Part shown: positions 1-64,000 of the stretch, piece after piece | Layout of the letters: the number at the start of each line of letters is the position of its first letter | Position numbering within the stretch: position 1 is the first letter of the stretch | Notes under the pieces: generated by a model | Seen by the model: only the letters and a program-made list of their open reading frames with translations | Databases searched by the model: none | What the model was told of the DNA's origin: nothing | Made by a program: the position numbers and the translations under genes | Assembly (NCBI GenBank): GCA_963666055.2 | Contig: CAXWPH010000014.1 | Coordinates: 480,001-544,000, forward strand | Direction: 5' to 3' | From: Acidobacteriota bacterium | GTDB lineage: Bacteria > Acidobacteriota > UBA890 > WLXD01 | DNA: 64,000 nucleotides

Positions 1-1
1 C

Positions 2-1054
2 AGGGGCCAGCACCGTCCCTGCTCCGCCGCCGAGCACGCTCTCGAGCGCACCAGCCAGACGGCGGCCTAGATGGAGCGCCTCGCGACGATCTCGGCGATC
101 CCATATCGGCGAGAGGTCGCCCTCGGGCCCGTTCACAAAGGCCACGACAGGCGCATGGCCAGCATCGCCGAGGCTCTGTTCGGCTAGCGTCGCCGCGGCG
201 CCGAAGAGGTCGCCGTGATAAAGATCGAGGTCGGCGGGGAGGACGGTCGGGTGGACCGCATAGAAACCGAGAGCCCCGATCAGGCGGTCGCTGCCCACGT
301 CCCAGAACTTGAGGACGCTGAGCCTGGGCGCCACGGCTCTGTAGGCGTCGACAGACGGGTACAGGTCGTTGGTCGGACCTATCGGGGCGTTGCTGTTCTC
401 CGCGAGGATCTCGGCGCTGTCTCGATTCAGGAGGAACGCATCCAGACTTCGATTTCGGGCAACGCTGTAGACATCTCGAAAACCTACTTCGAGTTGCGCG
501 GCAGTCGACAGGGCGTTTTGCCGCGCCTCTAGAACGGAAACGGCGATCCGGTTTGCGAGGAACTCAAACAGCCGTTCGTCGAACCCCGCCCACCGAGACG
601 CCAAGTGGTTGTACACCGAAGCGGTGGCGAAGTTCCCGGGGCCGTGGTGGGTGTGGGTCGCGGCGAAGATGAAGTCACCGCGACCTATCGCAGGGCCCGG
701 TTCGGCACCGATGATCTCCGCAACGCGATCACCGAGACCGGCGGGCATGAAGGGAAGTTCGGATACCGCGATTACCAGCCGATGGCCACGCTGGTCCTGG
801 AGGTAGAACGTTCGCACGAAGAGCCGGGTCCAGAACCCACGCGCCGTTCTGGCGGAAACCGAATGTCCACCGGTCGAGATCCCCGGCGGCGGTGTGATGT
901 CCACGCGCGAGGCGCCGGCAACGAGCTGGGCTACCGAGACCGGCTCTTGAGGCGCCGGCACATCGATGCGGAGCGGCCTCGCGAAGGTACTGCAGGCTGC
1001 TGTCGCGACGACTGCTGCGAGGAGAAGGACAACCCTGAACGATCGAAGTTTCAT
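2..1054 (-). CDS. Neutral/alkaline ceramidase-like lipoprotein, partial (runs off the window edge)
   Basis: Not in the ORF track; translated by hand. GGAGG RBS, then MKLRSFRVVLLLAAVVATAAC (lipobox), AGASRVDITPPPG, ATHTHHGPG, YAVHPT and NGPEGDLSP motifs. Open to the edge. Confidence 0.8.
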   Translation of the reverse strand, partial: MKLRSFRVVLLLAAVVATAACSTFARPLRIDVPAPQEPVSVAQLVAGASRVDITPPPGISTGGHSVSARTARGFWTRLFVRTFYLQDQRGHRLVIAVSELPFMPAGLGDRVAEIIGAEPGPAIGRGDFIFAATHTHHGPGNFATASVYNHLASRWAGFDERLFEFLANRIAVSVLEARQNALSTAAQLEVGFRDVYSVARNRSLDAFLLNRDSAEILAENSNAPIGPTNDLYPSVDAYRAVAPRLSVLKFWDVGSDRLIGALGFYAVHPTVLPADLDLYHGDLFGAAATLAEQSLGDAGHAPVVAFVNGPEGDLSPIWDRRDRREALHLGRRLAGALESVLGGGAGTVLAP

Positions 1055-1350
1055 TCTTGCGCCTCCTCCGGTCGTCACCGACAACAGCAACCACGCGATT
1101 GCCGGACACTCGCGACGCGGTCACGGCGAGAGGGTACTGTCAAGTGAGGGGCGGCGAGGGCGCGTCCCGACTTAGTCGTGGAACTTTCTTGACGCGAGCG
1201 GCCTACGGAGCAGCGAACCTCGGCCCCGAGGGCTGACAACCGCCGTCGGACCAAGCGATGCGTCGCGCAATTGCTGACCGGCCATCCACAGACAGGAACT
1301 GCTACGATCGCGAGCTTCGATTCCTCGCGCCTCGAAAAGGGTCCGCCTCG

Positions 1351-2373
1351 ATGCCCGATAGCAACCGCGAAGTCCATCTTGTCGCCCGTCCCGAAGGTCT
1401 ACCCGAGCCCACCGACTTCAAGCTCGTCGAGCAGCCGATCCCCGAGCCAGGCGACGGCGAGCTCCTGGTGCGCAACATATATATGTCGGTCGACCCCTAC
1501 ATGCGCGGCCGAATGCGCGATGCCAAGTCGTACGTGCCACCGTTTCAAATCGGCGAAGTGCTGAGCGGCGGCGCGGTCGGACAGGTGGTGGAGTCGAACC
1601 ACCCCGACTACCAGACGGGCGACTTCGTGACCGGCATGGAGGGATGGCGCCAGTACTACAAGACCGACGGCACCGGCCAGCGCAAGATCGATCCCGCCGC
1701 CGCTCCGCTGTCGACCTATCTAGGGGTGCTCGGCATGCCCGGCATCACCGCCTACGTCGGCCTTCTCGATATCGGCAAGCCGAAAAAGGGCGAGACCCTG
1801 TTCGTCTCAGCGGCCGCCGGAGCGGTCGGCAGCCTGGTCGGACAACTGGGCAAGATCCAGGGTTGCCGGGTGGTCGGCAGCGCCGGCTCGCCAGAAAAGG
1901 TCGAGCTGTTGACGGGCGAGCTGGGGTTCGATGCCGCCTTCAGCTACAAAGGCGCCGACCTGCACAAGGAGCTGGCCGAGAGCTGCCCGGACGGCATCGA
2001 CGTCTACTTCGAAAACGTCGGCGGGCCGATGCTCGAGGCGGTGCTCGCGCACATGAACCCGTTCGGACGGATTCCAGTGTGCGGCATGATCGCCCACTAC
2101 AACGACGAAGAGCCGACGCCCGGGCCAAAGAATCTGTTCACCGTGATCTCCAAGCGGCTCTTGATGCAGGGCTTCATCTGTACGGACCGCCTCGATCGGC
2201 TCGGCGACTTCGCGCGCGACGTCGGCGGCTGGCTACACGAGGGCAAGGTCAAGTACCGCGAGACCATCGTCGAGGGCATCGATCACGCCGTCGAGGCGTT
2301 CATCGGCCTGCTGCGGGGGGAGAACATCGGCAAGATGCTGGTGCAGGTGGGAGACGACCCCAGGAAGGCGTAA
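1351..2373 (+). CDS. NADP-dependent oxidoreductase (prostaglandin reductase/CurA-like MDR family)
   Basis: YMSVDPYMRGRM, LGVLGMPGITAY, VSAAAGAVG, YFENVGG, GENIGKMLV. Confidence 0.93.
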   Translation: MPDSNREVHLVARPEGLPEPTDFKLVEQPIPEPGDGELLVRNIYMSVDPYMRGRMRDAKSYVPPFQIGEVLSGGAVGQVVESNHPDYQTGDFVTGMEGWRQYYKTDGTGQRKIDPAAAPLSTYLGVLGMPGITAYVGLLDIGKPKKGETLFVSAAAGAVGSLVGQLGKIQGCRVVGSAGSPEKVELLTGELGFDAAFSYKGADLHKELAESCPDGIDVYFENVGGPMLEAVLAHMNPFGRIPVCGMIAHYNDEEPTPGPKNLFTVISKRLLMQGFICTDRLDRLGDFARDVGGWLHEGKVKYRETIVEGIDHAVEAFIGLLRGENIGKMLVQVGDDPRKA

Positions 2374-2376
2374 TGC

Positions 2377-2766
2377 TCAACGTCCGGAACCCAGGAACGT
2401 GCCCCGACCGATAGCCACCAGGTCGCTATCGGCGGCGCGAACTTCCATGTCGGCGCGGCAGATCCGACGGCCGACCTTCACCACCCGACCGATCGCGACG
2501 AGGTCTCCCCGTAGGGCCGGCTTCAGGTAGTCGATGCGCAGATCGACGGTCGCGCCGCTCCCCTTGCCCGCCGCCATCACCACCGCGAACGCGCCCGCGA
2601 TGTCGGCCAGGGCGCAAATGATCCCGCCGTGGTACCAATCCGAGTCGTCCATCCTCAGGAAATCCTCTCGGAAAGGAAGACGTATCTCGATCAGACCCTC
2701 TTCCGCACGCACCAGCTCGGCGCCCAAGAACCGGGCGTAGGGTGACTGGTCGAGGCTGATCTCCAT
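2377..2766 (-). CDS. PaaI-family thioesterase
   Basis: HGGIICALADIA, TVDLRIDYLKP; true start is inside ORF 2377..3468. Confidence 0.88.
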   Translation of the reverse strand: MEISLDQSPYARFLGAELVRAEEGLIEIRLPFREDFLRMDDSDWYHGGIICALADIAGAFAVVMAAGKGSGATVDLRIDYLKPALRGDLVAIGRVVKVGRRICRADMEVRAADSDLVAIGRGTFLGSGR

Positions 2767-2921
2767 GGCTGCATCGTCGGGAGTGAGCAACGATCGCTCG
2801 GCACGAGGGGAGCGAAGGTAACACGCTGCGTGTACGAAGTAGGAGGAGCCGATCTCCGCTGTAGCCTCTCGCCAAACGCCCGGCATTGTAGGCACGCGGC
2901 AGGACTCGAAATATGCTATCG

Positions 2922-2950
2922 ATATGTATGATACATATATGTAACATATA
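2922..2950. promoter_or_regulatory. Two overlapping ATGT/ACAT palindromes, putative PadR operator
   Basis: ATATGTAT-G-ATACATAT (2922-2938) and TATATGT-A-ACATATA (2936-2950) in an AT-rich patch just upstream of padR. Confidence 0.6.
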
Positions 2951-2973
2951 GATTCCACACACCGGGAAAGGGC

Positions 2974-3306
2974 ATGGTAAGGCCACTCACCGCACACGGC
3001 TTTCAGATTCTTCTGGCGCTGTCCGACGAGGATCGGCACGGCAACGGCATCGTGCGGCGGGTGTTGGAGGTCACCGAAGGCGCCGTGCGCCTTTGGCCGG
3101 TAACCCTGTATCGAACCCTCGATGAGCTGCGCCACGCCGACCTGGTAGAGGAGCTCAGCGGCAGCGGCCACCCGCAAGGCGAGAGTCGGCGCCGACGCTT
3201 CTATCGCCTCACCGACGCGGGTGCCGACCGGCTGGCGGCGGAGGCGGATCGGCTCGACCAGCTTGCCTCGGTAGCACGGCGTAATCTCGGACACCGCGGC
3301 GCATGA
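2974..3306 (+). CDS. PadR-family transcriptional regulator
   Basis: ILLALSDEDRHG..I, TLYRTL, RRRFYRLTDAG; ATGA overlap with the permease. Confidence 0.92.
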   Translation: MVRPLTAHGFQILLALSDEDRHGNGIVRRVLEVTEGAVRLWPVTLYRTLDELRHADLVEELSGSGHPQGESRRRRFYRLTDAGADRLAAEADRLDQLASVARRNLGHRGA

Positions 3307-5981
3307 GCAAGCCCTGGCCCTATCGCGCTCTGCTGCGCATGCTACCGCCCAGCTTTCGGGCTCGGCATCGTGCCGCCATCGACGAGGCGCTGGCCGCGGC
3401 GTGGAACGAGTCGGGTGCCGTCTCACCGGCCTGGAGGTTCTGGCTGCGCGCCAGCCTCGACCTGTCAACGGGCCTGCTGCCCGCTTGGATCAGCACCATG
3501 CAACGTAGGTTTCCCACGCGCCGGTCGGACCGACACGACGACGAGGCAACATCAATGGATGGATGGTTGCAGGACATTCGCTACGCCGCCCGTGGGTTGA
3601 TACGGGCCCCCGCTCTGACCCTCCTTTGTACCGCGGCGATCGGTCTCGGCATGGGTGCCAACACGGCCGTGTTCACGCTCGTCAACGAGATCCTGCTGCG
3701 GCCGCTTCCGGTGCGCGAGCCCGCGCAACTGGTCGACGTGCACCTCGACCAGCCCGGTGCCAACAGCTTCCTCGGCTTCTCGTTTCTGGAGTATGAAGAC
3801 TACCGCTCCCGCCGGAAATCGCTCGAGGGATTGGTGGCGCACAGTGGCATCGGGTTGCGTCTTGGCGACCAAGTCGGCGGCGACCGCATCCGTGGTCAGC
3901 TGAACTCTGCCGACTACTTCGAGGTGCTCGGCGTCACTCCGGCCCGCGGCCGCACGTTCACTGCCCGGGAGGCAGAGACCGAGGGCCGCGGCAACGTCGC
4001 CGTAGTCAGCCACGGGTTCTGGCAGCGACGCTTCGCCGGCTCCGACGACCTGCTCGGCAGCGATATCGAGCTCAACGGTATCGACTTTACCGTTGTGGGA
4101 ATCCTGCCAGCCGGGTTCACCGGGCGGTTCATTGGCTTCCCGTCGGAGGTGTGGCTACCACTGGCGATGATGGATCGGCTACGACCGGGCACCGAATTGC
4201 GCTCGCGCGCCGAGCAGGGGCTGGAGATATTCGGGCGTCTGCGCGCCGAGGATTCGATTGCCGCCGCCGCCGATGAGCTCAACGCCATCGCGGCGCAGCC
4301 GGAGCGCGAACATCCCGACATGAACCGTAACCGACGCGTTACGTTATCGGTCTTCAGCGGTCTCGACCAGAGCCTGGTAAGCCCGGTGATGGGGTTCCTT
4401 GGCATCCTCTTGGTGTTGTCGACGCTGGTGTTGCTGGCGGCGTGTCTCAATGTCGGCAACCTGCTGCTGGCACGCGGCCCCGCACGGCGCGCCGAGATCG
4501 CCACGCGAGTGGCCTTGGGCGCCACACCGGCACGGATGGTGCGGCAGATCCTCACTGAGACCCTGCTGCTGTTCGCGCTCGGTGCCGGCGCGGCCGTGCT
4601 GGTAGCGTTGCAGGTGAACGGGCTGCTGGGCGCCTTCATCGAGTCGCTTCCCGTAGGGCTCGGCTTCAGCCTGACGCTCGACGCTCGGGTACTGGCGATA
4701 ACCGGGGCCGTGGCGCTGATCACCGCGCTGGCAACCGGGCTCGGCCCCGCTCTGAAAGCGATCCGCGGCGGGCAGGCGGCGGTGCTGCGCACCTCGCGCA
4801 GCGGTGACTCGAATACCACTCGACTCCGCCAATTGTTCGTGGTGGGGCAGGTCGCGGTATCGGTTGTGTTGCTGATCACCGCCAGCTTGTTCCTGCGTGC
4901 TTTTCAGCGCGGGCAACAGCTCGATCCCGGGTTCTCGACGAACGGTCTGAGCATGGCCAGCGTGGGGCTGCCCCCAGAGAGTTATTCCGATGGCGAGGCG
5001 CGGGTGTTCTTTCAGGCGCTCGCCGCCGGTCTGGCCACCGAGCCCGATATCGCTGCGGTGGGGTTGACCGCCAACACACCGCTGGGGGTGGCGCGCAGCC
5101 CGATGGCGATGACCGTCCCCGGGCAGGAGCCGCCGCAGGGGCAGGACGCCTTCTTCATCGATGTACACGTGGTGAGCGCTGATTACTTCGACGCGGTGGG
5201 CATCGTCGTACAGGAGGGTAGCGCGCTGCGCGCCGTCGACGACGCTACCGGGGCTCCGGTGGCGGTCGTAAACGCTCGCATGGCGGCGCGCTTCTGGCCG
5301 CGCGGTGCAGTGGGCCAGCGCCTGATGATCGACGGCGGGGAGATCGAGATCATCGGCGTGGTCGGAGACACGCGCTACGTGATCCAGAGTGACACCGTCG
5401 ATCCGCTGGTGTACCTGCCATTCGCGCAGCACCCCGGCGGGCGCATGAGCCTGGTGCTCCGCAGCGACACGGCACCGGGCACCCTGCAGCGTCTGGTGGC
5501 CGAACATCTGGCGCGTGCTGACGCCACGCTGCAGGTCCCCACGGTGGGAAGGCTGTCGGAGTTGATCGAGATCTTCCTGCTGCCGCAACGACTGGCCAGC
5601 CGGGTGGCCGGGGCACTCGGCGCCTTGGGCTTCCTGCTCGCAGTTGCGGGTGTCTACGGCATCGTCTCCTACACCCTCGGTCAACGGCGGCGCGAGCTCG
5701 GCATCCGCATGGCGCTCGGCGGGCGTCCGGCCGACGTCCGGTCGCTGATGCTGAAGTTCGGGCTGCGGATCGTCGGCGCCGGCAGCGCCGCTGGCCTGGT
5801 CGTGTCGGCCCTGCTCGGCCCGTTACTGCGCGACTTCCTGGTCGGTGTGGCGCCGACCGACCCACTGACGATGCTCACCGTGGTCGCCTCGCTCGGTGCC
5901 TCCGCATTGCTGGCGGCCTACGTGCCGGCACGCCGTGCGGCCGCCATCGACCCGGCAACAGCGCTCCGCTACGACGTCTGA
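3303..5981 (+). CDS. ADOP-type duplicated ABC permease (MacB/FtsX repeats)
   Basis: QDIRYAARGL, LLAACLNVGNLLLAR, QRRRELGIRMALG, PARRAAAIDPATALR. Confidence 0.93.
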   Translation: MSKPWPYRALLRMLPPSFRARHRAAIDEALAAAWNESGAVSPAWRFWLRASLDLSTGLLPAWISTMQRRFPTRRSDRHDDEATSMDGWLQDIRYAARGLIRAPALTLLCTAAIGLGMGANTAVFTLVNEILLRPLPVREPAQLVDVHLDQPGANSFLGFSFLEYEDYRSRRKSLEGLVAHSGIGLRLGDQVGGDRIRGQLNSADYFEVLGVTPARGRTFTAREAETEGRGNVAVVSHGFWQRRFAGSDDLLGSDIELNGIDFTVVGILPAGFTGRFIGFPSEVWLPLAMMDRLRPGTELRSRAEQGLEIFGRLRAEDSIAAAADELNAIAAQPEREHPDMNRNRRVTLSVFSGLDQSLVSPVMGFLGILLVLSTLVLLAACLNVGNLLLARGPARRAEIATRVALGATPARMVRQILTETLLLFALGAGAAVLVALQVNGLLGAFIESLPVGLGFSLTLDARVLAITGAVALITALATGLGPALKAIRGGQAAVLRTSRSGDSNTTRLRQLFVVGQVAVSVVLLITASLFLRAFQRGQQLDPGFSTNGLSMASVGLPPESYSDGEARVFFQALAAGLATEPDIAAVGLTANTPLGVARSPMAMTVPGQEPPQGQDAFFIDVHVVSADYFDAVGIVVQEGSALRAVDDATGAPVAVVNARMAARFWPRGAVGQRLMIDGGEIEIIGVVGDTRYVIQSDTVDPLVYLPFAQHPGGRMSLVLRSDTAPGTLQRLVAEHLARADATLQVPTVGRLSELIEIFLLPQRLASRVAGALGALGFLLAVAGVYGIVSYTLGQRRRELGIRMALGGRPADVRSLMLKFGLRIVGAGSAAGLVVSALLGPLLRDFLVGVAPTDPLTMLTVVASLGASALLAAYVPARRAAAIDPATALRYDV

Positions 5982-6162
5982 CCCGCGCGCCGAACGCTTT
6001 GCCTGCTTGGCGCTGAGTCGCTTCTCGCCGGCGCCCGGTCGACATCGGCTTCCCGTAGGCGTACCACCACGGTCTGCTAGTACGCTATTTTGTCCGCGTA
6101 TCCGCAGGCTCAACCCCGCCGATACGCAGTGCCTCGCTCACACGAAACGGGTGAACCCTCAC

Positions 6163-8775
6163 ATGCTGAGAACCCTTGCACTCATCGCAGCCTTGCAGAT
6201 CGCCGCTCCGGCCCAAGAACTGGTTGTCGGCGCGCGCTACGACCCGAGTATTCCGACGCTCAAGGAAGCGGTCGGGCACGACTTTCGGGAGGAGATAACC
6301 CCACCCGACGAGATCGTTCTGTATATGGAGATACTCGCCGCATCCGCGCCGCAGCGCACACGTCTGATTCAGTATGCCGAGAGCTGGGAGGGACGTCCGC
6401 TGGTCGTCATGGTGATCGGCTCGGCGGAGCGCATGGCTCGGCTCGACGAGGTCAAGGCCGACCTGCGACGACTCGCCTACCCCGAAGGTCTCTCGGAGGC
6501 GGAGGCCACCGAGCTCATCGGTCGGCTACCTGTCGTGACGGCCCTCATGCACGGGGTGCATGGCAACGAGATCAGCTCCAACGGCGCCGCCATGGCCGAG
6601 GCCTACCACCTGCTCGCGGCGCAGGGAGACGCCACCGTCGACCTGATCCTGGCGGAGTCGCTGGTGCTCATCGATCCGGCCGAGAACCCGGACGGGCGTG
6701 CCCGATTCGTACAACAGAACACCATGGGCCAAGCTCGCTGGCCCGACCCGGCGCCCTTCTCAGCCGAGCACGACGAGCCCTGGCCGGGCGGGCGCGTGAA
6801 CCACTACCTGTTCGACCTCAACCGCGACCTGTTTATCCAGAGCCAGGCGGAGACGCGCGGCAAGGTGAAGCTGTTCCTCGACTTCTGGCCGCAGATCGTC
6901 GTCGACCTGCACGAGATGGGGGGCGACGCGACCTACTTTTTCCCGCCCACCGCACCCCCGTCCAACCCCTGGTACGGCGAGCGTCAGATCGCCCTGATGG
7001 ACGTGTTCGGTCGCGCCAACGCGACGGCGTTTGATCGGCGCGGCTTCGCCTATTTCAACCGCGACGTCTACGACCTGTTCTATCCGGGCTATGTCGACAT
7101 GTGGCCGATGGGCCACGGGGCGCTCGGCATGACCTACGAGCAGGCCTCGGCTCGGGCGCTCGTGTTGAAGCGTTCCGACGGCGATCTGCTGACCTACGGA
7201 GACGGCGTGCTGCACCACTTCACCGCGGCGATCACCAGCGCCGAGACCGCAGCACGCAACCGTGAGCGAATCCTGCGCGATTACCTGGAATTTCGACGCG
7301 AGGGGGTCGAGCTCGGCCAGCGGGGGCCGGCAGAGCTCGTACTGCACTCCGCCCACGACCCTGGGATGGCAGAGCGACTGGCGCGCATGCTGGTTAGAAA
7401 CGGGATCGAAGTGCGGGAAGCGACTGGTGCCGTCACGATCGGAGACCGCACGCTGTCAGCCGCCGGCACTTACATCGTGCCGATGGCGTAGCCGGCGCAT
7501 CGTTTCGCGCACAACCTGCTGGACGAGCACGTGCCGATGGACGAGGACTTCGTCCGCCGGCAGCTAGAGCTGCGCGAGGCGCGCAAGCGCGACGAGATCT
7601 ACGACCTGACAGCTTGGAGCCAGCCGCTGCTGTGGGACGTCGAGGTGCTCGAGGCGGAGGCGGCGACCGGAGCGGCCGGCAGCCTCATAAGCCCCGAGCC
7701 AGCCGCGACCGTAGCCGACACAACGCTGCCTCCTGCGCAGGTCGGATACCTGATTCCGTGGGGCACCAGCGGTGCAGCGACGGTCGCCGAGGCGCTCCGC
7801 GAGGGTATCCGCGTGCGCTCGGGCGGCGGTGAGTTCACCCTCGGGGACCGACAGTACGCCGTCGGCACAGCGATCGTCCGCACGGCGGAGAACGGGCCGG
7901 ATCTGAGGGAGCGGCTGGGTCGAATCGCCGCGACCCACCGGGCCGAGGTCGTTGCCATCGACGACTCCTATGTACGCGACGGCATGTCGCTCGGAAGCCG
8001 GCGCGTCTCGGCGCTGCGGGATCCGCGCGTCATGCTGGTCTACGACGCGCCGGGAAGATCCTACTCGGTTGGCTGGGCCCGGTACGTGCTCGAGCGCCGC
8101 TACGGTGTGCGCACCACCGCGGTGCGCGCTTCGAGCCTCGGGCGGGCGGCGCTCAGCGACTTCGACGTCATCGTCTTTCCCAGCGGAGACTATGAAGGCT
8201 CCGTCGATTCCGGGATGCTCGACGCGATCCGCCGATGGATGCGAGAAGGCGGAACCGTCATCACGCTGGCCGAGTCGACGCGCTGGGCATCGCGCTCGGG
8301 TCTGCTGGCAACCACCGCGGAGCGGCGCGGCGGCCGCGCCGAGGACGATGACCCCGACGCAGGCGAACCACCCGAGCAACCGATCGAGTACCTGGAAGAG
8401 ATCGTGCCCGAGGACGAGTCGCCAGAATCCGTCCCGGGCGCCATCCTACGCGTGGTGCTCGACACCGAGCACTGGCTGGCCGCCGGTACCGATGGTGAGA
8501 TCAGCGTGCTCGTCGAGGGAACGCGTGTGTTCCGCCCCGTCAAGCTGGGCGACGGAACCAACGTCGGTCGCTACGGTGAGCTCGACAACCTGGTGCTGAG
8601 CGGCATCGTCTGGGACGAGGGCCGTCCGCAGCTCGCCAGCAAGGCCTTCCTGATCCACCAGCCGGTCGGGCGAGGCCAGATCGTCGCCTTCGCGGAGGAT
8701 CCCAACTACCGGGCATACACCGAGGCAACCCAGCTGCTGTTCATCAACGCCGTGCTGCTGGGGCCGGGACGGTAG
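6163..8775 (+). pseudogene. M14 zinc carboxypeptidase with C-terminal GATase-like domain, interrupted by an in-frame TAG at 7489-7491
   Basis: HGVHGNE, NPDG, DLNRD, DLHEM motifs; ORFs 5896..7491 and 7531..8775 are in the same frame. Confidence 0.85.
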
Positions 8776-8902
8776 ACCTACCAGAGCACGCGATTCCAAC
8801 CTGGATCGTGATGTCGCGATCAAGGTTCCCTTCGACGGGAGTTTGGAGACACCCTCTGGCTGCGGTCGCGAACACGGAGCGGGACACCCCGAGACACAAA
8901 CA

Positions 8903-10273
8903 ATGAGCACCAAGGCAATAGGAGCCCTCGTCCTCACCATGGCGGTCGCCGGCGTCGGCCTCGAGGCCGGTGAGAACGACTGGCCACAGTGGCGCGGCGT
9001 CGACCGTCTTGGGCACTGGAATGACACCGGCATCGTCGACACGCTCCCCGCCGAGCTTCGGGTCACATGGCGTGTACCGATCAACGCAGGCTACGCTGGG
9101 CCCTCGGTTGCCGACGGACGGGTCTTCGTCACGGATTGGGCTGAAGACCCCGAGTCGCGAACGATGGACGGCACCGAACGCTTGCTCGCGCTGGACGAGC
9201 AGACGGGGGAAATCCTCTGGACGCACGCGTGGCAGACCAGCTACCGGATGCTGATGGCGTCCTATGCGATCGGGCCGCGGGCCACGCCCACCATCGACGG
9301 CGACCGTGTCTATGTCCTCGGCGCCACCGGTAGGCTCTTCTGCCTGGACGTCGAGACCGGCGCGGTCCGGTGGCACATCAGCTACGCCGACGATTACGGG
9401 ACCAGCATCCCAACCTGGGGCACCACCAGCGCGCCCCTCGTCGACGGCGACATCTTGATCGCGGTGGTCGGCGCAGAACCAGATGGCATGGTTATGGCGT
9501 TCGATAAGCACACGGGTGCAGAGCGCTGGCGCGCTGTCCGGGTTAGCGGCGAAATGGGCTACAGCCAACCGGTGATTTACCAAGCGGGTGGTGTCCGTCA
9601 GTTGATCGTCTGGCATGCCTCCGCGCTCGTCTCGCTGGACCCAGACACCGGCGCGATTTACTGGGAGCAGCCGATCGAGGCCGGCGCCGGCATGGCGGTC
9701 GCGACCCCGGTCAAGGCCGGCGACTATCTCCTGGTCTCCCAGCTCCACAACGGCTCGACGATGATGCGGCTGAGCTCGGATCGACCGGCGGCGACGGTGT
9801 TGTGGCAAGGACAGAGTCGCAACCTGGACCGGCCCGAGGGGCTCCATACGACGATCAGCAGTCCGATCATCATCGGCGACTACTTCTATGGTTTGGGGGT
9901 CAACGGCGAGCTCCGTGGTCTCGACGCCCGGACCGGCGAGCGGGTGTGGGAAGACCTCACGATGAACGCCAACGAGCGTCAGCAGTGGGGAGTAATCCGG
10001 TGGGGTACGGCCTTCATGGTGCGACAGGGCGATCGCTACTTCATCAACAGCGACGAGGGGAACCTGATCATCGCGCGGTTCACGCCGCAGGGCGACCAGG
10101 AGCTCAGCCGGACGCGGCTGATCGAGCCGACTACCAGCGCCGGTATCGGTGTCAGGCGGCGCTACGACCGCCTCGTCAACTGGTCGCACCCCGCCTACGC
10201 GAACCGCCATATCGTGCACCGCAACGACCGCGAGATTCTCCGCGCCTCGCTGGCGGCGGCCGACTACGACTAA
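8903..10273 (+). CDS. PQQ-binding-like beta-propeller protein
   Basis: Signal peptide, DWPQWRG, repeated ALDxxTGxxxW, WSHPAYAN. Confidence 0.9.
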   Translation: MSTKAIGALVLTMAVAGVGLEAGENDWPQWRGVDRLGHWNDTGIVDTLPAELRVTWRVPINAGYAGPSVADGRVFVTDWAEDPESRTMDGTERLLALDEQTGEILWTHAWQTSYRMLMASYAIGPRATPTIDGDRVYVLGATGRLFCLDVETGAVRWHISYADDYGTSIPTWGTTSAPLVDGDILIAVVGAEPDGMVMAFDKHTGAERWRAVRVSGEMGYSQPVIYQAGGVRQLIVWHASALVSLDPDTGAIYWEQPIEAGAGMAVATPVKAGDYLLVSQLHNGSTMMRLSSDRPAATVLWQGQSRNLDRPEGLHTTISSPIIIGDYFYGLGVNGELRGLDARTGERVWEDLTMNANERQQWGVIRWGTAFMVRQGDRYFINSDEGNLIIARFTPQGDQELSRTRLIEPTTSAGIGVRRRYDRLVNWSHPAYANRHIVHRNDREILRASLAAADYD

Positions 10274-10346
10274 TGGGCGCCGCCGTGAGTCACTCGAACA
10301 GTCTGCGGCGGACCAGCGACAACCGCGTTCGTCCCGTCGCAAGACC

Positions 10347-10607
10347 CTATCTGGCCACCAGCGCCGTGGGTGGCGAGACCCGACCGATCTGGTCAGGATC
10401 GGTCGGGTCGGGCAATTCCCACCCGGTGACCAGCTGGTCCGGCTGTGGAAACGGCAGCGGGCGCAGCATGACGCCGTAGACGAGGCTGAAGATCGCGGTG
10501 GTGGCGCCAATGCCGAACGCGAGCGTCAGGACGGCCACGGCCGTGAAGCCGGGGGTGTTCCTATGACTGCGGGCAGCGTAGCGAACGTCTTGGAGGAGTG
10601 CGCCCAT
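10347..10607 (-). pseudogene. Truncated ADOP permease N-terminus
   Basis: [44 protein letters not shown], then a stop after about 86 aa. Confidence 0.85.
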
Positions 10608-10713
10608 AGGAGAAATCGCTCCCTTCGGAGATTCGTGTGCACCTGGAAGGGTGGCCGGCGGCCGCAGGCGCGCTGGGATCAGCGGGAAGGACACCTCGAT
10701 ACCGAGTTGATTA

Positions 10714-10742
10714 TTAGCCAAGGCTAAATTAGCCTTGGCTAA
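10714..10742. promoter_or_regulatory. Tandem TTAGCC-N2-GGCTAA palindromes, putative MntR/DtxR-family operator
   Basis: TTAGCCAAGGCTAA-A-TTAGCCTTGGCTAA: a perfect 14-bp inverted repeat whose halves are each palindromic. Confidence 0.65.
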
Positions 10743-10770
10743 CTTTTCGATCATCTCCTCGGACCAACCC

Positions 10771-11922
10771 ATGGAAAGCATGCGAGCCCAATCCACAACC
10801 ATCGGACTGCTCTTGGTAACCGGCACGTTGCTCTTGGCCGCACCGGCCGAGGCCATTCCGTACTTTGCCCGCAAGTACGACGTGGGCTGTGACAGCTGCC
10901 ATTCCGTCGTGCCGAAGCTGAACACAACTGGGCTGGCGTTCCGGGCGAACGGTTACTCGCTCCCCGGATTCACCGCCCGACAGACGCTGGCGGTGGCGGC
11001 CTGGGTGAGCGGGCGCTACGAGAATCGCCCCGACGCCGATACCAGCGGCACTGTTTTCGACAAGGTCGAGCTCATCAGCGGTGGTCGGCTAGGTAGTCGC
11101 GTCAGTTACTTTGCCGAATGGCGCGCGGTGAGTCTCGGCCTGCAGGACGGAGGTGGCCTCTCGGACCGATCCGGCCGGTTCGAGGATCTGTTCGTCGGCT
11201 TCGACCTCTCCGACAGCCTAACGCTCACCGCCGGACAGTTTCGGCACTTCAACCAATTCGACGCCTCGCTCAGGTTATCGGCATCGACCCCGCTCGCCCT
11301 CGGCGGCAGCATCAGCGGGGAGCGGCAACCCGGCGACACCGACCGCCAGGCCTCCCTGCGGAGGTTCTCGCCGGCCGGCCGCTCGCCGTCGGCAATGCTC
11401 ACCTACCACGCCCCGACCGGCGGTGGCAGCAACAGCGCTGACGGCTGGTATGCGCACGCCGCCGTACCGTTCCCGGGGGAGTTCTCAATTCCGTTGACCG
11501 CCGAGGCACGGGATCGCGCCAGCTTCGAGTTCGACACCCGCGCCAAGGGAGTCGTGTTGGAGAGCTACTACCGGCATGGTCTGTCATCAATCGGCGGCCA
11601 CGCCTACCTCGGCCGCGACAGCAAGCTGTACACCGGCTTATTCAGCCTCGATCCGGGGCGGTGGAATACGACCTTTGCCATCGGCTCCGGCGTCGTGGAC
11701 GGGGTATCCGACCATCGCCTCAGCTGGTGGACCGAGTACCAGCCAGCGGCCGGATTCAACCTGGGTTACCGACTCGACGATTCCAGCTTCGGCACGGCTG
11801 CGCACCACCTCTATGCCGATTACCAGATCTTCTCGAAGCGCGGCGTATTGTGGTTCCTGGTCGAGCAGCGTTTTCGCGACGGCGCCGATCGCACGATCCT
11901 AGCGCTCAACGGAGTATTCTGA
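10771..11922 (+). CDS. Putative outer-membrane beta-barrel with an N-terminal CxxCH motif
   Basis: Signal peptide, [25 protein letters not shown], amphipathic strands, terminal Phe. Confidence 0.75.
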
Positions 11923-12017
11923 TCTCGCTGGTCTTCGTGTCGCAGGGTGCGAGCGCTCAGTGATTCGACCATATGGGCTCGGTCCCACCGCCGGACGAGA
12001 TCTTGAGCTCCCGATCC

Positions 12018-12821
12018 GGTACTGTCAAGTTAAGGACGCGACGCTCGGATTCGGGCAAGCTGCGGCCTGGAGCCGGGTTACCTCAGGCGGTGACGACCTC
12101 GCCCCAGGTCACAAAGGCGCGAGTCCGAAGCACCCGGTAGTTCGCAGATCGTAATCGGTGCCGGCTAAGGTTGAAGAGACTCCGGACTGCACCGTGCACG
12201 GACAGAAACCGCTGAGCTTGAGCCGCGGACTTGAACTTGCGCATCTGCCTCTCTCTTTGCCGGGTCGGCTGATGCGAGATCTCTGCTCGGTTATTCGCGT
12301 AGCGCGCCGTGACATGCTCCACCGAGGGCATCACATTCCTGTGTGCGGCCCCATAGCTTCCGAGCTTGTCGGTGATCAACCATCGAGGTTCGCTCCCCTG
12401 CCCTTTCAACAGCTTCTTGAAGAAACGTCTGGCAGCGTAGGCGTTGCGATGTCGTTGGACCAGAATGTCAATCACGTCACCATCTTGATCAACAGCGCGC
12501 CACAGATAGTGCCGCTTGCCGCGGATGCTGACGAAGACCTCGTCCAAGAACCAGGTGTCCCCGAGTCGACCTTGCCTCCGACGAAGCTTCGCTGCGTACT
12601 TGGGCCCGAACTTTGTGCACCAATACCGGATCGCCTCGTAGGAGACGATCACGCCGCGCTCGGCCAACAGGTCCTCAACATCTCGGAGGCTCAGGCCAAA
12701 GCGATGATACAGCCACACGGCGTGGCTGATGATCTCCGGAGGAAACCGGTGTCGACGGTAGCTATGCGGGATGGTGTTCATCGCCGAACTCTGCCAGCCT
12801 GCCGGTTAACTTGACAGTACC
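12018..12821 (-). mobile_element. IS6-family insertion sequence (804 bp)
   Basis: Perfect 16-bp TIRs GGTACTGTCAAGTTAA (12018-12033 and 12806-12821); no target duplication seen. Confidence 0.95.
12083..12781 (-). CDS. IS6-family DDE transposase
   Basis: RFPPEIISHAVWLYHRFGLSLRDVEDLLAERG, WFLDE, YLWRAVD, TDK, NNRAE. Confidence 0.95.
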   Translation of the reverse strand: MNTIPHSYRRHRFPPEIISHAVWLYHRFGLSLRDVEDLLAERGVIVSYEAIRYWCTKFGPKYAAKLRRRQGRLGDTWFLDEVFVSIRGKRHYLWRAVDQDGDVIDILVQRHRNAYAARRFFKKLLKGQGSEPRWLITDKLGSYGAAHRNVMPSVEHVTARYANNRAEISHQPTRQRERQMRKFKSAAQAQRFLSVHGAVRSLFNLSRHRLRSANYRVLRTRAFVTWGEVVTA

Positions 12822-12902
12822 CCTTCCAGGTACGTCCCACCAAGAAAACTCCCTTTGGATCGGGCCCGAGTGGGCTCTGGCTGTAAGCTATTGAATCTAA
12901 AG

Positions 12903-12954
12903 AGCCAGCGCGCGGATTCGAACCGCGGACCTGCTGATTACGAATCAGTTGCTC
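12903..12954 (-). other. 3' fragment of tRNA-Thr(CGT), att-site remnant
   Basis: GAGCAACTGATT-CGT-AATCAGCAGGTCCGCGGTTCGAATCCGCGCGCTGGCT; no 5' acceptor strand upstream. Confidence 0.85.
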
Positions 12955-13054
12955 CGATCGCACTATGGGGCCGCCTTCATCCGACCGATCTGGGGTGTAC
13001 GAACGGTCAATCGGTGTCGATCGTTAGATGGCTGTTAGATATCGACCCCAGACA

Positions 13055-13110
13055 CAGAAAGCCCCGGTGACGAGCACGGGGAAAAATCGCTACGCCACCA
13101 GGGCTTTTCT
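13055..13110. terminator. Stem-loop 3' of the tRNA-Met fragment
   Basis: AGAAAGCCCCGGTG...CACCAGGGCTTTTCT imperfect inverted repeat. Confidence 0.4.
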
Positions 13111-13114
13111 GAAG

Positions 13115-13156
13115 TAGCGGGGGCAGGATTCGAACCTACGACCTTCGGGTTATGAG
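13115..13156 (-). other. 3' half of initiator tRNA-Met(CAT), att-site remnant
   Basis: CTCATAACCCGAAGGTCGTAGGTTCGAATCCTGCCCCCGCTA; begins at the anticodon loop, about 160 bp after the integrase stop. Confidence 0.88.
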
Positions 13157-13315
13157 TCTGTTTGGGGCGTTTGCGGCTCATTCCTTCTCGTTCGAGATAA
13201 GTTGATAACCTTCGTGTTGTCAGCAGGTTACAGGTTACCTGTCTTCCATCTGATTCCCGCTGATTCTTGCCGCTTCGGCTCCGTCCGTGGCATTTCGCGG
13301 CATGACCAGGGCCAC

Positions 13316-14497
13316 TCAGGCACCTCCTTCGAGGACATCGGACCGGCGACGCTTCGTCGCGCGGATCGCCTCTTGCAAGCGTCCCATTGCGCGGTCGCTG
13401 GTCTCTTCGAAGCAGTGCCCGTAGACATCGAGCGTGAAGGAGGCACTTGCGTGGCCGAGCTGGCGGCTCACGTATTTGATGCTCTCGCCATTGTCGATCA
13501 GCAGCGACGCGAAGGTGTGCCGCAGGGAGTGCAGGCCGATCGAGTTCCGTAGGCCGGCACGCTCCCGCAGCTTCGCCCAGACGCGGGTGTTCCAGTTGTC
13601 GGGGTCGACCGGGGTGCCCTTCGGTGTGCGGAACACGTAATCGTTGGAGCCGGCGCTGTCCGTGTCGCGCAGATGCTCAAGAGCGGCGAGCACGTCTCGT
13701 GGTGCGTCGACGGTGCGGGCGCTGCCGCTTGTCTTGGGCGTAGACACCTCGCCCGCCGACAGTGCGCGGCGCACGTGGATCCGGCCACCGTTGCCGTTGT
13801 TGCCAGCTTCGATGTCACGGTGTTTGAGCGCGAGTATTTCACCGCGGCGTAGCCCACAGTACAGCGCTAGATGAACCGCGGCCGATTCCTCGGGCGTTGC
13901 GCACGCCTCGAGCAGCGCGGCCATTTCTTCGTGCTGCAGGAAGTCACGACGGGACGCGCGGCGGTCGGCCCGGTCGACCTGCATCCGCTTGATGCCGAGC
14001 ATGGGATCGTGCTTGAGGAAGCCCTGCGCTGGCTCCTGCGCCCACGTCAGGACTTGCCGGAGCAGACCAAGCAGATTGTTGAGCGTCTTCTTGCTCATCT
14101 CACCTTCACCGACCTTCGCGGCCAGTTCCTTCCGCCACGCGGCGACCGCGGTCGGTGTGAGCCTGTCGGAAGGGCAGTCGCCAAACGCGTCAATGAAGTG
14201 CTTCTCGACAATGTTGCGATAGGTCCGGGCCGTGCTCGGCTTCATGCGGTCGCCAGTGGCAAGGCGAACGTCGAGCTCGTCGGAGAGCCACGTCTTGAAG
14301 ACTTTCTTCATCGGCGCCGGCTGAACCTTGCGGAAGGTTCCGTCTCGGAGCTGGCCGCACGTCTTGTCGAGGAAAGCCTCAGCGTCCTTCTTGCGGCGAA
14401 ACGTCTTCGTGCGGTGATCGCCTTCAGGGGTTCGATATCGGCAGTCATAGCGCTTGGTGCCGTCTCGCAGGATGCGCGTGCGGATGATTCCTCTCAT
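13316..14497 (-). CDS. Tyrosine integrase
   Basis: Arm-binding N-terminus, GLRRGEILAL, PKT, HSLRHTFAS, LGH..YGH. Confidence 0.95.
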   Translation of the reverse strand: MRGIIRTRILRDGTKRYDCRYRTPEGDHRTKTFRRKKDAEAFLDKTCGQLRDGTFRKVQPAPMKKVFKTWLSDELDVRLATGDRMKPSTARTYRNIVEKHFIDAFGDCPSDRLTPTAVAAWRKELAAKVGEGEMSKKTLNNLLGLLRQVLTWAQEPAQGFLKHDPMLGIKRMQVDRADRRASRRDFLQHEEMAALLEACATPEESAAVHLALYCGLRRGEILALKHRDIEAGNNGNGGRIHVRRALSAGEVSTPKTSGSARTVDAPRDVLAALEHLRDTDSAGSNDYVFRTPKGTPVDPDNWNTRVWAKLRERAGLRNSIGLHSLRHTFASLLIDNGESIKYVSRQLGHASASFTLDVYGHCFEETSDRAMGRLQEAIRATKRRRSDVLEGGA

Positions 14498-15168
14498 TTC
14501 GCGCCTCCCCTGCGCTTCTGGGTCTTGATGTTCGGATTGCCGGTGGCTCGACGCACGCGGCGCTGGTGCTCCTCCGCGTAGTCGCGCCTGCGGTCGCGCG
14601 CGAAGTTGCGGTGCCGGCAGGTGGGTTCGTGGTAGAGCTGTCGCTTGTCTCGGGGCAGAAACCACGCCACGCACACGTCGTACCTGCACCGGCGCAGTTG
14701 AGGCCACCACTGAATAATTAGGTCGGACGCCGCAGCCAAGAGAAGGGCTTCGACTGGAGCGCCTTCGTACCAGCGCCGTAGCGTCCCGTCCTCTTGACGC
14801 TCTAGCGCCCATCCAACGCGGCGGTCGACGGGCTCGCCCCTAGCCCACACAGTTTCAGATACGGACCACCTCTTGTCAGTCGCCAGCTGCTCCATGCCTC
14901 GCTTCAATGTGGCCTGGAACCGGGCCAGCACTTTGTCCCGCCAGACTTCTCCTTCGCTTGGCGCGGTGAGAACGTCGTTCGAATCTGCGGTTGGACCCAA
15001 TAGATAGCGCTCGACATCGGTGCAGAGATCGAGCATCTCTCCGCGGCGAAGTGTCGTTATCCGCCCATCACCGCCAAAGGCGATTTCCTGTTGCAGGAAG
15101 TCCAACAGCCACCTAATTCCCTTCGGGTCGGCCTCGTTCACGTCGATAAACCTCGCAGGGCTGTACAC
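14494..15168 (-). CDS. Hypothetical protein with a C-terminal CGNR-like zinc finger
   Basis: LRRCRYDVCVAWF..LYHEPTCR; ATGA overlap with the integrase. Confidence 0.65.
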   Translation of the reverse strand: MYSPARFIDVNEADPKGIRWLLDFLQQEIAFGGDGRITTLRRGEMLDLCTDVERYLLGPTADSNDVLTAPSEGEVWRDKVLARFQATLKRGMEQLATDKRWSVSETVWARGEPVDRRVGWALERQEDGTLRRWYEGAPVEALLLAAASDLIIQWWPQLRRCRYDVCVAWFLPRDKRQLYHEPTCRHRNFARDRRRDYAEEHQRRVRRATGNPNIKTQKRRGGAK

Positions 15169-15270
15169 GGCAACACAACTAGCATCTTATACATATATAT
15201 CTGTTGACGTAATGTAATTTAGTTCGTCAACGCATCAATCTATTATTTGTTGCCGTGCCTCTATAATAAA
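15166..15270. promoter_or_regulatory. AT-rich divergent control region
   Basis: Inverted repeats CACGGCAACA/TGTTGCCGTG and GTTGACG/CGTCAAC, plus TATAAT, between divergent genes. Confidence 0.55.
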
Positions 15271-15317
15271 TAGGCGCGAGAGAGAATCTGTGAACCCAGA
15301 CCTGAGGGAACAGCGGA

Positions 15318-15551
15318 ATGACTCGCATCGAATTCGAGCGACGGCGCCGAGGGTGGACCCAGACAACACTCGGCTATCACGCCCGCATGACGCAGAGCGA
15401 TGTGTCGCGGATCGAATGTCGACGATTCCACCCCACACGGCTCTACCTTGGGCGGATTTCTCATGCGCTCGGAATACCGGCCGATGAGCTTCTTGACGAG
15501 GTGAAGGAGGACAGCACGACCGCAGCGAGGGTGGGCCATGCCGCTCCCTGA
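15318..15551 (+). CDS. XRE-family HTH regulator
   Basis: RRRRGWTQTTLG..MTQSDVSRIE..ISHALG. Confidence 0.85.
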   Translation: MTRIEFERRRRGWTQTTLGYHARMTQSDVSRIECRRFHPTRLYLGRISHALGIPADELLDEVKEDSTTAARVGHAAP

Positions 15552-15741
15552 GCCTCTTCTCGACGTCGCGGCAGTGAGCGATCTGCTGGGCGTGCCGAGG
15601 TCGTGGATCTACGCGGCTGTCGAACACGATCCGCCACGTCTTCCGTATTACCGGGTGGGGAGATACATCAAATTTCGGGCCAGCGAGATCGAAATGTGGA
15701 TACGAGCCCGAGGACGGGGGAACGACCATGGACGCGCATGA
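15538..15741 (+). CDS. Excisionase-like HTH_17 protein
   Basis: LLDVAAVSDLLGVPRSWIY..LPYYRVGRYIKF..EIEMW. Confidence 0.88.
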   Translation: MPLPEPLLDVAAVSDLLGVPRSWIYAAVEHDPPRLPYYRVGRYIKFRASEIEMWIRARGRGNDHGRA

Positions 15742-15949
15742 CGCCTCGCCGCTGCAGCGCCCTCATCGAAGCAGCGGAGCGCGCTTGACGCGCCGGAGGT
15801 ACCAGGCGTGCGGCGCGGTGAACGTCACGGTGGGCCCCGAGTCCCGGCCGTTGTTCGCCCTGCTGCGGTGCCACGCGTGCGGGCGGGCCACCTGGGCCCA
15901 GCCTGCGTGGCCACCGCGGTGGTGGGACCCGTCGGGTGAGGGAACGTGA
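15728..15949 (+). CDS. Small putative zinc-ribbon protein
   Basis: ACG..CHACG; overlaps both neighbours. Confidence 0.45.
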   Translation: MDAHDASPLQRPHRSSGARLTRRRYQACGAVNVTVGPESRPLFALLRCHACGRATWAQPAWPPRWWDPSGEGT

Positions 15950-18156
15950 GCGTCCGGAACGTGAGCGTCGAGGTCGACGTCGCCAGTGTCGCCGAGGTTT
16001 TCGGCGAGTTCACCGACGAGCAACGGTGGGTCTGCTGGCGGGCGGAAGATCGCGGAGGCAGGCCGACCAAGGTCCCCTACCAGCCGGACGGGCGCCGGGC
16101 GTCTTCGACCGATCCCACGACGTGGTCGACCCTCGACGACGCGGTCCAGGCACATGTCCGCGAAGGGTACTCCGGTATCGGCATCGTGCTCGGGCGCGGG
16201 CTCGGAGGGGTTGATCTCGACGCGTGCCGCAACCCGGAGACGGGTGAGATCGCTGGGTGGGCGCGGGGGGGCATTCAGGAGTTTCACAGCTACACCGAGA
16301 TCAGCCCCAGTGGTACGGGGGTCAAGATCCTCGCGCTGGGTGCACCGGCCGCGTTGCCGGCCTCGGTGCTGCCGATGCCCGGCGAACCGATCGACGGCAA
16401 ACGTCCAGCGCTGGAGGCGTACGTCTCGGGCCGCTACTTCGCGCTCACGGGCAATGCCGTCAACGGCGGTGGCATCGCGGACGCCGGCGAGGCCTGGGGC
16501 CGCCTGAGCGCCAAGCTGGCAGAGCACGCCGTGCGCAACGGCGGGGGCGCCCGCCGGGAGCGCGAACCCACCGGCTCAACAGAAATCCCCGAGGAGCTGT
16601 GGCCCGCCCTGGAGGACGAGACCACCGCAGCCGGCCGGCTCTGGCGAGGTGAAAAGGACGGAGGGGACAAGTCCGGATCCGGGCTGGACGCGAGCCTCGC
16701 AGCAACGCTCGGCGCGATGGGGTTCCCCGACAAGGCCATCGAGGCCGCGCTGAGGAGCTACCGGCACGGGCAGGTTTCGGCGACCCAGGACGACCGGCAG
16801 GTGGCGCGCCTGCTGGGGATCGCCGCCCGGGCACGTGGAGAGCGGTCCGAGGATCACGGGCTCAGCCACGACGGCCTGGCGCTGGAGCTGGGTGACGCTT
16901 GGCCCGACGCCCGCTACGTGGCCGCGTGGGGGCGATGGCTGTTCTGGGATGGGGCTCGCTGGGCGCCGGACAAGACCCTGCTGCATATGACGCGATGCCG
17001 TGACTTCTTGCGACACAAGGCCGAGCGCAAGGCCAAGGGCGACAAGCTCCGGAGCGCCCACACCATCGCTCAGGTGATCGGGCTCGCGCGCAGCAACGCC
17101 AACCAGGCAGCCGACGTCGGTCAGTGGGACCGCGACCAGATGCTGCTCGGCACGCCGGGCGGCACCGTCGACCTGCGTACTGGCGAGCTGCGAGACCCGC
17201 GACCAGACGACTACATCACGAAGGTGACCGCCGTCGAGCCCGCGCCACCCGGGACGCCGACGCCCATATGGGACACGTTCCTCCGCCGCATCATGGCGGA
17301 GGACACGGACCTGATCGGGTACTTGCGGCGGTTCGCCGGTTATGCGCTCACCGGCAGCATCGAGGAGCATGCTTTCGTCTTCGGCTACGGGACCGGCGCC
17401 AACGGCAAGGGCGTGTTCACCGGGACAGTACAAGGCGTCCTCGGCGACTACGCCAACACTGTGCCGACCGAGATGCTGATGGTGACGCGAAACGAGCGCC
17501 ACCCGACTGAGCTGGCGCGGCTTGGGGGTGTGCGCCTTGCGATCGGTTCCGAGACAGAGGTCGGCAGGACCTGGGCCCAGGGGCGTATCAAGTCGCTCAC
17601 CGGCGGCGACCGGATCGCGGCGCGGTTCATGCGGCAGGACTTCTCCGAGTTTGACCCGACGTTCAAACTGTTCATCGTTGGCAACCACAAGCCGTTCCTG
17701 CGCGGCGTGGACGAGGCCATCCGACGCCGGCTTCACCTTGTGCCGTTCATTGTCAAGATCCCGGCCGCCGAGCGGGACCCGAAGCTGTCCGAGAAGCTCC
17801 GCGCCGAGTGGCCGGGGATCCTACGCTGGGCAATCGACGGCTGCCTCGAATGGCAGGAACGGGGGCTTGATCCACCGGGGGCTGTTTTGGCGGCGACCGA
17901 CGAGTATCTCGCCGGCGAGGACACTGTGGGCCGTTGGCTGGAGGAGCGCGTCACGGAGAATCCCCAGCGCTGGGCATCGTCCGCAGATCTCTACGAGAGC
18001 TGGCGACAGTGGACCGAGACCGCCGGCGAGTTCTTGATTTCTAAGAAACGCCTCAGCCAGCAGCTACAGGATCGCGGCTTCGAGCCCCTCACGCGCTCCA
18101 ACCAGCGCGGATATCGCGGGCTGATGCCAGAGCCCGGGGGAGGGCCAGAATCATGA
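15946..18156 (+). CDS. P4-family primase-helicase (primpol + D5_N + SF3)
   Basis: KVPY..DPTTW, VDLD, EISPSGTG, GTGANGKG, IKSLTGGDRIAARFM, DEAIRRR. Confidence 0.93.
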   Translation: MSVRNVSVEVDVASVAEVFGEFTDEQRWVCWRAEDRGGRPTKVPYQPDGRRASSTDPTTWSTLDDAVQAHVREGYSGIGIVLGRGLGGVDLDACRNPETGEIAGWARGGIQEFHSYTEISPSGTGVKILALGAPAALPASVLPMPGEPIDGKRPALEAYVSGRYFALTGNAVNGGGIADAGEAWGRLSAKLAEHAVRNGGGARREREPTGSTEIPEELWPALEDETTAAGRLWRGEKDGGDKSGSGLDASLAATLGAMGFPDKAIEAALRSYRHGQVSATQDDRQVARLLGIAARARGERSEDHGLSHDGLALELGDAWPDARYVAAWGRWLFWDGARWAPDKTLLHMTRCRDFLRHKAERKAKGDKLRSAHTIAQVIGLARSNANQAADVGQWDRDQMLLGTPGGTVDLRTGELRDPRPDDYITKVTAVEPAPPGTPTPIWDTFLRRIMAEDTDLIGYLRRFAGYALTGSIEEHAFVFGYGTGANGKGVFTGTVQGVLGDYANTVPTEMLMVTRNERHPTELARLGGVRLAIGSETEVGRTWAQGRIKSLTGGDRIAARFMRQDFSEFDPTFKLFIVGNHKPFLRGVDEAIRRRLHLVPFIVKIPAAERDPKLSEKLRAEWPGILRWAIDGCLEWQERGLDPPGAVLAATDEYLAGEDTVGRWLEERVTENPQRWASSADLYESWRQWTETAGEFLISKKRLSQQLQDRGFEPLTRSNQRGYRGLMPEPGGGPES

Positions 18157-18157
18157 G

Positions 18158-18300
18158 CGTACGCGTCGTACGGGTGCGCCGGTTTCGGACGCATGCCCGA
18201 GAATACCTATCGTACGGGTGCCCCCTTTTTGGACGTATAGCTATCCGGCATAACGCGCGCGCGCGTTACGTCCTATATAGGGGGACGTGTACGACGCGTA
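18158..18300. repeat. Putative replication origin 1
   Basis: TCGTACGGGTGC twice, 12-bp inverted repeat TACGCGTCGTAC/GTACGACGCGTA, 18-bp palindrome TAA(CG)6TTA. Confidence 0.55.
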
Positions 18301-18448
18301 TCGGCCGGGTCGGTGCTCATACGGGCGTTACGGCGGCCGCTCCCGCCCCTCCTTCCTCGCATTCTTCCGCGTACGGCTCGACCCGCGCGCCGGGCTCGTC
18401 GAGCATCTGCGAGCCGCGGCATTCCGTGGCATGGAAGCTTGAAAGCCG

Positions 18449-19018
18449 TTGAATGATAGGGACTTACAAGAGCAAGTTAGGGTGACAGCCCGAAGGTCAA
18501 GCGAGGCATCCGGGGGGCAAGCTCGGCCGTTTCGAGAACTCGACACCGATGGCACCGAGTCGGCCCGTGCTGTCAGCACCGCGCTCGAGGCCGTACAGGA
18601 GCGTCCAGACCGGGACCCGAAGACGGGGCAATTCGTAAAAGGCAATCAGGTAGCCGGGCGCTCGAGATGGCCGGCACGCTCGGAGGCGTTTTGGTCCGAG
18701 GTCTCCGCCGCGAAACGTGAACTCGCCGAGCGGGTGCTCACCGACCTAGGCGCGGACGATGGCGCCGCGGCGGAGACGCTCGTCGGCGTCGCTGACGGGT
18801 ACGCCGAAGCTCGGGTCCTACGACACGCGATGTTTCTTCGTTTGATCGAGCTGGGCGGACCGGTGACCACGAAAGGCAAAGCCCGCGCTCTGTTCTCGTC
18901 GTACCTACAAGCGCTCGATCGCGAGACGCGGCTGGCGCAAACGCTCGGCCTCGAGCGCAGGGCGAAGGCTGTCTCGCTGGCCGATGCGATCAATGATCGC
19001 CAAAAGGCGGGAACGTAG
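18449..19018 (+). CDS. Putative terminase small subunit-like protein (start uncertain)
   Basis: RDPKTGQFVKGN motif, helical, directly upstream of TerL. Confidence 0.55.
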   Translation: MNDRDLQEQVRVTARRSSEASGGQARPFRELDTDGTESARAVSTALEAVQERPDRDPKTGQFVKGNQVAGRSRWPARSEAFWSEVSAAKRELAERVLTDLGADDGAAAETLVGVADGYAEARVLRHAMFLRLIELGGPVTTKGKARALFSSYLQALDRETRLAQTLGLERRAKAVSLADAINDRQKAGT

Positions 19019-19022
19019 GCGG

Positions 19023-20624
19023 ATGAGCGGTGCACAAGAGTACACGCCGCGTGAGTTCCGGTCCTTGTGGCCGGAGTTCGACGCCGACTCATGGGCACCG
19101 TGGGCCTCGGTCGAGGACGCCATGTTTGGCGTCGAGCCGGAGGACACCGAACTGGTGCGGCGCATCACCGGCCGCGAGCGCGTGCCATCCGACCCCGTCA
19201 AAGAGTTCTGGGCAATCGTCGGCCGCGGTGGGGGCAAGTCGCGCTTCTGTGCTCGGCTCGCTGTCTACTTCGCCTGCGGACGCGCCTACAGGCGCGTCCC
19301 TGGCGAGCGGATCTTCATCGGCATCTTCGCGCCTGATCGAAAGCAGGCGGGCGTCATGTTCCGCTACGTGCTCGGCTTACTGCGCGCCGTGCCGGCTCTC
19401 GAGCGCATGGTTCGCCGCTCCCTGCGCGAGAGCGTCGATCTTGACAATGGCGTCACCATCGAAGTCATCACCGCCTCCAAGGCGGCGCCGCGCGGCCGCT
19501 CTTACGCATTGGCAATCGTCGAAGAGGCCGCGTTCTTGCCCGCTGACGACGCTACCGACCCAGACAAGGAACTGCTGCGTGCGCTACGGCCCGCTCTCGC
19601 TCGCGTGCCGGGGTCGGTGCTTGCGGTTGTATCGAGCCCCTACGCACGCCGGGGCGAGCTGTGGCGGACCTGGAAGGAGCGCTTCGGCAAGGACGACTCC
19701 GATTCCGTGCTCGTTGTGCAGGCCGATACGCTGACGCTGAATCCGGCTTTCGACGAGCGGGAGATCGAGCGCGCATACGCCGAAGACCCCGTTGCGGCTT
19801 CTGCGGAGTACGGTGCCCAGTTTCGAACCAACGTCTCAGGCTTCATCTCGCGTGAGGCTGTCGAGGGCTGCACGGTGCCCGGCCGGCGTGAGCTGCCACC
19901 GGTGCAGGGGGTCAGCTACACCGGTTTCGTTGACTTTGCGGGTGGCTCCGGGCAGGACTCCGCTACGTTGGCGATCACGCACCTCGAGTTCCGCGAAGAG
20001 CGCAGCATGGGCGTCCTCGACTTGGTGCGAGAGGTCCGGCCGCCGTTCTCTCCGGAGCAGGTGTGTCGCGACTTCGCCGGCGATCTGAAGCGCTACCGGG
20101 TCACCCGCGCGACAGCCGATCGCTACGCTGCCGACTTCGCGACAGAGGCGATGAGACGGCAGGGGATCGACCTCAAGGCGGCAGACAAGGCGAAGACCGA
20201 TCTGTACCGTGAGTTCTTGCCCGCACTCAACAGTGGCGGCATCGAGCTGCTAGATCTGCCGCGACTAGCAGCCCAGCTCGGTGGCCTCGAGAGGCGTGTG
20301 GCCCGTGGTGGCCGCGACAGCATAGATCATGCTCCCGGCGGCCACGATGACGTCGCCAACGCTGTCGCCGGTGCGCTGGTTGCGATAGCGGAAGGGAAGC
20401 GCCGGCGCTGGGGCATCGTCCTGAGCGCAAGAGAGACCGCCGCGACGGGTTGCGCCGATACGAGCTCGCTCGCCGAGCGCGCACGACAACTCGGCGTCAG
20501 TGGCAGTTGGGATGAAATGTTCCGCGCCGTGGCACGTGCCCACGGGGGCGAGCAACAGCAGGCCGGAAGCTCGGCAGAAGAAGAATTCATCCCCGGCGGA
20601 CCGCAGCGCATCGGGATGCTCTGA
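19023..20624 (+). CDS. Terminase large subunit
   Basis: Walker A GRGGGKS, Walker B IVEEAAF, VSSP, nuclease motifs VDFAGG..DS and HDDVANA. Confidence 0.88.
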   Translation: MSGAQEYTPREFRSLWPEFDADSWAPWASVEDAMFGVEPEDTELVRRITGRERVPSDPVKEFWAIVGRGGGKSRFCARLAVYFACGRAYRRVPGERIFIGIFAPDRKQAGVMFRYVLGLLRAVPALERMVRRSLRESVDLDNGVTIEVITASKAAPRGRSYALAIVEEAAFLPADDATDPDKELLRALRPALARVPGSVLAVVSSPYARRGELWRTWKERFGKDDSDSVLVVQADTLTLNPAFDEREIERAYAEDPVAASAEYGAQFRTNVSGFISREAVEGCTVPGRRELPPVQGVSYTGFVDFAGGSGQDSATLAITHLEFREERSMGVLDLVREVRPPFSPEQVCRDFAGDLKRYRVTRATADRYAADFATEAMRRQGIDLKAADKAKTDLYREFLPALNSGGIELLDLPRLAAQLGGLERRVARGGRDSIDHAPGGHDDVANAVAGALVAIAEGKRRRWGIVLSARETAATGCADTSSLAERARQLGVSGSWDEMFRAVARAHGGEQQQAGSSAEEEFIPGGPQRIGML

Positions 20625-20625
20625 A

Positions 20626-20994
20626 ATGACGAAGGCGCATGCAACGCTGTCGGCCAGCATAGGCTCACCGGCGAAGAAGTCGCCGCACGTGTTGAAAGCG
20701 GCGTTGAAGGGCATTCTGTCGCGACCCACGCGCTGGCACCTGCGCCGGGTCGGCAAGTTCCCGGAGCCGATCAAGGCGACTGCCGAGCGCTCCCTGCACT
20801 GGGCCACAGACATCAACGCCTGGATGGATGACCCGCGGGAGTGGGGCGCGGAAACACGGGCGGGGGACTTCGTGAGTCGCCCTCGTCGCGGCGGATGGTT
20901 GGTAACTTGCCCGTGCTGCGGGGCGAACGAGGGGGCGGAGTTCGCGGACATTTGGGCAGGCGCAGAACTGAGCTCTTCTGCGAGGACGCAATGA
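20626..20994 (+). CDS. AlpA-like DNA-binding protein with a CPCC extension
   Basis: LSRPTRWHLRRVGKFPEPIK..W..DINAW; ATGA overlap with the primase. Confidence 0.65.
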   Translation: MTKAHATLSASIGSPAKKSPHVLKAALKGILSRPTRWHLRRVGKFPEPIKATAERSLHWATDINAWMDDPREWGAETRAGDFVSRPRRGGWLVTCPCCGANEGAEFADIWAGAELSSSARTQ

Positions 20995-23366
20995 GCTTCA
21001 CGTGCGTCGACGTCGCTCGGGCCGCGGGATTGGAGAAGGGCCGTCGCGTCGGCGCGGAGAGGTTGTTCCGGTGTTGCCAGCATGACGACACTCGGCCCTC
21101 TCTGTCGATCAATGAGCGCAAGAACCGGTGGATTTGCGGGCCGTGTGAGGCTGGTGGCGGGGCCTGGAAACTGGCGGCGTTCCTTGGCGGCTTCGATCCG
21201 GACGACAAGCAGGCCGTACTCTCGTGGCTCCGCGACCACGATCTGCTTGATGGCGAGCGGGTCTCGTCGAAGTTCGTTGCCACTCACGACTACACGGACC
21301 ACGCCGGTGAGCTACTGTTCCAGGTCGTGCGCCTGCGGCCCAAGTCCTTCCGACAACGGCGTCCGGACGGCAACGGCGGGTGGGTGTGGAACGTCGACGG
21401 TGTGCGCCGCGTGTTGTACCGGCTGCCCGAGCTTGGCACGGCCACGGTCGTGCACATCAACGAGGGAGAAAAGGACGCCGACGCACTTCACGGCATCGGT
21501 CTCTCGGCCACATGTAACCCCGGGGGTGCGGGGAAGTGGCGGGACGAGTACACGGAGTCCTTCACTGCCGAGCACCAGGTCGTTGTCTTGCCGGACAACG
21601 ACGACGCCGGTCGCCGGCACGCCGAGACGGTGGCCGCATCACTGCACGGTCAGGTCGCGTCGGTGAAGGTGCTCCAGCTGCCGGACCTAGCTCCCAAGGG
21701 GGATGTCACGGACTTCATCAACGCGTGCAGGGACGCGGAGGAAGCTGCCGAGCGGCTTGCCACCATAGCGAATGGGGCGGATCAATGGGAGCCGCAGGCT
21801 GCCGACGAACCGACTGTGGAGGACCGCTGCACAACCATCGAGATCCGGCCCGACCTGACTGGCGTAACCGATGAGGCCATCGACGCGATAGCCGCGCAGC
21901 CGAGCCTCGGAGTCTACGTCCGCGGCCGCCAACTCGTGCGCGTCGCGCGGGACGGGTCTCCGCCGGAGTGCTGGCTGGAGCGATGGCCCGGGTCTCCGGT
22001 GATCGTTCCCATGGCGAGCGCACAGGTACTCGACGTCCTCGACCGAGCCGCCGCGTGGGTGAAGTTCGACGGCCGCCGCAAGGAGTATGTTGCCGCGATA
22101 CCGCCATCGTGGGTCGCGCAGCAGGTGGGTGCAAGGCTGGAGTGGCCGCTGCCGTACCTGGAGGCGGTTACCGAGACGCCGACCATCCGGTCTGACGGGT
22201 CGATCCTGGAGACGCCGGGGTGGGACCAGGCGTCCCGTCTCCTATACGAGCCGATCCCGGGAGCAGCGACGTGGCCGCCGGTGCCGGAGCAACCGACTGG
22301 GGAGGACGTACGCCGTGGCATCGCGATGCTGCGGGACCCATTGGAAGACTTCCCTTTCAAAGCGGAATCGGACGGTGCGGCCGCCATCGCGGTCATTCTG
22401 ACTCTGTTGGCGCGGCACCTCATTCACGGGCCGGTTCCGTTGATGGCCATTCGGGCGCCGACGCCGGCGACCGGCAAAACGCTGTTGGCCGACGTTATCG
22501 GGATCATGGGCACAGGGCGTGTCCCGCCCGTTATGACGATGACCTTCGAGTCGGAGGAGCTGCGGAAGCGGGTTACCTCCCTTGCGGTCGAGGGTGCTGC
22601 GCTAATCCTCCTCGACAACGTGTCGGGCACCCTTGGGTCCGACACCCTAGCCGCCGCGCTGACGGCGACCGACTGGGAAGACCGCATCCTCGGGACGAAC
22701 ACGGTTGTCCGCGTGCCGCTGCGCGTGGTGTGGATGGTGACCGGCAACAATCTCGGCTTTCGTCGCACGCTCGGACGGCGTGTGATCCCGATCGACCTGG
22801 ACGCGGGGGTGGAGCAGCCGGAGGACCGGGTCGGATTCCGCCACGCGGACCTGAGGGGGCACGTCCGCGAGCGCCGGCCGCACCTGGTGACCGCGGCCCT
22901 GACGATCCTGCGAGCGTTTCACCTAGCAGGTCGGCCGGCGCACGGGGGACCACGCATGGGCAGCTTCGAGGCCTGGGATGACCTGATCCGATCCGCGGTC
23001 ATCTGGGCCAGCTTGGCCGACCCTGCGTCCGCGGATCCGGAGCACGGACGGGGGCGAGTACGGTCGCAAGCGGATGACGATACGGAGACGCTGCGGCTGC
23101 TGCTGCGCGCGTTGGCCGACGCCTTTCCCCGCGGCGACTTTACGGCCGCGGACGTGGTGACCCGCTCGCGCAGTGACGAGGATCTAGCCGCTGCGCTGGA
23201 CGTAGCGGCTGCGCCGAGACGTGGTGGGAAGCCGACCGGCCGATCGTTGGGGTACGCGTTCCGGAATGCAGTTGACCGACCGGTCGGAGGCCTCGTGCTG
23301 CGCCGGTGGATGCAAGGGCGATCTGGGGTTGTCTGGCTGGTCGAGAGCCCGGAGGAGACGCGGTGA
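20991..23366 (+). CDS. Zn-finger/TOPRIM primase fused to a P-loop helicase-like domain
   Basis: CCQHDD..CGPC, NEGEKD, PDNDDAG, KGDVTD, ATGKT, LLDN. Confidence 0.88.
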   Translation: MSFTCVDVARAAGLEKGRRVGAERLFRCCQHDDTRPSLSINERKNRWICGPCEAGGGAWKLAAFLGGFDPDDKQAVLSWLRDHDLLDGERVSSKFVATHDYTDHAGELLFQVVRLRPKSFRQRRPDGNGGWVWNVDGVRRVLYRLPELGTATVVHINEGEKDADALHGIGLSATCNPGGAGKWRDEYTESFTAEHQVVVLPDNDDAGRRHAETVAASLHGQVASVKVLQLPDLAPKGDVTDFINACRDAEEAAERLATIANGADQWEPQAADEPTVEDRCTTIEIRPDLTGVTDEAIDAIAAQPSLGVYVRGRQLVRVARDGSPPECWLERWPGSPVIVPMASAQVLDVLDRAAAWVKFDGRRKEYVAAIPPSWVAQQVGARLEWPLPYLEAVTETPTIRSDGSILETPGWDQASRLLYEPIPGAATWPPVPEQPTGEDVRRGIAMLRDPLEDFPFKAESDGAAAIAVILTLLARHLIHGPVPLMAIRAPTPATGKTLLADVIGIMGTGRVPPVMTMTFESEELRKRVTSLAVEGAALILLDNVSGTLGSDTLAAALTATDWEDRILGTNTVVRVPLRVVWMVTGNNLGFRRTLGRRVIPIDLDAGVEQPEDRVGFRHADLRGHVRERRPHLVTAALTILRAFHLAGRPAHGGPRMGSFEAWDDLIRSAVIWASLADPASADPEHGRGRVRSQADDDTETLRLLLRALADAFPRGDFTAADVVTRSRSDEDLAAALDVAAAPRRGGKPTGRSLGYAFRNAVDRPVGGLVLRRWMQGRSGVVWLVESPEETR

Positions 23367-23488
23367 TGACGTTGATCGCGGTGATGGATCCTCCGTACGC
23401 GCGGGGAAGTGGCGGCTGCAGGGCGGTTTCCGGTGTGCGAATCGGGGTCCTGGGGCGGTATCCATCGCCACCATCGCCGCCATCACCA
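23359..23488. repeat. Putative replication origin 2 (convergent iteron-like repeats)
   Basis: CGCGGTGATG twice, facing three 9-bp-period CCATCRCCR units. Confidence 0.6.
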
Positions 23489-23513
23489 CCGGCAGCGGCC
23501 TGCTGACGGGACA

Positions 23514-23600
23514 GGCCACGACGACGTCGCCAATGCGGTCGCCGGGGCGCTGGCAGCGGTGGCGAGGGAACGTCGACCACGCTGGGGCGTTGCCTGAGCG
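23514..23600 (+). pseudogene. Second terminase large subunit, C-terminal remnant
   Basis: GHDDVANAVAGALAAVARERRPRWG versus GHDDVANAVAGALVAIAEGKRRRWG at about 20340-20430. Confidence 0.85.
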
Positions 23601-23724
23601 CAGAGGAGGAAGAAAGTCGTTCACGTCGCCAGCCGCGCTCGTCTTGTTGACATTGCCGGCTTGGAACCGGACACGGAGGTCCAGCCCCCTCCGGGGCCGC
23701 CGGGTTGGCGTGAACAGGTTCAAT

Positions 23725-23781
23725 TAGGTTCAGGACCTAGTGGGCTTCGGCCCGTGGGGGTTCAAGTCCATCCTTGGGAAC
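23725..23781 (+). other. Degenerate 3' fragment of tRNA-Leu(CAG)
   Basis: TAGGTT-CAG-GACCTAG, variable arm GGGC-TTCG-GCCC, GGGGGTTCAAGTCC; 5' part absent. Confidence 0.75.
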
Positions 23782-24049
23782 TTCGGTTTAACCTCTTATA
23801 AAATAAGAAGATACCAAGGGTAATGGGGCATTTCGTTTTCGGTTCCCTCTCGCCACTTTAGCGGCGAAAGTTAACAAACAGTTAACAAAACGGTCGCGAA
23901 TGCGTCGGCAGCGGCAGTAATGGGTGCCGGTTGCCGACGAGGAGACATCGTACGCTCGATGCAGTGGGCCGACACAGCATAGCAAGTTCCTTATCAAGCT
24001 TGCCGACTCTCTCGGCATCATCAAAGAACCACCAGGCTAGATCATGGAT

Positions 24050-24232
24050 CATGCCCGCGAACTTTCGCCGCCATGCGTACAACATCTGCGGGCTCACCCC
24101 CATCTTCCGGCAGATCTAGCACACCGGCGTCCCCGCGACCGCGCGTACGCGATCTGCCCCGTCCGTGTACTTCTTCTTCTTCATCGGTCCTCCCTGTTCG
24201 AGGACCACGTTACTCCGATTCCGTCAACCTCC
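24050..24232 (-). pseudogene. IS3-family OrfA remnant
   Basis: GGAGG RBS, MKKKKYTD..., disrupted, then ICRKMGVSPQMLYAWRRKFAGM. Confidence 0.75.
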
Positions 24233-24359
24233 AGCTGGACCAGTTCTCGGGGTTTGGGTCACGACTCAGGCTGCAGTCATGTCGCCCAGCCTCACTCTGC
24301 ACCCCGGCGCGCCTTCCTCACTTCTATCTGGCGCCCGCAGCCCACATATCCCCGTACCC

Positions 24360-27300
24360 CTACGCAGCTTCGTAGGTGATCGAGAAGATCGTGTCCGTCA
24401 GCCACCGGCGGAACGACTCGTTGTCGCTGAACTGCTTGAACAGCTCCGTGTCGTCTTTCAGCAACGCCGTCATCACCCGCCGGAGCGCCTTGTCGTGCTC
24501 GATCCGCGCGTTCTGCTTGTCGGAGTTCTGCTTGGCGTTCTGGTAAGCACTGTCGGCCGCCACGCGGTTCGGGATGTCCTCCGTGATAAGTCGGTGGACG
24601 CGGTCGCCATCGGTCCAGGGGATGTTCCCGAACTGGTCGTTGAAGGTCTTGAGGATGTTCGAGAGGCGGTCGAGCTCGGGTTCCGGCCTGTGACCAGCGC
24701 CGGTACCCGGGACCGGCTCGATCTCGGCCTCCTCGTCCGCCAGTTGGACCTGTCTCGCTGCCTTCTTCTCGACCCGGTAGCTGTCCATGTCGATGAGCTC
24801 AAGAATGCCTTGGGACAGATCCTCTTGCACCGGTGCGGGGAGCTTCGGCACCAGGAAGTTCAGGAAGATAGAGAGCTTCTCCCACTCGGCGTTCGTGTAA
24901 GGCAGGATCGAGGCCAGAAAGCCGTACACGCGCCCGAACGCCTTGGCCGTGCCCTTGAAGTCCACCTGCTCGTCCTCGTCCAACTGCTCCTTGTAGACCG
25001 CTACGCAGGCGTCGAGGATGGGGTCGAGCCGGTCGCGGTCGGCCCCTTCCAGGTAGAGCGTCACGAGCTGGTCGATCTGCGCGTTGGCATACACCTGATA
25101 ACCGTCGAGCGCCGCCTTGAGGTCGTGCAGCTTGTTGGGGTCGGTCTCCTCGCTGAGGATCGTCGTGCGGTAGTAATCAGCGAACGCCTCTTGGATGGCG
25201 TCGGCATCGTTCATGAAGTCGAGGACGAACACGTCGTGTTTCTTCGGGTGCGCCCTGTTGAGACGCGACAGCGTCTGCACCGCCTTGATCCCGGACAAGA
25301 TCTTGTCCACGTACATCGTGTGCAACAGCGGCTCGTCGTACCCGGTCTGGAACTTGTCGGCACAAATGAGGAACCGATAAGGGTCGTGCTGGATCTCGTC
25401 GGCGATCCGCCCGGAGGGGAAGCCGTTCAGGGATGCCTCACTGACCTGCGCCCCGCCATACTCGTGCTCGCCTGAGAACGCGACGATGGCCTGATGCGGA
25501 CTCTTGCGCTCCACGAGGTACTGCCGGATCGCGTGGTAGTACTGGATTGCGCGCTGGATGCCGCTTGTCACCACCATCGCGCGTGCGTTGCCACCGATCT
25601 TGTTGAGCGCCAGCACCTGTTCGTGAAAGTGGTCCACCATGATCTCGGCCTTGAGCTGGATGGCATGCTCATGGCTCTCGACATAGCGGCGCAGCTTCTT
25701 CCGGGCGCGCTTGTTGTCGAATTCTGGATCACCCTCGATCTTCTTGATGAGCTTGTAGTAGCTCTCGACCGGCGTGTAGTGCTGCAGCACGTCCAGGATG
25801 AAGCCCTCCTGGATCGCCTGCTTCATGGTGTAGCTGTGGAAGGAGCGGTGCTTGCTCTGCCCGCCCGCGCCGTACGCCTCGCCGAAGATCTCCAGCGTCT
25901 TGTTCTTGGGCGTGGCGGTGAAGGCAAAGTAGCTCGCGTTCGGCAGGAGCTTCCGCGCCGCCATGATGCGGTTGATCCTGTCCTCGGTGGTCTCCTCCTC
26001 CTGCTCGGCGCCCGCCTCCGAAAGCGCCATATGGACCGCCGCTGCGGTCTTGCCGCCCTGGCTCGAATGCGCCTCGTCGATAAGGATGGCGAAGCGCCGG
26101 CCCCGCTGCTCGTTGCCGATCTCATCGAGGATGAACGGGAACTTCTGCACCGTCGAGATGATGATCTTCTTGCCGCTCTCGATAAACGCGCGGAGATTTG
26201 CCGAGCGTTTGGCATGCCCGACGGTGGCCCCGACTTGGGCGAACTGCTTGATCGTGTCGCGGATCTGCTGGTCGAGGATGCGTCGGTCCGTGACCACGAT
26301 GATGGAGTCGAACACCTCCGCGTCGTCTTTACGTAGCCCGATCAACTGGTGCGCAAGCCAGGCGATGGAGTTGGACTTGCCGCTACCGGCCGAATGCTGG
26401 ATGAGATACTGCTTCCCTGCGCCGTGCTGGCAAGTATCGGCCAAGAGTCGACGCACCACGTCGAGCTGGTGGTAGCGTGGCCAGATCTGCACCCTCCTCT
26501 TCTTGCCTGTCTTGTCATCCTTGGTCTGGACGATCTGGGCGTAGTTTTCCAGGATGTTGGTCAGGCTGTCGCGGGTGAGCAGGCGCTTCCAGAGGTAGTC
26601 GGTCTTAATCCCGTTCGGGTTCGGCGGGTTGCCAGCGCCGTCGTTCCAACCCCGGTCGAACGGCAGGAACCAGGACTTCTTGCCGGCGAGATGTGTACAG
26701 AAGCGCACCTCGTTGTCGTCCACAGCGAAGTGGGCCACGCAGCGGCCGAGCTCGAACAGCTTCTCGCGCGGGTCGCGGTCACGCTTGTACTGCTGCACGG
26801 CATCCTGGACTGTCTGCTTGGTGAGGCTATTCTTCAGCTCGAACGTGGCGACCGGCAGGCCGTTGATGAACAGGCCGAGGTCGAGCGCGAGCTGGGTCTC
26901 ATCGCGGCTGTAGCGGAGCTGGCGCGTGACCGAGAAGCGGTTCTGTGCGTAGCGTTCAGCGGCGAGAGGGTTATCGGTAGACGGGGTGCCATGGAACAGG
27001 TCCAGGTCATGCGCCCCGTGCTTTGAGGCCGTGGCGCAGCACGTCGATGGTGCCGCGCTTGCTGATCTCGCCTTGGAGGCGCGCCAGGAACTTCCGGCGC
27101 GCTGGCCCGTCGTCTTCCAGGTGCAGCCCCTCGAACGCATCCGGTTGCGTTGCCACGAGGAACGCCCGCAGCTGCGCCGGATCGACCGTGTACTCCCGGT
27201 CGTACTCGTTGGGGTGGCCGCAGATCCATCCGGCCCCACCCGAAGGGGCGGCGTCTTCACCTTCCAAACCTGCCTGCGCCAACGCGGCATCGCAGGCACT

Positions 27301-27360
27301 GCCGGTCAAGGCGGTGCAGATCAACCGTTCGAGTCCGCGTTCGCTAGTGTCGGTTGTCAC
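24360..27360 (-). CDS. hsdR: Type I restriction subunit R, +1 frameshift near 27023
   Basis: FELKN, QHSAGSGKS, DEAH, FTATP, QTLSRLNR; N-terminus (MTTDTSERGLE) lies in ORF 27007..27360. Confidence 0.92.
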
Positions 27361-28848
27361 ACTGCGGCCTTCTCGGGGGTGGCGAGACCTTCGGTGGGCT
27401 CTTGCTCGCCGTTGATGAGGGCTTCAGCCTCGTCGAGGGACTCGGGCTCCTCGGCCTCATCCGGTAGCCGGGATGCCGCCTCCCGAACGTCGAGCTTGCC
27501 GGTGACAACGTCGGCGATGAGGCGGGTGCGATATTCCCGGAGAAGGCTAGTCTCGTGCTCTGCGCGGGCAGCTGCCCGGTCGATGTCGGCAGTTAGTTCG
27601 GAAACCGCACGGAGAAGTTCCTCCTGCTTCCCCAACCGACGGAAACAAAATCGGAAAGGCACGCAACGTGCTGCTGTTAGTGGAGGCGAGGTTCGTGGTC
27701 TGTTTCGCGGTGAGTTGGAAGTAACTGCGTCCGAGCTGCGAAGCCATGAGGCCCACCAAGAACTCAGGCAGCACGTCCTTCTGCTGACAACGAACCGCGA
27801 ACACGTGGTTCTGGTGTAAGCATTCCGCTACTTCGCCACCCCAAACGCAGCCACGCCCGAGCTTGTCGATGTCGCCCCCTTCGGTCATCAAGACATCCCC
27901 CGCCTGAAGGGTGGAACGCTGCGCTGCAGCAGGTGGAACATCCAGTTGCTTGACGTGCTGAAGATCAAGACGACCACTCTGGACGTTCGCTACTCTGAGA
28001 TACGGGTAGGATTCAGTATCACTGCCTCGATAGTTCTTCCCCAGCGTCAGCCCCGTCTGAACAGCGGCTACATCCTTAAGCCTGGTGACTTCCCAATGCT
28101 CCGGCACCTCCCCCAGCCACTCGACGCCGGAGGGCTTGTAGGCCGGGTAAGGCTGGCCGGTTCGGACGTCGATCTGGCCTGTGACGGCCTGGTGGATGAG
28201 GGCCTGCTTCTGCTCTTGTAGCAGCGTGATCAGCTTCTGCTTGGCGCGGATATAGTGCTGGATGCGCCGGTCGGCGTAGTCGAGATAGCGGACGATGGCG
28301 GCTTGCTCGGGGAGGGGTGGAAAAGCAACAGGCTCGCCTAGGTAAGAAGACGAGTCGAGGTTCTGTATCCCCGTCGTTTGCTTGATCGAGCGAACGTTGA
28401 GTCGGATGGCGTAAAGGTGCGAGTGCAGGTACGTCAGGTAGCTTGAGTCACAATGAGCGGAAACCAGCATCAGGGCGACGAAGTTCGAGCACACCGCCTC
28501 AACATCGTGGTCATATAAAATCACTACGCCTACCGGCTGCAGGTTGCCTCCACCAGACTTCTCCAAGAGCAGGTCGCCTTGCTTCAACAAGCGACGGTTT
28601 CGCTCGTTCGGCGCTATTGCTCGAAGCGTGGGGTTCTCCAGTTTTACGCGCAAACGGACCCGATCAAAGTCTGCGACACGTACGCAAGGCAGGTCCTCGC
28701 GGCCGTTTGGATCATTTCCCCAGATCCCGTTGATACACCCGTGAACGGAGGTCCCCAACCGCCGCACATCCCAGTGCTCTGGAACCGCCCCCAGCCACTG
28801 CACGCCGGAGTCCTTCATTGAGGGATAGGGCTTGAGGTCAGCGATCAC
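27357..28848 (-). CDS. hsdS: Type I specificity subunit S, +1 frameshift near 27630
   Basis: KDSGVQWLG.VPEHW and KPSGVEWLGEVPEHW repeats, PPLPEQ; C-terminal EYRTRLIADVVTGKLDVR in a second frame. Confidence 0.92.
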
Positions 28849-30950
28849 GCTTCGGCCTCTCCGTTACCCATCTGCTTCTCGAAAGCTTGACGCACGAGGC
28901 CCATCACGTAGGGCACCTCGTCCAGCGTGCTCAAGCCCACCTCCGCGTCGCCGTTGCCCCATCGGCCGATGTTCGTCACGTCCTTGGCCAAGCCTCTGGG
29001 ATCGTGTAGCTCGTGGAAGTGCAGGTTGAGCGAAAGGCGTAGGCGGCTCTTTTGCGGCACCACGTCCACGAAGTTGGTCTCGGCCTTGTAGGCGACGTAG
29101 AGCTTCAGCATCTCTTCGCTGACGCAAGGGTCGAGCGTCAAGACCTCCTTACGGAACATCTCGAATAGCGGCCGCATAGGACTGTCCGCGGCGAGATACA
29201 GGTGGTCGTCCAGGGTGTAGCCGGGGAGGCGTTCCACCTTCGGGCGGTATGTCTCCAGTACCTCGGGCGACAGCGCGGGGGGCGCCCAGACTTGCGTGGC
29301 CTGCTCCGCGAGCCGCCTTGCCCGCCTCCGGATGGCGCCTTCGTTCCAGGTGTCCAAGGCACCGAGACCCTCGTTGAGCCGAAGCGGGCTCTCTTTGAAG
29401 CCGCCTTGCATGTCGCGCTTGTCCCCGAACTTCCGGTCGCTGTACTCGGCGTTGTAGCCAGTGAGCGTGAGGTTGCCAAGGGTATGCAGCCAGGTCTCTT
29501 GCAGGCGCTGCCACTCCGGGCCGAGTGCCTCACGCCACGTTGCCGAGAGGTTCTCGTTCTGCGGCAGGATGTGCTCGATGGTGTACTCGTGCACCGGCAC
29601 GCGCTCCTTGCGGCCATAGTTTTCCAGACGGCGCAGCCAGTAGCTCCGACTCCGGAAGTTGTAGAGGTCGCGCGCGGACAGCTCGCGCTTGAACTCCCCG
29701 TCGAGCGGAAAGCGTCGGTAGGACGGCAGAGCGAGGAAGTGCGCCTGGATGCTCTCGATGTAGCGGTCCTTCTGGAGCACACGTCCGAAGGTGGCGAAGG
29801 TCTTGTTGAGCGAGTTGGTGGGAATGGCACACACTGCCCGGCGGAACACGTAGGCTTCGACCAGCCGCACGGCCCGGACGAAGTCTTCCTTCCGGAGCCG
29901 GCCCTGCGCGTAGTCGTCGTATAGCTCCAGGAGGAATGGAAAGGCCACCTCCACCTTCAGCTCGCGGAGATCCTGGAACGCTGGCGCGAGGTCCTTTTCA
30001 GGCTCCTTGCCGAGCGCCATCGCGCAGTAATAATCAGCGTAGGCGTGGATGTCGCCGACCAGGGCGTCCACGCCGGCTGCTGCTACATCGGGCGAGTGTG
30101 CGTGGCCCTTGAAGGCTTCGTAGACGGCCTTGATGTTCGGGATCTCGCCGGTCTTGAGCGTCAAGTAGTGACGCATGAAGCGGTCGAAGTGCTTGCCGTA
30201 GTGCTCCTGCCCAAAGGCGACCTCCATCGGCCGCCAGTGCTCCTCGTAGAGGCTCGTCTGCTGGGCAGTGTCCAGACCCATCAGGATGAAGTTGCGGATC
30301 AGGTCAGCCTGACTCAGCGCGCGGCCAGTCGAGTTCATGCTCTCGAAGATGAGCTGCGGGTTGTCCTGATCGCGGCTGAGGGCGATGTCCACGATCATGA
30401 GCTTTGCGAGCCCCTTGCACAGCGGCGCAAAGTCGGCGCCAACCGCCTGCACCCGCTTCTCGAAGAAGGCGAAGTTCTCCATGATGCGGAGCGAGGGGTC
30501 GGCCGGCTGCGGTTTCTGCTGCATCAGGGCGAGCAGGCTCTGCTTGTCCGTCTGGGTGAGGAGGAGCTTGAAGCCGCGCTCTCCCTCTTCCAGCGGGTTG
30601 AGCAGATAGTAGCTGCGTAGCTTCTTCGCCGAGAAACCGTCCACGGGCTCCCCGTTACCCACGCGCTTCGCTAGAGCTTCGAGAATGAGCATCACGGTCG
30701 TCAGGCGCTGCTGACCGTCGATGACGAGCAACACCGACTGGCTGGAGACCTGATAGAGCCCCTCTTCGATGTAGACAATGGAGCCGACGAAGTGGGCCGC
30801 GATATCCTCGTCTCTCCCCGTCCGCAGGATGTCGTCCCAGAGCTGACGGCACTCGCTCTCCGTCCAGCTATAGGTGCGCTGGTAGATGGGGATGACGAAC
30901 TGTGGTGACTTCTTGAGGAAGTCGAGGAACTTGACTTCGGTGGCCTTCAT
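28845..30950 (-). CDS. GmrSD-like DUF262 + DUF1524 (HNH) protein with a C-terminal DUF5655-like domain
   Basis: IPIYQRTYSW, IDGQQRLTT, IFESMN, IEHILPQ, LGNLTL, GRWGNGD. Confidence 0.88.
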   Translation of the reverse strand: MKATEVKFLDFLKKSPQFVIPIYQRTYSWTESECRQLWDDILRTGRDEDIAAHFVGSIVYIEEGLYQVSSQSVLLVIDGQQRLTTVMLILEALAKRVGNGEPVDGFSAKKLRSYYLLNPLEEGERGFKLLLTQTDKQSLLALMQQKPQPADPSLRIMENFAFFEKRVQAVGADFAPLCKGLAKLMIVDIALSRDQDNPQLIFESMNSTGRALSQADLIRNFILMGLDTAQQTSLYEEHWRPMEVAFGQEHYGKHFDRFMRHYLTLKTGEIPNIKAVYEAFKGHAHSPDVAAAGVDALVGDIHAYADYYCAMALGKEPEKDLAPAFQDLRELKVEVAFPFLLELYDDYAQGRLRKEDFVRAVRLVEAYVFRRAVCAIPTNSLNKTFATFGRVLQKDRYIESIQAHFLALPSYRRFPLDGEFKRELSARDLYNFRSRSYWLRRLENYGRKERVPVHEYTIEHILPQNENLSATWREALGPEWQRLQETWLHTLGNLTLTGYNAEYSDRKFGDKRDMQGGFKESPLRLNEGLGALDTWNEGAIRRRARRLAEQATQVWAPPALSPEVLETYRPKVERLPGYTLDDHLYLAADSPMRPLFEMFRKEVLTLDPCVSEEMLKLYVAYKAETNFVDVVPQKSRLRLSLNLHFHELHDPRGLAKDVTNIGRWGNGDAEVGLSTLDEVPYVMGLVRQAFEKQMGNGEAEA

Positions 30951-32929
30951 CGGGCATTTCCCCCAATGATTTCCTCCAACAGGCCGTCCGTTTCCTGCTC
31001 CAGCGCCAGGATGTCGGCGCGGATCTCCTTGAGCGAACGCATCGGCGTCGGCTTGTAGAAGTAACGGGTAAAGCTGATCTCGTAGCCAATCTTCACGCTG
31101 CCCGGGACGTACCAGGCGTCGGCCGCGTAAGAGAGTACCTCGCGGCGCAGGAACGCCTCGACGCCGCCCTGCTCCAGTAGCGGCACCTGCTCGGTGTCCC
31201 GCAGATCGGTGTCCGGCTCGTACTCGACCACGCACTGCTTCTTGCTGATGGTCACCTCGAACAGGCCGACCAGTGGGTTGGGTTCAACGCCTCGCTTGTG
31301 GATCTTCTTGATGACGGGCGGTGCACTCTCGTCCCGCTCGGCGGTCTCCTTGAGGGCCTTGATCTCCTTTGCCGCGTAGGCTCGGTCGGGGTCGGTCCCC
31401 GTGAGCCGGAGGGGTCGCTCGACCTTCACCTTCCGGTACCCGAAGGCGGCGTTCGGGAAAATCTTGGACTGCTCGGTCTCCTCGAAGGCCAGGAACGCGT
31501 CGCAGATGCAGGTGATGTCCTCCTCGGACAGCTCGCAGTTCTTCTTGCCCAGGTTCTTGCGCAGCGGCTTGAACCACTGCGTGGCGTCGATGAGCTGGAC
31601 CTTGCCGCGTCGATGGGCAGGTTTTCGGTTCGTCAGCACCCAGATGTAGGTGGCGATGCCGGTGTTGTAGAACATGTTCAGCGGCAACGCGACGATCGCC
31701 TCCAGCCAGTCCTTCTCGATGATCCAGCGGCGGATGTTGCTCTCTCCCTGCCCGGCGTTGCCCGTGAACAGGGAGCTGCCGTTGTGGACCTCGGCAATAC
31801 GGCTCCCCAGCGGCGTGCCGTGCTTCATCTTCGAGAGCATGTTCGCCAGAAACAGCATCTGACCGTCGCTGGAGCGGGTGATGAGCGAGTACTCGGCATC
31901 ACCGTCGTGTTGGATCAGAAAGCGCGGGTCCTTGATGCCCGCCTTGCCGCCCAGGCGCTCCAGGTCACTCTTGTAGCTCTTGCCGTAGGGCGGGTTGGAA
32001 AGCATGAAGTCGAACTCGCGCGACGGAAAGGCGTCGTTGGAGAGCGTAGAGTGTTCCGGTCCCCCGACGATGTTGTCGGCCGCTTCTCCCTCGCCCTTGA
32101 GCAGGAGATCCGCCTTGGCGATGGCATAGGTCTCGGAATTGATCTCCTGACCGTAGAGATGGGTGGCGACCTGCTTGCCGCGCTGCTGGGCGATCTGCGT
32201 CAACGTCTCCTCGGCCACTGTCAACATGCCCCCCGTGCCGCAGGCGCCGTCGTACACCAGGTAGGTTCCGGAGGCGATCTGGTCGGCGACAGGCAGCAGC
32301 ACGAGCTTCGCCATGAGCTTCACGGCATCGCGCGGGGTCCAGTGCTCGCCGGCCTCTTCGTTGTTTTCCTCGTTGAAGCGGCGGACCAGCTCCTCGAAGA
32401 TCGTGCCTATCGCGTGGTTGTCCAGGCCGGGATGCTTGACCGACCCGTCGCCATGAAGCACCGGGTGAGGACTCAGGTTCACGTCCGGCGACAGGAACTT
32501 CTCGATCAGCGTGCCGAGGGCGTCGGCCTTGGACAGGCGGGGGATCTGGTTACGGAACTCGAACTTCTCCAGGATGTCCTGGACGTTGGGCGAGAAGCCG
32601 TCGAGATAGGCTTCGAAGTCGGCCTTGAGCTGCTGTTGGCTGGCGCGGGCCTTGAGGTCGCGCAACGTGAACTTCGAGGTGTTGTAGAACGCTTGGCCTG
32701 CGGCCTGACGCAGTGCCTGGTCCTGGTGGATAATCTCTGCTTCATCGAGCGAACTCCTCATATCCAGCACGGCCGGCTTGCTCGGCTCCAGGAGCGAGTC
32801 AAGCCGCCGCAGCACGGTCATGGGCAAGATCACATCCCGATACTTGCCACGGACGTAGAGGTCGCGCAGCACGTCGTCCGCGATGCCCCAGATGAAGTTG
32901 GCGATCCAGCCGAGTTGAGGTTGGTCCAC
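30947..32929 (-). CDS. hsdM: Type I methyltransferase subunit M
   Basis: GAGGAGG RBS, GEHWTPR, DGACGTGGML, NPPY, FYNTGI. Confidence 0.95.
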   Translation of the reverse strand: MDQPQLGWIANFIWGIADDVLRDLYVRGKYRDVILPMTVLRRLDSLLEPSKPAVLDMRSSLDEAEIIHQDQALRQAAGQAFYNTSKFTLRDLKARASQQQLKADFEAYLDGFSPNVQDILEKFEFRNQIPRLSKADALGTLIEKFLSPDVNLSPHPVLHGDGSVKHPGLDNHAIGTIFEELVRRFNEENNEEAGEHWTPRDAVKLMAKLVLLPVADQIASGTYLVYDGACGTGGMLTVAEETLTQIAQQRGKQVATHLYGQEINSETYAIAKADLLLKGEGEAADNIVGGPEHSTLSNDAFPSREFDFMLSNPPYGKSYKSDLERLGGKAGIKDPRFLIQHDGDAEYSLITRSSDGQMLFLANMLSKMKHGTPLGSRIAEVHNGSSLFTGNAGQGESNIRRWIIEKDWLEAIVALPLNMFYNTGIATYIWVLTNRKPAHRRGKVQLIDATQWFKPLRKNLGKKNCELSEEDITCICDAFLAFEETEQSKIFPNAAFGYRKVKVERPLRLTGTDPDRAYAAKEIKALKETAERDESAPPVIKKIHKRGVEPNPLVGLFEVTISKKQCVVEYEPDTDLRDTEQVPLLEQGGVEAFLRREVLSYAADAWYVPGSVKIGYEISFTRYFYKPTPMRSLKEIRADILALEQETDGLLEEIIGGNAR

Positions 32930-33886
32930 GGATCCTCCTCCAAGGACCTGCCAGGGTTTCTTAGCGTCCAGCGGTGGCGGTAGTGAGGCGCTGTCGAGCT
33001 CGTGGTGAAACGCGAGTACACGATACGGCGTGGTTCGTCGATGAGCGCCAGCATGGTCGCCAGTTTGGCGATGCGTGCCGTGGTTGGAACCACGGCGGCG
33101 CGAACTCGTCAAGGTAGGCGAGCAACAAACGGACCTACATCGTGACCGGCGATATCTCCAACAGCTGCCGATGGCACCGCATCTTCAAGGCCATGAACGG
33201 TTTCGGCGAGGATCATATCTTGTTGATTGATGTAGGGACAGCGTCGCGCCGTGCCCCCCGGTTAGCCGCTGGTAGAAGATCGCGGCGTTGCCTGAGGGGA
33301 GGATCCCACAGGGACCGAAGGGTGGGTCTTCACCACGAGCCGATGAGAGCTCGCAGGATCGCCCAGGACGCGCGCCGAGCACCCGACACGTGGGTCCCCC
33401 CCCCGCCCCCCGGGTCCCCGTACCTTTGCCGGCGCGACGGCACGTCCCCGCCACGGCCGACGTGCACGCACGCCTGCATCGAGGCTATACCCGCCACCTA
33501 CGGCGTACAGCTACCATCGGACGCCTGCGACCTGACCGCGCCGCAAGTCGGCGAGCTCGCCGGGACCCGTATCCGCAACACCGCGACAAGCCTTTGTTTC
33601 CAATGACTTACGGCCATTCGTATCCGCTACGGCAGTGGGGTTTGTAGCGGATAGACCCTGCGTGCATGCATGCGCGATGTTCTCTGGCGTATCCGGTATA
33701 GGTTCCGGCAGGGGCTTCTCGACTGGCCGGCGGCTTCGGGTGATCCTCTCTTCTGACCCTTGGGGGCGGCTTCAGGACCCTGTGCCTTGCCGGGCGTTGG
33801 TCAATCAATCCAACCAACCATATTGACCCTCCAGGTTAACTTAAGTTTTGTACATACTCGTTCAATTTTCTGGTACGCTTGGAGTA

Positions 33887-34750
33887 ATGAGCGCGGAAGA
33901 TCAGACGGCTCGCTCTGACGAGCAGTACACGGCCAAGGACGTTCGTGAGATGGCGGACCTCAGCTATCGCCAGCTTAACGATTGGGATGGAAAGGGTCTG
34001 CTGCCTGGGGCGATTCGCGCAGAGGGCAAATGGCGTCGCTTCACGCCACGGGACCTGTTCACGATCATGGTCTGCTCCAAGCTGCGTGACAAATTCGGTG
34101 CCTCGTTGGAGTCGATCAGGTTCGTTCGGGATTGCATGTTGCAGGAAGATGCCGATCACTTTCAGGCTGCCGCAGAGATGATGGGCGAACTCGGAGTGCC
34201 GGTGTTGCTCATCACAGATCTCAAGGAGATGTTTGTGATGGACTCTGTCCTTGAGTGGATCGATCTCATGAAGCACGGGTATTTCAGCGGAGAGGCCGAC
34301 GGAAGCGATGGCGGAGCGTATGCAGTCGTGGTTGTGAACCCCATCGTGAACCGGATTCTCGGCTGCCTTAAGGAGCCGATCTCGATTCCGTACCACGGAC
34401 GAGGCTACAAGATCCTCCGACTTGTCAATGAGACGCTCGCAGTCCGGAATGAAGCTGAGCTGAAGATCCTCGACCTAGCGCGGAGCCGGGACTTTCAACG
34501 AATCGAAGTGGTGCTCAAAGGTGGTCAAGTGCAACTGATCCGAGCAGAACAGGACCTCGTTGACTTGACCGTTGAGGGCATTCAAGCAGTGGTTGAGGAA
34601 AGAAAGTACGAAACGATTACGTTGAAGAAACGGGATGGTGAGGTTGTCCGCGCCGTCCGTGAGATCGCATTCAAACCGAATAGCGAGGACCTGTACGCGA
34701 CGAAGCAGAAAGACCCTGCGCGTCGTAAGAAACGAAACAGCTCGCAATGA
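33887..34750 (+). CDS. MerR-type HTH protein
   Basis: YTAKDV..LSYRQLNDWD.KGLL..WRRF. Confidence 0.8.
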   Translation: MSAEDQTARSDEQYTAKDVREMADLSYRQLNDWDGKGLLPGAIRAEGKWRRFTPRDLFTIMVCSKLRDKFGASLESIRFVRDCMLQEDADHFQAAAEMMGELGVPVLLITDLKEMFVMDSVLEWIDLMKHGYFSGEADGSDGGAYAVVVVNPIVNRILGCLKEPISIPYHGRGYKILRLVNETLAVRNEAELKILDLARSRDFQRIEVVLKGGQVQLIRAEQDLVDLTVEGIQAVVEERKYETITLKKRDGEVVRAVREIAFKPNSEDLYATKQKDPARRKKRNSSQ

Positions 34751-34834
34751 ACCAACAACCCACCTGGCACAGCGGAAGGAACCCGAGGGCTGGGCAGCTT
34801 AGCGTCCTACTGAGAGGACGTTGGGGATGCGCCA

Positions 34835-35105
34835 GTGCTCACGGTGGACCGTTGCCGGCAGCTGCTCGAAGCAACTGATCTCTCCGAACAAGCGATCGAG
34901 GAGATCCCGCGATGCCCTTTACAGCGTCGCCCGACTCACGATGGCCGAGGTTCAGCGAGCCCATGCGCGGATTCGTATCTGTGACATCGAGGTGTTGGAG
35001 GAACGTGCCGCGATCTGCGAGTTCGAGGGTGAAATGCAGCGTGACCAAGCGGAGGACGCGGCTTTGATCCAGCTCGACGCGTGGAAGGCGCGGAAACAGC
35101 AATGA
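34835..35105 (+). CDS. Small protein coupled to the recombinase, +1 frameshift at about 34907
   Basis: LTVDRCRQLL..LSEQAIEEI|RDALY..EERAAICEFEG; ATGA overlap with the recombinase. Confidence 0.6.
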
Positions 35106-36608
35106 AGAACGCTGTCATCTATTGCAGAGTTTCCACCGAGGATCAGGTGAAGAATCTGAGCCTCACGACTCAAGAGGAGTTCTGCCGACGCCATTGCGAA
35201 CGGGCTGACTTCGCGGTTCGAGAGATATTTGTCGACCGAGGGGCATCAGCGAAGACAGCGAACCGGCCGAGTTTCCAGGCGATGCTTGTATATTGCCGTC
35301 GGCACGCCCGGAGTATCGACTTCGTCGTTGTCTACCGGCTTGATCGCTTCGCCCGGAACGTCTACGACCACGTCGACGTGATCGGGCAGTTGGGCGAATG
35401 GGGGATTCTTCTCCGGTCAGTGACGGAGAGAATCGATGAAACCCCTACCGGCAAGTTCATGGCTACCATGGTCGCCGCGGTAAGCCAGTTGGACAATGAT
35501 GTTCGCCGGGAAAGGACCATCGACGGCATGCGTGCCGCACTCAAGCGAGGAAGATGGACGTTTCCGCCGCCGCTGGGGTACCTGCCGGGGAACAGGAGTC
35601 GTGGTGAAGCAAGCCTAATCTTTGACCCCGAACGGGCCGACTTGGTGCGCAGGGGCTTCGAGCTGATGGCAAAAGGTGCGCAGTCGCAGGCAGCGGTACT
35701 GGAAACCCTTACGGCTTTGGGGCTGCGAACAAAGCGTGGAAAGCTATTGCGGCCGCAAGAATTCGCGAAGTCGCTCCGGAAGCCTGTGTACGGTGGCCGG
35801 GTTGTATGCGAGAAGTTGGGCGTTGACGAACAGGGCGACTTCGAACCATTGGTCGACCAGAAGACGTACCAGCAGGTGCAGCGCCGTCTCGATGGGGGTA
35901 GACCGCGCATGAGGGACAACCCGGACTTTCCGCTTCGGCGGTTTGTTCGCTGTGAGAGATGCGAGCAGCCGGCTTACTGCCGGATGGTCACGGGGGCGCA
36001 GCGCGAGCTACGCCTACTACCGATGCCCGAAGTGCAGCCGTCCCGGCGTTAGCGCCCGTAGGCACGTTCTTGAAGAGGCTTTCATTGAGGAACTCACTTG
36101 TGTGCAACCGGACCCGCGTGTGTTGCCGCTATTCGCGGAGATTGTGCGCGACTTGTGGACCGAAGAGCGAAGCCTTGAAGACGCAGAGGCTCGCCAGCTC
36201 GCGAGGCGCATAGAAGATCGAGAGAAGGTTCGTGAGCGGCTCCTGAATGCGCTCTTGCGCGGCGCGGTCGACGACGAGACATATCGGCAGCACGACGAGA
36301 AATTGCGAAAGGAGACCGCCGAGGCGGAGTCACAGCGGATTGGTATCCGCTCTGACGAACCAGATGTTGAGGTGGTGATCGCGTTTGCTGCCGAGGTGAT
36401 GTCGGACCTTGCCGGATATTGGAACCGGGCTGAACCCTCGGCGAAGACTGCCTTGCAGAGAGTTGTGTATCCCGGAGGTTTGACTTTCGACGGCGAACGA
36501 CTTGGAACCGCCGTAACTAGCCCTGTTTTCAGCTACTTGCAGGGATTCACGGACCAGAAAAACAAATTGGCAGCCCTAACGGGATTTGAACCCGTGTCTC
36601 CGCCTTGA
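35102..36608 (+). CDS. Large serine recombinase, +1 frameshift near 35971
   Basis: YCRVST, YRLDRFAR, PLGY, zinc ribbon CERC/YYRC, coiled coil; ends TGFEPVSPP inside the tRNA. Confidence 0.92.
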
Positions 36609-36645
36609 GAGGGCGGTGTCCTGGGCCAGGCTAGACGATAGGGCC
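36568..36645 (-). tRNA. tRNA-Glu(CTC)
   Basis: Full cloverleaf: CCGCC-CTCTCAA-GGCGG anticodon arm, GGTTCAAATCC, encoded CCA. Confidence 0.95.
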
Positions 36646-36735
36646 GCCAGAGGTCATAGCTACTTGAATGCCCAGGGACCCAGAGACTTTAACGAGGCTC
36701 TTTGACCGGGGCAAGCTTGCTGAGAGGCGGTGAAT

Positions 36736-37941
36736 TCAGCCCTTCAAGGTCTTGCCGAGCACTTCGGTGAGAATCTTGCGCGCCGAGGCGGCCAGCGGTA
36801 GCTCGGCGGCCTCTTGGGGCCGGAACCAGCCGGATTCCGTGGCGACGGTGCTGTCGAGCTCGGGCTCCCGTACGGTGATCTCGCCGCTCCCTTCGGGAGG
36901 TTGGCGCAAACCGTTGCTGCGCCCTTCCTGCTGATCGCAGAGCCGACCCGAGTAAACGCGACACTCAATGCGCCGGTTGGTCATTCCGTGCTTGATCTCG
37001 CCCAACTTGTCGCCGAGATCGATGTGCCAACCGAGCTCGGCGAGATGGCGGCTGAAGGCCGACTTGGTGGCGCGCGACGCGCCGAGGCGCGAGTCGAGCG
37101 TCGGGAACTCCCACATGTCCTGAACGAGGGTAGGCCGCTGGCCGCGCAGCAGCAGCACCCGCCCGTCGCGCTCGACTACGGTGGCGAGCTCGGTGACGGC
37201 GCGGACGGTTTGGCGCTTGATCGGCAGGATCAGCTCCTCGATTCCGAGGGCGTGGGCCGCGCACCAGCTTGCCACCGGGCACTCGTCGCAACCCGGCGAG
37301 CGCGGCGTGCAGACGCGGGCGCCGAGCTCCATGATCGCCTGATTGAGGTCGCCCGGCTCGTGTTTCTGCATTGCCTCGGCGACCAGCCCCTCGAGCTGCC
37401 GCCGCACGGGCCCGCGGCGTGGGTCGTCGACGATGCCCCCGATACGGCACAGGGCGCGACCGACGTTGCCGTCCACCGACAGCGCCGCGATGCCGAACGA
37501 GATAGAGCCAACCGCGGCAGCGGTGTAGGGGCCGAGCCCGGGCAGGGCGCGCAACGCGGCAAGATCCTCAGGGATCCGGCCGTCGTGGTCGGCAACGACG
37601 ACTCGAGCGAGTTGGTGCAATGATCGCGCCCGGCGGTAGTAGCCGAGGCCCGACCACTCGGTGAGAACCTCTCCGACCTCGGCGTCGGCCAGCGCGGCGA
37701 TCGTCCGAAACCGCTCGAGAAAAGAGGCGTAGCGCCCGAGCACGGTTTCGACGCGCGTTTGCTGCAGCATGATCTCCGATACCAGAATCGCGTAGGGATC
37801 GCGGGTGCGGCGCCACGGCAAGTCGCGACCGACCTCCCGGTACCAGTGGACGAGCTCGGCGGCTAGCTCGAGCGGCAGCGAGTTTGGTTGATTTGCCACT
37901 CTGGTGGCGTGGTCGTCGGGCAGCGCTCCGCGCCGGCTCAC
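36736..37941 (-). CDS. mutY: A/G-specific adenine glycosylase
   Basis: RDLPWR, VSEIMLQQT, WSGLGYY, LPGLGPYTA, VDGNV, CX6CX2CX5C. Confidence 0.95.
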   Translation of the reverse strand: MSRRGALPDDHATRVANQPNSLPLELAAELVHWYREVGRDLPWRRTRDPYAILVSEIMLQQTRVETVLGRYASFLERFRTIAALADAEVGEVLTEWSGLGYYRRARSLHQLARVVVADHDGRIPEDLAALRALPGLGPYTAAAVGSISFGIAALSVDGNVGRALCRIGGIVDDPRRGPVRRQLEGLVAEAMQKHEPGDLNQAIMELGARVCTPRSPGCDECPVASWCAAHALGIEELILPIKRQTVRAVTELATVVERDGRVLLLRGQRPTLVQDMWEFPTLDSRLGASRATKSAFSRHLAELGWHIDLGDKLGEIKHGMTNRRIECRVYSGRLCDQQEGRSNGLRQPPEGSGEITVREPELDSTVATESGWFRPQEAAELPLAASARKILTEVLGKTLKG

Positions 37942-38750
37942 GCCGCCTCCGCCGCTGCGTCGCGCAGCAGCTGCTCGATCAGATTGCGGGCGCAGAGCTC
38001 GCCGCGGCTGGTGAGCTTCCACCAATGCTTTTCGATCTTCAGCTCGCGGACGATCTCGGCGACGGTGCGGCCCTCGTCGTGCATCACCACGACCTGCTGC
38101 TGCAGGCCGAGCAGGAAGTCGAGCTTCTTGCCGATCCTGTCCTGGTGGCTCTCGTGCATACCCGAGTGCTGGCAGAACAGCGTGCAATCCGGCAGCTCCA
38201 TGAGGGTACGGAGTGATTGGATGATCTCGGTGATGTTCTCGTCGGAGCGCAGCACCTTGAGCCGTGTGGCAAGGAACACGTCGCCGCCGAACAGCCAGCG
38301 CTGATCGGGCTCGTACAGGACGATGTGATCGGGGGCGTGCCCTGGGGTGTGCAGCACCTGAAACGAGTATTGCGCTGTGCTGAGCCCGGCGCCGAGCGGC
38401 TTGGTCTCGAACGGTTCGGGTGTGCCCCACACGACCCTTCTATAGAGGGGCACGTTCCCAGGATTGCGCACCAGCGGCAGCGTCAACGGGTGGGCGAGGG
38501 GAGGGCGATCGATGTGCCGCGAGGCGAACGCGGCGTTGCCGGTGTGGTCCTCGTGGTGGTGTGTCAGCACGATCTGATCGGCGTCGACCTGGCCCATGAT
38601 CGAGGCGAACTCGACGGGCGCGTTCGGCGGCCCGGTATCGATCAGTAGGCCATCAACGAAATAGACACCGGCCGACAAGTAGTAACGACCGGCGACGGAG
38701 CGCGCCAGCGAAAAGAAGCGTACGGGGCCGTATTCTGCGGAGCGCAGCAC
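37938..38750 (-). CDS. MBL-fold metallo-hydrolase
   Basis: THHHEDHTG, TPGHAPDH, GD. Confidence 0.9.
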   Translation of the reverse strand: MLRSAEYGPVRFFSLARSVAGRYYLSAGVYFVDGLLIDTGPPNAPVEFASIMGQVDADQIVLTHHHEDHTGNAAFASRHIDRPPLAHPLTLPLVRNPGNVPLYRRVVWGTPEPFETKPLGAGLSTAQYSFQVLHTPGHAPDHIVLYEPDQRWLFGGDVFLATRLKVLRSDENITEIIQSLRTLMELPDCTLFCQHSGMHESHQDRIGKKLDFLLGLQQQVVVMHDEGRTVAEIVRELKIEKHWWKLTSRGELCARNLIEQLLRDAAAEAA

Positions 38751-38753
38751 GAT

Positions 38754-39575
38754 TCAGTCGTCGCCGGAGGTCGCGGCGGCCGCCGCATCGACACCCTTCG
38801 CGGATGGATCGTCGGCAATCCGGGGGACCCCGGGCTCACGGGCCAGCCGTGACTGAATGTCCTGCAGATGGCGCATCAGCTGGGCGCGCGTGCCGGCGGC
38901 GTGCGGGTTGAGGTTCTGGATGGCGGTGAACAGCTCCCAGGTATCCTCGCCCACGGTTTCGGCGACCTCGCGGAACAGGTTGTAGCCGGGCGTGCGAATC
39001 AGCGACTCGCTCTTCTCGAGCTGCGCCAGGGCGCGGCCGACGAACTGGGCCAGAGCCTGCGTTTGGGCGATGTCGCGGTCGTGCGTCTCGGCGTCACACA
39101 CGATGACCTCGAGGCCGAGCTCCTCGAGAAAGGCACGAGCCTTGTCGAGCCGCTCGGTGCGCGCCGGACACAGCACGATGCGATGGCCGTCGAGGCCGTC
39201 GCCGGCGCTTTGCGGGCCGAACATCGGATGGGTGCCGAGGATCTCGACGTCCTCTGGCAATATGCGCAGCATCTGCTCTACCGGCACCAGCTTCACCGAG
39301 CCCACGTCGATAATGAGGGCGCCGGGCCGCACGTGGTCGCGCATGGCGTTGAGCGCTGCCGAAAGCTCCTGCACGGGGACAGCGACGATGACATACGGGC
39401 AGGCCGCAGCCTCTTGGACCGTGCCCCAATCGATGTCGAGCTGCGCGGCGGCCGCCGAGCGATCGAGCTCGTCGGCGGCGACGATATCGAAGGTATCGCG
39501 CAGGTGTTTGGCCACCAGGCGGCCGAAGCTGCCGAGTCCGATCAGCCCCAGCTTTCTCGTGTCGGTGTGTGCCAT
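38754..39575 (-). CDS. Prephenate/arogenate dehydrogenase (TyrA family)
   Basis: GLGSFG, DVGSVK, HPMFGP, HDR..A..Q. Confidence 0.9.
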   Translation of the reverse strand: MAHTDTRKLGLIGLGSFGRLVAKHLRDTFDIVAADELDRSAAAAQLDIDWGTVQEAAACPYVIVAVPVQELSAALNAMRDHVRPGALIIDVGSVKLVPVEQMLRILPEDVEILGTHPMFGPQSAGDGLDGHRIVLCPARTERLDKARAFLEELGLEVIVCDAETHDRDIAQTQALAQFVGRALAQLEKSESLIRTPGYNLFREVAETVGEDTWELFTAIQNLNPHAAGTRAQLMRHLQDIQSRLAREPGVPRIADDPSAKGVDAAAAATSGDD

Positions 39576-39747
39576 CGCCGCAAGAGTGTACAGGCGCATG
39601 TCGTCCCCTGCGTGCCTGTCCGTGGGAGTTTGTCCTCGGCCGGTTACCGTGCGACACTGCCGTTCGGCGAGCCGTCCCCGTTGTGCGTGGCTCCCGATCC
39701 CCTCCTGGTCTGTTCCGCCTTTCTTGTCTACATTCAGGCTTGTCGAG

Positions 39748-41145
39748 ATGAGATCGATCGTCTGCGCAACCCTCGCGTTCTGGGCGCTGGCTGTACCAGC
39801 GGCGTCGGCCCAAGGCCTCGACCGTGCTGCGGTGCCGCGGCAACAGTTGCCGGGCAGTCAAGCGGCCCAGCAACAGCAGCAGACATCCACCGGCGGCGAC
39901 ACCCAGGCATCGCAGCAGCCCCAGCAGGAAGAAGAAGAGCAAGGTCCCGCCGGCTTGCTCGTGTTCCTCGATTGCGATCGCCGCAATTGTGACCTCGACT
40001 ACCTGCGCCGCGAGATCACGTTCATCAACTACATGCGCGATCGCCAGGATGCCCAGATCCATGTACTCGTAACCACGCAGCGCGCCGGGGCCGGCGAGGA
40101 ATTTACCTTCGACTTCATCGGCCTGCGGGAGTTCGAGGGCGACGACCACAGCTTCACGTACACGTCGAGCAGCACGGACACCGACGACGAAACTCGCGCC
40201 GGCGTCGCGCAAATGCTCCGTGTCGGCATACTCCACTACCTGGCCAAGACGCCGCTGATCAACGACATTGAGATCCGCGCGGCAGTTGAAACCATGGAGC
40301 GGCGGTTCCTGGTGGTGGACCCGGCCGACGATCCGTGGAATTTCTGGGTGTTTCGCTTCGGCGTCGACGGCCGCATCGGCGGCGAGGACAGACGCTCCAA
40401 CCGCAACGTCAACTTCAACGCCTCGGCCAACCGCACCACCGAGGAATGGAAGTTGCGTTTCAACGCCAACCTGCGCTACGACGACCGCAAGTTCATCTTC
40501 GACGATGGCAGCGAATCGTTTTCGTTCAACCACATCTGGTGGCTCAACCACCAGACTGTGAAGAGCCTCGGCGAGCATTGGGGGGCATCGTTCGAGGTAT
40601 CGACAATGCACGCGACGTTCGTCAACACCGATCTGGTCGCTACCATCGCCCCCGGCATCGAGTACAACATCTTTCCCTTTTCGGAATCGTCGCGCCGGTC
40701 GTTCACGATCACGTATCAAGTCGGCGGCAGCTACAACCAGTACATTGAACCAACGATCTTCGGGGTGACGGAAGAGACCCTCTTCGACCACTCGCTGCTG
40801 GTGAACCTCGACGCGGTGCAGCCCTGGGGTGAGCTGGAGGTCGGAATGGACGCGGCGCAGTACTTCACCGATCCGAGCCAGTGGCGCTTGGTATTCCAAG
40901 GCCGATTGGAGTTCCGCATCGTCAGAGGGTTGAACTTCAACGTCAGGGGCAATTGGGCGGCCATCCACGACCAGCGTTTTATCGCCGCCGGCGGCCAAAC
41001 CGACGAGGAGATTCTTCTCCAGCGCCGGGCGTTGGCAACCAATTCGCGCTACAGCTTCAGGGTGGGCTTCAATTACACCTTCGGGTCGATCTTCAACAAC
41101 GTGGTGAATCCGCGATTCACCAACGATTTCAACCGCTTCTTCTAA
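39748..41145 (+). CDS. Secreted, putative outer-membrane beta-barrel protein
   Basis: Signal peptide, Q-rich linker, VFLDC..CD..YLR, DPWNFWVF, YTFGSIFNNVVNPRF. Confidence 0.8.
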   Translation: MRSIVCATLAFWALAVPAASAQGLDRAAVPRQQLPGSQAAQQQQQTSTGGDTQASQQPQQEEEEQGPAGLLVFLDCDRRNCDLDYLRREITFINYMRDRQDAQIHVLVTTQRAGAGEEFTFDFIGLREFEGDDHSFTYTSSSTDTDDETRAGVAQMLRVGILHYLAKTPLINDIEIRAAVETMERRFLVVDPADDPWNFWVFRFGVDGRIGGEDRRSNRNVNFNASANRTTEEWKLRFNANLRYDDRKFIFDDGSESFSFNHIWWLNHQTVKSLGEHWGASFEVSTMHATFVNTDLVATIAPGIEYNIFPFSESSRRSFTITYQVGGSYNQYIEPTIFGVTEETLFDHSLLVNLDAVQPWGELEVGMDAAQYFTDPSQWRLVFQGRLEFRIVRGLNFNVRGNWAAIHDQRFIAAGGQTDEEILLQRRALATNSRYSFRVGFNYTFGSIFNNVVNPRFTNDFNRFF

Positions 41146-41146
41146 C

Positions 41147-41208
41147 AGAGTGCTCAAAGACTCCCGAGGGTGCCCGTAACGGCACCCCCGGGGGGCTCTC
41201 AGCACCCT
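41147..41208. repeat. Long imperfect intergenic hairpin (REP-like)
   Basis: CAGAGTGCT..GGGTGCC/GGCACCC..AGCACCCTG. Confidence 0.4.
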
Positions 41209-41291
41209 GCTGAGCGTTTCTTGGTTGCCTCTGGGCCGCCGCCCGCGCACACTGCCCGGAAGTTCGCCATTCATCGGCAACCGAGGCGCCC

Positions 41292-41732
41292 ATGGCCAAG
41301 AAAGGCCAAATCCCGGACCAGCTGCCCGCCGCGTTCGATTTCGGCCGCGTTCCCGTAAACCGCCACTTCGGGTTCTCGCTGCAGTCGGTCCGGCGCGGCA
41401 AGGCAGAGGTGGCCATGCCGCTGAAACGGTCCTTCTGGCAGGAAGAAGGCGTGGTGCACGGCGGCGTCCTTACGACACTCGCCGATACCGCGGCGGTGTA
41501 TACGATCTCCCCGTTTCTCGACGACGACCAAACGATGACGAGCATCGAGTTCAAGATGAACTTCTTGCGCCCGGCTTCGATCGATGCGGGTTCGGTTACC
41601 GCCAAGGCCAGCCTCGTACGGCAGGGCAAAACGATTGCCCTCTGCGAGGTCGACGTCATGCAGACTCGTCGACTCGTCGCCACGGGGTTGTTCACCTACT
41701 TGATCTATTCGAAGGACGAAGCCGGCAACTAG
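41292..41732 (+). CDS. PaaI-family thioesterase
   Basis: VHGGVLTTLADTA, EFKMNFLRP. Confidence 0.9.
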   Translation: MAKKGQIPDQLPAAFDFGRVPVNRHFGFSLQSVRRGKAEVAMPLKRSFWQEEGVVHGGVLTTLADTAAVYTISPFLDDDQTMTSIEFKMNFLRPASIDAGSVTAKASLVRQGKTIALCEVDVMQTRRLVATGLFTYLIYSKDEAGN

Positions 41733-41736
41733 CCTG

Positions 41737-42399
41737 ATGGGACCGCGACCGTTCGAGCCGACATTCGAGAGCTTACCGGGGGTGCTTCCGGTTTTTCCGT
41801 TGTCCGGTGCCCTCCTACTGCCGCGCTGCCGTCTCCCCCTCAACATCTTCGAGCCGCGCTACTTGCAGATGACCGAAGATGCGCTGGCCGGCGATCGTTT
41901 CATCGGCATGGTGCAGCCGCGCGATCCTGAACCGTTCGACCATCGCCCCGATATCTTCCCCACAGGCTGTGCGGGGCGCATCAGCTCCTTCAGCAAAACC
42001 GACGACGGCCGCATGCTGATTATCCTGACCGGGGTCAGCCGCTTCGACGTCGAGTCAGAGCTCGGTACCGACTCGCCGTATCGTCAGATAGTGCCGCGTT
42101 GGGACAGATATCGCTCGGATCTGATCGAGCAAGCCGACGGCGCCATCGATCGAGAGCGGCTCTACGCCTCGCTGCGTGTGTACTTCGAGTCGCGCGATCT
42201 CGACACCGATTGGGAGATGCTCGAGGAGGCCACCGACGAGCACCTGATCAACTCGTTGGCGATGTCTTGTCCTTTCGGCCCTTCCGAAAGGCAGGCTCTG
42301 CTCGAGGCCGGTGATGTGACCGAGCGTGGCCGCCTGATGCTCGCGCTCCTCGACATGGCAACCCTCGATCAGGTGGGCGGCGAGCTGCCGCTGCAGTAG
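41737..42399 (+). CDS. LON peptidase N-terminal (substrate-binding) domain protein
   Basis: LPVFPL..LPLNIFEPRY, GCAG..DGR. Confidence 0.92.
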   Translation: MGPRPFEPTFESLPGVLPVFPLSGALLLPRCRLPLNIFEPRYLQMTEDALAGDRFIGMVQPRDPEPFDHRPDIFPTGCAGRISSFSKTDDGRMLIILTGVSRFDVESELGTDSPYRQIVPRWDRYRSDLIEQADGAIDRERLYASLRVYFESRDLDTDWEMLEEATDEHLINSLAMSCPFGPSERQALLEAGDVTERGRLMLALLDMATLDQVGGELPLQ

Positions 42400-42417
42400 T
42401 TCAGGGCTCCAAACTTC

Positions 42418-43938
42418 TTACCGGCGGACGTTTTGGCGTTTTCGCAAAACCTGCCCCGGCCGCGCCCCGGTTGGCGCGCCGTCACGCCACACCAGCTCAC
42501 CGCCGACCCAGACGTACTCGATCCCGGTCGACAACAGCTCGGGCTCCTCGAACGTGCTGCGATCGCCTACCGTTCCGGGGTCGAAAGCCACCAGGTCGGC
42601 AATCGCGCCGCGCCGTACCACGCCGCGCTGCTCGAGCCCAAGGCGCTGCGCCGGCATGGAGGTCATCTTGTGCACGGCTAGCTCCAGCGACATCACCTGC
42701 TCGTCGCGGACGTAGCGCCCCAAGACGCGGGGGAAGGTGCCGGCGCCACGCGGATGGGCGCTGCCGATGCCGCCATCGCTGCACACCATGACCAACGGAC
42801 TGGCGGCGAACCGGTCGACGTCTTCGAGCTTCATGGTGTGGCCGATCACGCCGCCGCCGCCGGCCTCCATCATCTCGATGTACATTTCGACCGGGGTCTT
42901 GTTCTTAAGCTCGGCGATCTCGTCGAGCCGCAATCCTTCTACTGACGGGTCGGGTTCGTAGCGCGTTACCTGTATCCGGTTGGCACCGCCCAGCGCCGCG
43001 AGCCCTTCGGCAACGGCTTCCGGATCGCTGAAGCGGCGCGAGCGCACGACGATCGACAGCGACGAGGCCCAGGCCGGGTAGGGATACCAATCGGCCGTGA
43101 TGTCAAGGCCGCTCTGGCGCGCCGCGGCGAGCTTGTCGAGCGCCTCCTCCGATCGATCCCAAACGCTGGCGTTGCCCATCTTGATGTGTGAGATCTGCAC
43201 CGGCAGGCCGCCTTCAAACCCGATCCGAATGACTTCGTCGATGGCGTCCATGACGGTCTCTTCCTCGTCGCGCATGTGAGACATGTAAAAGCCGCCGAAG
43301 CCTGCGGCTACCTCGGCCAGTGCGATCAGCTCTTCGGTGCTCGAGTAGAAGCCGGGGTCGTATTCCAGGCCGCTCGACAGGCCGAAGGCGCCTTCTTCCA
43401 TGCCGGTACGGATGAGCTCGGCCATCTGCGTTACTTCCTGCGCCGTGGCCTGGCGCTTGAAGTCGTCGCCCATTACCTGACGGCGCGCCGTGCCGTGTCC
43501 GACCAAGGTGGCCACGTTGACCACCGGCTGCGCCGCCTCGACCTGGCGCAAGTATTCACCGACCGGCCACTGCGAGCCGCCGTCGGCGCCGCCGACGATG
43601 GTGGTGAGCCCCTGGGAGATCAGCGCCTCGGCTTGAGGTTGCCGAATGATGGCGCGGTCCGAGTGGTTGTGAATGTCGATGAATCCGGGCGCCAGCACGA
43701 GGCCGTCGAGGTCGATGACGCTCGGATTGTCACCCGGTTCCATGCGCCTGCCTTCCTCGACGCTGACGATGCGCCCGTTCTCGATCACCACGTGGCCGGT
43801 GAACGGGCGACTGTTCAGGCCGTCGACGATCGTCGCGTTGATCAGCAGCACACGGCCCTGCTGCGCGGCGCCGGAGCCGGTGATCGTGAGCACCGCGATG
43901 AACAGGCCGATGAGAATTCTGACGCTGTTAGGTCGCAT
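42418..43938 (-). CDS. D-aminoacylase family amidohydrolase, secreted
   Basis: PGFIDIHNHSD, GLSSGLEY, SHMRDE, HPRGAGTFPR. Confidence 0.92.
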   Translation of the reverse strand: MRPNSVRILIGLFIAVLTITGSGAAQQGRVLLINATIVDGLNSRPFTGHVVIENGRIVSVEEGRRMEPGDNPSVIDLDGLVLAPGFIDIHNHSDRAIIRQPQAEALISQGLTTIVGGADGGSQWPVGEYLRQVEAAQPVVNVATLVGHGTARRQVMGDDFKRQATAQEVTQMAELIRTGMEEGAFGLSSGLEYDPGFYSSTEELIALAEVAAGFGGFYMSHMRDEEETVMDAIDEVIRIGFEGGLPVQISHIKMGNASVWDRSEEALDKLAAARQSGLDITADWYPYPAWASSLSIVVRSRRFSDPEAVAEGLAALGGANRIQVTRYEPDPSVEGLRLDEIAELKNKTPVEMYIEMMEAGGGGVIGHTMKLEDVDRFAASPLVMVCSDGGIGSAHPRGAGTFPRVLGRYVRDEQVMSLELAVHKMTSMPAQRLGLEQRGVVRRGAIADLVAFDPGTVGDRSTFEEPELLSTGIEYVWVGGELVWRDGAPTGARPGQVLRKRQNVRR

Positions 43939-44190
43939 CGAGATTGTCTCCCGGGTAATTCGATTGTTGCTCGGGCACGAGTCTGCGTGGCGTTGGAGGC
44001 TTGCGCAAGGGGGGCGCGGCGCGCCGCGGAAAGGTCGTCGGCTACCGCACCGGGCGGCAGCCCGATATCCTTGTAAAAAGCAGCCTCAAGCGCCCGTCCG
44101 CCGAGGCCCCACCCTTTATATTCGAGCCGTACTTCATACGTCCCGGGCGATTTGGACACGCGTTTCTCATGATGGCTGGAGTTCTTCATT

Positions 44191-47100
44191 TTGGAGCAGA
44201 ACCGCTTTGACGTCATCGTCGTAGGCGGTGGCCCTGCCGGTATCACCGCTGCAACCGCACTCGGCCGCGCCGGGTTCTCGGTACTCGTTTGCGAGGCGGC
44301 GGTGTATCCAGGAGCCGAGAACTGGTCCGGCGCCGTTTATTTCGCCGAGAACATCGAGGCTCCGGAGGCCTTCGGCCGGGCGGCGATCGAAAGCGGTCCC
44401 ATTGAGCGCCCGCTCGTCGAGCGTGGCTTCTACTCCTACAACGGCCACTCGATGTTGGGCGCGGCACTGCGCGACCCGAAGGTGTTCCGCTCCTGCTACA
44501 CGGTTCTGCGGCCGGTTTTTGACCGCTACCTCGCTGAGCTTGCCCGCGAGCACGGCGTCGTGTTGCTGTGCGAGACCACCGTCCAGAGCCTGATCCGCCA
44601 CCAGGGCCGCATCATCGGCGTGCACACCGAGCGCGGTCCGGCCTATGCCGATGTCGTGTTCCTGGCCGAGGGCGACGCCTCGCACCTGGTGACGCAGGAG
44701 GGCTACGAGCGCGTCGGTCCGGACGCCGGCGAGGGGGGATCGGAGAGCGGCCCGCACTTCCTGCAGGGCGTGAAGGAAGTCGTTTCGCTGTCGCCCGAGA
44801 TCATCGAGGAGCGTTTCGGGCTGCCGGCCGGGGGCGGCGGCGCCTACGAAATACTGCTGCGCAACGGCACACGCCATGGCCGCACCGTGCGCCTCAACAT
44901 GGGTGGCTTCATCTACACCAATCGCGACAGCTTGTCACTGGGATTCGTGCTGCCTGTCGATAACCTGGCGGAGAATTTCGACGGCGACCACAACCTGCTG
45001 ATGGAGTGGTTCAAGGGGCTGCCGGAGATCGAGCGCTGGATTGACGGCGGCGAAGTAACTTCCTACGGCGCGAAGATCATCCGCGGCGGCGGCTTGCGTG
45101 AGATCCCGCGGCTGATCGACGATGGCCTGGCGATCGGCGGCGCCGCCAGCGGCATCGGCCTCGACTTTCCGTACCCCAACTTCACCGGCCCGGCGACGGC
45201 GATGGGCCTCTTGTTCGCCGCCGCTGTGCAGAAGATCGCCGCCGACAACGGCGGTCCGGGCGGCGGTTCCGGCGACTGTCCGTTCAGCGCCGCGGCGCTC
45301 GAGCAGACCTACGTCAGGCCGCTGCAGCGAACCCACTACTACCGCAACGTCGAGCGCCTCGCCGACTGGCCCGGGTACATCGAGCGCACCCGTTTCTTCT
45401 TCGATCAGCAGGTCGATCTCGCCAATAGCGTGGCGTTCATCGTGTCGCGTCCCGACATCTCCGCGCCGCGTCGCTGGTGGGAGGCGCTGCGCCTCGAGCG
45501 CCGGCTCATCGTGACCAAGCACTTCAAGAGCGTGCTTGCTGACTTGCGGGAGAATTCCGGGGCCCTCGGCCTCGGGCGGGCCGCCCGGGAGGGTTTTGGT
45601 ATCGGCACACCCGTGCGCTGGTTGTTCAACACCGTCTCAGCCTTGTTGCCGAGCCGCCGCACATCCATTGGCGGCGACAAGTCAACGGGTGTTGCGATCG
45701 CCACCACGCCCGGTGGCGGCGAGTTTCGTGTGACGTATCGGGTCCTGGCGGGCGCCGAGGTGCCCGGTCGTTTGCCGCTCGTTGCCCGGTGGTACTGGAA
45801 ACGCTTCGGCCCGGCGATGGGCGATGCCTTCGCCGACGTCTACACGAACGACGACGAGCCGCTGGATACCAAGTTGCCGCGTGCCTTGGGTCGTTTGATC
45901 GACCAGTTTTCCGCGTGGGATGCGGTGCTGTCCGTCGTCTCCTTGGTGGCGGGAGCCCTGACCTTGCTGGCCCAGTCTTCGATCGAGTGGTTCCAGTACG
46001 CCGTGCTGAAGAAGGATCTGTCGGCGTTTCGCGAGCAGTTCGTCGCCCGGTTGCTCGATGACAATCGCCGCCGTATCCGCCTCGATGACGACGCCGTGGA
46101 GATCAGGACGTCCTACGAGCACAAGCTCGGCACGATTCGCTATCGCGTGGGGCAGCATTCGCACATCAAAGTGCTGTGGCCCGACGATCTTGCGGCGCGT
46201 GGTGAGCTGGTCGACTCGCCGCTGTGGAACGTCTGCCCCGCCAAGGTCTACGAAGTCGATCGGAATCCGCGCGGCATGCCCGGCGTCGTCGTCAACTTCG
46301 ACAACTGTGTCAAGTGTGAGACTTGCTGGCGCGCCACCCCCGACGTGCACTGGAGTCGGGCAACGCAGCAGCGGCTGATCTACGAGACCTATACGCCGAC
46401 CCATGCCGAGCTGCGCAACTACTTGCTGACGCGGACCGAGCCGGTGGCACGTTTGCGACGGCTGCCGAGCTACTGGGAGGCGTACTGGTCGGGATCTTCC
46501 GACTTGTCGACGAGCTCCGAACAAGCGGCGCTTCTGACGGGTGTCGAGGCCGAGCTGCGTCGCTTTAGCGCGGCGCTGGACGGCTACTCACAGGCGCTCG
46601 GCGATTCGCCGCCGGCGCTGGAGCAAGGCGAGCGCTACTACCTGGAGGAACTGCTGGCCTCGGCGACGCGGCGCTTCGAAGCCGCGCGGGCGCTGTGGCA
46701 GACGGAGGCGCTGGAATCGCTGCGCGCAGCAGCCGACGGTGCGGCGGCAGTGTGGGCCGACGCCGCCGAAAGGGTGGAGGAATTGGCGCGGCACGCTGCT
46801 GCCAAGCGCTATTTCTGGTCGGACGTGGTGGGCAAGCAACTTCGCGAGCACCATGTCGAGGGACTTCTCGTTTTACTGCGGCGTGAAGCTGCCGGTGTCG
46901 ATCAACTCGCTCCGCAGCACGGGTTGCCTTCCGAACCGTGCGAGGCATGGTCGTGGATCGCCGGTTGGCCGGCCGTCGAATGCCGGCCGCTGGCATTCGA
47001 AACGCACCGCAAAACGATTCGTGACTGGTGCGACGCGCACGTCGACTCCGCCGTTCTCAACCGGCTCGAGGAGGGGCTGCCGATCAGCACGGAACTTCGC

Positions 47101-50100
47101 GACTGGCTTGCCGCGGAGCTCAGGACGGCGGTTGCGTCGGGGCGCGATGGCGAAACCTGGTCGGACCCGGCAAACCGCGCCACGCCGGCGACGCCCCGCT
47201 ACGGGCAGCGAGACGTATTGCTCGAGGAGCTCTCTGCGTGTGATCCGTCGTTGGCGGCACTGGCCGCCCAGCATCTGCTCGCCTGTGATCTGCTCGACGG
47301 TGTTGCGGCAGCCGATCCGACACTGATTGACAACCTGCGCGCCGGACGGCAGCTGGCGACTGTCGTATCGCAGGGAGCCATTTGCAACGAGCTGATCGTC
47401 TCGGGCAAGGCGGCGGAGGGTGTTGCCGCTGTGGCAGCCGAAGCGGGTGTCGAGCTTCACGGCGTAGCACCGTTGGTTGCTACGGCGTTGGCCGATTGGT
47501 TGCTCGTGGTGCGTGACAATCGCGGCTACCTAGTGCCGATCGATGACCCGGGAGTGAAGCTCGAGGACGTGGGTTGCATCGGGCTGGTCGGCGCCGCCGT
47601 GCGGCGGGTGATCTTCGACGGTTGCGTTGTACCGCCGGAACACCTCTTCGATGTTCCTTCGATCGACGAAAGGTCTGCCTTTACGGCGCCGGCCGTCGGC
47701 GAGCCGTTTGCTGATCTTCTGCGAATCGGCGTGCTCGATCACCTGGCAATCGTGCGGGGCGCGGGCACCTACTTGACGCAGCGTGCGCGTGAGCATGCCG
47801 CCACTCGGGTTCAGTTCCCCGATTCTTTCCAGGACGAGGCCGGCCGGGACACGATCGCCAAGTTCGGCGCCGTGAAGCGACTCATGGCCGAGATGGAAGC
47901 GCAGCGCATCCTGGTGGAGTCGCTCAGTATCATCGATCCGGGACCGACCGACGACCCGTGGATTGGTGCCGCGGTGCGCAAGGTCCTCGCCGCCGACGCC
48001 TTCGGGCCGAATCGAGGCTCGTTGGGCTACAACTGCGGCCAGGTGTTCGCTGGCACGGCATTTTCCGAAGACGACTGCATCGCCAAGTACTACCGCGACA
48101 GCAGTCCGTTCCGCTTCTTGCTCGCCCACGACGACGCGCTGCGTGTCGAGATCGGCCGCCGCCGACTTGCAGCAGTACGGCAGGGCAACTCTTTGGTCCC
48201 GCTGTCGCCGGGCGAGGCGGCGTGGCTCGGTGCCCTGGGTGACGAAGCTCCTTTGGCCGCCGCGGTGCCGCGCTGGGAGGCAGCCTGCGCCAAGATCGAC
48301 GGGTGGGCCGATAGCGTCGCGGCGGCCGACGAACCAATGGCCGAGCTCCTGTGCTTTCAAGCCGGCGGCGTGGTTGCGTCGGCGTTGGCTGTCAAGGTCT
48401 GTCTGTTGCGCACCGGTTGGCGTCTCGAGTCCGGTTTGCCTGCCCAGGCGACGCGCGCAGCGACCAACCTTCTCAACGACGAGTTCTGTGCCGCCGTTCC
48501 GGGGGTCATCGACGATGCTCAACTTCTTGCTGAAACTCTCGAAGTCGGTGACGAGACGATCATCCACGGCGATTTCGAGCCCGCCGCCGACATCGCCGAC
48601 GCGGAGCCCTATCGCGCCGTGCTCGAGACCGATCACGGTGCCGATTCCGGAGAATGGCTGGTCGGAGGTTTCGACGGCGAGCGACTCCGCTACGTGCCCG
48701 AGATCCTGTGGAACGACCCGGAGCTAGGCGCGTTTCGCGACAGGGTGGAGGCGGAGCAGCGACGGCGCTACGTCGAGCCACGCTTCGACGGGCTGACGTA
48801 CAACCGGTATCTCGAGAAGCTGCACATCGTGCCGCGCGATGATCTCGACTACCTGGTTGACGAAGGCTTCCTGCGCATGCCGATCCCGACGTCGCTCGGC
48901 GGTGAAGGGGTACTGAAGGCGCTCTACTACATCGTCTGCGAGATGACGGGTCGCTACGGCGACGCGGCGCTGTCGCTGGCCATAATGGCCAACACGAGTA
49001 TCGGCACGACGCCCATGCTCCTCGGTCTCAAACAGGACCTGCCGCGCGCCCGCGCCGAGCTCGAGAGGGTCAAGGGCGACCCGACGCTGCTCGGCGAGAT
49101 ACACGACGGCCTCGACAAGCTGATCGCCGGCATGGCGCGTCCCGATCTCGAGGCGCTGCAGCGTGACTACCTGGCGCTGATGGAGCTGGTCAAGGCGCGC
49201 ATCGTCAAGTCGAGCGTGCTCAAGTACATCGGCGGCGGCTTCCTGCGCGCTTTCTTCGCCGCCGGACAGGCCGGCGAGCAGCGTGACCTCGACAGCTTTG
49301 CCGACAACCTGCGGCAAGCCCGCGAGCGTCTCGACGAGATCCTCGAAGGTGTCGAGGACCGGCTCATCGAGTACCCGCGCCGCGAGCGGGCGCACGAGCT
49401 GTTCTTGAAGATGATCTCGGCCGGCTACATCTCGGCCTTCGCGCTCACCGAGCCGACTGCAGGATCCGACTCGGGCGGCGTGAAGACATCGGCGCGCCTT
49501 GATCGGCGGCGCGTCTATTGCGACGACGACGGCGTCCTGTACTTCTGGCTCGACGATAAGGCCGAAAGCGAACGGCGCAACCTCCTCGACGCCGACCGGG
49601 TTGGGTTCGACTTCGATCGCCACAAGATGCTCTATCGCTTCTCAGAAGACGCCGAAGCTGCGGAGATCAACCACGACGCCTTCGACTACGACAGCCGGGA
49701 GCTGCCGAGCAAGTGGCGCACCTATCGTCACGGTGATCGCGACGTTGCGTTCACCGACATCGCGCAGATTCGTGAGGATGAGGCCGGTGACCTCTGGTAC
49801 GAGTACTGGGAGCTCAACGGCGTCAAGATGTGGATCACCAACGGGCGCTTCGCCCATTGCTTCGCGCTGTACGCCACGACCGAGCCGGAGGGCGTTACCG
49901 GTTTCATGGTCGACCGCCACGCCGAGGGCATGGTGGTCGGCGCCGACGAAGAGAAGCTCGGCCAGCGTGCCTCGCCCACCAACGAGTTGTCGCTCACCGG
50001 AGTGCGCGTGCCGCGCGAGTGCATCATCGGTTTCCGCGGCCGCGGCCAGGTCAACGCCCTCGAAACGCTGAATACCGGGCGTACCGGCTTGGCGGTGACG

Positions 50101-52941
50101 GCGCGCTCCGGTATCCAGGAAATACTCGAGGACGCAGTGGCGTTCTTCAGCGAGACGCGACCCAGCGCGTACCCGAAGCAGGGAGCGCCGGCGACCGCGC
50201 TGCAGACCTACTGGATGGGACGCCTTACCGAGGAGCTCATCGGCACCGCCGCCGTTGCCAACGAGCTGATCGGCCTGTTCGACCATCCACTAACCAAGAA
50301 CGTGCGCATGGAGTCAGCGATCGGCAAGTACTACGGCAGCGAGGCGCTGCACGACGGCATCGAGTGGATGGAGCGATTGCGTGGGCTCGATGGCTTGACC
50401 CACCGCCATCGCATCGAGAAGACGCGCCGTGACGCGCGGGTGCTCAACATCTACGAAGGCACCAACGAAGTTCAGCGCTACCTGTTGTTGCGCGACCTGG
50501 CGCAGCGCGTGCTGCCGGCGTGGAAGGCGGCTCAGAAAGATAGCGACGGCGCGGAAGTAGACACGGCCGGCGCGCATCCCGATCTGCGCCGGCAGCTAGA
50601 GGACGTCAAGCAGCGCCTGATGTCACGGCTGCAGGACGCCGACGCGGCGTTCGGCCAACTCATCTGGTCGAACGTCAATCTACAGCCGTGCTTCTTTTGG
50701 CTGGCCGAGATTTCCGGCCTCATCAAGGTGATGGACGCGGTGCTGTATCGCCTCGAATGGCTGGCCGCCCACGACGTGGCCGCCGTGTACCGCGAGCGCC
50801 TCGAGCGCGCTTCGCGCCTGGCATTTCGCCGTTGCGGGGTGCGCATCGACACGCTCGAGCGTTTGTTCACTGCTGCCCACGCCTATCTGCAGGACGGGCG
50901 CTACCCGCCGGATGTGCAGCTCGGGTTCCTGGCTCTCGACGAGGCCGGCGTCATCGCCGAGGCGTGGGGGGTCATGCCCGCGTCGCGTCGCCCGCAGCCG
51001 GAACTACCGCCGCTGGCCGACGATGTGCGCATCGTCGTACTCATCAAGTCGGTGCCCTCGGTTGCCCCGCGGCCGCGGGTCGGCCATGAGTCGTTCGAGG
51101 AATCGCTGCACTCAATCGACCAGGTCGACGTCCGATCGCTGCAGATGGCGCTCGATCTCAAGCGCCGAGATCCGGCGCGGGTAACCGTGGCCGCTTATAC
51201 GCTGGCTGGGGCCACCGGCAACGAGGCACTCCGCCAGGCATTGGCGATGGGAGCCGACGAAGCGCAGATTCTGGTGGGTGGCGAGACGGTACCGGTTCAA
51301 GACCCCGCCCGGGTGGCGCGCATTGTCGGAGGTTGGCTGCAGGACAAGCCGGCCGACATCGTGTTCTGCGGCGCCGCCGCTTCGGACACCTCGCAAGGTA
51401 TCGTCGGCCCCGCACTCGCCGGTGCTCTGGGCCGTGAGTTTCTCGCCGGCGTTACGGAAGTGCGCTGGAGTCCGGCGCCGGAGCCGCTGTTGCACGTCGG
51501 CGCAAGCGGTTGGCAAGGTCACCACATCGATGTGCCGGTGCCCTGCGTCATCGCGACGGCGGCGCACGCCGAGCACGCCGAGGCCGAATACCGGGTCGGT
51601 GGTTTCGTGGCCGCGTTAGCGGCAGCAATCGGCAGGCTCGAGGCCCGCGATTCGGAAGTCGGTGCTTTGCGTGTTGCCCACGTGCCTCGTGCCATTGCCG
51701 GCGGCGGCACTACGGTTCAGATCGCCCGCACGCCGGAGGATGCCGCCGATGTGTTGTTGCGCACGTCCGGGCTGACCGATGCGGTGTCGAGTTCCGAGGC
51801 CGATTCCTACGCCGGCGATCCGGCCGGCTTCGGCCAGCAGCCGGAAGACCCGTCTCCTGTCTGCCTGTTCGTTTGCGCGCCTGTGGCCGCCACCGACATG
51901 GAATCGTCCACGCAGGCGTCCCTGGAATCGGCTGCTCGTCTGGCGGCCGGCGTCGACTTGCCGCTGGACGTGGTGTTGCCGGTGACGGGTCCCGAGGCTC
52001 TCGCTGCGGGAGTGGGGCAGGTGATTGCCGATGTCGGGCCACGGCGCATCTATGTGCTGGAGCAGGCCGACATCGATCGGCTCGGCTACCGAGGTCACAT
52101 CGAGTGGCTCGAGGAGTTCTGGGGCATGTACCGTGGCCAGCCCGAATGGCTGCTCGGGCCGGAATGGGCACGCACGCTGTTCGCCTACTTCGGCGGCCAG
52201 GGACCGCCCGCCGTAGAAAGGAGCTGGTCCTGGTTCGGTGTCGAGCGGGTGAGCAATGGTGGACCGGAGATCCGACTCGGCACATCCATTCTCGACGGTG
52301 CGGCTCGCGCCGTCGCGACGGTGCCGAAAACAGGCGGCTTGCGCATCGTCACGTTTGCCGGCGCCGCCGCAATCGATCTGCCGGACATCGCGAGCTCCGC
52401 TGATGCGACGCAAGTGTTTGCCTACCAACCGCGGCTCGACTACGACCTCGCGTCCGATCCGGCGGCGGCTCTGATGAGTCGCCTGGGCGGCGGAGAGCTG
52501 ACGCTGCAGGCGGCCGAATACATCGTCGATTTCGGCTATGGCGCCGGGGGTCGGGAGGGCCTCGCGGAACTCGCCGAGCCGCTCTTGAGCATCCTGGCAG
52601 ACGAGCTCGGGCTGCCCAACGCGATGATCGGCGCGACGCGCAAGGTCACGCAAGATCTCGAAGTGCTGCCCATGGATCGCCAGATCGGACAGACCGGTGT
52701 GCGTGTACACCCCAAGGTGCTGGTAGCGCTGGCAGTTTCAGGCGCCCCGCAACACGTCGACTGGATCGACGACGAGACTGTCATCCTCGCCTTCAACGTC
52801 GACCCCGACGCGCCCCTGATGAGGCTCAACGAGCAGCGCCCGAATCCGGTGGTTCATCCGATCGTGGGTGACGTTTGGGAAACCATCCCGCGGTTTATGG
52901 CCGCCCTGCGCGCGGGCGAGCGGGCGCAAGGATCGCGATGA
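44191..52941 (+). CDS. 2916-aa fusion: FixC-like flavoprotein / FixX ferredoxin / two acyl-CoA dehydrogenase domains / EtfB / EtfA
   Basis: GGGPAG; CPAKVY..NCVKCETC; QF..IAKFGAV..YYRD; FALTEP..GSD, KMWITNG, IYEGTNE; ALAMGAD, FCG..D..GIVG; RQIGQTG..SGAPQH. Confidence 0.92.
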   Translation: MEQNRFDVIVVGGGPAGITAATALGRAGFSVLVCEAAVYPGAENWSGAVYFAENIEAPEAFGRAAIESGPIERPLVERGFYSYNGHSMLGAALRDPKVFRSCYTVLRPVFDRYLAELAREHGVVLLCETTVQSLIRHQGRIIGVHTERGPAYADVVFLAEGDASHLVTQEGYERVGPDAGEGGSESGPHFLQGVKEVVSLSPEIIEERFGLPAGGGGAYEILLRNGTRHGRTVRLNMGGFIYTNRDSLSLGFVLPVDNLAENFDGDHNLLMEWFKGLPEIERWIDGGEVTSYGAKIIRGGGLREIPRLIDDGLAIGGAASGIGLDFPYPNFTGPATAMGLLFAAAVQKIAADNGGPGGGSGDCPFSAAALEQTYVRPLQRTHYYRNVERLADWPGYIERTRFFFDQQVDLANSVAFIVSRPDISAPRRWWEALRLERRLIVTKHFKSVLADLRENSGALGLGRAAREGFGIGTPVRWLFNTVSALLPSRRTSIGGDKSTGVAIATTPGGGEFRVTYRVLAGAEVPGRLPLVARWYWKRFGPAMGDAFADVYTNDDEPLDTKLPRALGRLIDQFSAWDAVLSVVSLVAGALTLLAQSSIEWFQYAVLKKDLSAFREQFVARLLDDNRRRIRLDDDAVEIRTSYEHKLGTIRYRVGQHSHIKVLWPDDLAARGELVDSPLWNVCPAKVYEVDRNPRGMPGVVVNFDNCVKCETCWRATPDVHWSRATQQRLIYETYTPTHAELRNYLLTRTEPVARLRRLPSYWEAYWSGSSDLSTSSEQAALLTGVEAELRRFSAALDGYSQALGDSPPALEQGERYYLEELLASATRRFEAARALWQTEALESLRAAADGAAAVWADAAERVEELARHAAAKRYFWSDVVGKQLREHHVEGLLVLLRREAAGVDQLAPQHGLPSEPCEAWSWIAGWPAVECRPLAFETHRKTIRDWCDAHVDSAVLNRLEEGLPISTELRDWLAAELRTAVASGRDGETWSDPANRATPATPRYGQRDVLLEELSACDPSLAALAAQHLLACDLLDGVAAADPTLIDNLRAGRQLATVVSQGAICNELIVSGKAAEGVAAVAAEAGVELHGVAPLVATALADWLLVVRDNRGYLVPIDDPGVKLEDVGCIGLVGAAVRRVIFDGCVVPPEHLFDVPSIDERSAFTAPAVGEPFADLLRIGVLDHLAIVRGAGTYLTQRAREHAATRVQFPDSFQDEAGRDTIAKFGAVKRLMAEMEAQRILVESLSIIDPGPTDDPWIGAAVRKVLAADAFGPNRGSLGYNCGQVFAGTAFSEDDCIAKYYRDSSPFRFLLAHDDALRVEIGRRRLAAVRQGNSLVPLSPGEAAWLGALGDEAPLAAAVPRWEAACAKIDGWADSVAAADEPMAELLCFQAGGVVASALAVKVCLLRTGWRLESGLPAQATRAATNLLNDEFCAAVPGVIDDAQLLAETLEVGDETIIHGDFEPAADIADAEPYRAVLETDHGADSGEWLVGGFDGERLRYVPEILWNDPELGAFRDRVEAEQRRRYVEPRFDGLTYNRYLEKLHIVPRDDLDYLVDEGFLRMPIPTSLGGEGVLKALYYIVCEMTGRYGDAALSLAIMANTSIGTTPMLLGLKQDLPRARAELERVKGDPTLLGEIHDGLDKLIAGMARPDLEALQRDYLALMELVKARIVKSSVLKYIGGGFLRAFFAAGQAGEQRDLDSFADNLRQARERLDEILEGVEDRLIEYPRRERAHELFLKMISAGYISAFALTEPTAGSDSGGVKTSARLDRRRVYCDDDGVLYFWLDDKAESERRNLLDADRVGFDFDRHKMLYRFSEDAEAAEINHDAFDYDSRELPSKWRTYRHGDRDVAFTDIAQIREDEAGDLWYEYWELNGVKMWITNGRFAHCFALYATTEPEGVTGFMVDRHAEGMVVGADEEKLGQRASPTNELSLTGVRVPRECIIGFRGRGQVNALETLNTGRTGLAVTARSGIQEILEDAVAFFSETRPSAYPKQGAPATALQTYWMGRLTEELIGTAAVANELIGLFDHPLTKNVRMESAIGKYYGSEALHDGIEWMERLRGLDGLTHRHRIEKTRRDARVLNIYEGTNEVQRYLLLRDLAQRVLPAWKAAQKDSDGAEVDTAGAHPDLRRQLEDVKQRLMSRLQDADAAFGQLIWSNVNLQPCFFWLAEISGLIKVMDAVLYRLEWLAAHDVAAVYRERLERASRLAFRRCGVRIDTLERLFTAAHAYLQDGRYPPDVQLGFLALDEAGVIAEAWGVMPASRRPQPELPPLADDVRIVVLIKSVPSVAPRPRVGHESFEESLHSIDQVDVRSLQMALDLKRRDPARVTVAAYTLAGATGNEALRQALAMGADEAQILVGGETVPVQDPARVARIVGGWLQDKPADIVFCGAAASDTSQGIVGPALAGALGREFLAGVTEVRWSPAPEPLLHVGASGWQGHHIDVPVPCVIATAAHAEHAEAEYRVGGFVAALAAAIGRLEARDSEVGALRVAHVPRAIAGGGTTVQIARTPEDAADVLLRTSGLTDAVSSSEADSYAGDPAGFGQQPEDPSPVCLFVCAPVAATDMESSTQASLESAARLAAGVDLPLDVVLPVTGPEALAAGVGQVIADVGPRRIYVLEQADIDRLGYRGHIEWLEEFWGMYRGQPEWLLGPEWARTLFAYFGGQGPPAVERSWSWFGVERVSNGGPEIRLGTSILDGAARAVATVPKTGGLRIVTFAGAAAIDLPDIASSADATQVFAYQPRLDYDLASDPAAALMSRLGGGELTLQAAEYIVDFGYGAGGREGLAELAEPLLSILADELGLPNAMIGATRKVTQDLEVLPMDRQIGQTGVRVHPKVLVALAVSGAPQHVDWIDDETVILAFNVDPDAPLMRLNEQRPNPVVHPIVGDVWETIPRFMAALRAGERAQGSR

Positions 52942-52954
52942 CTGCGTTGCGCTT

Positions 52955-53000
52955 GATTCGAGTGCTCGACGTACATTAAGTACGCCTGCGCGCTCGAATC
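52955..53000. repeat. Intergenic hairpin between convergent genes
   Basis: GATTCGAG..CGTAC-ATTAA-GTACG..CTCGAATC. Confidence 0.5.
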
Positions 53001-53091
53001 TGCGCGCGCCTTGTCCTCGCGAGCCTTGCGCCCGCTCGCCTCTACCGGCGCTTGGCTACGACCCGGCCGTGCCTGCTCGCTTCACGACCCT

Positions 53092-53301
53092 TTAGCGGCG
53101 CTTGGCTACCACCCATAGCGAGTTGTGCTCGCCGGTGTCGAAGTTCGCGCCCTTTGATTCGAGCTCCTCGACGGTGAGGTTGTAGGTGGCGCCGTCGGCG
53201 TAGGCGAGCAGCAGACGCCCGCACTCATCACAGGTGGCGATGTCGCGGTGCTTCGCCAGATTCTTCTCAGCTTCTTGCTCGCAGCAGTGCTTCAGGGGCA
53301 T
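53092..53301 (-). CDS. Small Cys-rich hypothetical protein
   Basis: HCC..CDECG; codon usage looks coding. Confidence 0.65.
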   Translation of the reverse strand: MPLKHCCEQEAEKNLAKHRDIATCDECGRLLLAYADGATYNLTVEELESKGANFDTGEHNSLWVVAKRR

Positions 53302-53402
53302 GTCGGGTGATGGCGCTTCCACCAGTCTGTGAAACGAGGGCTCGAACCATTGTAGTCTGTATCCAGAGCTGCGGTTTCCAGCTGACTAAGAGTCAATCTG
53401 TG

Positions 53403-53746
53403 ATGCGCAATCTCAAGGCAGCCACGGCGGTTTGCGGCGTCATCGGGGCGTTGGCGGTCGCAATTGTTACTCCGCTGGCCATCGCCGCGGCCAGTGGGCC
53501 ATCTTGCAGCGCGACCGGCTCGCCAGCCTGCGCCGCTATTACGACCAGAGCACCGTGCGCATCGGTGAGTCGATGCAGCTGGAGATCGGCGGCCGTACGC
53601 TCAACGTGCGACGTCTCCACATCAGTGGGCCGATTCGTACCGGTTACGTCAACGAGTTCGGCCACGTGGTTCGCCTCGATCTCGATCCCGACCCGTGGAC
53701 GCGGAACGACCGCCACATTCGGATGCTCTTTCCGTCGGAGTACTAG
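53403..53746 (+). pseudogene. Internally deleted paralog of the next gene
   Basis: Signal peptide in one frame; C-terminus LDPDPWTRNDRHIRMLFPSEY in another. Confidence 0.6.
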
Positions 53747-53786
53747 CCGGCCATGGTGCTGAAAAACTGCGTACGGCAGTAGCCTC

Positions 53787-54812
53787 ATGTTTCTCGCCCG
53801 CCCGACGCCGATCCTGACTCTCGTCATCTGGTCGCTGGTCACCGGTGGCGCGACGCCGCCGGCCGCGCCGGTGACCAAGGCGCAGTACAGCGAGGTGTTC
53901 GGGTATCAACTCGGGGAGGAGCGCCATTACATCCTCGAGCCCGACAAGGCGCTGCGCCCGGGGGAGCACGGCATGTGGAGCATTCGCTTCGCAGACGTCG
54001 CCGGTGAAGGCGAGGACCTGAGGTTCATCTTCAATCTGGAGCACGAGCGCAGCGAGCTGATTCGGGACATGTTCGGCGGCCTTTCCGGCCGCCTTCAGAC
54101 AATCCGCGTCGAGTCCGTCCTTACGCTCAACGCTTTCGGGTTCCCGCTGCGTGTGGTGATGAGCGAGCAGCACGAAGTCGCCGGCGAACGCCGCACCGAG
54201 AGCGACATGCGAACCACGATCTTCACGTTCGACGGCGAGCGCTACACCAAGGCCGTGCGCATCGAAGGCCGCGAGTGGCGCTTTCCGATCAGCATCGCCA
54301 AGAACAAGGATCTCAACCTCGAAAGCCGAACCGGTCTGTACACGTTTCTGCCCTCGGCGCTGCGCTGTATGGGCCAGCCGGCGATGATCGGCAGGCCGCG
54401 GCGCTGTGAAGAGGGCGACATCACGTTCGCCAACCCGGGGTTGTTGAGCATCGTGATTCCGGTTCTGCGGGAGGAGAAGGTCAACAAGCGCGAGTTCCTG
54501 TTCTTCAAGCCGGCGGGCGTGGGCACGATGCCGGCCGGGCTGATGGACATGAGCGGCTGGGTGCGACGCGAACGCGACACGCAGCGCAGCATCTCGCGCT
54601 ACTTCGACAAGATGACCATCGAGTTCGAAGCGTACGAAGAGGGCGTCGAGATGGGCGTGCGCACGGTGAGCGCGTGGCGAGTCGAAGCCAGCGGCTCGAT
54701 GCGCAAGTTCTGGGTCGACGCCGAAGACCGGGTCATCAAGGTCGAGCTCGACCCGCACCCGCGCACCAACCAGAAGCGCTGGATCCGCATGCTGTACCCT
54801 TCGGAGTACTGA
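53787..54812 (+). CDS. Secreted hypothetical protein
   Basis: Signal peptide, beta-rich, ends LDPHPRTNQKRWIRMLYPSEY. Confidence 0.8.
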   Translation: MFLARPTPILTLVIWSLVTGGATPPAAPVTKAQYSEVFGYQLGEERHYILEPDKALRPGEHGMWSIRFADVAGEGEDLRFIFNLEHERSELIRDMFGGLSGRLQTIRVESVLTLNAFGFPLRVVMSEQHEVAGERRTESDMRTTIFTFDGERYTKAVRIEGREWRFPISIAKNKDLNLESRTGLYTFLPSALRCMGQPAMIGRPRRCEEGDITFANPGLLSIVIPVLREEKVNKREFLFFKPAGVGTMPAGLMDMSGWVRRERDTQRSISRYFDKMTIEFEAYEEGVEMGVRTVSAWRVEASGSMRKFWVDAEDRVIKVELDPHPRTNQKRWIRMLYPSEY

Positions 54813-54887
54813 CGAGCCCGACCAAGCGCAATGCCCCAGAGGCGGGCTTCTCGGTGCCCGTAGCAGGAGAGCGTTGAGATGTGCGGG

Positions 54888-55892
54888 CTAGCGTTCGATC
54901 GGCCGGGCGCGGCGCGGGCCCTCTGATTGGCCGTTGAGCGTCCAGTCGTAGTCGATGAAGCGGACGCGTAGCGAGTCGCGATTCTCGCGGATCCAGACGG
55001 CCTCGTCGGCCGGGGCGTATTGCAACACCCAGTCCACGACGTCGTTCTTCTCGGCCTCGAAATCACCGCCGTACCAGTCGAAGTAGCTCGACAGGTACAG
55101 GATGTTCTCTTCTCGATCGATCTGCAGGGCGCGCGGGCTGCTCAAGAACTCGAGCGATAGCTCTGTCATCAGCGGGTCGAGGTCCTCGGCGACATAGGGC
55201 CGGCGCAATAGCCGTGGGCAGCCGAAAGCGCCGCACACCAGCGTCCAGTGGAGCCGAGCGTCGGGAAAATCAGCGCGCAGGATGTCGTGCTCGATGTTGT
55301 CGAGCGTGCGGTCGACACCGCCGACGCGGTTCTCCTGCTTGAAGAAACCGGCGACCAGGCCGAACAGCCGATCCAGATCGCGAACGCTGTCGAGCGGGTA
55401 ACGCTCGACCACCTGCCACACGACGACCGCGTTGTAGGCGTTCATCCAGAACGCCATCTTCTCGTTGTCGCTCGCCAGCCTGTCGGGGTCGACGTTGCCG
55501 ATGGCCTCGATGAACGTTTGCAGGTCGGCGCGCCCGGGGCCGGTGAGCCCCTCGTAGTCGACCAAACCCTCACCGTCGACGTAGTCCTCGAGCACACGCG
55601 CCCACGGGTCGTAAAGCGGGTTGTCGGTGCCGATCTCTGCCCAGGTCTGGCGGGAGAGTTGTGCCTCGGCGCCGGCGCTCTCATCCTCACTCGGGGTCAT
55701 CTGCGCGCCCGCCGCGTCCGCCGTGGGCTTTTCGCCGGCCGCAGCAGTGGCGGAACCCGCGTTCGGTGTCGAGGCGTCGGCCCTTTGTGCGGCGGGGGGA
55801 GCGGGAGTGTCCCCTTGGCATGCAGCCGCCACAAGAATCAGGCCCGGCACCAGCACTGCAAGCGCGGCGATCGAAAGTCGTCGTCGGAACAT
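54888..55892 (-). CDS. DUF547-domain lipoprotein
   Basis: Lipobox AAAC, AFWMNAYNA, LDNIEH, DARLHW.LVCGAFGCP, YDWTLN. Confidence 0.92.
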   Translation of the reverse strand: MFRRRLSIAALAVLVPGLILVAAACQGDTPAPPAAQRADASTPNAGSATAAAGEKPTADAAGAQMTPSEDESAGAEAQLSRQTWAEIGTDNPLYDPWARVLEDYVDGEGLVDYEGLTGPGRADLQTFIEAIGNVDPDRLASDNEKMAFWMNAYNAVVVWQVVERYPLDSVRDLDRLFGLVAGFFKQENRVGGVDRTLDNIEHDILRADFPDARLHWTLVCGAFGCPRLLRRPYVAEDLDPLMTELSLEFLSSPRALQIDREENILYLSSYFDWYGGDFEAEKNDVVDWVLQYAPADEAVWIRENRDSLRVRFIDYDWTLNGQSEGPRRARPIER

Positions 55893-55974
55893 CGCGGAGT
55901 CCTTAATTCGTGGGGTGCAGGCGGTGGCCTGCGGAGATCCTACAGGCTAGTTGGCGCCGCGAGGAGTTTCGGTT

Positions 55975-56211
55975 TCAGTCGATTCCGAGTCGCTCGCCCA
56001 GCCAATCAGCGTCGAAGCCGACGATCACCTCACCGTCGACAACTACGGTCGGGGTGGCGGCCGGCCCGCCGGTGACGGCGCGTAGCTCACCCATCGGATC
56101 GTCGAAATCTTCGATGTGGATCTCCTCGAATGCGACGTCGTGCCGGCGAAGGAACTCCTTCGCTTGCTCGCACGGCATTCAGTAACGGCTCGTGTAAACC
56201 TGGATATCCAT
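55975..56211 (-). CDS. Glutaredoxin/NrdH-like selenoprotein (UMPC)
   Basis: MDIQVYTSRY-TGA-MPCEQAKEFL..TP..GFD; TGA at 56179-56181; hairpin downstream. Confidence 0.85.
56140..56173 (-). promoter_or_regulatory. Bacterial SECIS-like hairpin
   Basis: GTGC..GCGAAGG-AGTT-CCTTCGC..GCAC; loop about 23 nt after the UGA. Confidence 0.65.
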
Positions 56212-56339
56212 TGAAACGAGTATCAGCCCAATTGTGTGGAGGGGCAACGTGTGGACACAGAGACCCTTCGAGTCTGCGGCGGCGACGCGCTAAGATTCGC
56301 TTCGCCAACGCTCGCCGCTACCGCAGACAAGGAAGTGCG

Positions 56340-57083
56340 ATGTTTTTCCGCCAATACTTGGACCAAGACCCGGTGGTGGCCGTGTCATATTTGTTCGGCT
56401 GCCCGACGCAGGAAATCGGCGCCGTCGTGGATCCCATCGGGGACATCGAGCGCTACCTGAAGGAGTCGGAGGCGGGGAACGTGCCCATCCGCTACGTGAT
56501 CGAAACGCACATGCACGCCGATCACATCTCGAGCGGGCGCGAGCTCGCAAAGGCGGTCGGAGCGGAGTATGTGCTCTTCGCCGGCACCGAGGCCAGCTAT
56601 TCGTTCCGCGGCGTGGAAGACGGTGAGGTCTTGGACATCGGCAACACGCAGGCCGAGGTTCTCCACACCCCGGGGCATACGCCAGAGCACATTTCCCTGG
56701 TCGTGACAGATCACAGCAGAGGCGACGAGCCGTGGTTCGTGCTCACCGGCCACACGCTCATGGTGGGCGACATGGGACGAACGGAGCTCGCGACATCGGC
56801 CGAAGAAGGGGCCGAGGCTCTCTTCGAGAGCGCCACGCGGCTGCGTGGCCTGCCGGACCATCTGGAGGTGATGCCGGGGGCCTTCTCCGGCTCCGTTTGT
56901 GGGCGCGGACTCAGTGGGAGGCCGAGCTCGACGATCGGTTTCGAGCGCCGCCACAACCGTGCGTTCTCTCTGGAGAATCAAGAGGAGTTCATCCGCCTGA
57001 TGCTCGCCGAGATCCCGGCTCGGCCGCTCCAGGCCGAGCGGATCCGCGCCACGAACCTCGGACTCGATTCCGCTACCGCCTAG
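56340..57083 (+). CDS. MBL-fold hydrolase, persulfide dioxygenase-like
   Basis: SYLFGC, ETHMHADHISS, TPGHTPEH, STIGFE. Confidence 0.88.
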   Translation: MFFRQYLDQDPVVAVSYLFGCPTQEIGAVVDPIGDIERYLKESEAGNVPIRYVIETHMHADHISSGRELAKAVGAEYVLFAGTEASYSFRGVEDGEVLDIGNTQAEVLHTPGHTPEHISLVVTDHSRGDEPWFVLTGHTLMVGDMGRTELATSAEEGAEALFESATRLRGLPDHLEVMPGAFSGSVCGRGLSGRPSSTIGFERRHNRAFSLENQEEFIRLMLAEIPARPLQAERIRATNLGLDSATA

Positions 57084-57183
57084 TGGGTGAGGGGGCCGGA
57101 GCGGATTGTCAGCTACTCCTTGACGCTTGCGGTGCTCTGCGCCTAGCCTGACGTACAAGAATGGCAGCGTTCGACGATAGCCT

Positions 57184-58578
57184 TTGCCGGCAGGAGACCT
57201 GACTAGGGGAAACAATTCCGCAGGCACGATTCATCAACTTCTACGGTCGGGGGCGCTCGTGCTAGCGGTCCTTGCGCTGCTGGCTTTCGAGGGCGCAGCG
57301 CTCGCGGCGCAGCAGTCGCATGAGCCGGCAGCGGGTGGCCCGGCCGCCGTCACGTTCACCCGGGACGTTGCGCCGATCCTGCAGGAGAACTGCCAGATCT
57401 GCCATCGGCCGGGCTCGGTCGGGCCGATGTCGCTGCTCACCTATCGACAGGTCAGGCCCTACGCACGAACCATCAAGGACAAAGTGGCGGCGCAGGAAAT
57501 GCCTCCGTATCACCTCGATACGGGTGTCGGGATCCAGGCGATCAAGAATGACTGGAGGTTGAGCGAGCAGGAGATCGCGACCATCGTCGCTTGGGTCGAT
57601 ACGGGAGCCGCGGAGGGCGACCCGGCGGACATGCCAGCCGCGGTGGAATGGCCGGACTTCAGAAAATGGCAGCTCGAAGACCGGTTGGGCAAGCCGGATC
57701 ACGTGATCAAGTCGAAGCCCTTTATGGTGCCGGCCGAGGGGGGCGACTTGTGGTGGCGTCCGCGGGTGGAGACGGGGCTCACCGAGGATCGACTGATTCG
57801 GGCCTTTGAAACCCGGCCCTCCTTCCCCGCCGGCCGTCAAGCGGTGCACCACGCCATCCCTCGACTGTTGACGCAAAACGACGAAGGCGAGTGGGTCCGT
57901 ACCGGGAGCCTTTCGGAATATGCCATGGGCAAGATCGGGGAGATCCTCCCGGCCGACGCCGCCCGTCTGCTGCCGGCGAACGCGATGATCGAATGGGACG
58001 CCCACTACTACCCGATGGGCTATGTCGTTGAGGACGATCAGCTCGAGCTTGGCCTCTGGTTCTATCCCGACGGCTACGAGGCGGATTTCATGCAGAATCT
58101 GAACCTTTATCCGCTGCAGGGTGACATCGCCCTGGCGCCGGGTGGGACCGCGATGACCCAGGGCTTCCACCGGTGGAATCATCCGGTTCGCCTCGATAGC
58201 TTCCAGCCGCACGGGCATGTGCACCTCCATGCGATGTCCATGGAAGCGATTTATCCCGATGGTTCCCGGGAGCTCCTCAGTATGGTGAGCAACTTCGACG
58301 CGAGATGGCACCACAGCTACATCTATGAGGACGATACGGCTCCTATGTTGCCGACGGGCACTGTCCTGGTTCTCACCGCGTGGTACGACAACACGGAGGC
58401 CAACCCACTGACTCCCGATGCGGAAGTGTGGTACGCGCGAGGCAGCCGTACGACGGACGAGATGTCACACGCCTGGCTCGCCATAACCCACCTCGACGAA
58501 GACGGCTACGAGCGACTGGTTACCGAGAGGGAACGGAAGAAAGAAGCGGCCGCCCAAGACAGCGACGGGAGAAACTGA
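57184..58578 (+). CDS. Cytochrome c + copper monooxygenase-like domain protein (start uncertain)
   Basis: DVAPILQENCQICH, MPP, VHH, HGH, DEM. Confidence 0.82.
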   Translation: MPAGDLTRGNNSAGTIHQLLRSGALVLAVLALLAFEGAALAAQQSHEPAAGGPAAVTFTRDVAPILQENCQICHRPGSVGPMSLLTYRQVRPYARTIKDKVAAQEMPPYHLDTGVGIQAIKNDWRLSEQEIATIVAWVDTGAAEGDPADMPAAVEWPDFRKWQLEDRLGKPDHVIKSKPFMVPAEGGDLWWRPRVETGLTEDRLIRAFETRPSFPAGRQAVHHAIPRLLTQNDEGEWVRTGSLSEYAMGKIGEILPADAARLLPANAMIEWDAHYYPMGYVVEDDQLELGLWFYPDGYEADFMQNLNLYPLQGDIALAPGGTAMTQGFHRWNHPVRLDSFQPHGHVHLHAMSMEAIYPDGSRELLSMVSNFDARWHHSYIYEDDTAPMLPTGTVLVLTAWYDNTEANPLTPDAEVWYARGSRTTDEMSHAWLAITHLDEDGYERLVTERERKKEAAAQDSDGRN

Positions 58579-58592
58579 CAAGGAAACAGACG

Positions 58593-59033
58593 ATGAAGAG
58601 TCGCATGCTCTTGGGCAGTCTCGTCTTTGCGCTTTCGGCGCTGAGCGTGGCACTCCTCGAGGCCCAGCAGGTGCAGAGGCTTCCCCTGGCGCCGCGACCA
58701 CCCAGCGGCGAGCCGGTAGCGCCGTTTTTCGAAGGCTGGTATGCGAACCCGGACGGCACATACACCTTCTCGTTCGGTTACTTCAATTTGAACACAGAGG
58801 AGACGCTCGATATTCCCCTTGGGGAGGACAACTTCATTGAACCAGCCGAGTTCGATGGGAACCAGCCAACGTACTTCCCCGTCGATCCACGTCGAGACCG
58901 GGGTATCTTCACGGTGACTGTGCCGGCGTCTTTTGCAGATGGAGAGCAACGGGTTGTCTGGACCATCCGTAGTAACGGCGTGACCTATTCGGTTCCGATT
59001 GTGACTTTGGGATATAATTCCCTTTGTCAATGA
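58593..59033 (+). CDS. Secreted hypothetical protein, probably C-terminally truncated
   Basis: Signal peptide, PFFEGWYANPDGT..FGYFN; abrupt AT-rich end overlapping the next gene. Confidence 0.6.
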   Translation: MKSRMLLGSLVFALSALSVALLEAQQVQRLPLAPRPPSGEPVAPFFEGWYANPDGTYTFSFGYFNLNTEETLDIPLGEDNFIEPAEFDGNQPTYFPVDPRRDRGIFTVTVPASFADGEQRVVWTIRSNGVTYSVPIVTLGYNSLCQ

Positions 59034-60628
59034 CTCGCGTGCCGTCCGGAAGGAGGTCGTTCTTGAAGCTCCGTATAGCCATTCTCGTGATCCTCGGTGT
59101 GGTGGTGGCCGCAGGTGCAGCGGCGAACGCCCAGTTCGAGAGTGTGGGGGTTATCGACTTCCCCACCTCCGCGACGGGGGAAGTGCAACAGCACTTCCTG
59201 CGCGGCGTCTCGATCTTGCACAGCTTCGGCTGGAAGCAGGCGATCGGGCAGTTCCAAGCAGCGCAAGAGCTGGACCCGAACTTCGCGATGGCCTACTGGG
59301 GCGAGACGCTCTGCTACAACCATCCGCTGATGGGCGAGGCGGACGTGGAATCGCCGCGGGCGGTGCTGGCGCGGCTAGCGCCGACGCGTGCCGAGCGCCT
59401 CGCCAAGGCCCCAACCGATCGCGAGAAGGGTCTGCTGAACGCGGTCGAGATTCTCTGGGGCGATGGCGACTGGCGCGATCGGCGCGTCGGTTACATGGAG
59501 GCGATGGGCGAGCTCCGTGAGCAGTACCCGGACGACGACGAGATCGCGACGTTTTATGCCGTGTCGATGCTGAGTGCGGCGCGGGCGCGCGGTGACCAGA
59601 GTCTCAGGTTGGAGGTGAGAGCAGGCACGATCGCGCTCGATGTATTCAACAGAAACCGAAAGCACCCCGGCGCGGCGCACTACACGATCCACTCGTTCGA
59701 TGACCCGATCCACGCGCCGCTCGCGCTGCCGGCCGCGCTGGCGTTCGCAGAGATCGCACCGTTGGTCTCCCATGCTCGTCACATGCCGACCCACATCTTC
59801 ATCCAACACGGCATGTGGAATTACGTGGGCGATCACAACCAGTCGGCATACGAAGCCGCGAGAGAGCTATGGATGCCGGGTGACAGCGTCTCGGCCACGG
59901 TCCATGCCCTCGACTGGGGCCAGTACGGCGATCTACAGCGTGGCGACTACGCCAAGGCGAGCGAGTGGATCGACCGCTTGACAATGGTGAACGAAGAGGC
60001 CGCCGGCGCCGGCCGCGCCGCGCGCAGTCTTCCCCTCCTCAAAGCCCGCTACATCGTCGAAACCGAAGAATGGAAAACGGCGCCGATCACCGAAGAGTCC
60101 TCGGCCCCCGAGCTCTTGGCAACCGGACTGAGCGCGGTAAGAACGGCCGACCTCGTCATCGCCGAGAAGGCGGCGGCGGCGCTGAAGAAGCTCGTGGAGT
60201 CCGGGGGTGGTGCCGGTGGCGGCGCGCCGCCGACGCGCATCATGTACCGGGAAGTCATGGCTTCCATCCACGCCGCGAAGGGCGAGGCCGAACAGGCGAT
60301 CGAGCTGATGGACGAAGCCGTCGAGATCATGCGCCCGATGCGCGCCCCGAACGGCGCAGCGAATCCCGTGAAGCCGGCGTACGAGCTCTACGGCGAGATC
60401 CTGCTCGAGCTCGACCGGCCGGAAGAGGCGATAGAGAAACTCGAGATGTCCCTGCTGCGGATGCCCAACCGGCCGCGATCGCTGCTGGGTCTCGCCCGCG
60501 CCTATGTACGCACGGGTGACCGCAAACGCGCCGCCGAGCAGTACCGGAAACTGACCGAGGTCTGGGAGGGTCGTGACGCGTTCCCGGGCTTGCAGGAGGC
60601 AAAACGATTCCTGCACGAGATCGCGTAA
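59030..60628 (+). CDS. Secreted TPR protein
   Basis: FLRGV..LHSF, LDPNFAMAYWG, HPGAAHY.IH, HARHMPTHIF. Confidence 0.88.
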   Translation: MTRVPSGRRSFLKLRIAILVILGVVVAAGAAANAQFESVGVIDFPTSATGEVQQHFLRGVSILHSFGWKQAIGQFQAAQELDPNFAMAYWGETLCYNHPLMGEADVESPRAVLARLAPTRAERLAKAPTDREKGLLNAVEILWGDGDWRDRRVGYMEAMGELREQYPDDDEIATFYAVSMLSAARARGDQSLRLEVRAGTIALDVFNRNRKHPGAAHYTIHSFDDPIHAPLALPAALAFAEIAPLVSHARHMPTHIFIQHGMWNYVGDHNQSAYEAARELWMPGDSVSATVHALDWGQYGDLQRGDYAKASEWIDRLTMVNEEAAGAGRAARSLPLLKARYIVETEEWKTAPITEESSAPELLATGLSAVRTADLVIAEKAAAALKKLVESGGGAGGGAPPTRIMYREVMASIHAAKGEAEQAIELMDEAVEIMRPMRAPNGAANPVKPAYELYGEILLELDRPEEAIEKLEMSLLRMPNRPRSLLGLARAYVRTGDRKRAAEQYRKLTEVWEGRDAFPGLQEAKRFLHEIA

Positions 60629-60644
60629 TCAAAGGAGATCGACG

Positions 60645-61808
60645 ATGGCGAACAAGATGACGCGCCGAGAGGTGGTCGGAGGAGGCGCAGTGATCGCCGG
60701 GGCGGCGACGTTCGGCGCCCCGGAATGGGCGCTTGCGTTGTTGGCCCAGGAGGAAACCCTCGTCCCGTTCACGGACATGCCCGACGAGTACAACACGAAT
60801 CCCTCCCCGATCGTTCGATTCGTCGACATCCGCAATATCAACGACTTTTTCACGCCGGCGGACGAGTTCTTCACGATCCAGCACTACGGCCAGCCGGAGG
60901 TCAACGCTTCGAGCCACCAGCTCGAGATCAGCGGGCTCGTTTCGCGTCCTCAGAAGGTCTCAATGGCCGATATTCGGCGCCGACCGCGAATCGAATTGGC
61001 CTGCGCCTACGAGTGCTCGGGCAACAGCGGGCGCCGCTTCCACGGCTTGGTCAGCAACGGCCTGTGGGGCGGCACCAGCCTGAAGGCGCTGTTGGAGGAC
61101 ATCGGCCTGGAGCCCCCCGGACGGGAGGTCGTTTTCTTCGGTGCCGACCGCGCCGAGGAGACGATCACGATCCGCGGCAGGAGCTGGGATGTGGAGCAGC
61201 AATTCGCCCGCAGCCTGTCGCTCGAAGACGCCCTGAGCGATGACACGATGCTCGCCTACGAGCTCAACGGCGAGCCGCTGACGGTCAACCAAGGGGCGCC
61301 GTTGCGGCTCATCGTCCCCGGTTGGTACGGCGTCGCGCAGGTGAAGTGGTTGGAGCAGATCCACGTGCAGAGAGACCGGTTCATGGGCAAGTTCATGGCC
61401 AGGGAGTACGTGACTCTGCGTGACGAAGCGGTCGGGGACAATTTCAAGGCCACCGAGACTTCAATCACCCGCATCAAGCTCAAGTCGGTCATCTCTCGTG
61501 TGACGCGCGCCCCGGCCCATCACACGATCCACGGCTTCGCACTCACCGACGGCACGCCGCTCGACAGGATTGAAGTGCAAATCGACGACGGGCTGTGGAA
61601 CCGTGCCACTCTCGATGAGCGCAACACGCGGTATTCGTGGCAGCTCTTTACCTACCGGTGGGAAGGAGCGACCTCTGGGGAGCACACCATGACCTCCCGC
61701 GCGATCGACACCGACGGCAGGGTCCAGCCAGCACAAACCGATCTCGAGGCAAAGAAAACGACGTGGGAAAATAACGGTCAGTTTCCGCGCCGCGTGATGA
61801 TTTCCTAG
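60645..61808 (+). CDS. Sulfite oxidase-family molybdoenzyme (Tat-exported)
   Basis: TRRE signal, ECSGN, GAPLRLIVPGWYG..VKW. Confidence 0.92.
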   Translation: MANKMTRREVVGGGAVIAGAATFGAPEWALALLAQEETLVPFTDMPDEYNTNPSPIVRFVDIRNINDFFTPADEFFTIQHYGQPEVNASSHQLEISGLVSRPQKVSMADIRRRPRIELACAYECSGNSGRRFHGLVSNGLWGGTSLKALLEDIGLEPPGREVVFFGADRAEETITIRGRSWDVEQQFARSLSLEDALSDDTMLAYELNGEPLTVNQGAPLRLIVPGWYGVAQVKWLEQIHVQRDRFMGKFMAREYVTLRDEAVGDNFKATETSITRIKLKSVISRVTRAPAHHTIHGFALTDGTPLDRIEVQIDDGLWNRATLDERNTRYSWQLFTYRWEGATSGEHTMTSRAIDTDGRVQPAQTDLEAKKTTWENNGQFPRRVMIS

Positions 61809-61835
61809 CCCGGCGGAAGACCAAGACAAAGAAAT

Positions 61836-61910
61836 TGGCTGGGACGCAGGGATTCGAACCCCGATTCTACGGTCCAGAGCCGTATGTCCTGCCTATTGGA
61901 CGACGTCCCA
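61836..61910 (-). tRNA. tRNA-Gln(CTG)
   Basis: TGGGACG..TACGG-CTCTGGA-CCGTA..GGTTCGAATCC..CGTCCCAGCCA. Confidence 0.95.
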
Positions 61911-61962
61911 GCCGGCAAACGGAAGTCTAGGCCGCCAAAAGCACGGTCGCAATCACACGGAA

Positions 61963-64000
61963 ATGCGCCTTCGTGTGGCGCCGACAATCGATTTTCGCCA
62001 TCATCTGGGCGTGCGCACCCCGAAAGTACCATTCGATACCGGCACCCCGCGTCTCGAGCTGTGCCTGCTGTACGTCTTGTTCGTCGCCGCCGGGCTATTG
62101 CAGGCTGAAGGCGCCGCGGTGCAGGCCCGCCCGGGCGAGGTGGCCGGTCGCGTCGTGGACTTCGACGGCACACCGCTTCCCGGGCTCGCCGTGCGGCTGG
62201 AAGGGCCGTTTCCACAAAACACCACACGCGAGCTGGTTGCCGACGCCAACGCCCGCTTCGTGTTTCGCGACACGCCGCCGGGACGCTACCGACTGGCGAT
62301 CGAGCTCACCGGTGTGGACGCCGGCAGCGATCTCGACGTCATCGTGACGGCAGGAACGCGCGTCGAAACAACGCTGGTGCTGAACCTGCGGGGTACAGAT
62401 ATCAACGTCATCGTGCAGGCTCGGGCGCTGCGCGTTGAAGACGCCGATCTCGTCGACCCGGAGTCGACCGCAGGGCGGCGCATCGTACCAGGAACGACGA
62501 TCAACTGGCTGCCCTTGCCGGCGGAGCAGGCCCTAGAGGTGCTCCCGCTGATGCCCACGGTGATCCGCTCCGACAGCGGCCAACTAGCGATCGACGGCAC
62601 GTTGGTGACCGATTCGGTGATGCTCTTCAACGGCATCGACCTGATGGATCCCTACTCGGGTGAGTACCGGGTTCGCCTGCCGCTCGAGTCCATCGATCGC
62701 GTCGACCTGTATACCGGTGTGGTGCCAGCACAATACGGCGACACGGTGGGCGCCGTCGTCGATATCAGTACGTTGCCCGGCGCCGAGAGCTGGGGGTGGG
62801 GTGTTGCCAGTTTCGTTCCGAGGCCGCGGTTTCGGGACGGCACAATACAGGGCATCGGCAATGCATCTCCCCGCCTGTGGGTTTCCGGTCCGATCAAGCC
62901 GGGCGAAACGTACATGGCCATTTCCGCCGAGTATCACTTCGATCGCATCGACGTGCAGGACGTGCCGGGCGATCCGGCGCAAGATCACGTCAAGGTAGAG
63001 GGGTGGGACGCCACGGCGCAGGTGGATTGGCGACCCAACGACCAGCACAGCTTCATGGTTTCGGGCCTGGCGTTTCCGCAGCACGACAAGTTCGTCGGCC
63101 TCGACGGGCTTACACCACCGGAGGCGACCTTCAACGTCGAGCGCGATGCCGAGGCGCTGTTCGCCAAGCACACGTATCGAGGCGACCGTAACCGGTCGCT
63201 CGAGACCATGATCCAGTACAACCGCATCGGCATTCGCTCGGAGCCGCAGGGAGCGGCGCCGTACGAAGTCCTGACCGACGGGTTCGGCGGCAACCAGTTT
63301 CACCGTGAGGACCGGCAGACGACCCACACACAGATTCAGGTGAACTACTCGCGACGGCCGGAGCGGTGGCGGCGAAAGGTCGCACCTGGTCCAGATCGGC
63401 GCCGACTTTCATCGTCTCCACCTGAGCGGCCAGTTTGCCAACGATACGATTCTGGTGCGGGGCGTGGATGGCCGACTGCTGCAGAGGGTCGATTTCACCG
63501 ACTCGCCTGACCTCTCGTACAGCAAGTACGAGTGGGCCGGTTACTTCCAAGACCGCTGGACCCACAGCGACAGATTCTGGTGGGATATCGGAGTGCGTCT
63601 TTCGGGGGACTCGTTTACCGATACGGTGGTTCGCATCGGGCCGCGGATCGGCGTCGCATGGGATCCCGTGGGCGACCGGCGCACGCTGCTGAAGGCCGGC
63701 GCCGGGATCATGTATCGACGGGTTTACCTGGGGAAGATTCTCTGGGAAGATCTGCCGGTTCGCCTGGAGACGACGTTCGCAGAAGACGGCAGCGCAACCT
63801 TGGTTCCCCTCGTAGCTGCGCGCGACGAGAAGCTCTCGGCGCCCCGCACGCTCTTGTTCACCGGCGACTTCAGCCATCGGCTCGAGTCGGGCTGGCTTTT
63901 TCGCACCAAGCTCTCGCATCGCAGTGGCAGCGACAACATCATTGCCGAACGCGTCGAGCCACCCGGTGTCGCCCTCGAAGACGACGATCCATTGCCGTTC
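61963..64000 (+). CDS. TonB-dependent receptor with carboxypeptidase-regulatory N-domain; partial, +1 frameshift near 63360
   Basis: GRVVD..G.PLPG, plug domain; shifted frame continues AGYFQDRW..GPRIGVAWD..LLKAGAG to the edge. Confidence 0.85.

Follow-up and report, generated by a model that had tools for sequence, protein, structure and literature searches.

In mitochondria and most bacteria, ETF makes only brief contact with its acyl-CoA dehydrogenase (ACAD) and with its quinone reductase, and these activities are normally split over four or five proteins. The classical ACAD–ETF–ETF-QO chain consists of three separate enzymes, in which a diffusible ETF binds AMP and serves many dehydrogenases. 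A natural fusion of two ACADs exists in FadE34 (ChsE3). We know of no structure that shows ETF, dehydrogenase, and quinone reductase together.

Several described systems resemble parts of the giant protein analyzed here. The T. maritima EtfABCX/FixABCX complex (7koe; PMC10734219) shares with it a FixC-type FAD domain, a ferredoxin-like partner, EtfB/EtfA, and menaquinone as the likely acceptor. EtfABCX has four separate subunits, two 4Fe–4S clusters, a bifurcating FAD, NADH as donor, and no ACAD, whereas the giant protein is a single chain that has a single cluster motif, lacks the bifurcation motifs, and would use its ACAD pair as donor. Fused ETF subunits are found in the monomeric EtfB–EtfA protein SaETF, which is bifurcating (PMC12042025). 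In the Fusobacterium nucleatum BCR (Bcd–EtfA domain II–rubredoxin), the ETF FAD domain is fused to an ACAD in a private relay that feeds a flavodiiron protein and O2 (PMC12288474). Both SaETF and BCR lack a quinone reductase, a cluster domain, and a pseudo-ACAD. The mycobacterial α2β2 enzymes ChsE4–ChsE5 and ChsE1–ChsE2 hold the flavin ring and catalytic Glu in one subunit and the ADP-ribose in the other (PMC11153573).

The window, meaning the whole 64,000-nucleotide stretch of DNA under study, contains one ORF at 44191..52941 on the forward strand that encodes 2916 residues (~318 kDa), starts with TTG, and has no internal stop. Its GC3 is 0.76 to 0.85 along its length, and the alignment places the start at a position common to the relatives and the window protein. 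Profile and structure comparisons recovered the six modules in the order given by an earlier note on this DNA (Table 1), and the motif sites quoted there were confirmed: C682 of the CPA motif at 46234, CxxCxxC at 46306–46326, QIGQTG at 52681, and SGAPQH at 52738.

Table 1. Features of the giant gene and its start region.
Feature	Position	Strand	Basis
Likely ribosome-binding site GGAG	44178..44181	+	9 nt before TTG start; read from sequence
FixC/EtfC-like FAD quinone-reductase domain (aa 1–420)	44191..45450	+	Profile match 7koe_C, E 1.3e-52
Poorly conserved helical region (aa 421–640)	45451..46110	+	Amphipathic helices and hydrophobic helix aa 573–598; helices in model
Single 4Fe–4S ferredoxin-like domain	46111..46395	+	C682, C706, C709, C712
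Four-helix bundle linker (aa 736–930), no family assigned	46396..46980	+	Model helices 775–898
ACAD-1, pseudo acyl-CoA dehydrogenase (aa 935–1460)	46993..48570	+	Profile and motif comparisons
ACAD-2, catalytic acyl-CoA dehydrogenase (aa 1511–2260)	48721..50970	+	Pfam and motifs
Degenerate EtfB-like domain (aa 2270–2530)	50998..51780	+	No bifurcation motifs
EtfA-like (domain I aa 2550–2745; domain II aa 2765–2910)	51838..52920	+	Motif and alignment comparisons

The uninterrupted 8.75-kb ORF also withstood comparison with contigs of two studies. Three contigs from run X2, which belongs to study P1 and may be the source, tile it with no differences, and four contigs from run X3 (study P2) tile it with 23 substitutions and no gaps. 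The contigs join in overlaps of 23 to 27 nt, and no single one covers the entire gene. Based on this indel-free tiling by contigs of two studies and on full-length relatives, an assembly or read-through artifact was rejected. As a separate observation, the right part of the window matches the genome of another family, and the contig looks chimeric. The genome's second copy of the gene (on C15) may therefore be an artifact and was not used as evidence of duplication; a real duplication in this genome is doubtful.

Full-length homologs, a search for which the earlier note had proposed, occur in other genomes. In a search of 8000 scored candidates (1603–5103 residues), 432 matched at E ≤ 1e-20. 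The module order is shared by at least 242 relatives that are distinct and full-length and whose source names fall in six phyla. The hosts belong to the Acidobacteriota, Nitrospirota, Verrucomicrobiota, Planctomycetota, Gemmatimonadota, and Pseudomonadota and are mostly uncultured, and the spread is patchy: counting the center genomes, the gene was found in 1 of 251 genomes in one phylum (that of G041) and in 2 of 201 in another (that of G043). Two possible eukaryotic transcripts (L053 and L056) were rejected as eukaryotic members and treated as bacterial because neither has an added N-terminal extension and because L053 continues into another bacterial-type reading frame. Among the datasets listed as containing the gene, none is an RNA dataset, and run X19, guessed to be RNA, yielded short divergent pieces only. 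Full-text literature searches for the fusion returned nothing beyond unrelated papers and smaller fusions. The proposal of a conserved single-chain ACAD–ETF–quinone reductase relay is supported, and the relay is undescribed in the literature searched.

The N-terminal part resembles FixC more closely than ETF-QO (E 1e-52 versus 6e-20). AlphaFold2 modeled residues 2–900 with a pTM of 0.90, and the N-terminal model superimposes on 7koe_C with Z 24.2 (rmsd 2.1 Å, 425 residues) and, over residues 1–734, on ETF-QO (2gmh_B) with Z 19.4. Since geranylgeranyl reductases and halogenases come next at Z 19.3 to 18, the fold of the FAD domain alone is unspecific. Pfam FAD_oxidored matches at residues 7–148, the PRK10015 and FixC models match below their cut-off, the FixC FAD site is intact in sequence, and 134 of 420 columns are at least 90% conserved. 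The helical region that follows is likely a membrane-surface anchor: its hydrophobic and amphipathic helices keep their character, and in 131 of 140 relatives the mean hydropathy exceeds 1.6 over a stretch of 19 residues.

All four cluster cysteines are present in 242 of 242 relatives, and the pattern C-P-A…C-x2-C-x2-C aligns with the sole cluster motif of ETF-QO (2gmh, residues 526–570); Pfam Fer4_ETF_QO scores 23.7 bits at residues 672–714, marginally below the cut-off (24). A second CxxCxxC motif was found in none of 263 long proteins. This is not a two-cluster FixX: there is one 4Fe–4S motif, as in ETF-QO. The label FixX-like is still fair, since the genome's own stand-alone FixX-like protein likewise has one CxxCxxC motif.

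Two working ACADs had been suggested, and here the data point elsewhere, as the FAD loop and the catalytic Glu occur in ACAD-2 only. ACAD-2 has Pfam Acyl-CoA_dh N, M, and C matches (residues 1540–1610, 1871–1937, and 1950–2102) and carries ALTEPTAGSD, KMWITNG, and IYEGTNE with E2089, providing the FAD loop, KxWIT, and the J–K loop Glu. S1759, D1760, W1881, Y2088, and E2089 are invariant in 242 of 242 relatives, and T1753 and E1754 are kept in 241; exactly one TEP..GSD occurs in 260 of 263 long proteins and exactly one YEGTN in 261 of 263. The FAD loop and catalytic Glu align with those of CarC and VLCAD, the Glu being positioned as in MCAD (PMC11153573). ACAD-2 lacks RxQFG, a stretch deleted relative to solved ACADs, and its GGxG is altered; in homo-oligomers these two elements complete the FAD site of the neighboring subunit. 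ACAD-1 shows the opposite pattern, with RxQF..KFG and Q..GG..E..RD (R1206, Q1208, K1224, Q1284, G1288, and R1302 in 242 of 242) and without TEP..GSD and YEGT; the FAD loop of solved ACADs (2dvl, 1buc) falls opposite a deletion in its profile alignment. Pfam gave no match to ACAD-1, but comparing its family profile with solved structures brings up ACADs (2dvl, E 2e-12; 2z1q; VLCAD). Both ACADs have a C-terminal helical extension, which is VLCAD-like in ACAD-1.

ACAD-1 thus keeps the partner-FAD-binding residues that ACAD-2 misses, and so the two likely form a single shared FAD site, a reading also consistent with the AlphaFold2 model of the 1191-residue ACAD-1–ACAD-2 chain (pTM 0.86). This division of FAD binding is the one described for the ChsE α and β subunits (PMC11153573). 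ChsE pairs are encoded by separate genes and act on steroids, whereas the giant protein has both halves in one chain and lies nearer the VLCAD type. Judging from motifs and model, the pair appears to work like a ChsE pair, yet it is not classed as one, and it probably arose independently.

In the ETF part, conservation is concentrated in the FAD-binding domain II of EtfA (40 of 146 columns, versus 1 of 196 in domain I). Domain II has a Pfam ETF_alpha match at residues 2772–2856, carries R2817, QIGQTG, SGAPQH, NxD, and GD, and retains an intact FAD site in sequence, with R2817, Q2831, Q2834, G2836, S2850, H2855, N2869, and D2871 kept in 138–139 of 140 relatives. The EtfB-like module (Pfam ETF at residues 2307–2426) has a mean pairwise identity of 0.31, compared with 0.54–0.62 for the other modules, and its nucleotide-binding loop, divergent but present in the window protein, is gapped in 50 of 140 relatives. 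EtfB and EtfA domain I likely serve mainly as scaffold.

Taken together, we think it probable that the giant protein is a self-contained FadE step of β-oxidation, that is, a one-chain, membrane-attached acyl-CoA:menaquinone oxidoreductase. Electrons would pass from acyl-CoA to FAD, ETF-FAD, the 4Fe–4S cluster, a further FAD, and menaquinone without free carrier proteins. In the putative ACAD-1–ACAD-2 pseudo-dimer with its single FAD site, ACAD-2 would hold the flavin ring and the substrate, with E2089 as base, and ACAD-1 would hold that FAD at its ADP end. EtfA domain II, being tethered, would swing between the ACAD FAD and the cluster, carrying one electron per trip; electrons would go on from the cluster to the FixC FAD and from there to menaquinone. 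Three FADs and one [4Fe–4S] cluster are predicted per chain, which should neither use NADH nor reduce ferredoxin. The inferred chemistry matches that of the classical chain (2gmh, 1efv/1efp, VLCAD 3b96/8ca1, ACAD9 8phe), with which the protein has in common the single-cluster motif (ETF-QO), VLCAD-like C-terminal extensions, and the conserved ETF FAD site. It differs from that chain in that all parts are fused, the FAD domain is nearer FixC, and the EtfB nucleotide loop is often deleted.

We lean, with some reserve, towards a broader view in which this is a widespread, undescribed single-chain acyl-CoA:menaquinone oxidoreductase, a one-protein respiratory entry for fatty acids with a pseudo-dimeric ACAD, a captive nucleotide-free ETF head, and a tether that helps drive a near-equilibrium step. 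The chemistry is probably textbook; the architecture is not. If true, the protein would offer a direct view of the ACAD–ETF–quinone reductase ternary arrangement and would show how low-potential menaquinone receives electrons from acyl-CoA oxidation; one ACAD site, ETF flavin, cluster, and quinone site per 318-kDa chain would make the swinging-domain model testable. Several hundred database proteins labeled merely ACAD, FAD-binding protein, or ETF-quinone oxidoreductase would then need reannotation, as each would be a complete FadE, ETF, and reductase unit.

Gene neighborhoods speak partly for and partly against the FadE reading. In 3 of 90 loci, many of them with short flanks, fad genes directly precede the giant gene: fadD-fadA-fadB with a 3-nt gap (L087), fadD-fadB with a 4-nt overlap (L050), and fadD with a 36-nt gap (L072). 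Farther off, L043 has fadA-fadB ~4 kb downstream of the gene, and L046 has a thiolase fragment at a similar place. In a giant-free genome (G027, L113), an ordinary 583-codon ACAD occupies the same slot after fadD-fadA-fadB. Neighbors are unrelated in most clades, including that of the window, and apart from the fad genes in a few loci no operon is conserved across clades. All 15 giant-bearing loci tested have a fadAB operon without its own ACAD. The same holds for 5 of 6 control loci that lack the giant gene, and this missing-fadE test is uninformative because the controls behaved alike. In the giant-bearing genomes G011, G013, G019, and G023, a search for a close fadB ortholog gave 36–37% matches or nothing.

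It seems rather unlikely that a relay of the same kind acts not on ordinary straight-chain fatty acids but on some other acyl-CoA, be it branched-chain, dicarboxylic, aromatic, or derived from steroids. It would fit the patchy distribution and the two large inserts of ACAD-2 (helical, aa 1621–1735; β-rich, aa 1771–1868), for which Atlas searches gave no credible family, and the breakdown of steroid side chains offers known examples of pseudo-dimeric ACADs in which each pair has one FAD (PMC11153573 and PMC6678751). However, the sole recurring functional neighbors are generic FadD, FadI/FadA-like, and FadJ/FadB-like genes, and no steroid- or aromatic-degradation genes occur among the 77 neighbor proteins scanned. 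The closest solved ACADs are of VLCAD, ACAD9, CarC, and Bcd types, with ChsE chains absent from the listed top sequence and fold matches. Counting against the main reading are S1595 and M1599 in the helix lining the acyl cavity, where VLCAD has two glycines. Counting for it, the NCBIfam ACAD model that matches best is that of Bacillus-type FadE, although far under its cut-off.

Energetics could favor the reverse direction, in which a menaquinol:enoyl-CoA reductase would use enoyl-CoA as an electron sink. We regard this as very unlikely in vivo, given the link to acyl-CoA ligase and FadJ/FadI-type degradative genes and given that menaquinone-using aerobes are known to run β-oxidation into menaquinone. 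Standard potentials favor transfer from menaquinol to enoyl-CoA by ~60 mV, and menaquinone appears to be the sole quinone made by the tested hosts (futalosine-pathway genes for menaquinone in 4 of 5, a ubiB match in 0 of 5), which was counted for the FadE direction as well. With butyryl-CoA at −10 mV (PMC12288474) and menaquinone at −74 mV (PMC10734219), the FadE direction is slightly uphill at standard state, which was counted against it.

For the acyl-CoA:menaquinone oxidoreductase, the modules may operate covalently tethered in vivo. That the chain is instead a polyprotein or loose fusion, with cleavage, interchain transfer, or transfer through free EtfAB and a tether serving co-expression only, is highly unlikely. 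Linkers are indeed poorly conserved (2 of 195 columns in the helix bundle, which matched no credible family in the Atlas); free EtfAB and FixCX genes occur in hosts, free EtfA, which could take electrons instead, being encoded in 4 of 5 tested; and in a shorter sibling family, which keeps FixC, the cluster, and the helical parts, both ACAD catalysis and the FAD domain of EtfA have been lost. Against this, homologs are not consistently split: 31 of 63 metagenome loci have an ORF of at least 2300 residues, 20 are cut at contig ends, and 12 are broken at scattered places, with no recurring natural split point. Inter-module distances co-vary over 242 proteins (Spearman 0.50–0.81), as shared ancestry alone would also produce, and the ETF scaffold parts have decayed, which would be expected if the tether replaced partner recognition.

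The hint of electron bifurcation did not hold up. Bifurcation was assessed with the published motifs GxxSPTxV and RxGV and with the DGDTAQVG and GADT..T stretches of solved bifurcating EtfBs, all absent from the window protein. RPxFGG (RPxYGG in one protein), GxxSPTxV, and G[AS]DTxAT each occur in 0 of 258 proteins, and the EtfB/EtfA base is thus not that of a bifurcating FixABCX. A fused, NADH-oxidizing, ferredoxin-reducing FixABCX/Etf-Bcd complex is scarcely credible, for although T. maritima EtfC is the nearest match to the FixC domain and bifurcating ETFs are among the best PDB matches of the ETF part, these motifs are missing, the nucleotide loop is often deleted, there is one cluster instead of two, and the window protein has T2698 at the position of T. 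maritima R140, a residue next to the bifurcating FAD and required for bifurcation (PMC10734219). Scattered traces outside the window protein comprise D[GS]DT in 3 of 258 proteins, RxGV anywhere in the ETF region in 35 of 258, and, as a point for bifurcation, 14 of 140 relatives, mostly from one clade, with Arg in the column that corresponds to R140.

The earlier note had read the fusion gene as a single uninterrupted ORF. This was borne out (see the table), and the motifs it cited are present where it placed them. The gene is covered piecewise by contigs of two studies, none of them holding it whole: three contigs of sequencing run X2, which may be the source sample, cover it with 0 differences, and four contigs of run X3 with 23 substitutions and 0 gaps. 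Pfam recognized the N-terminal FAD domain, one complete ACAD domain set, ETF, and ETF_alpha, with the ETF-QO-type 4Fe–4S domain scoring slightly below the cut-off. The first ACAD unit (ACAD-1, residues 935–1460) was detected solely by comparing a family profile with solved structures.

Coordinates of the features discussed (window positions unless a genome or locus is named)
Feature	Position	Strand	Remarks
Fusion ORF	44191–52941	+	2916 codons, TTG start to stop, internal stops 0
A1287 codon	48049–48051		
ACAD-2 helical insert	49051–49395		
ACAD-2 β-rich insert	49501–49794		
341-aa ORF	53787–54812		no Pfam match
Mobile-element region	12083–36608		ORF translations
Split recombinase ORFs	35081–36052 and 35943–36608		
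X2 base difference	35971		
tRNA-Glu	36568–36645		
Second fusion copy	G000:C15:996472–1005138		host genome
Frameshift, G004 copy	G004:C2:2704223–2704232 (L094 about 10190–10250)		
Stand-alone fixC–fixX pair	G000:C12 (L092 8510–10133)		host genome

A full-length search with the window protein matched 432 of the 8000 candidates scored, and one that started from a distant member matched 468 of 7984; the best 120 of the 432 and the best 120 of the 468 were listed. After removal of duplicates and of proteins without either end motif, 242 full-length homologs (2297–3036 aa) were aligned. By source names, members come from Acidobacteriota, Verrucomicrobiota, Planctomycetota, Gemmatimonadota, and Nitrospirota, plus one betaproteobacterium and one Acidiferrobacter MAG; the named member records seen are all metagenome-assembled. 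Strong matches were obtained in 22 of 25 relatives within the host's order (for 11 of the 22, in one long open frame), against 0 of 15 other genomes from the same phylum. The fusion is rare in two other phyla (1/251 and 2/201 genomes, centre genomes counted, with a stricter first look in the latter search). Among 63 metagenome loci, 31 encode at least 2300 aa in one ORF, 20 run into a contig end, and 12 are broken, at scattered positions and mostly in overlapping frames resembling frameshifts (four of the breaks read in the sequence). The copy in genome G004 has a frameshift from an ~22-nt tandem duplication after codon ~170, reflecting either an assembly error or a recent pseudogene.

The main correction to the earlier picture concerns the ACAD pair. 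Both ACAD folds are there, but they are not two working enzymes, the catalytic motifs being confined to ACAD-2 (residues 1511–2260). This unit has the flavin loop ALTEPTAGSD, KMWITNG, and IYEGTNE, and its E2089 aligns with the J–K loop position of the MCAD base. It has neither the RxQFG stretch nor the GGxG motif, the elements of an ACAD that complete the FAD site of the neighboring subunit. ACAD-1 is the mirror image: the flavin loop is deleted and YEGT is absent, and R1206, Q1208, K1224, Q1284, G1288, and R1302 are invariant in 242/242 proteins. Exactly one TEP..GSD occurs in 260, and exactly one YEGTN in 261, of the 263 proteins of at least 2250 aa, a set that includes the unrelated fusion P0387. 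The mycobacterial ChsE α/β subunits show the same split of ACAD functions according to PMC11153573, with FAD-site roles likewise divided between two units. A joint model of residues 935–2125 (pLDDT 85.6, pTM 0.86; top fold matches ACAD9 and VLCAD) suggests defined packing, although likeness to solved ACAD dimers could give the same scores. We infer that ACAD-1 and ACAD-2 form a pseudo-dimer, whether its halves come from the same chain or from separate ones. Of 140 proteins, the window protein alone has Ala (A1287) for Gly in the ACAD-1 Q..GG motif, a change that might make this copy bind FAD less tightly. ACAD-2 also carries two family-wide, confidently modeled inserts, one helical and one β-rich; these had no match in an Atlas search and might serve to dock the ETF head or the membrane module.

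At the quinone-reducing end, residues 1–420 are nearest to T. maritima EtfC/FixC (E 1.3e-52; ETF-QO, E 6e-20). The AlphaFold2 model of residues 2–900 (pLDDT 87, pTM 0.90) matched 7koe_C (Z 24.2, 425 residues aligned) and ETF-QO 2gmh_B (Z 19.4, residues 1–734 including the cluster domain). Because geranylgeranyl reductases and halogenases follow closely in score, the fold alone is not decisive for FixC/ETF-QO identity. As for the proposed FixX-like ferredoxin, the cluster cysteines are conserved, but there are only four (in 242/242), matching the one cluster motif of ETF-QO in the alignment, unlike EtfX, which carries two clusters according to PMC10734219. In 131 of 140 relatives, the helical region between the FAD and cluster domains includes a hydrophobic stretch of 19 residues; the region may be read as a membrane-surface anchor rather than a crossing, since a single crossing would part the cluster from its flavin. 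A four-helix bundle follows the cluster domain in the model, and an Atlas search with it gave no credible family.

With module identity, motifs, and gene order directly supported, acyl-CoA would be oxidized at the single ACAD site, and electrons would pass to the ETF FAD, carried on mobile domain II, and then through the 4Fe–4S cluster and FixC FAD to menaquinone. We predict, with fair assurance, that this chain serves straight-chain β-oxidation; that it acts on a different acyl-CoA is an unlikely alternative. Gene neighborhoods bear on both. Genes of the fad set lie directly upstream in 3 of 90 loci (L087, fadD-fadA-fadB; L050, fadD-fadB; L072, fadD), and in two more (L043 and L046) a thiolase, or a thiolase plus fadB, lies ~4 kb downstream. 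In the fusion-free genome G027 (locus L113), an ordinary ACAD occupies the same slot after fadD-fadA-fadB. Most fusion loci have unrelated neighbors, in the window an opposite-strand amidohydrolase, a Lon N-terminal domain protein, a prephenate dehydrogenase-like protein, and a metallo-β-lactamase-fold protein. Related fadB loci lack an ACAD in 15/15 fusion-bearing cases, but this adds little because 5/6 control loci lack one too. A fadB match is absent from all three fusion-free order-mates, and four fusion-bearing order genomes have no close fadB ortholog, most genomes in the comparison being incomplete. About ten loci from the host's order have the 341-aa ORF 3′ of the fusion, some of them twice.

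Futalosine menaquinone genes occur in four of five tested hosts, and neither menB above the cut-off nor a ubiB match was found in any of the five; the futalosine genes and missing ubiB point to menaquinone as the probable acceptor. The menaquinone couple lies ~60 mV below the butyryl-CoA couple. Electron transfer from acyl-CoA would run near equilibrium and need pull from product hydration and an oxidized quinone pool, a step that tethering may help. Reverse electron flow is improbable, and so is a cleaved chain or action between chains. Besides the fusion, four of the five hosts have a free EtfA, which makes it likely that the fused ETF serves the fusion chain alone. The host genome has a stand-alone fixC–fixX pair without adjacent etf genes, its FixX-like protein bearing one cluster motif; the contig also holds an etfBA pair, at a distance of ~29 kb.

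The earlier hint of electron bifurcation was not upheld, and its probability is close to negligible: the motifs published for bifurcating ETFs in PMC10734219, RPxFGG and GxxSPTxV, each occur in 0/258 proteins, and the R140-equivalent residue of the window protein is Thr. Arg fills that column in 14/140, mostly proteins of the Gemmatimonadota clade, but the remainder of the motif is absent from them. Conservation is concentrated in the FAD-binding domain II of EtfA (40/146 columns; key residues in 138–139/140), compared with 1/196 columns in domain I and 10/261 in EtfB, whose nucleotide loop is deleted in 50/140 relatives. The conserved domain II, missing motifs, and often deleted loop argue that the fused ETF retains only the electron-transfer flavin.

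The first 12 kb of the window (1–12 kb) match the same-genus genome G002 at 91–94%, and 36.5–64 kb are syntenic with G012, of another family, at 86–97%. Between them lies the mobile-element region, ending at tRNA-Glu. From sequence features, we take its ORFs to encode an IS6-like transposase, a tyrosine integrase, primase-like and terminase-like proteins, type I restriction-modification, and a serine recombinase divided between two frames, within which X2 differs by one base. The sister of the window protein is that of G012, and the sister of the second fusion copy is that of G002; none of the contigs listed bridges the tRNA-Glu. The window contig is probably chimeric or bears a large transferred block, so other host genes discussed here could belong to a different organism; a chimera would explain the second copy. 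G012 itself has fadD-fadA-fadB, free EtfA, and futalosine genes.

The fusion is real and conserved, with known parts and probably known chemistry. As to its claimed novelty, a full-text search (main texts, with subscription journals thinly covered) found no description of the six-module architecture. The form, probably undescribed so far, is experimentally attractive; smaller fusions are known, namely monomeric EtfB-EtfA (PMC12042025) and Bcd-EtfA-rubredoxin (PMC12288474). A shorter sibling family of 1409–1713 aa (P0358, P0369, P0379, P0364, and P0378) keeps FixC, the four cluster cysteines, helical ACAD remnants, and in some an EtfB remnant; it lacks the whole ACAD catalytic core, the ACAD-1 FAD-binding residues, and the EtfA FAD domain (C termini as given in the records). 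Its members could act alone as quinone reductases built on what is left of the scaffold, work alongside a full-length copy, or be paralogs in decay. P0387 (2974 aa) joins methylmalonyl-CoA mutase-like, B12-binding, VLCAD-type ACAD, citrate-lyase/HpcH, and MaoC dehydratase modules, and P0403 (1727 aa), also outside the family, has two tandem ACAD units.

What the first reader, a model, noticed from the sequence alone, without database searches (positions are those of the whole stretch)
47000..50950. Tandem ACADs in the fusion: one degenerate, one catalytic with two large insertions
Seen: ACAD-1 keeps the partner-side FAD region (RVQF..IAKFGAVKRLMAEM, GQVFAGTAF..YYRD) but has FRFLLAHDD where the catalytic IYEGTNE belongs, and lacks FALTEP. 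ACAD-2 keeps FALTEP/GSD, KMWITNG and IYEGTNE but its QFG and GG.G motifs are eroded. ACAD-2 also has a helical insertion of roughly 130 aa before FALTEP and an aromatic/acidic insertion of roughly 100 aa after it. Known: mycobacterial heteromeric ACADs (ChsE1-ChsE2 type) build one FAD site from complementary subunits and act on bulky substrates. Inference: an intramolecular pseudo-heterodimer with a single active site.
Basis: partly seen in the sequence, partly recalled or inferred. Interest (0 to 1): 0.7.

Follow-up and report, generated by a model that had tools for sequence, protein, structure and literature searches.

The report
Single-site fused acyl-CoA dehydrogenase pair
Inside one 2,916-residue bacterial protein that also carries its own electron shuttle and quinone reductase, two acyl-CoA dehydrogenase domains have lost complementary halves of their flavin-binding sites, so together they likely form a single active site that likely performs the first step of fatty-acid breakdown.

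Summary
Observation confirmed. The two ACAD domains lie in an intact 2,916-aa FixC-FixX-ACAD1-ACAD2-EtfB-EtfA protein (44191-52941). In 121 aligned homologues, ACAD-1 keeps the partner-side FAD residues (R1206 119, Q1284 120, G1288 121) and has no Glu at the catalytic slot (0). ACAD-2 keeps the flavin-ring residues and E2089 (121) and has lost the partner-side loop (deleted in 90). In 31 homologues ACAD-1 has lost its whole middle domain. The ChsE comparison fits the division of labour, not the family. Both halves have the dimeric VLCAD/FadE fold with its extra C-terminal bundle and a VLCAD-position Glu. Bulky substrates are unsupported. Genomes point to ordinary beta-oxidation: in a Nitrospirota class, 24/24 carriers have FadB and only 1/24 has a full stand-alone FadE (10/15 non-carriers do). 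Both insertions are real and conserved; their function is unknown. Nine literature searches found no description. This scan reported the same fusion at least seven times on other DNA. New variant of a known kind.

The parts
44191..52941 (+). Whole gene, 2,916 aa: FixC-FixX-ACAD1-ACAD2-EtfB-EtfA
   Evidence: no indel inside the frame in public contigs; 137/137 stored homologues over 2,200 aa hold both ACAD types
44191..45420 (+). FixC / ETF:quinone oxidoreductase FAD domain (residues 1-410)
   Evidence: T. maritima FixC 7koe_C, E 1e-28; PRK10015/PRK10157 below cut-off
45421..46110 (+). Helical extension with one hydrophobic segment (578-596), candidate membrane anchor (inferred)
   Evidence: a hydropathy peak of 1.8-2.5 at the equivalent place in 5 of 5 proteins scanned; no family above cut-off
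46111..46425 (+). FixX/ETF-QO-type iron-sulfur domain with four Cys (682, 706, 709, 712): one [4Fe-4S] cluster predicted
   Evidence: Pfam Fer4_ETF_QO; Cys in 116-117/121; 7koe_D and 2gmh alignments
46993..48165 (+). ACAD-1 core (935-1325): non-catalytic half; keeps partner-side FAD residues R1206, Q1284, G1288; no Glu at slot 1311
   Evidence: ACAD fold in model
48166..48570 (+). ACAD-1 C-terminal helical bundle of VLCAD/FadE type
   Evidence: model 1-526 aligns over 441-464 residues to EpxF, FadE2, FadE5 (Z 17.5-20.1); bundle to 2oku_B, Z 11.4, 115 of 116 residues, rmsd 2.5; reduced to a median of 53 aa in the short class
48688..50505 (+). ACAD-2 core (1500-2105): catalytic half; flavin-ring contacts, CoA-side R1964, catalytic E2089 (50455-50457)
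   Evidence: E2089 in 191/192
49027..49380 (+). Insertion 1 (1613-1730), four-helix bundle; function unknown
   Evidence: 100-119 aa in 118/121; model; Z about 11 to unrelated four-helix bundles, a common arrangement
49501..49794 (+). Insertion 2 (1771-1868), acidic/aromatic all-beta subdomain; function unknown
   Evidence: 54-102 aa in 121/121; 16 positions conserved in at least 80%, D1856 121/121; no Pfam or NCBIfam match
50506..50976 (+). ACAD-2 C-terminal helical bundle of VLCAD/FadE type
   Evidence: ACAD-2 model aligns to residue 762 with VLCAD/ACAD9 (Z 27.7-28.9, 506-519 residues) and to 738 with FadE 3owa (Z 30.9, 499)
51013..51720 (+). EtfB-like domain; nucleotide-binding loop eroded
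   Evidence: loop columns 2397-2402 variable, gapped in 34-54 of 121
51808..52920 (+). EtfA: divergent domain I and well-conserved FAD domain II
   Evidence: R2817, Q2831, Q2834 in 117/121, H2855 in 116/121

Best explanation
The two domains are the halves of a VLCAD/FadE-type acyl-CoA dehydrogenase dimer joined in one chain, with complementary FAD residues conserved on each, and they likely build a single active site that likely oxidises fatty acyl-CoA and would pass the electrons through the attached ETF to the attached quinone reductase. Shown: the complementary conservation, the VLCAD-type fold of both halves, the domain order, and the co-occurrence with FadB. Inferred: ACAD-2 holds the flavin ring and substrate and removes the alpha proton with E2089. 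ACAD-1 holds the ADP half of the same FAD with R1206, Q1284 and G1288, and its invariant acidic loop (E1293, D1295) lines the face where the ETF docks, opposite E1920 of ACAD-2, the probable counterpart of MCAD Glu212. The symmetry-related second site is empty, which freed ACAD-1's front and middle domains to decay. Electrons would run FAD -> ETF FAD -> [4Fe-4S]/FixC FAD -> quinone, so the gene replaces FadE + EtfAB + ETF-QO. The pair probably arose by tandem duplication of a FadE-type gene. The two insertions are most likely docking or scaffold surfaces for the other modules, not catalytic parts.
For: Mirror-image conservation in 121 homologues and in 223 ACAD-1 and 192 ACAD-2 domains from 330 stored proteins (Glu at 1311 in 0 of 192 filled rows; E2089 191/192). 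Mean conservation is 0.25-0.35 in ACAD-1's front and middle domains and 0.62 in its C-domain; the middle domain has a median of 21 aa in 31/121. Two-domain model pLDDT 86.7, pTM 0.86; methylsuccinyl-CoA dehydrogenase superposes across both domains as one rigid body (model 279-1179, 439 residues, rmsd 4.5). VLCAD-type fold. With the catalytic loop left out, both halves fall outside a 97-support group holding most short ACADs, and one ACAD-1+ACAD-2 clade is not rejected (p-AU 0.64). Beta-oxidation: in 39 genomes of one Nitrospirota class, 24 carry the fusion. A FadB-type dehydrogenase is in 24/24 carriers and 4/15 others (E cut-off 1e-24 chosen after seeing the gap). A full-length stand-alone FadE is in 1/24 carriers and 10/15 others (2/24 and 11/15 with partial hits). 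In 8 of 8 carrier FadB loci fetched (8 of 24) the ligase-thiolase-FadB cluster has no ACAD. In the window's own order, full-length FadE hits are in 0/26 genomes, against 6/15 elsewhere in the phylum, 8/15 with two partial hits. Precedent for split sites and for the Glu212-ETF salt bridge: PMC11153573 (passages, section 11).
Against: No biochemistry. The interface was not scored and no FAD was modelled; the single-chain model cannot exclude a swap between two chains. Homologues and genomes are kin, so the counts are not independent; incomplete genomes can hide FadE (the own-order sample includes bins of 55-88% completeness). Carriers also have other ACADs and ETFs (12 other ACAD loci in the own genome), so the fusion is not the only candidate for any step. 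Genes next to the fusion give no substrate hint. The two trees disagree on where ACAD-1 sits (beside short Glu-less ACADs on a long branch; among VLCAD types), on 128-152 columns with quick searches. The Glu212 equivalence and the role of the acidic loop rest on recalled MCAD numbering. L124 has Glu at slot 1311.
Confidence: 0.72

Rival explanations
1. Same complementary halves, but paired between chains: ACAD-1 of one molecule completes ACAD-2 of another, giving a two-site dimer of the giant protein.
For: ACADs are normally oligomers, and the heteromeric ones are alpha2beta2 (PMC11153573, passages). Sequence conservation cannot tell intra- from inter-chain pairing. The short class has lost most of ACAD-1's C-terminal bundle.
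Against: The single chain folds with pTM 0.86. The roughly 40-residue connector is conserved (Y1474 120, G1487 120, L1490 121 of 121) and modelled at pLDDT 84-95 against ACAD-2. Both halves carry the bundle found in dimeric enzymes (PMC11890623, passages).
Confidence: 0.12
2. A ChsE-type enzyme for steroid or other bulky ring-bearing acyl-CoA.
For: Same division of labour as ChsE1-E2 and ChsE4-E5 (PMC11153573, passages). 43/121 homologues have a Pro at the start of helix E (1592), the region linked to wide cavities in that paper. Insertion 1 follows helix E and could reshape the cavity.
Against: Catalytic Glu in the VLCAD/MCAD position, helix-G slot Gly in 121/121; the query has no Pro in 1589-1601. 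ChsE4 scores Z 19.9 against 21-27 for other ACADs in the same search, and FadE/VLCAD lead. No steroid-pathway genes seen among recurring neighbours (most read by eye, not by family scan). The fusion tracks FadB and alternates with FadE.
Confidence: 0.07
3. The protein runs like FixABCX or Bcd-EtfAB: it takes NADH at a bifurcating ETF, or reduces enoyl-CoA, rather than oxidising acyl-CoA.
For: The quinone module is closest to FixC of a bifurcating complex. Best EtfB matches include bifurcating ETFs. A Thr-x-Gln remnant of the bifurcating-type loop survives in close homologues.
Against: The first Asp of that loop is 100% conserved in both ETF classes (PMC8958531, passages) and is Ala here; the loop is gapped in 34-54 of 121. 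Only one Fe-S cluster is predicted. Having both an ACAD and a quinone reductase fits a downhill chain. Co-occurs with FadB.
Confidence: 0.07
4. ACAD-1 is a second working dehydrogenase with a relocated base.
For: The query has E1171 near the start of helix G, where one profile alignment puts the helix-G region. E1293 is invariant. L124 has Glu at 1311.
Against: E1171 is in 23/121 with 54 gaps; by the ungapped VLCAD register the slot is 1180/1181 (Glu 0 and 2 of 121). E1293 lies on the partner-facing loop. The flavin-ring loop is missing, the middle domain is absent in 31/121, and ACAD-2 lacks the residues needed to complete such a site.
Confidence: 0.02

Closest known systems
Dimeric VLCAD / ACAD9 / bacterial FadE acyl-CoA dehydrogenases (PDB 3b96, 2uxw, 8phe, 3owa, 2z1q, 8pns)
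   Same: Four-domain fold with C-terminal helical bundle in both halves; catalytic Glu on the J-K loop.
   Different: Those are symmetric homodimers with one FAD per protomer (PMC11890623, passages). Here the two protomers are one chain with one predicted site, ACAD-2 has two extra subdomains, and ETF and quinone reductase are attached.
Heteromeric alpha2beta2 ACADs ChsE1-ChsE2, ChsE4-ChsE5 (4x28), Tcur3481-3483 (6wy8), PimC-PimD
   Same: One subunit gives flavin ring, base and substrate site; the other gives the ADP half (PMC11153573, passages).
   Different: Separate short subunits, helix-G Glu, steroid substrates (for the Chs enzymes), no C-terminal bundle; lower structural scores. A convergent solution rather than membership.
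FadE34 (ChsE3) and CasC
   Same: Recalled, not verified: single genes with two fused ACAD domains and complementary half-sites. If right, intramolecular half-site ACADs are already known.
   Different: Recalled as about 710-aa steroid enzymes of the ChsE lineage without ETF or FixC. The primary papers were not held; passages read do not describe the architecture.
ACAD -> EtfAB -> ETF-QO chain, and FixABCX/EtfABCX (7koe, 2gmh, 1efv)
   Same: All modules present and in frame.
   Different: Normally four or five polypeptides. A fused EtfB-EtfA is published (PMC12042025, passages and section 21); the six-module chain was not found in nine searches.

Membership tests
Acyl-CoA dehydrogenase (ACAD-2) | Three-domain ACAD fold | tested here: met
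   Z 23-27, about 370 of 380 residues, rmsd 2.1-2.7
Acyl-CoA dehydrogenase (ACAD-2) | Catalytic Glu and flavin-ring contacts | tested here: met
   E2089, T1753, S1759, W1881, T1883 in 120-121/121
Acyl-CoA dehydrogenase (ACAD-2) | Partner-side ADP-binding Arg, Gln, Gly on the same subunit | tested here: not met
   loop short or deleted in 90/121; 2062 variable; 2066 Leu/Ile/Pro
Acyl-CoA dehydrogenase (ACAD-1 as an active enzyme) | Catalytic Glu at the J-K loop or helix G | tested here: not met
   0/121 at 1311; 0 and 2/121 at 1180/1181; 23/121 at 1171 in the alternative register; one exception, L124
Dimeric VLCAD/FadE type | Extra C-terminal helical bundle | tested here: met
   both halves, in predicted models
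Dimeric VLCAD/FadE type | Symmetric homodimer with two FAD sites | tested here: not met
   half-sites are complementary by sequence; stoichiometry itself not measured
Dimeric VLCAD/FadE type | Long-chain acyl-CoA substrate | not testable with these tools
   indirect only: alternates with FadE, tracks FadB
ChsE-type alpha2beta2 heteromeric ACAD | Complementary half-sites on two ACAD folds | tested here: met
ChsE-type alpha2beta2 heteromeric ACAD | LCAD-position (helix G) catalytic Glu | tested here: not met
   G1963 in 121/121; feature from PMC11153573 passages
ChsE-type alpha2beta2 heteromeric ACAD | Helix-E proline that widens the cavity | tested here: inconclusive
   absent in the query, P1592 in 43/121; mapping to LCAD Pro132 is by position only
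ChsE-type alpha2beta2 heteromeric ACAD | Two separate genes forming a tetramer | tested here: not met
   one frame here; 137/137 long homologues hold both halves; shorter hits could not be told from contig fragments
ChsE-type alpha2beta2 heteromeric ACAD | Descent from the ChsE lineage | not tested
   no ChsE sequence was in the trees
Bifurcating ETF (FixAB type) | Conserved six-residue nucleotide-binding loop in EtfB starting with Asp | tested here: not met
   Ala at that place; loop variable or gapped; definition from PMC8958531 passages
FixC/ETF-QO quinone reductase | FAD domain plus [4Fe-4S] domain | tested here: met
   NCBIfam scores are below whole-protein cut-offs

The most novel reading that the evidence does not exclude
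A whole respiratory branch compressed into one asymmetric machine. A FadE homodimer was fused head to tail and deliberately lost one of its two active sites, so that one tethered ETF serves one flavin and delivers to one quinone reductase. The dead half is shrinking to a bare ADP-binding bundle in some lineages. The two ACAD-2 insertions are new docking platforms that take over partner recognition from an ETF whose nucleotide site has decayed, and may also recruit FadAB into a membrane-bound beta-oxidation complex. The ETF swing between donor and acceptor could then be watched in a single polypeptide.
Probability: 0.35. Interest if true: 0.75.

Novelty: new variant of a known kind. Interest (0 to 1): 0.52.

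Why it matters
How ETF finds and shuttles between its dehydrogenase and its quinone reductase is studied through transient complexes of separate proteins; PMC11890623 (passages) says little is understood about how bacterial ACAD flavin is re-oxidised. A one-chain version with one predicted active site fixes the stoichiometry and makes the whole path open to cryo-EM and single mutations. It also shows half-site division of labour arising in the VLCAD/FadE lineage, apparently independently of the steroid ChsE enzymes, with natural intermediates of decay. For annotation, it explains ligase-thiolase-FadB clusters that seem to lack FadE, and ACAD-1 is invisible to Pfam and NCBIfam in this protein. 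The chemistry itself is probably ordinary, which limits the score.

Tried and rejected
Complex prediction of ACAD-1 with ACAD-2 and FAD: tool not available, nothing folded. Single-sequence PDB, Pfam and NCBIfam searches of ACAD-1 found nothing; a profile was needed (Pfam C-domain in 20/25 members). (profile comparison) was an artefact of fragments in A4 and is discarded; redone. One search had an indexing bug and is replaced. The genome-contig scan used generic ACAD patterns: 5 of 80 loci were family members, the rest served as outgroups. The ESM Atlas gave only ACAD clusters at 0.85-0.86, leads only (homologue P0122). The insertions match no family and not the protein's other helical parts; they could not be folded alone, so the fold of insertion 2 is untested, not new. 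Stand-alone ACAD-1 or ACAD-2 genes: none recognised, but short hits could not be told from contig fragments. The nearest unrelated hits of the ACAD-1 profile are 331-409-aa ACADs mostly lacking the catalytic Glu, at 44-64 bits, probably a selection effect of the profile. The careful tree did not finish; quick trees used. Neighbour genes as substrate clue: amidohydrolase, DUF547, LON domain and thioesterase near the own order's copies, unrelated genes in Nitrospirota; rejected. Expression: no RNA holder listed. Literature searches found no description of the fusion or the split pair; most subscription papers are not in the library, four primary ChsE/FadE papers were not held, and no supplements were read, so a mention in a genome paper's tables could be missed.
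Full report
Setting. Family and structure searches give the order FixC (1-410), a four-Cys iron-sulfur domain (641-745), ACAD-1 (935-1460), ACAD-2 (1500-2262), EtfB (2275-2510) and EtfA (to 2910). Public contigs from two studies cover the frame with substitutions but no listed indel inside it (one study may be the window's source). A search with residues 930-2260 returned 407 long homologues, of which 120 were stored; the closest named ones are labelled Acidobacteriota, others Verrucomicrobiae, Nitrospirota, Planctomycetes and Gemmatimonadota. All 137 stored proteins over 2,200 aa contain both ACAD types. The gene is in 22/25 other genomes of the window's order and 0/15 other genomes of the phylum; in a wider draw 13/201, all in that order; and in 24/39 genomes of one Nitrospirota class.

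The observation. In the 121-row alignment ACAD-1 keeps the residues that one ACAD subunit lends to its neighbour's FAD (roles from established ACAD structure, recalled; register from the VLCAD alignments): R1206 119, Q1208 119, Q1284 120, G1288 121. The catalytic slot 1311 is never Glu (0/121; 0 of 192 filled rows among 223 domains). The flavin-ring loop aligns mostly to gaps (low posterior there). ACAD-2 is the mirror image: F1750, T1753, S1759, W1881, T1883, R1964, E2089 and E2093 are in 120-121/121, while the partner-side loop is under 20 residues in 90/121 and position 2066 is Leu, Ile or Pro. Against this: L124 has Glu at 1311 (1 of 17 extra loci); three domains have Glu at 1312; the query has E1171 (23/121) and R1990 near lost slots. 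None is conserved. The strongest sign that ACAD-1 has no site of its own is that 31/121 homologues have cut its middle domain to a median of 21 residues while keeping the C-domain.

Structure. AlphaFold2 on residues 935-2130 (54 sequences) gave pLDDT 86.7 and pTM 0.86; ACAD-2 alone gave 88.3 and 0.88. ACAD-2 superposes on ordinary ACADs over about 370 residues despite the insertions, and with its tail it matches FadE 3owa (Z 30.9, 499 residues) and VLCAD/ACAD9 (Z 27.7-28.9, 506-519). ACAD-1 with its tail matches EpxF, FadE2 and FadE5 over 441-464 residues, and its profile's best PDB hit is VLCAD (E 5e-9). Both halves are therefore of the dimeric four-domain type described in PMC11890623 (passages). 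ChsE4 scored Z 19.9. Insertion 1 is a four-helix bundle and insertion 2 an all-beta subdomain; both are conserved and match no family. Packing of the two halves is supported by the high pTM and by methylsuccinyl-CoA dehydrogenase superposing across both, but I had no coordinates and no interface score, so the shared FAD is inferred.

Origin. On 128-152 columns each half is its own group (support 100). With the catalytic loop included, ACAD-2 joined VLCAD types and ACAD-1 sat on a long branch near Glu-less short ACADs (74 rows). With it removed, ACAD-1 joined VLCAD types and a joint clade was not rejected (p-AU 0.64, 40 rows). The two profiles align end to end, tails included (472 columns, E 1e-4, probability 56%). 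Tandem duplication of a FadE-type gene fits; it is not shown.

What it does. Flanking genes say nothing. Whole genomes do. In the Nitrospirota class a FadB-type dehydrogenase occurs in 24/24 carriers and 4/15 others (threshold set after viewing; one search shows the matching hydratase frames of about 710 aa). A full-length stand-alone FadE occurs in 1/24 and 10/15. The three genomes with neither hydratase nor dehydrogenase have neither FadE nor the fusion. Eight carrier FadB loci (8 of 24) all show ligase-thiolase-FadB without an ACAD. In the own order FadE is found in 0/26, against 6/15 elsewhere, 8/15 with partial hits, and the own genome has FadB-like genes. These genomes are kin and partly incomplete, and they hold other ACADs and ETFs, so this is a pointer, not proof. 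The ETF's FAD domain is intact, while the EtfB nucleotide loop lacks the Asp that PMC8958531 (passages) gives as 100% conserved in both ETF classes, which argues against bifurcation. E1920 (121/121) is the probable counterpart of MCAD Glu212, which pairs with the ETF Arg (PMC11153573, section 11; equivalence recalled). The invariant E1293/D1295 on ACAD-1 would supply the other side of the docking face (inference).

Comparison with what is known. It works like the alpha2beta2 ChsE enzymes, where one subunit binds the flavin ring, base and substrate and the other the ADP half (PMC11153573, passages), but it fails their tests on Glu position, gene structure and fold type. Fused two-domain ACADs (FadE34, CasC) are recalled as precedent for intramolecular half-sites; I could not read the primary papers. 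Fused EtfB-EtfA is published (PMC12042025, passages and section 21). Also seen as passages only: PMC3578206, PMC6678751, PMC13753135, PMC6429209, none describing this protein. Nine searches found no account of the six-module chain. This scan's own notes list the fusion seven times on other DNA; they are unchecked and were read after my analysis.

Verdict. Real, conserved, apparently undescribed in the papers searched; a new variant of known parts. One shared site about 0.9; pairing within one chain about 0.8; fatty-acyl-CoA oxidation about 0.75; whole explanation 0.72. Interest 0.52.

Noticed in passing
window 36600-56000 (G000:C14 about 516,700-536,000) versus G000:C15:991,400-1,013,000: The genome holds a second, syntenic copy of the fusion and its neighbours (53% protein identity). 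The C15 copy matches same-genus genomes (76-95% DNA), while the window's copy is 86-92% identical to G012 of another family. More 50-72% duplicates follow to the end of C14. This part of the contig may be chimeric or a large acquired block.
   Followed up: partly
window 35081-36630: Serine-recombinase-like gene in two overlapping frames (35081-36052, 35943-36608) in lower-GC DNA, ending at what looks like a tRNA 3' end; read depth left of 36,600 is near zero in four runs that cover the rest, as for an integrated element or an assembly join.
   Followed up: partly
window 47818-47856 (residues 1210-1222): A 9-residue insert in ACAD-1 relative to VLCAD, right after R1206, with D1215 in 119/121 and D1220 in 113/121; the equivalent loop is deleted in ACAD-2. 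It may cap the adenine end of FAD or contact another module.
   Followed up: partly
window 46426-46992 (residues 746-934): Poorly conserved, probably helical linker of about 190 aa between the iron-sulfur domain and ACAD-1, with no family match.
   Followed up: no
window 53787-54812 (+): 341-aa protein with no Pfam match, found downstream of the fusion in 13 of 20 loci from the same order.
   Followed up: no
proteins P0292, P0295, P0306, P0309, P0313, P0316, P0320, P0323, P0324, P0327-P0329: Stand-alone 331-381-aa ACADs that keep the partner-side FAD residues but lack the usual catalytic Glu and score higher on short-chain ACAD models than on PimD or IpdE2 where tested: possibly further, undescribed non-catalytic subunits.
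   Followed up: partly
L134-L141 (Nitrospirota class): Conserved cluster DEAD-box helicase, acyl-CoA ligase, thiolase, FadB in 8 of 8 loci, with no ACAD.
   Followed up: yes
G047:C2:134053-134298: A fusion-type EtfA domain in a 219-aa frame in a genome without an ACAD-1 hit: possibly a remnant or fragment of the fusion.
   Followed up: no

Follow-up and report, generated by a model that had tools for sequence, protein, structure and literature searches.

Within a 64,000-nucleotide stretch of an Acidobacteriota genome (the window), we observe a small glutaredoxin-fold gene whose in-frame UGA very likely specifies selenocysteine (Sec), because it falls at the catalytic Cys of related sequences and is followed by a conserved hairpin. 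With high confidence, we propose a Sec redoxin in which hairpin-aided decoding of the UGA yields a U-M-P-C motif that would reduce cytoplasmic protein disulfides or persulfides; re-reduction would more probably come from thioredoxin reductase (TrxR) than from glutathione. The full coding sequence (positions 55975..56211, minus strand) opens with an ATG at 56211-56209, reads MDIQVYTSRY-UGA-MPCEQ...LGID, and closes with a TGA stop at 55977-55975, giving a 78-amino-acid glutaredoxin/NrdH-like protein according to Pfam, NCBIfam, and AlphaFold. The in-frame TGA, the inferred Sec codon, is codon 11 (56179..56181, minus strand) and occupies the first position of the CxxC motif. The likely resolving cysteine, Cys14 (TGC, 56170..56172, minus strand), is invariant in 21/21 homologs from the order. 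A preliminary description of this DNA had proposed a hidden selenoprotein opened by this upstream ATG, with the UGA at the first Cys of the motif and a gene that standard callers would truncate, and each of these points is upheld. The plain open reading frame list does begin the gene at MPCEQ (55975..56178), as had been remarked, and database copies P0002, P0003, P0004-P0006, and P0010 likewise begin after the UGA. No clear Shine-Dalgarno sequence precedes the ATG in the window, and the homolog in genome G012, from another family, has GAGGTG at that place. A scan near the redoxin found no promoter and, in the gap before the DUF547 gene that follows it, nothing resembling a terminator.

Read with U at the UGA, residues 3-63 of the redoxin match the Pfam Glutaredoxin model (PF00462) over positions 1-60 of 60 (E 1.3e-12; 48.1 bits versus a gathering cut-off of 22.9), with U11 and C14 as the first and fourth motif positions. 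An AlphaFold model of the Cys form, built from a 21-row alignment with C for U, shows a thioredoxin fold (pLDDT 96.9) whose strand beta1 comprises residues 3-7, that is, before the UGA. Y6 and S8 are conserved in the alignment of order homologs, and the protein carries a TGG-P-x-x-T-P segment.

A profile search of 26 genomes of the order returned 21 strong redoxin matches (E ≤ 6.4e-33) in 20 of the 26, with 38-91% protein identity; L043 and L048, from outside the order, are excluded from these counts. All 21 carry UGA at the same codon, one TGA each, and 19/21 show the motif U-x-P-C. Alignment with Cys-containing homologs, which the preliminary description had suggested as a check, pairs the UGA with Cys in full-length relatives. 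The terminal stops are TAG or TAA in 10 of the 21 and TGA in 11, and because they vary, UGA is not recoded genome-wide. Should the UGA be a true stop, the product would be a 67-amino-acid MPCEQ monothiol redoxin without beta1, or the gene a decaying pseudogene. An ATG directly after the UGA, which gene callers use, exists in the window, G012, and G024 (3/21), whereas 18/21 homologs have none there, the ten upstream codons encode a conserved beta1, the UGA is kept in every homolog while terminal stops change, and the hairpin is under constraint, so that we regard this reading as very improbable. Read-through of the terminal TGA as a second Sec was also rejected, as neither that stop nor the sequence beyond it is conserved. 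The outlying UGA homolog L043 (genome G034) has an extra in-frame TAG right after its hairpin and looks like a broken gene or a sequence error.

It is hardly credible that a TGC or TGT was turned into TGA by faulty sequencing or assembly, or that UGA stands for Trp or Gly throughout the genome. This segment of the assembly does show signs of mixed origin; against this, contigs from 4/4 runs (X1, X3, X4, and X11) contain no differing letter at 56179-56181, X1 possibly being the source run and the others coming from three other studies. A TGC or TGT at this codon, named in the preliminary description as grounds for refutation, was thus not seen in any of them. In addition, 19 further genomes of the order carry the same codon, and TGA ends 1414 well-scoring genes of the genome holding the window (G000) as well as 11/21 of the homologs themselves.

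Downstream of the UGA lies a SECIS-like upper stem-loop, GCGAAGG-AGUU-CCUUCGC (56146..56163, minus strand; +16 to +33 after the UGA). Its 5' arm GCGAAGG (56163-56157) begins 16 nt after the UGA, the loop AGUU (56156-56153) occupies +23 to +26, and the 3' arm CCUUCGC is at 56152-56146. Stem and G-containing loop are as first described, and the distance of about 23 nt given at that time applies to the loop and not to the start of the stem. Published rules for bacterial SECIS elements give 16-37 nt to the loop, a loop of 3-9 nt, and a stem of 4-16 bp (PMC13188914, Fig. 2 legend), as well as a G at loop position 1 or 2 and a minimum free energy ≤ -7.5 (PMC13188914). The redoxin hairpin agrees with all of them, with 22 nt, a 4-nt loop with G at its second position, 7 bp, and -10.4 kcal/mol, and folding z scores are -2.2 to -3.2 in four segments around it. 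By itself the hairpin is only modest evidence, as a hairpin satisfying the rules also occurs at 136/1414 ordinary TGA-ending genes of the genome (approximately 10%) and one at least as stable at 44/1414. It is raised above chance because it is conserved among homologs.

Two hairpin registers, one base apart, are observed among the 21 order homologs. In the first (7 bp, loop AGUU; nine sequences including the window), 63/63 cells are paired, compared with 49-57% in slid controls, C-G changes to U-A in three sequences, and 6/500 shuffles score as high. In the second (8 bp, loop GUU; 12 sequences), pairing extends to 95/96 cells (slid controls, 39-77%), A-U changes to G-C in three sequences, and the shuffle counts are 0/500 and 3/500. 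Codon choice within the stem is unusual: the Leu codon is CTT in 18/21 homologs versus 5.8% across the genome, and the in-stem Phe is TTT in 12/21, whereas a control Phe outside the stem is TTC in 19/21. The covariation amounts to one compensating pair in each register, either of which probably arose in a single event, and since the homologs are kin, both it and the codon counts overstate independence. Read from these sequence comparisons, the hairpin is under selection, and the AKEFL[RS] helix appears to accommodate a SECIS element in either of two registers that differ by one base.

In bacteria, SelB binds such a hairpin and brings Sec-tRNA to the UGA (PMC13188914); here, SelB and the hairpin would place Sec at codon 11. 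A check for the Sec machinery, also proposed at the outset, gave a positive result: the genome encodes SelA (E 5e-135), SelB and SelD over their cut-offs (SelD in its Cys form, within a long frame), and two tRNA-Sec with a TCA anticodon. The two tRNA genes are near-identical (contigs C6:7932-8029 and C13:66090-66187), with one acceptor-stem mismatch in the C6 copy. Across the order, SelA is found in 24/26 genomes and the SelB wing domain in 22/26. A scripted search returned 135 UGA read-through candidates in the genome, from which 18 were picked by hand; 18/18 match known families; their hairpin loops lie 16-24 nt past the UGA, which by eye falls at a redox-type motif. Their families include FdhA, ArsM, SelW-like, PrdB-like, AhpD, DsrE, OsmC, deiodinase-like, Prx/TlpA-like, DUF3179, rhodanese, and MBL-rhodanese proteins, and the genome is likely Sec-rich, with at least 18 other probable selenoproteins.

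Several observations on these candidates stand apart from the redoxin. Loci L079-L095, spread over several contigs, add at least 17 likely selenoproteins from known families; among them, the FdhA frame (L086) stops at 372 amino acids against a 1009-position model, perhaps through a frameshift. Locus L096 (C14:448222-449058) shows two adjacent UGA frames among the scripted candidates. ARAGORN also calls a tRNA-Pyl (CTA) at C5:65608-65685 (L098), which looks like a degenerate ordinary tRNA because of its 8-nt anticodon loop and an adjoining tRNA-like piece.

The redoxin also extends beyond the order. In a phylum sample of 401 genomes, its profile matched 28, and 15 redoxin-like loci outside the order divide into eight with TGA at the codon and seven with Cys. 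A metagenome DNA pattern search recovered at least 120 stretches with the same codon-and-hairpin pattern, and 75 of the 80 loci retrieved match the redoxin profile at E < 1e-6. Strand beta1 is visible by eye in those with upstream sequence, the search pattern having specified nothing upstream of the TGA. Stems of at least 6 bp are present in 63/75 loci, a count that is not independent support because the pattern already specified the UGA together with a large part of the stem. Some UxxC proteins from metagenomes share this hairpin and have open frames of 135-241 amino acids after the UGA, corresponding to a redoxin plus an additional C-terminal part (L169, L178, L184, L193, L212, L220, L228, L231, L242, and L245), and three further loci (L199, L225, and L240) are ArsC/Spx-like by eye.

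By sequence, the redoxin is assigned to the Sec-glutaredoxin class (PF00462, UxxC), a catalogued and experimentally verified family (PMC13188914, Table 1). Its kind is thus already known, and it is an additional member of the Sec-glutaredoxins. Its best sequence match is cGrx1 of Clostridium oremlandii (7C10; E 6.4e-17, approximately 40% identity, TM 0.83), likewise a stand-alone glutaredoxin fold of about 80 amino acids whose motif begins with Sec (7C10/7C12). The two differ in motif (U-M-P-C here, U-P-x-C in cGrx1), in the TGG-P-x-x-T-P segment of the redoxin, and in setting, the neighbors here being DUF547 and metallo-beta-lactamase (MBL)-fold genes in a host in which gshB was not found. 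Together with cGrx1, Bacillus cereus BC3987 gives the best folds for the redoxin model (TM 0.80-0.85, approximately 40% identity), and BC3987 (3ZIJ), NrdH-like, and YruB-like redoxins are top fold matches at TM 0.81-0.85; unlike the redoxin, these are Cys proteins. The redoxin shares with BC3987-type redoxins a Pro before the second motif Cys and a Thr four residues before the first, its Thr7 standing four residues before U11 and matching Thr8 of BC3987 (PMC3720550).

None of the narrower Cys-redoxin models scored reaches its cut-off. The best NCBIfam score is that of YruB-like TIGR02196 (59.8 of 88.55), followed by the NrdH model TIGR02194 (41.2 of 85.75) and GRX_bact TIGR02181 (39.8 of 90), so that the YruB- and NrdH-like models score higher than the last. 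Identity as an NrdH-redoxin was rejected on its score and for lack of C-[VIM]-Q-C and of membership in an nrdHIEF operon, nrdIEF being absent from the annotated neighbors. The classical C-P-[YFW]-C glutaredoxin class (motifs in PMC3720550) does not apply either, given U-M-P-C and the low TIGR02181 score. The earlier designation as a UxxC glutaredoxin therefore stands at the level of PF00462 and needs narrowing below it, since the redoxin looks closer to the NrdH/BC3987/cGrx1 type than to classical glutathione-dependent glutaredoxins.

The UXX-star models (NF041212, NF041211, NF041114, and NF047338) also describe small glutaredoxin folds, and NF041212 matches redoxin residues 3-67. UXX-star proteins carry Sec near the C terminus, before the stop. 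The redoxin instead ends LGID, its terminal stop is not conserved (TGA/TAG/TAA), and it falls under all cut-offs (50.8 of 66; 42.4 of 100) with the last model positions unmatched. For UXX-star family 2, the motif given is GxGU (PMC13188914, Table 1). In hairpins after the terminal TGA, by eye, neither of the first two loop nucleotides is a G. UXX-star membership was rejected on the scores and the varying terminal stop, and NF041212 is not exclusive because the redoxin homolog L031 reaches 66 of 66.

The last 20 kb of the window (44000-63900) are 86-97% identical to G012 and approximately 70-78% identical to genus-mates, and contig C15 of the same genome carries the block a second time, in a genus-like version that includes a UGA redoxin. 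This second redoxin (L052; C15:1012958-1013194, minus strand) has U-A-P-C and the 8-bp register and is then followed by DUF547. The regions compared were C14 at approximately 520-584 kb versus C15 at approximately 995-1016 kb and 2075-2087 kb, and duplicated tRNA genes occur elsewhere. These similarities suggest either a large transfer or a chimeric assembly. A 58-protein tree (81 columns; order's clade 86/92) is poorly resolved and was used only to place the two copies. In G012, selA and tRNA-Sec are present and selB was not found (genome 95% complete), which bears on the redoxin because a G012-like organism is a possible source of the segment; selB is present in G024, a genus-mate of G012. 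The segment also contains a 2916-amino-acid fusion (44191-52941, plus strand) joining an FAD oxidoreductase, acyl-CoA dehydrogenase domains, and ETF beta/alpha in one frame, with homologs across the order, and a 69-amino-acid open reading frame (53092-53301, minus strand) with CC and CxxC motifs, without a Pfam match and conserved in eight compared loci.

Divergent from the redoxin is an MBL-fold, persulfide dioxygenase-like gene (56340..57083, plus strand) in a Cys form, with TGT at 56898-56900 within GSVCG. Such a gene is present in 8/9 loci of the 7-bp register and 0/12 of the 8-bp register, and in 0/45 metagenome redoxin loci with at least 1 kb upstream. The Cys form is seen in the window and G012, and six relatives encode a longer MBL-rhodanese protein with an in-frame UGA. 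Elsewhere in the window's genome, L097 (C7:331118-332524) encodes an MBL domain with HxHxDH, a long loop with U-G in place of C-G (GHVAGST-U-GR), and two rhodanese domains, the predicted layout of the persulfide dioxygenase-rhodanese fusion CstB of Staphylococcus aureus; the window's own neighbor, by contrast, is a Cys form without rhodanese domains. L097 matches 3TP9 and 3R2U over its own full length, its UGA falls on the Cys of the 3R2U loop PGHGAGSPCG, and the loop spacing fits the catalytic C201-G202 loop of CstB (PMC12934615). In CstB, Cys201 sits in a catalytic loop that mimics glutathione, is oxidized at the iron, and shuttles sulfonate; L097 would replace it with Sec, a residue that the paper on that enzyme does not mention (PMC12934615).

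We observe the TGA in 11/11 strong order matches of the L097 family and in G316 outside the order, whereas the G123 match has its TGA elsewhere and Cys in the loop. Other Sec-CstB-like loci are L060:5432-6814, L062, L064, L067, L074, L033, L286, L290, L292, L293, and L296. Among the best 120 of 459 database hits to the N-terminal piece of L097, 120/120 end at ...GST or ...GPT, and Sec-CstB-like entries are cut at 184-186 amino acids, just before the UGA site; source labels on the family's hits include Acidobacteriota and Chloroflexota. Full-length homologs have Cys at the UGA site in 112/114 cases. In position and loop (AGGU) the family's hairpin is as expected, but on its own it is weak (z +0.34), with 66/70 cells paired and no compensatory change in 10 sequences; the Sec case for L097 therefore rests on the pairing of UGA with Cys. 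We hold with strong confidence that this family is a real selenoprotein. It was not found among the 119 families of Table 1 in PMC13188914, in the main texts of BSepDB and deep-Sep, in NCBIfam 20.0, or in the literature searched, and we think it probable that it is not yet in print.

On the other side, 82 nt downstream of the redoxin, lies a DUF547 gene (54888..55892, minus strand; Pfam E 3.8e-18). Its product has a hydrophobic N terminus with a lipobox-like AAAC motif by eye, is likely exported judging from these features, and contains a C-x4-C-P motif that is invariant in alignment A4. DUF547 follows the redoxin on the same strand in 18/21 order loci (16 directly, two after one gene), and both DUF547 genes of the window's genome come after a UGA redoxin. 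It is found in 0/43 metagenome redoxin loci with at least 1.2 kb downstream, in 0/15 phylum loci outside the order (±1.5 kb), and in 0/51 longer glutaredoxin proteins scanned. Within the order, DUF547 occurs without a redoxin nearby in G013, G014, G018, G021, and G025, the G025 locus ending at a contig edge. A universal glutaredoxin-DUF547 system was rejected, as the link is confined to the order and five order genomes have no nearby redoxin, and common descent accounts for it no less well than a joint function does. Plant class IV glutaredoxins also bring the two domains together, as a Grx-DEP-DUF547 fusion (PMC13621322), unlike the arrangement here, with separate genes, no DEP domain, and a likely export signal on DUF547.

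In cGrx1, the first motif residue attacks the substrate and the Cys resolves the mixed bond (PMC7642778). By analogy, Sec11 of the redoxin would attack a disulfide or persulfide in the substrate, leaving Cys14 to resolve the mixed bond. We chose TrxR as reductant because no glutathione synthetase or BshC was found, BC3987 and cGrx1 give the best folds, and Thr7 is present. In the window's genome, gshB has no match other than a weak partial ATP-grasp hit, and across the order it exceeds the cut-off in 0/26 genomes, with one hit below it. On balance we lean slightly toward re-reduction by the only TrxR detected (L162; C6:91374-92618), a fusion whose N-terminal Grx3 domain is over its cut-off. 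A low-molecular-weight thiol may also provide a route to the redoxin, the TrxR having a Grx3 domain and the thiol search having covered gshB and BshC.

A Sec protein that acts in the classical glutathione-dependent manner, as a cGrx1-like glutaredoxin that serves MsrA and has no link to its neighbors, appears unlikely to us; this account shares the Sec claim, and our judgment of it covers reductant and client only. The closest solved relative, cGrx1, is reduced by glutathione and is a proposed reductant of MsrA (PMC7642778), and msrA is present in the window's genome, without a stop. Homologs outside the order lack both neighbors in the metagenome loci counted above, and G013 has MBL and DUF547 with no redoxin between them. 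Against it stand the order-wide gshB result and a GRX_bact score below those of the YruB- and NrdH-like models. Under the TrxR-reduced reading that we prefer, the main client could tentatively be the neighboring persulfide dioxygenase-like enzyme or another sulfur-handling protein, an assignment that we consider doubtful. Functional coupling of the redoxin to the Sec-CstB-like enzyme is conceivable, with the balance somewhat against it. Less probable still is a selenium-armed sulfur module of which the redoxin would be one half, the divergent Sec-CstB enzyme, of a widespread family, the other, and the exported DUF547 protein a third part. In such a module, the Sec-redoxin would reset or feed the Sec-CstB enzyme, and the latter would shuttle Se-bound sulfonate or handle selenium species.

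Standard gene callers remove the catalytic residue of these proteins and thereby hide an all-Sec redoxin group from protein searches. If the Sec-CstB family is confirmed, an iron dioxygenase would join the list of selenoproteins, and a natural Sec-CstB would offer a direct test of how Cys201 chemistry tolerates selenium.
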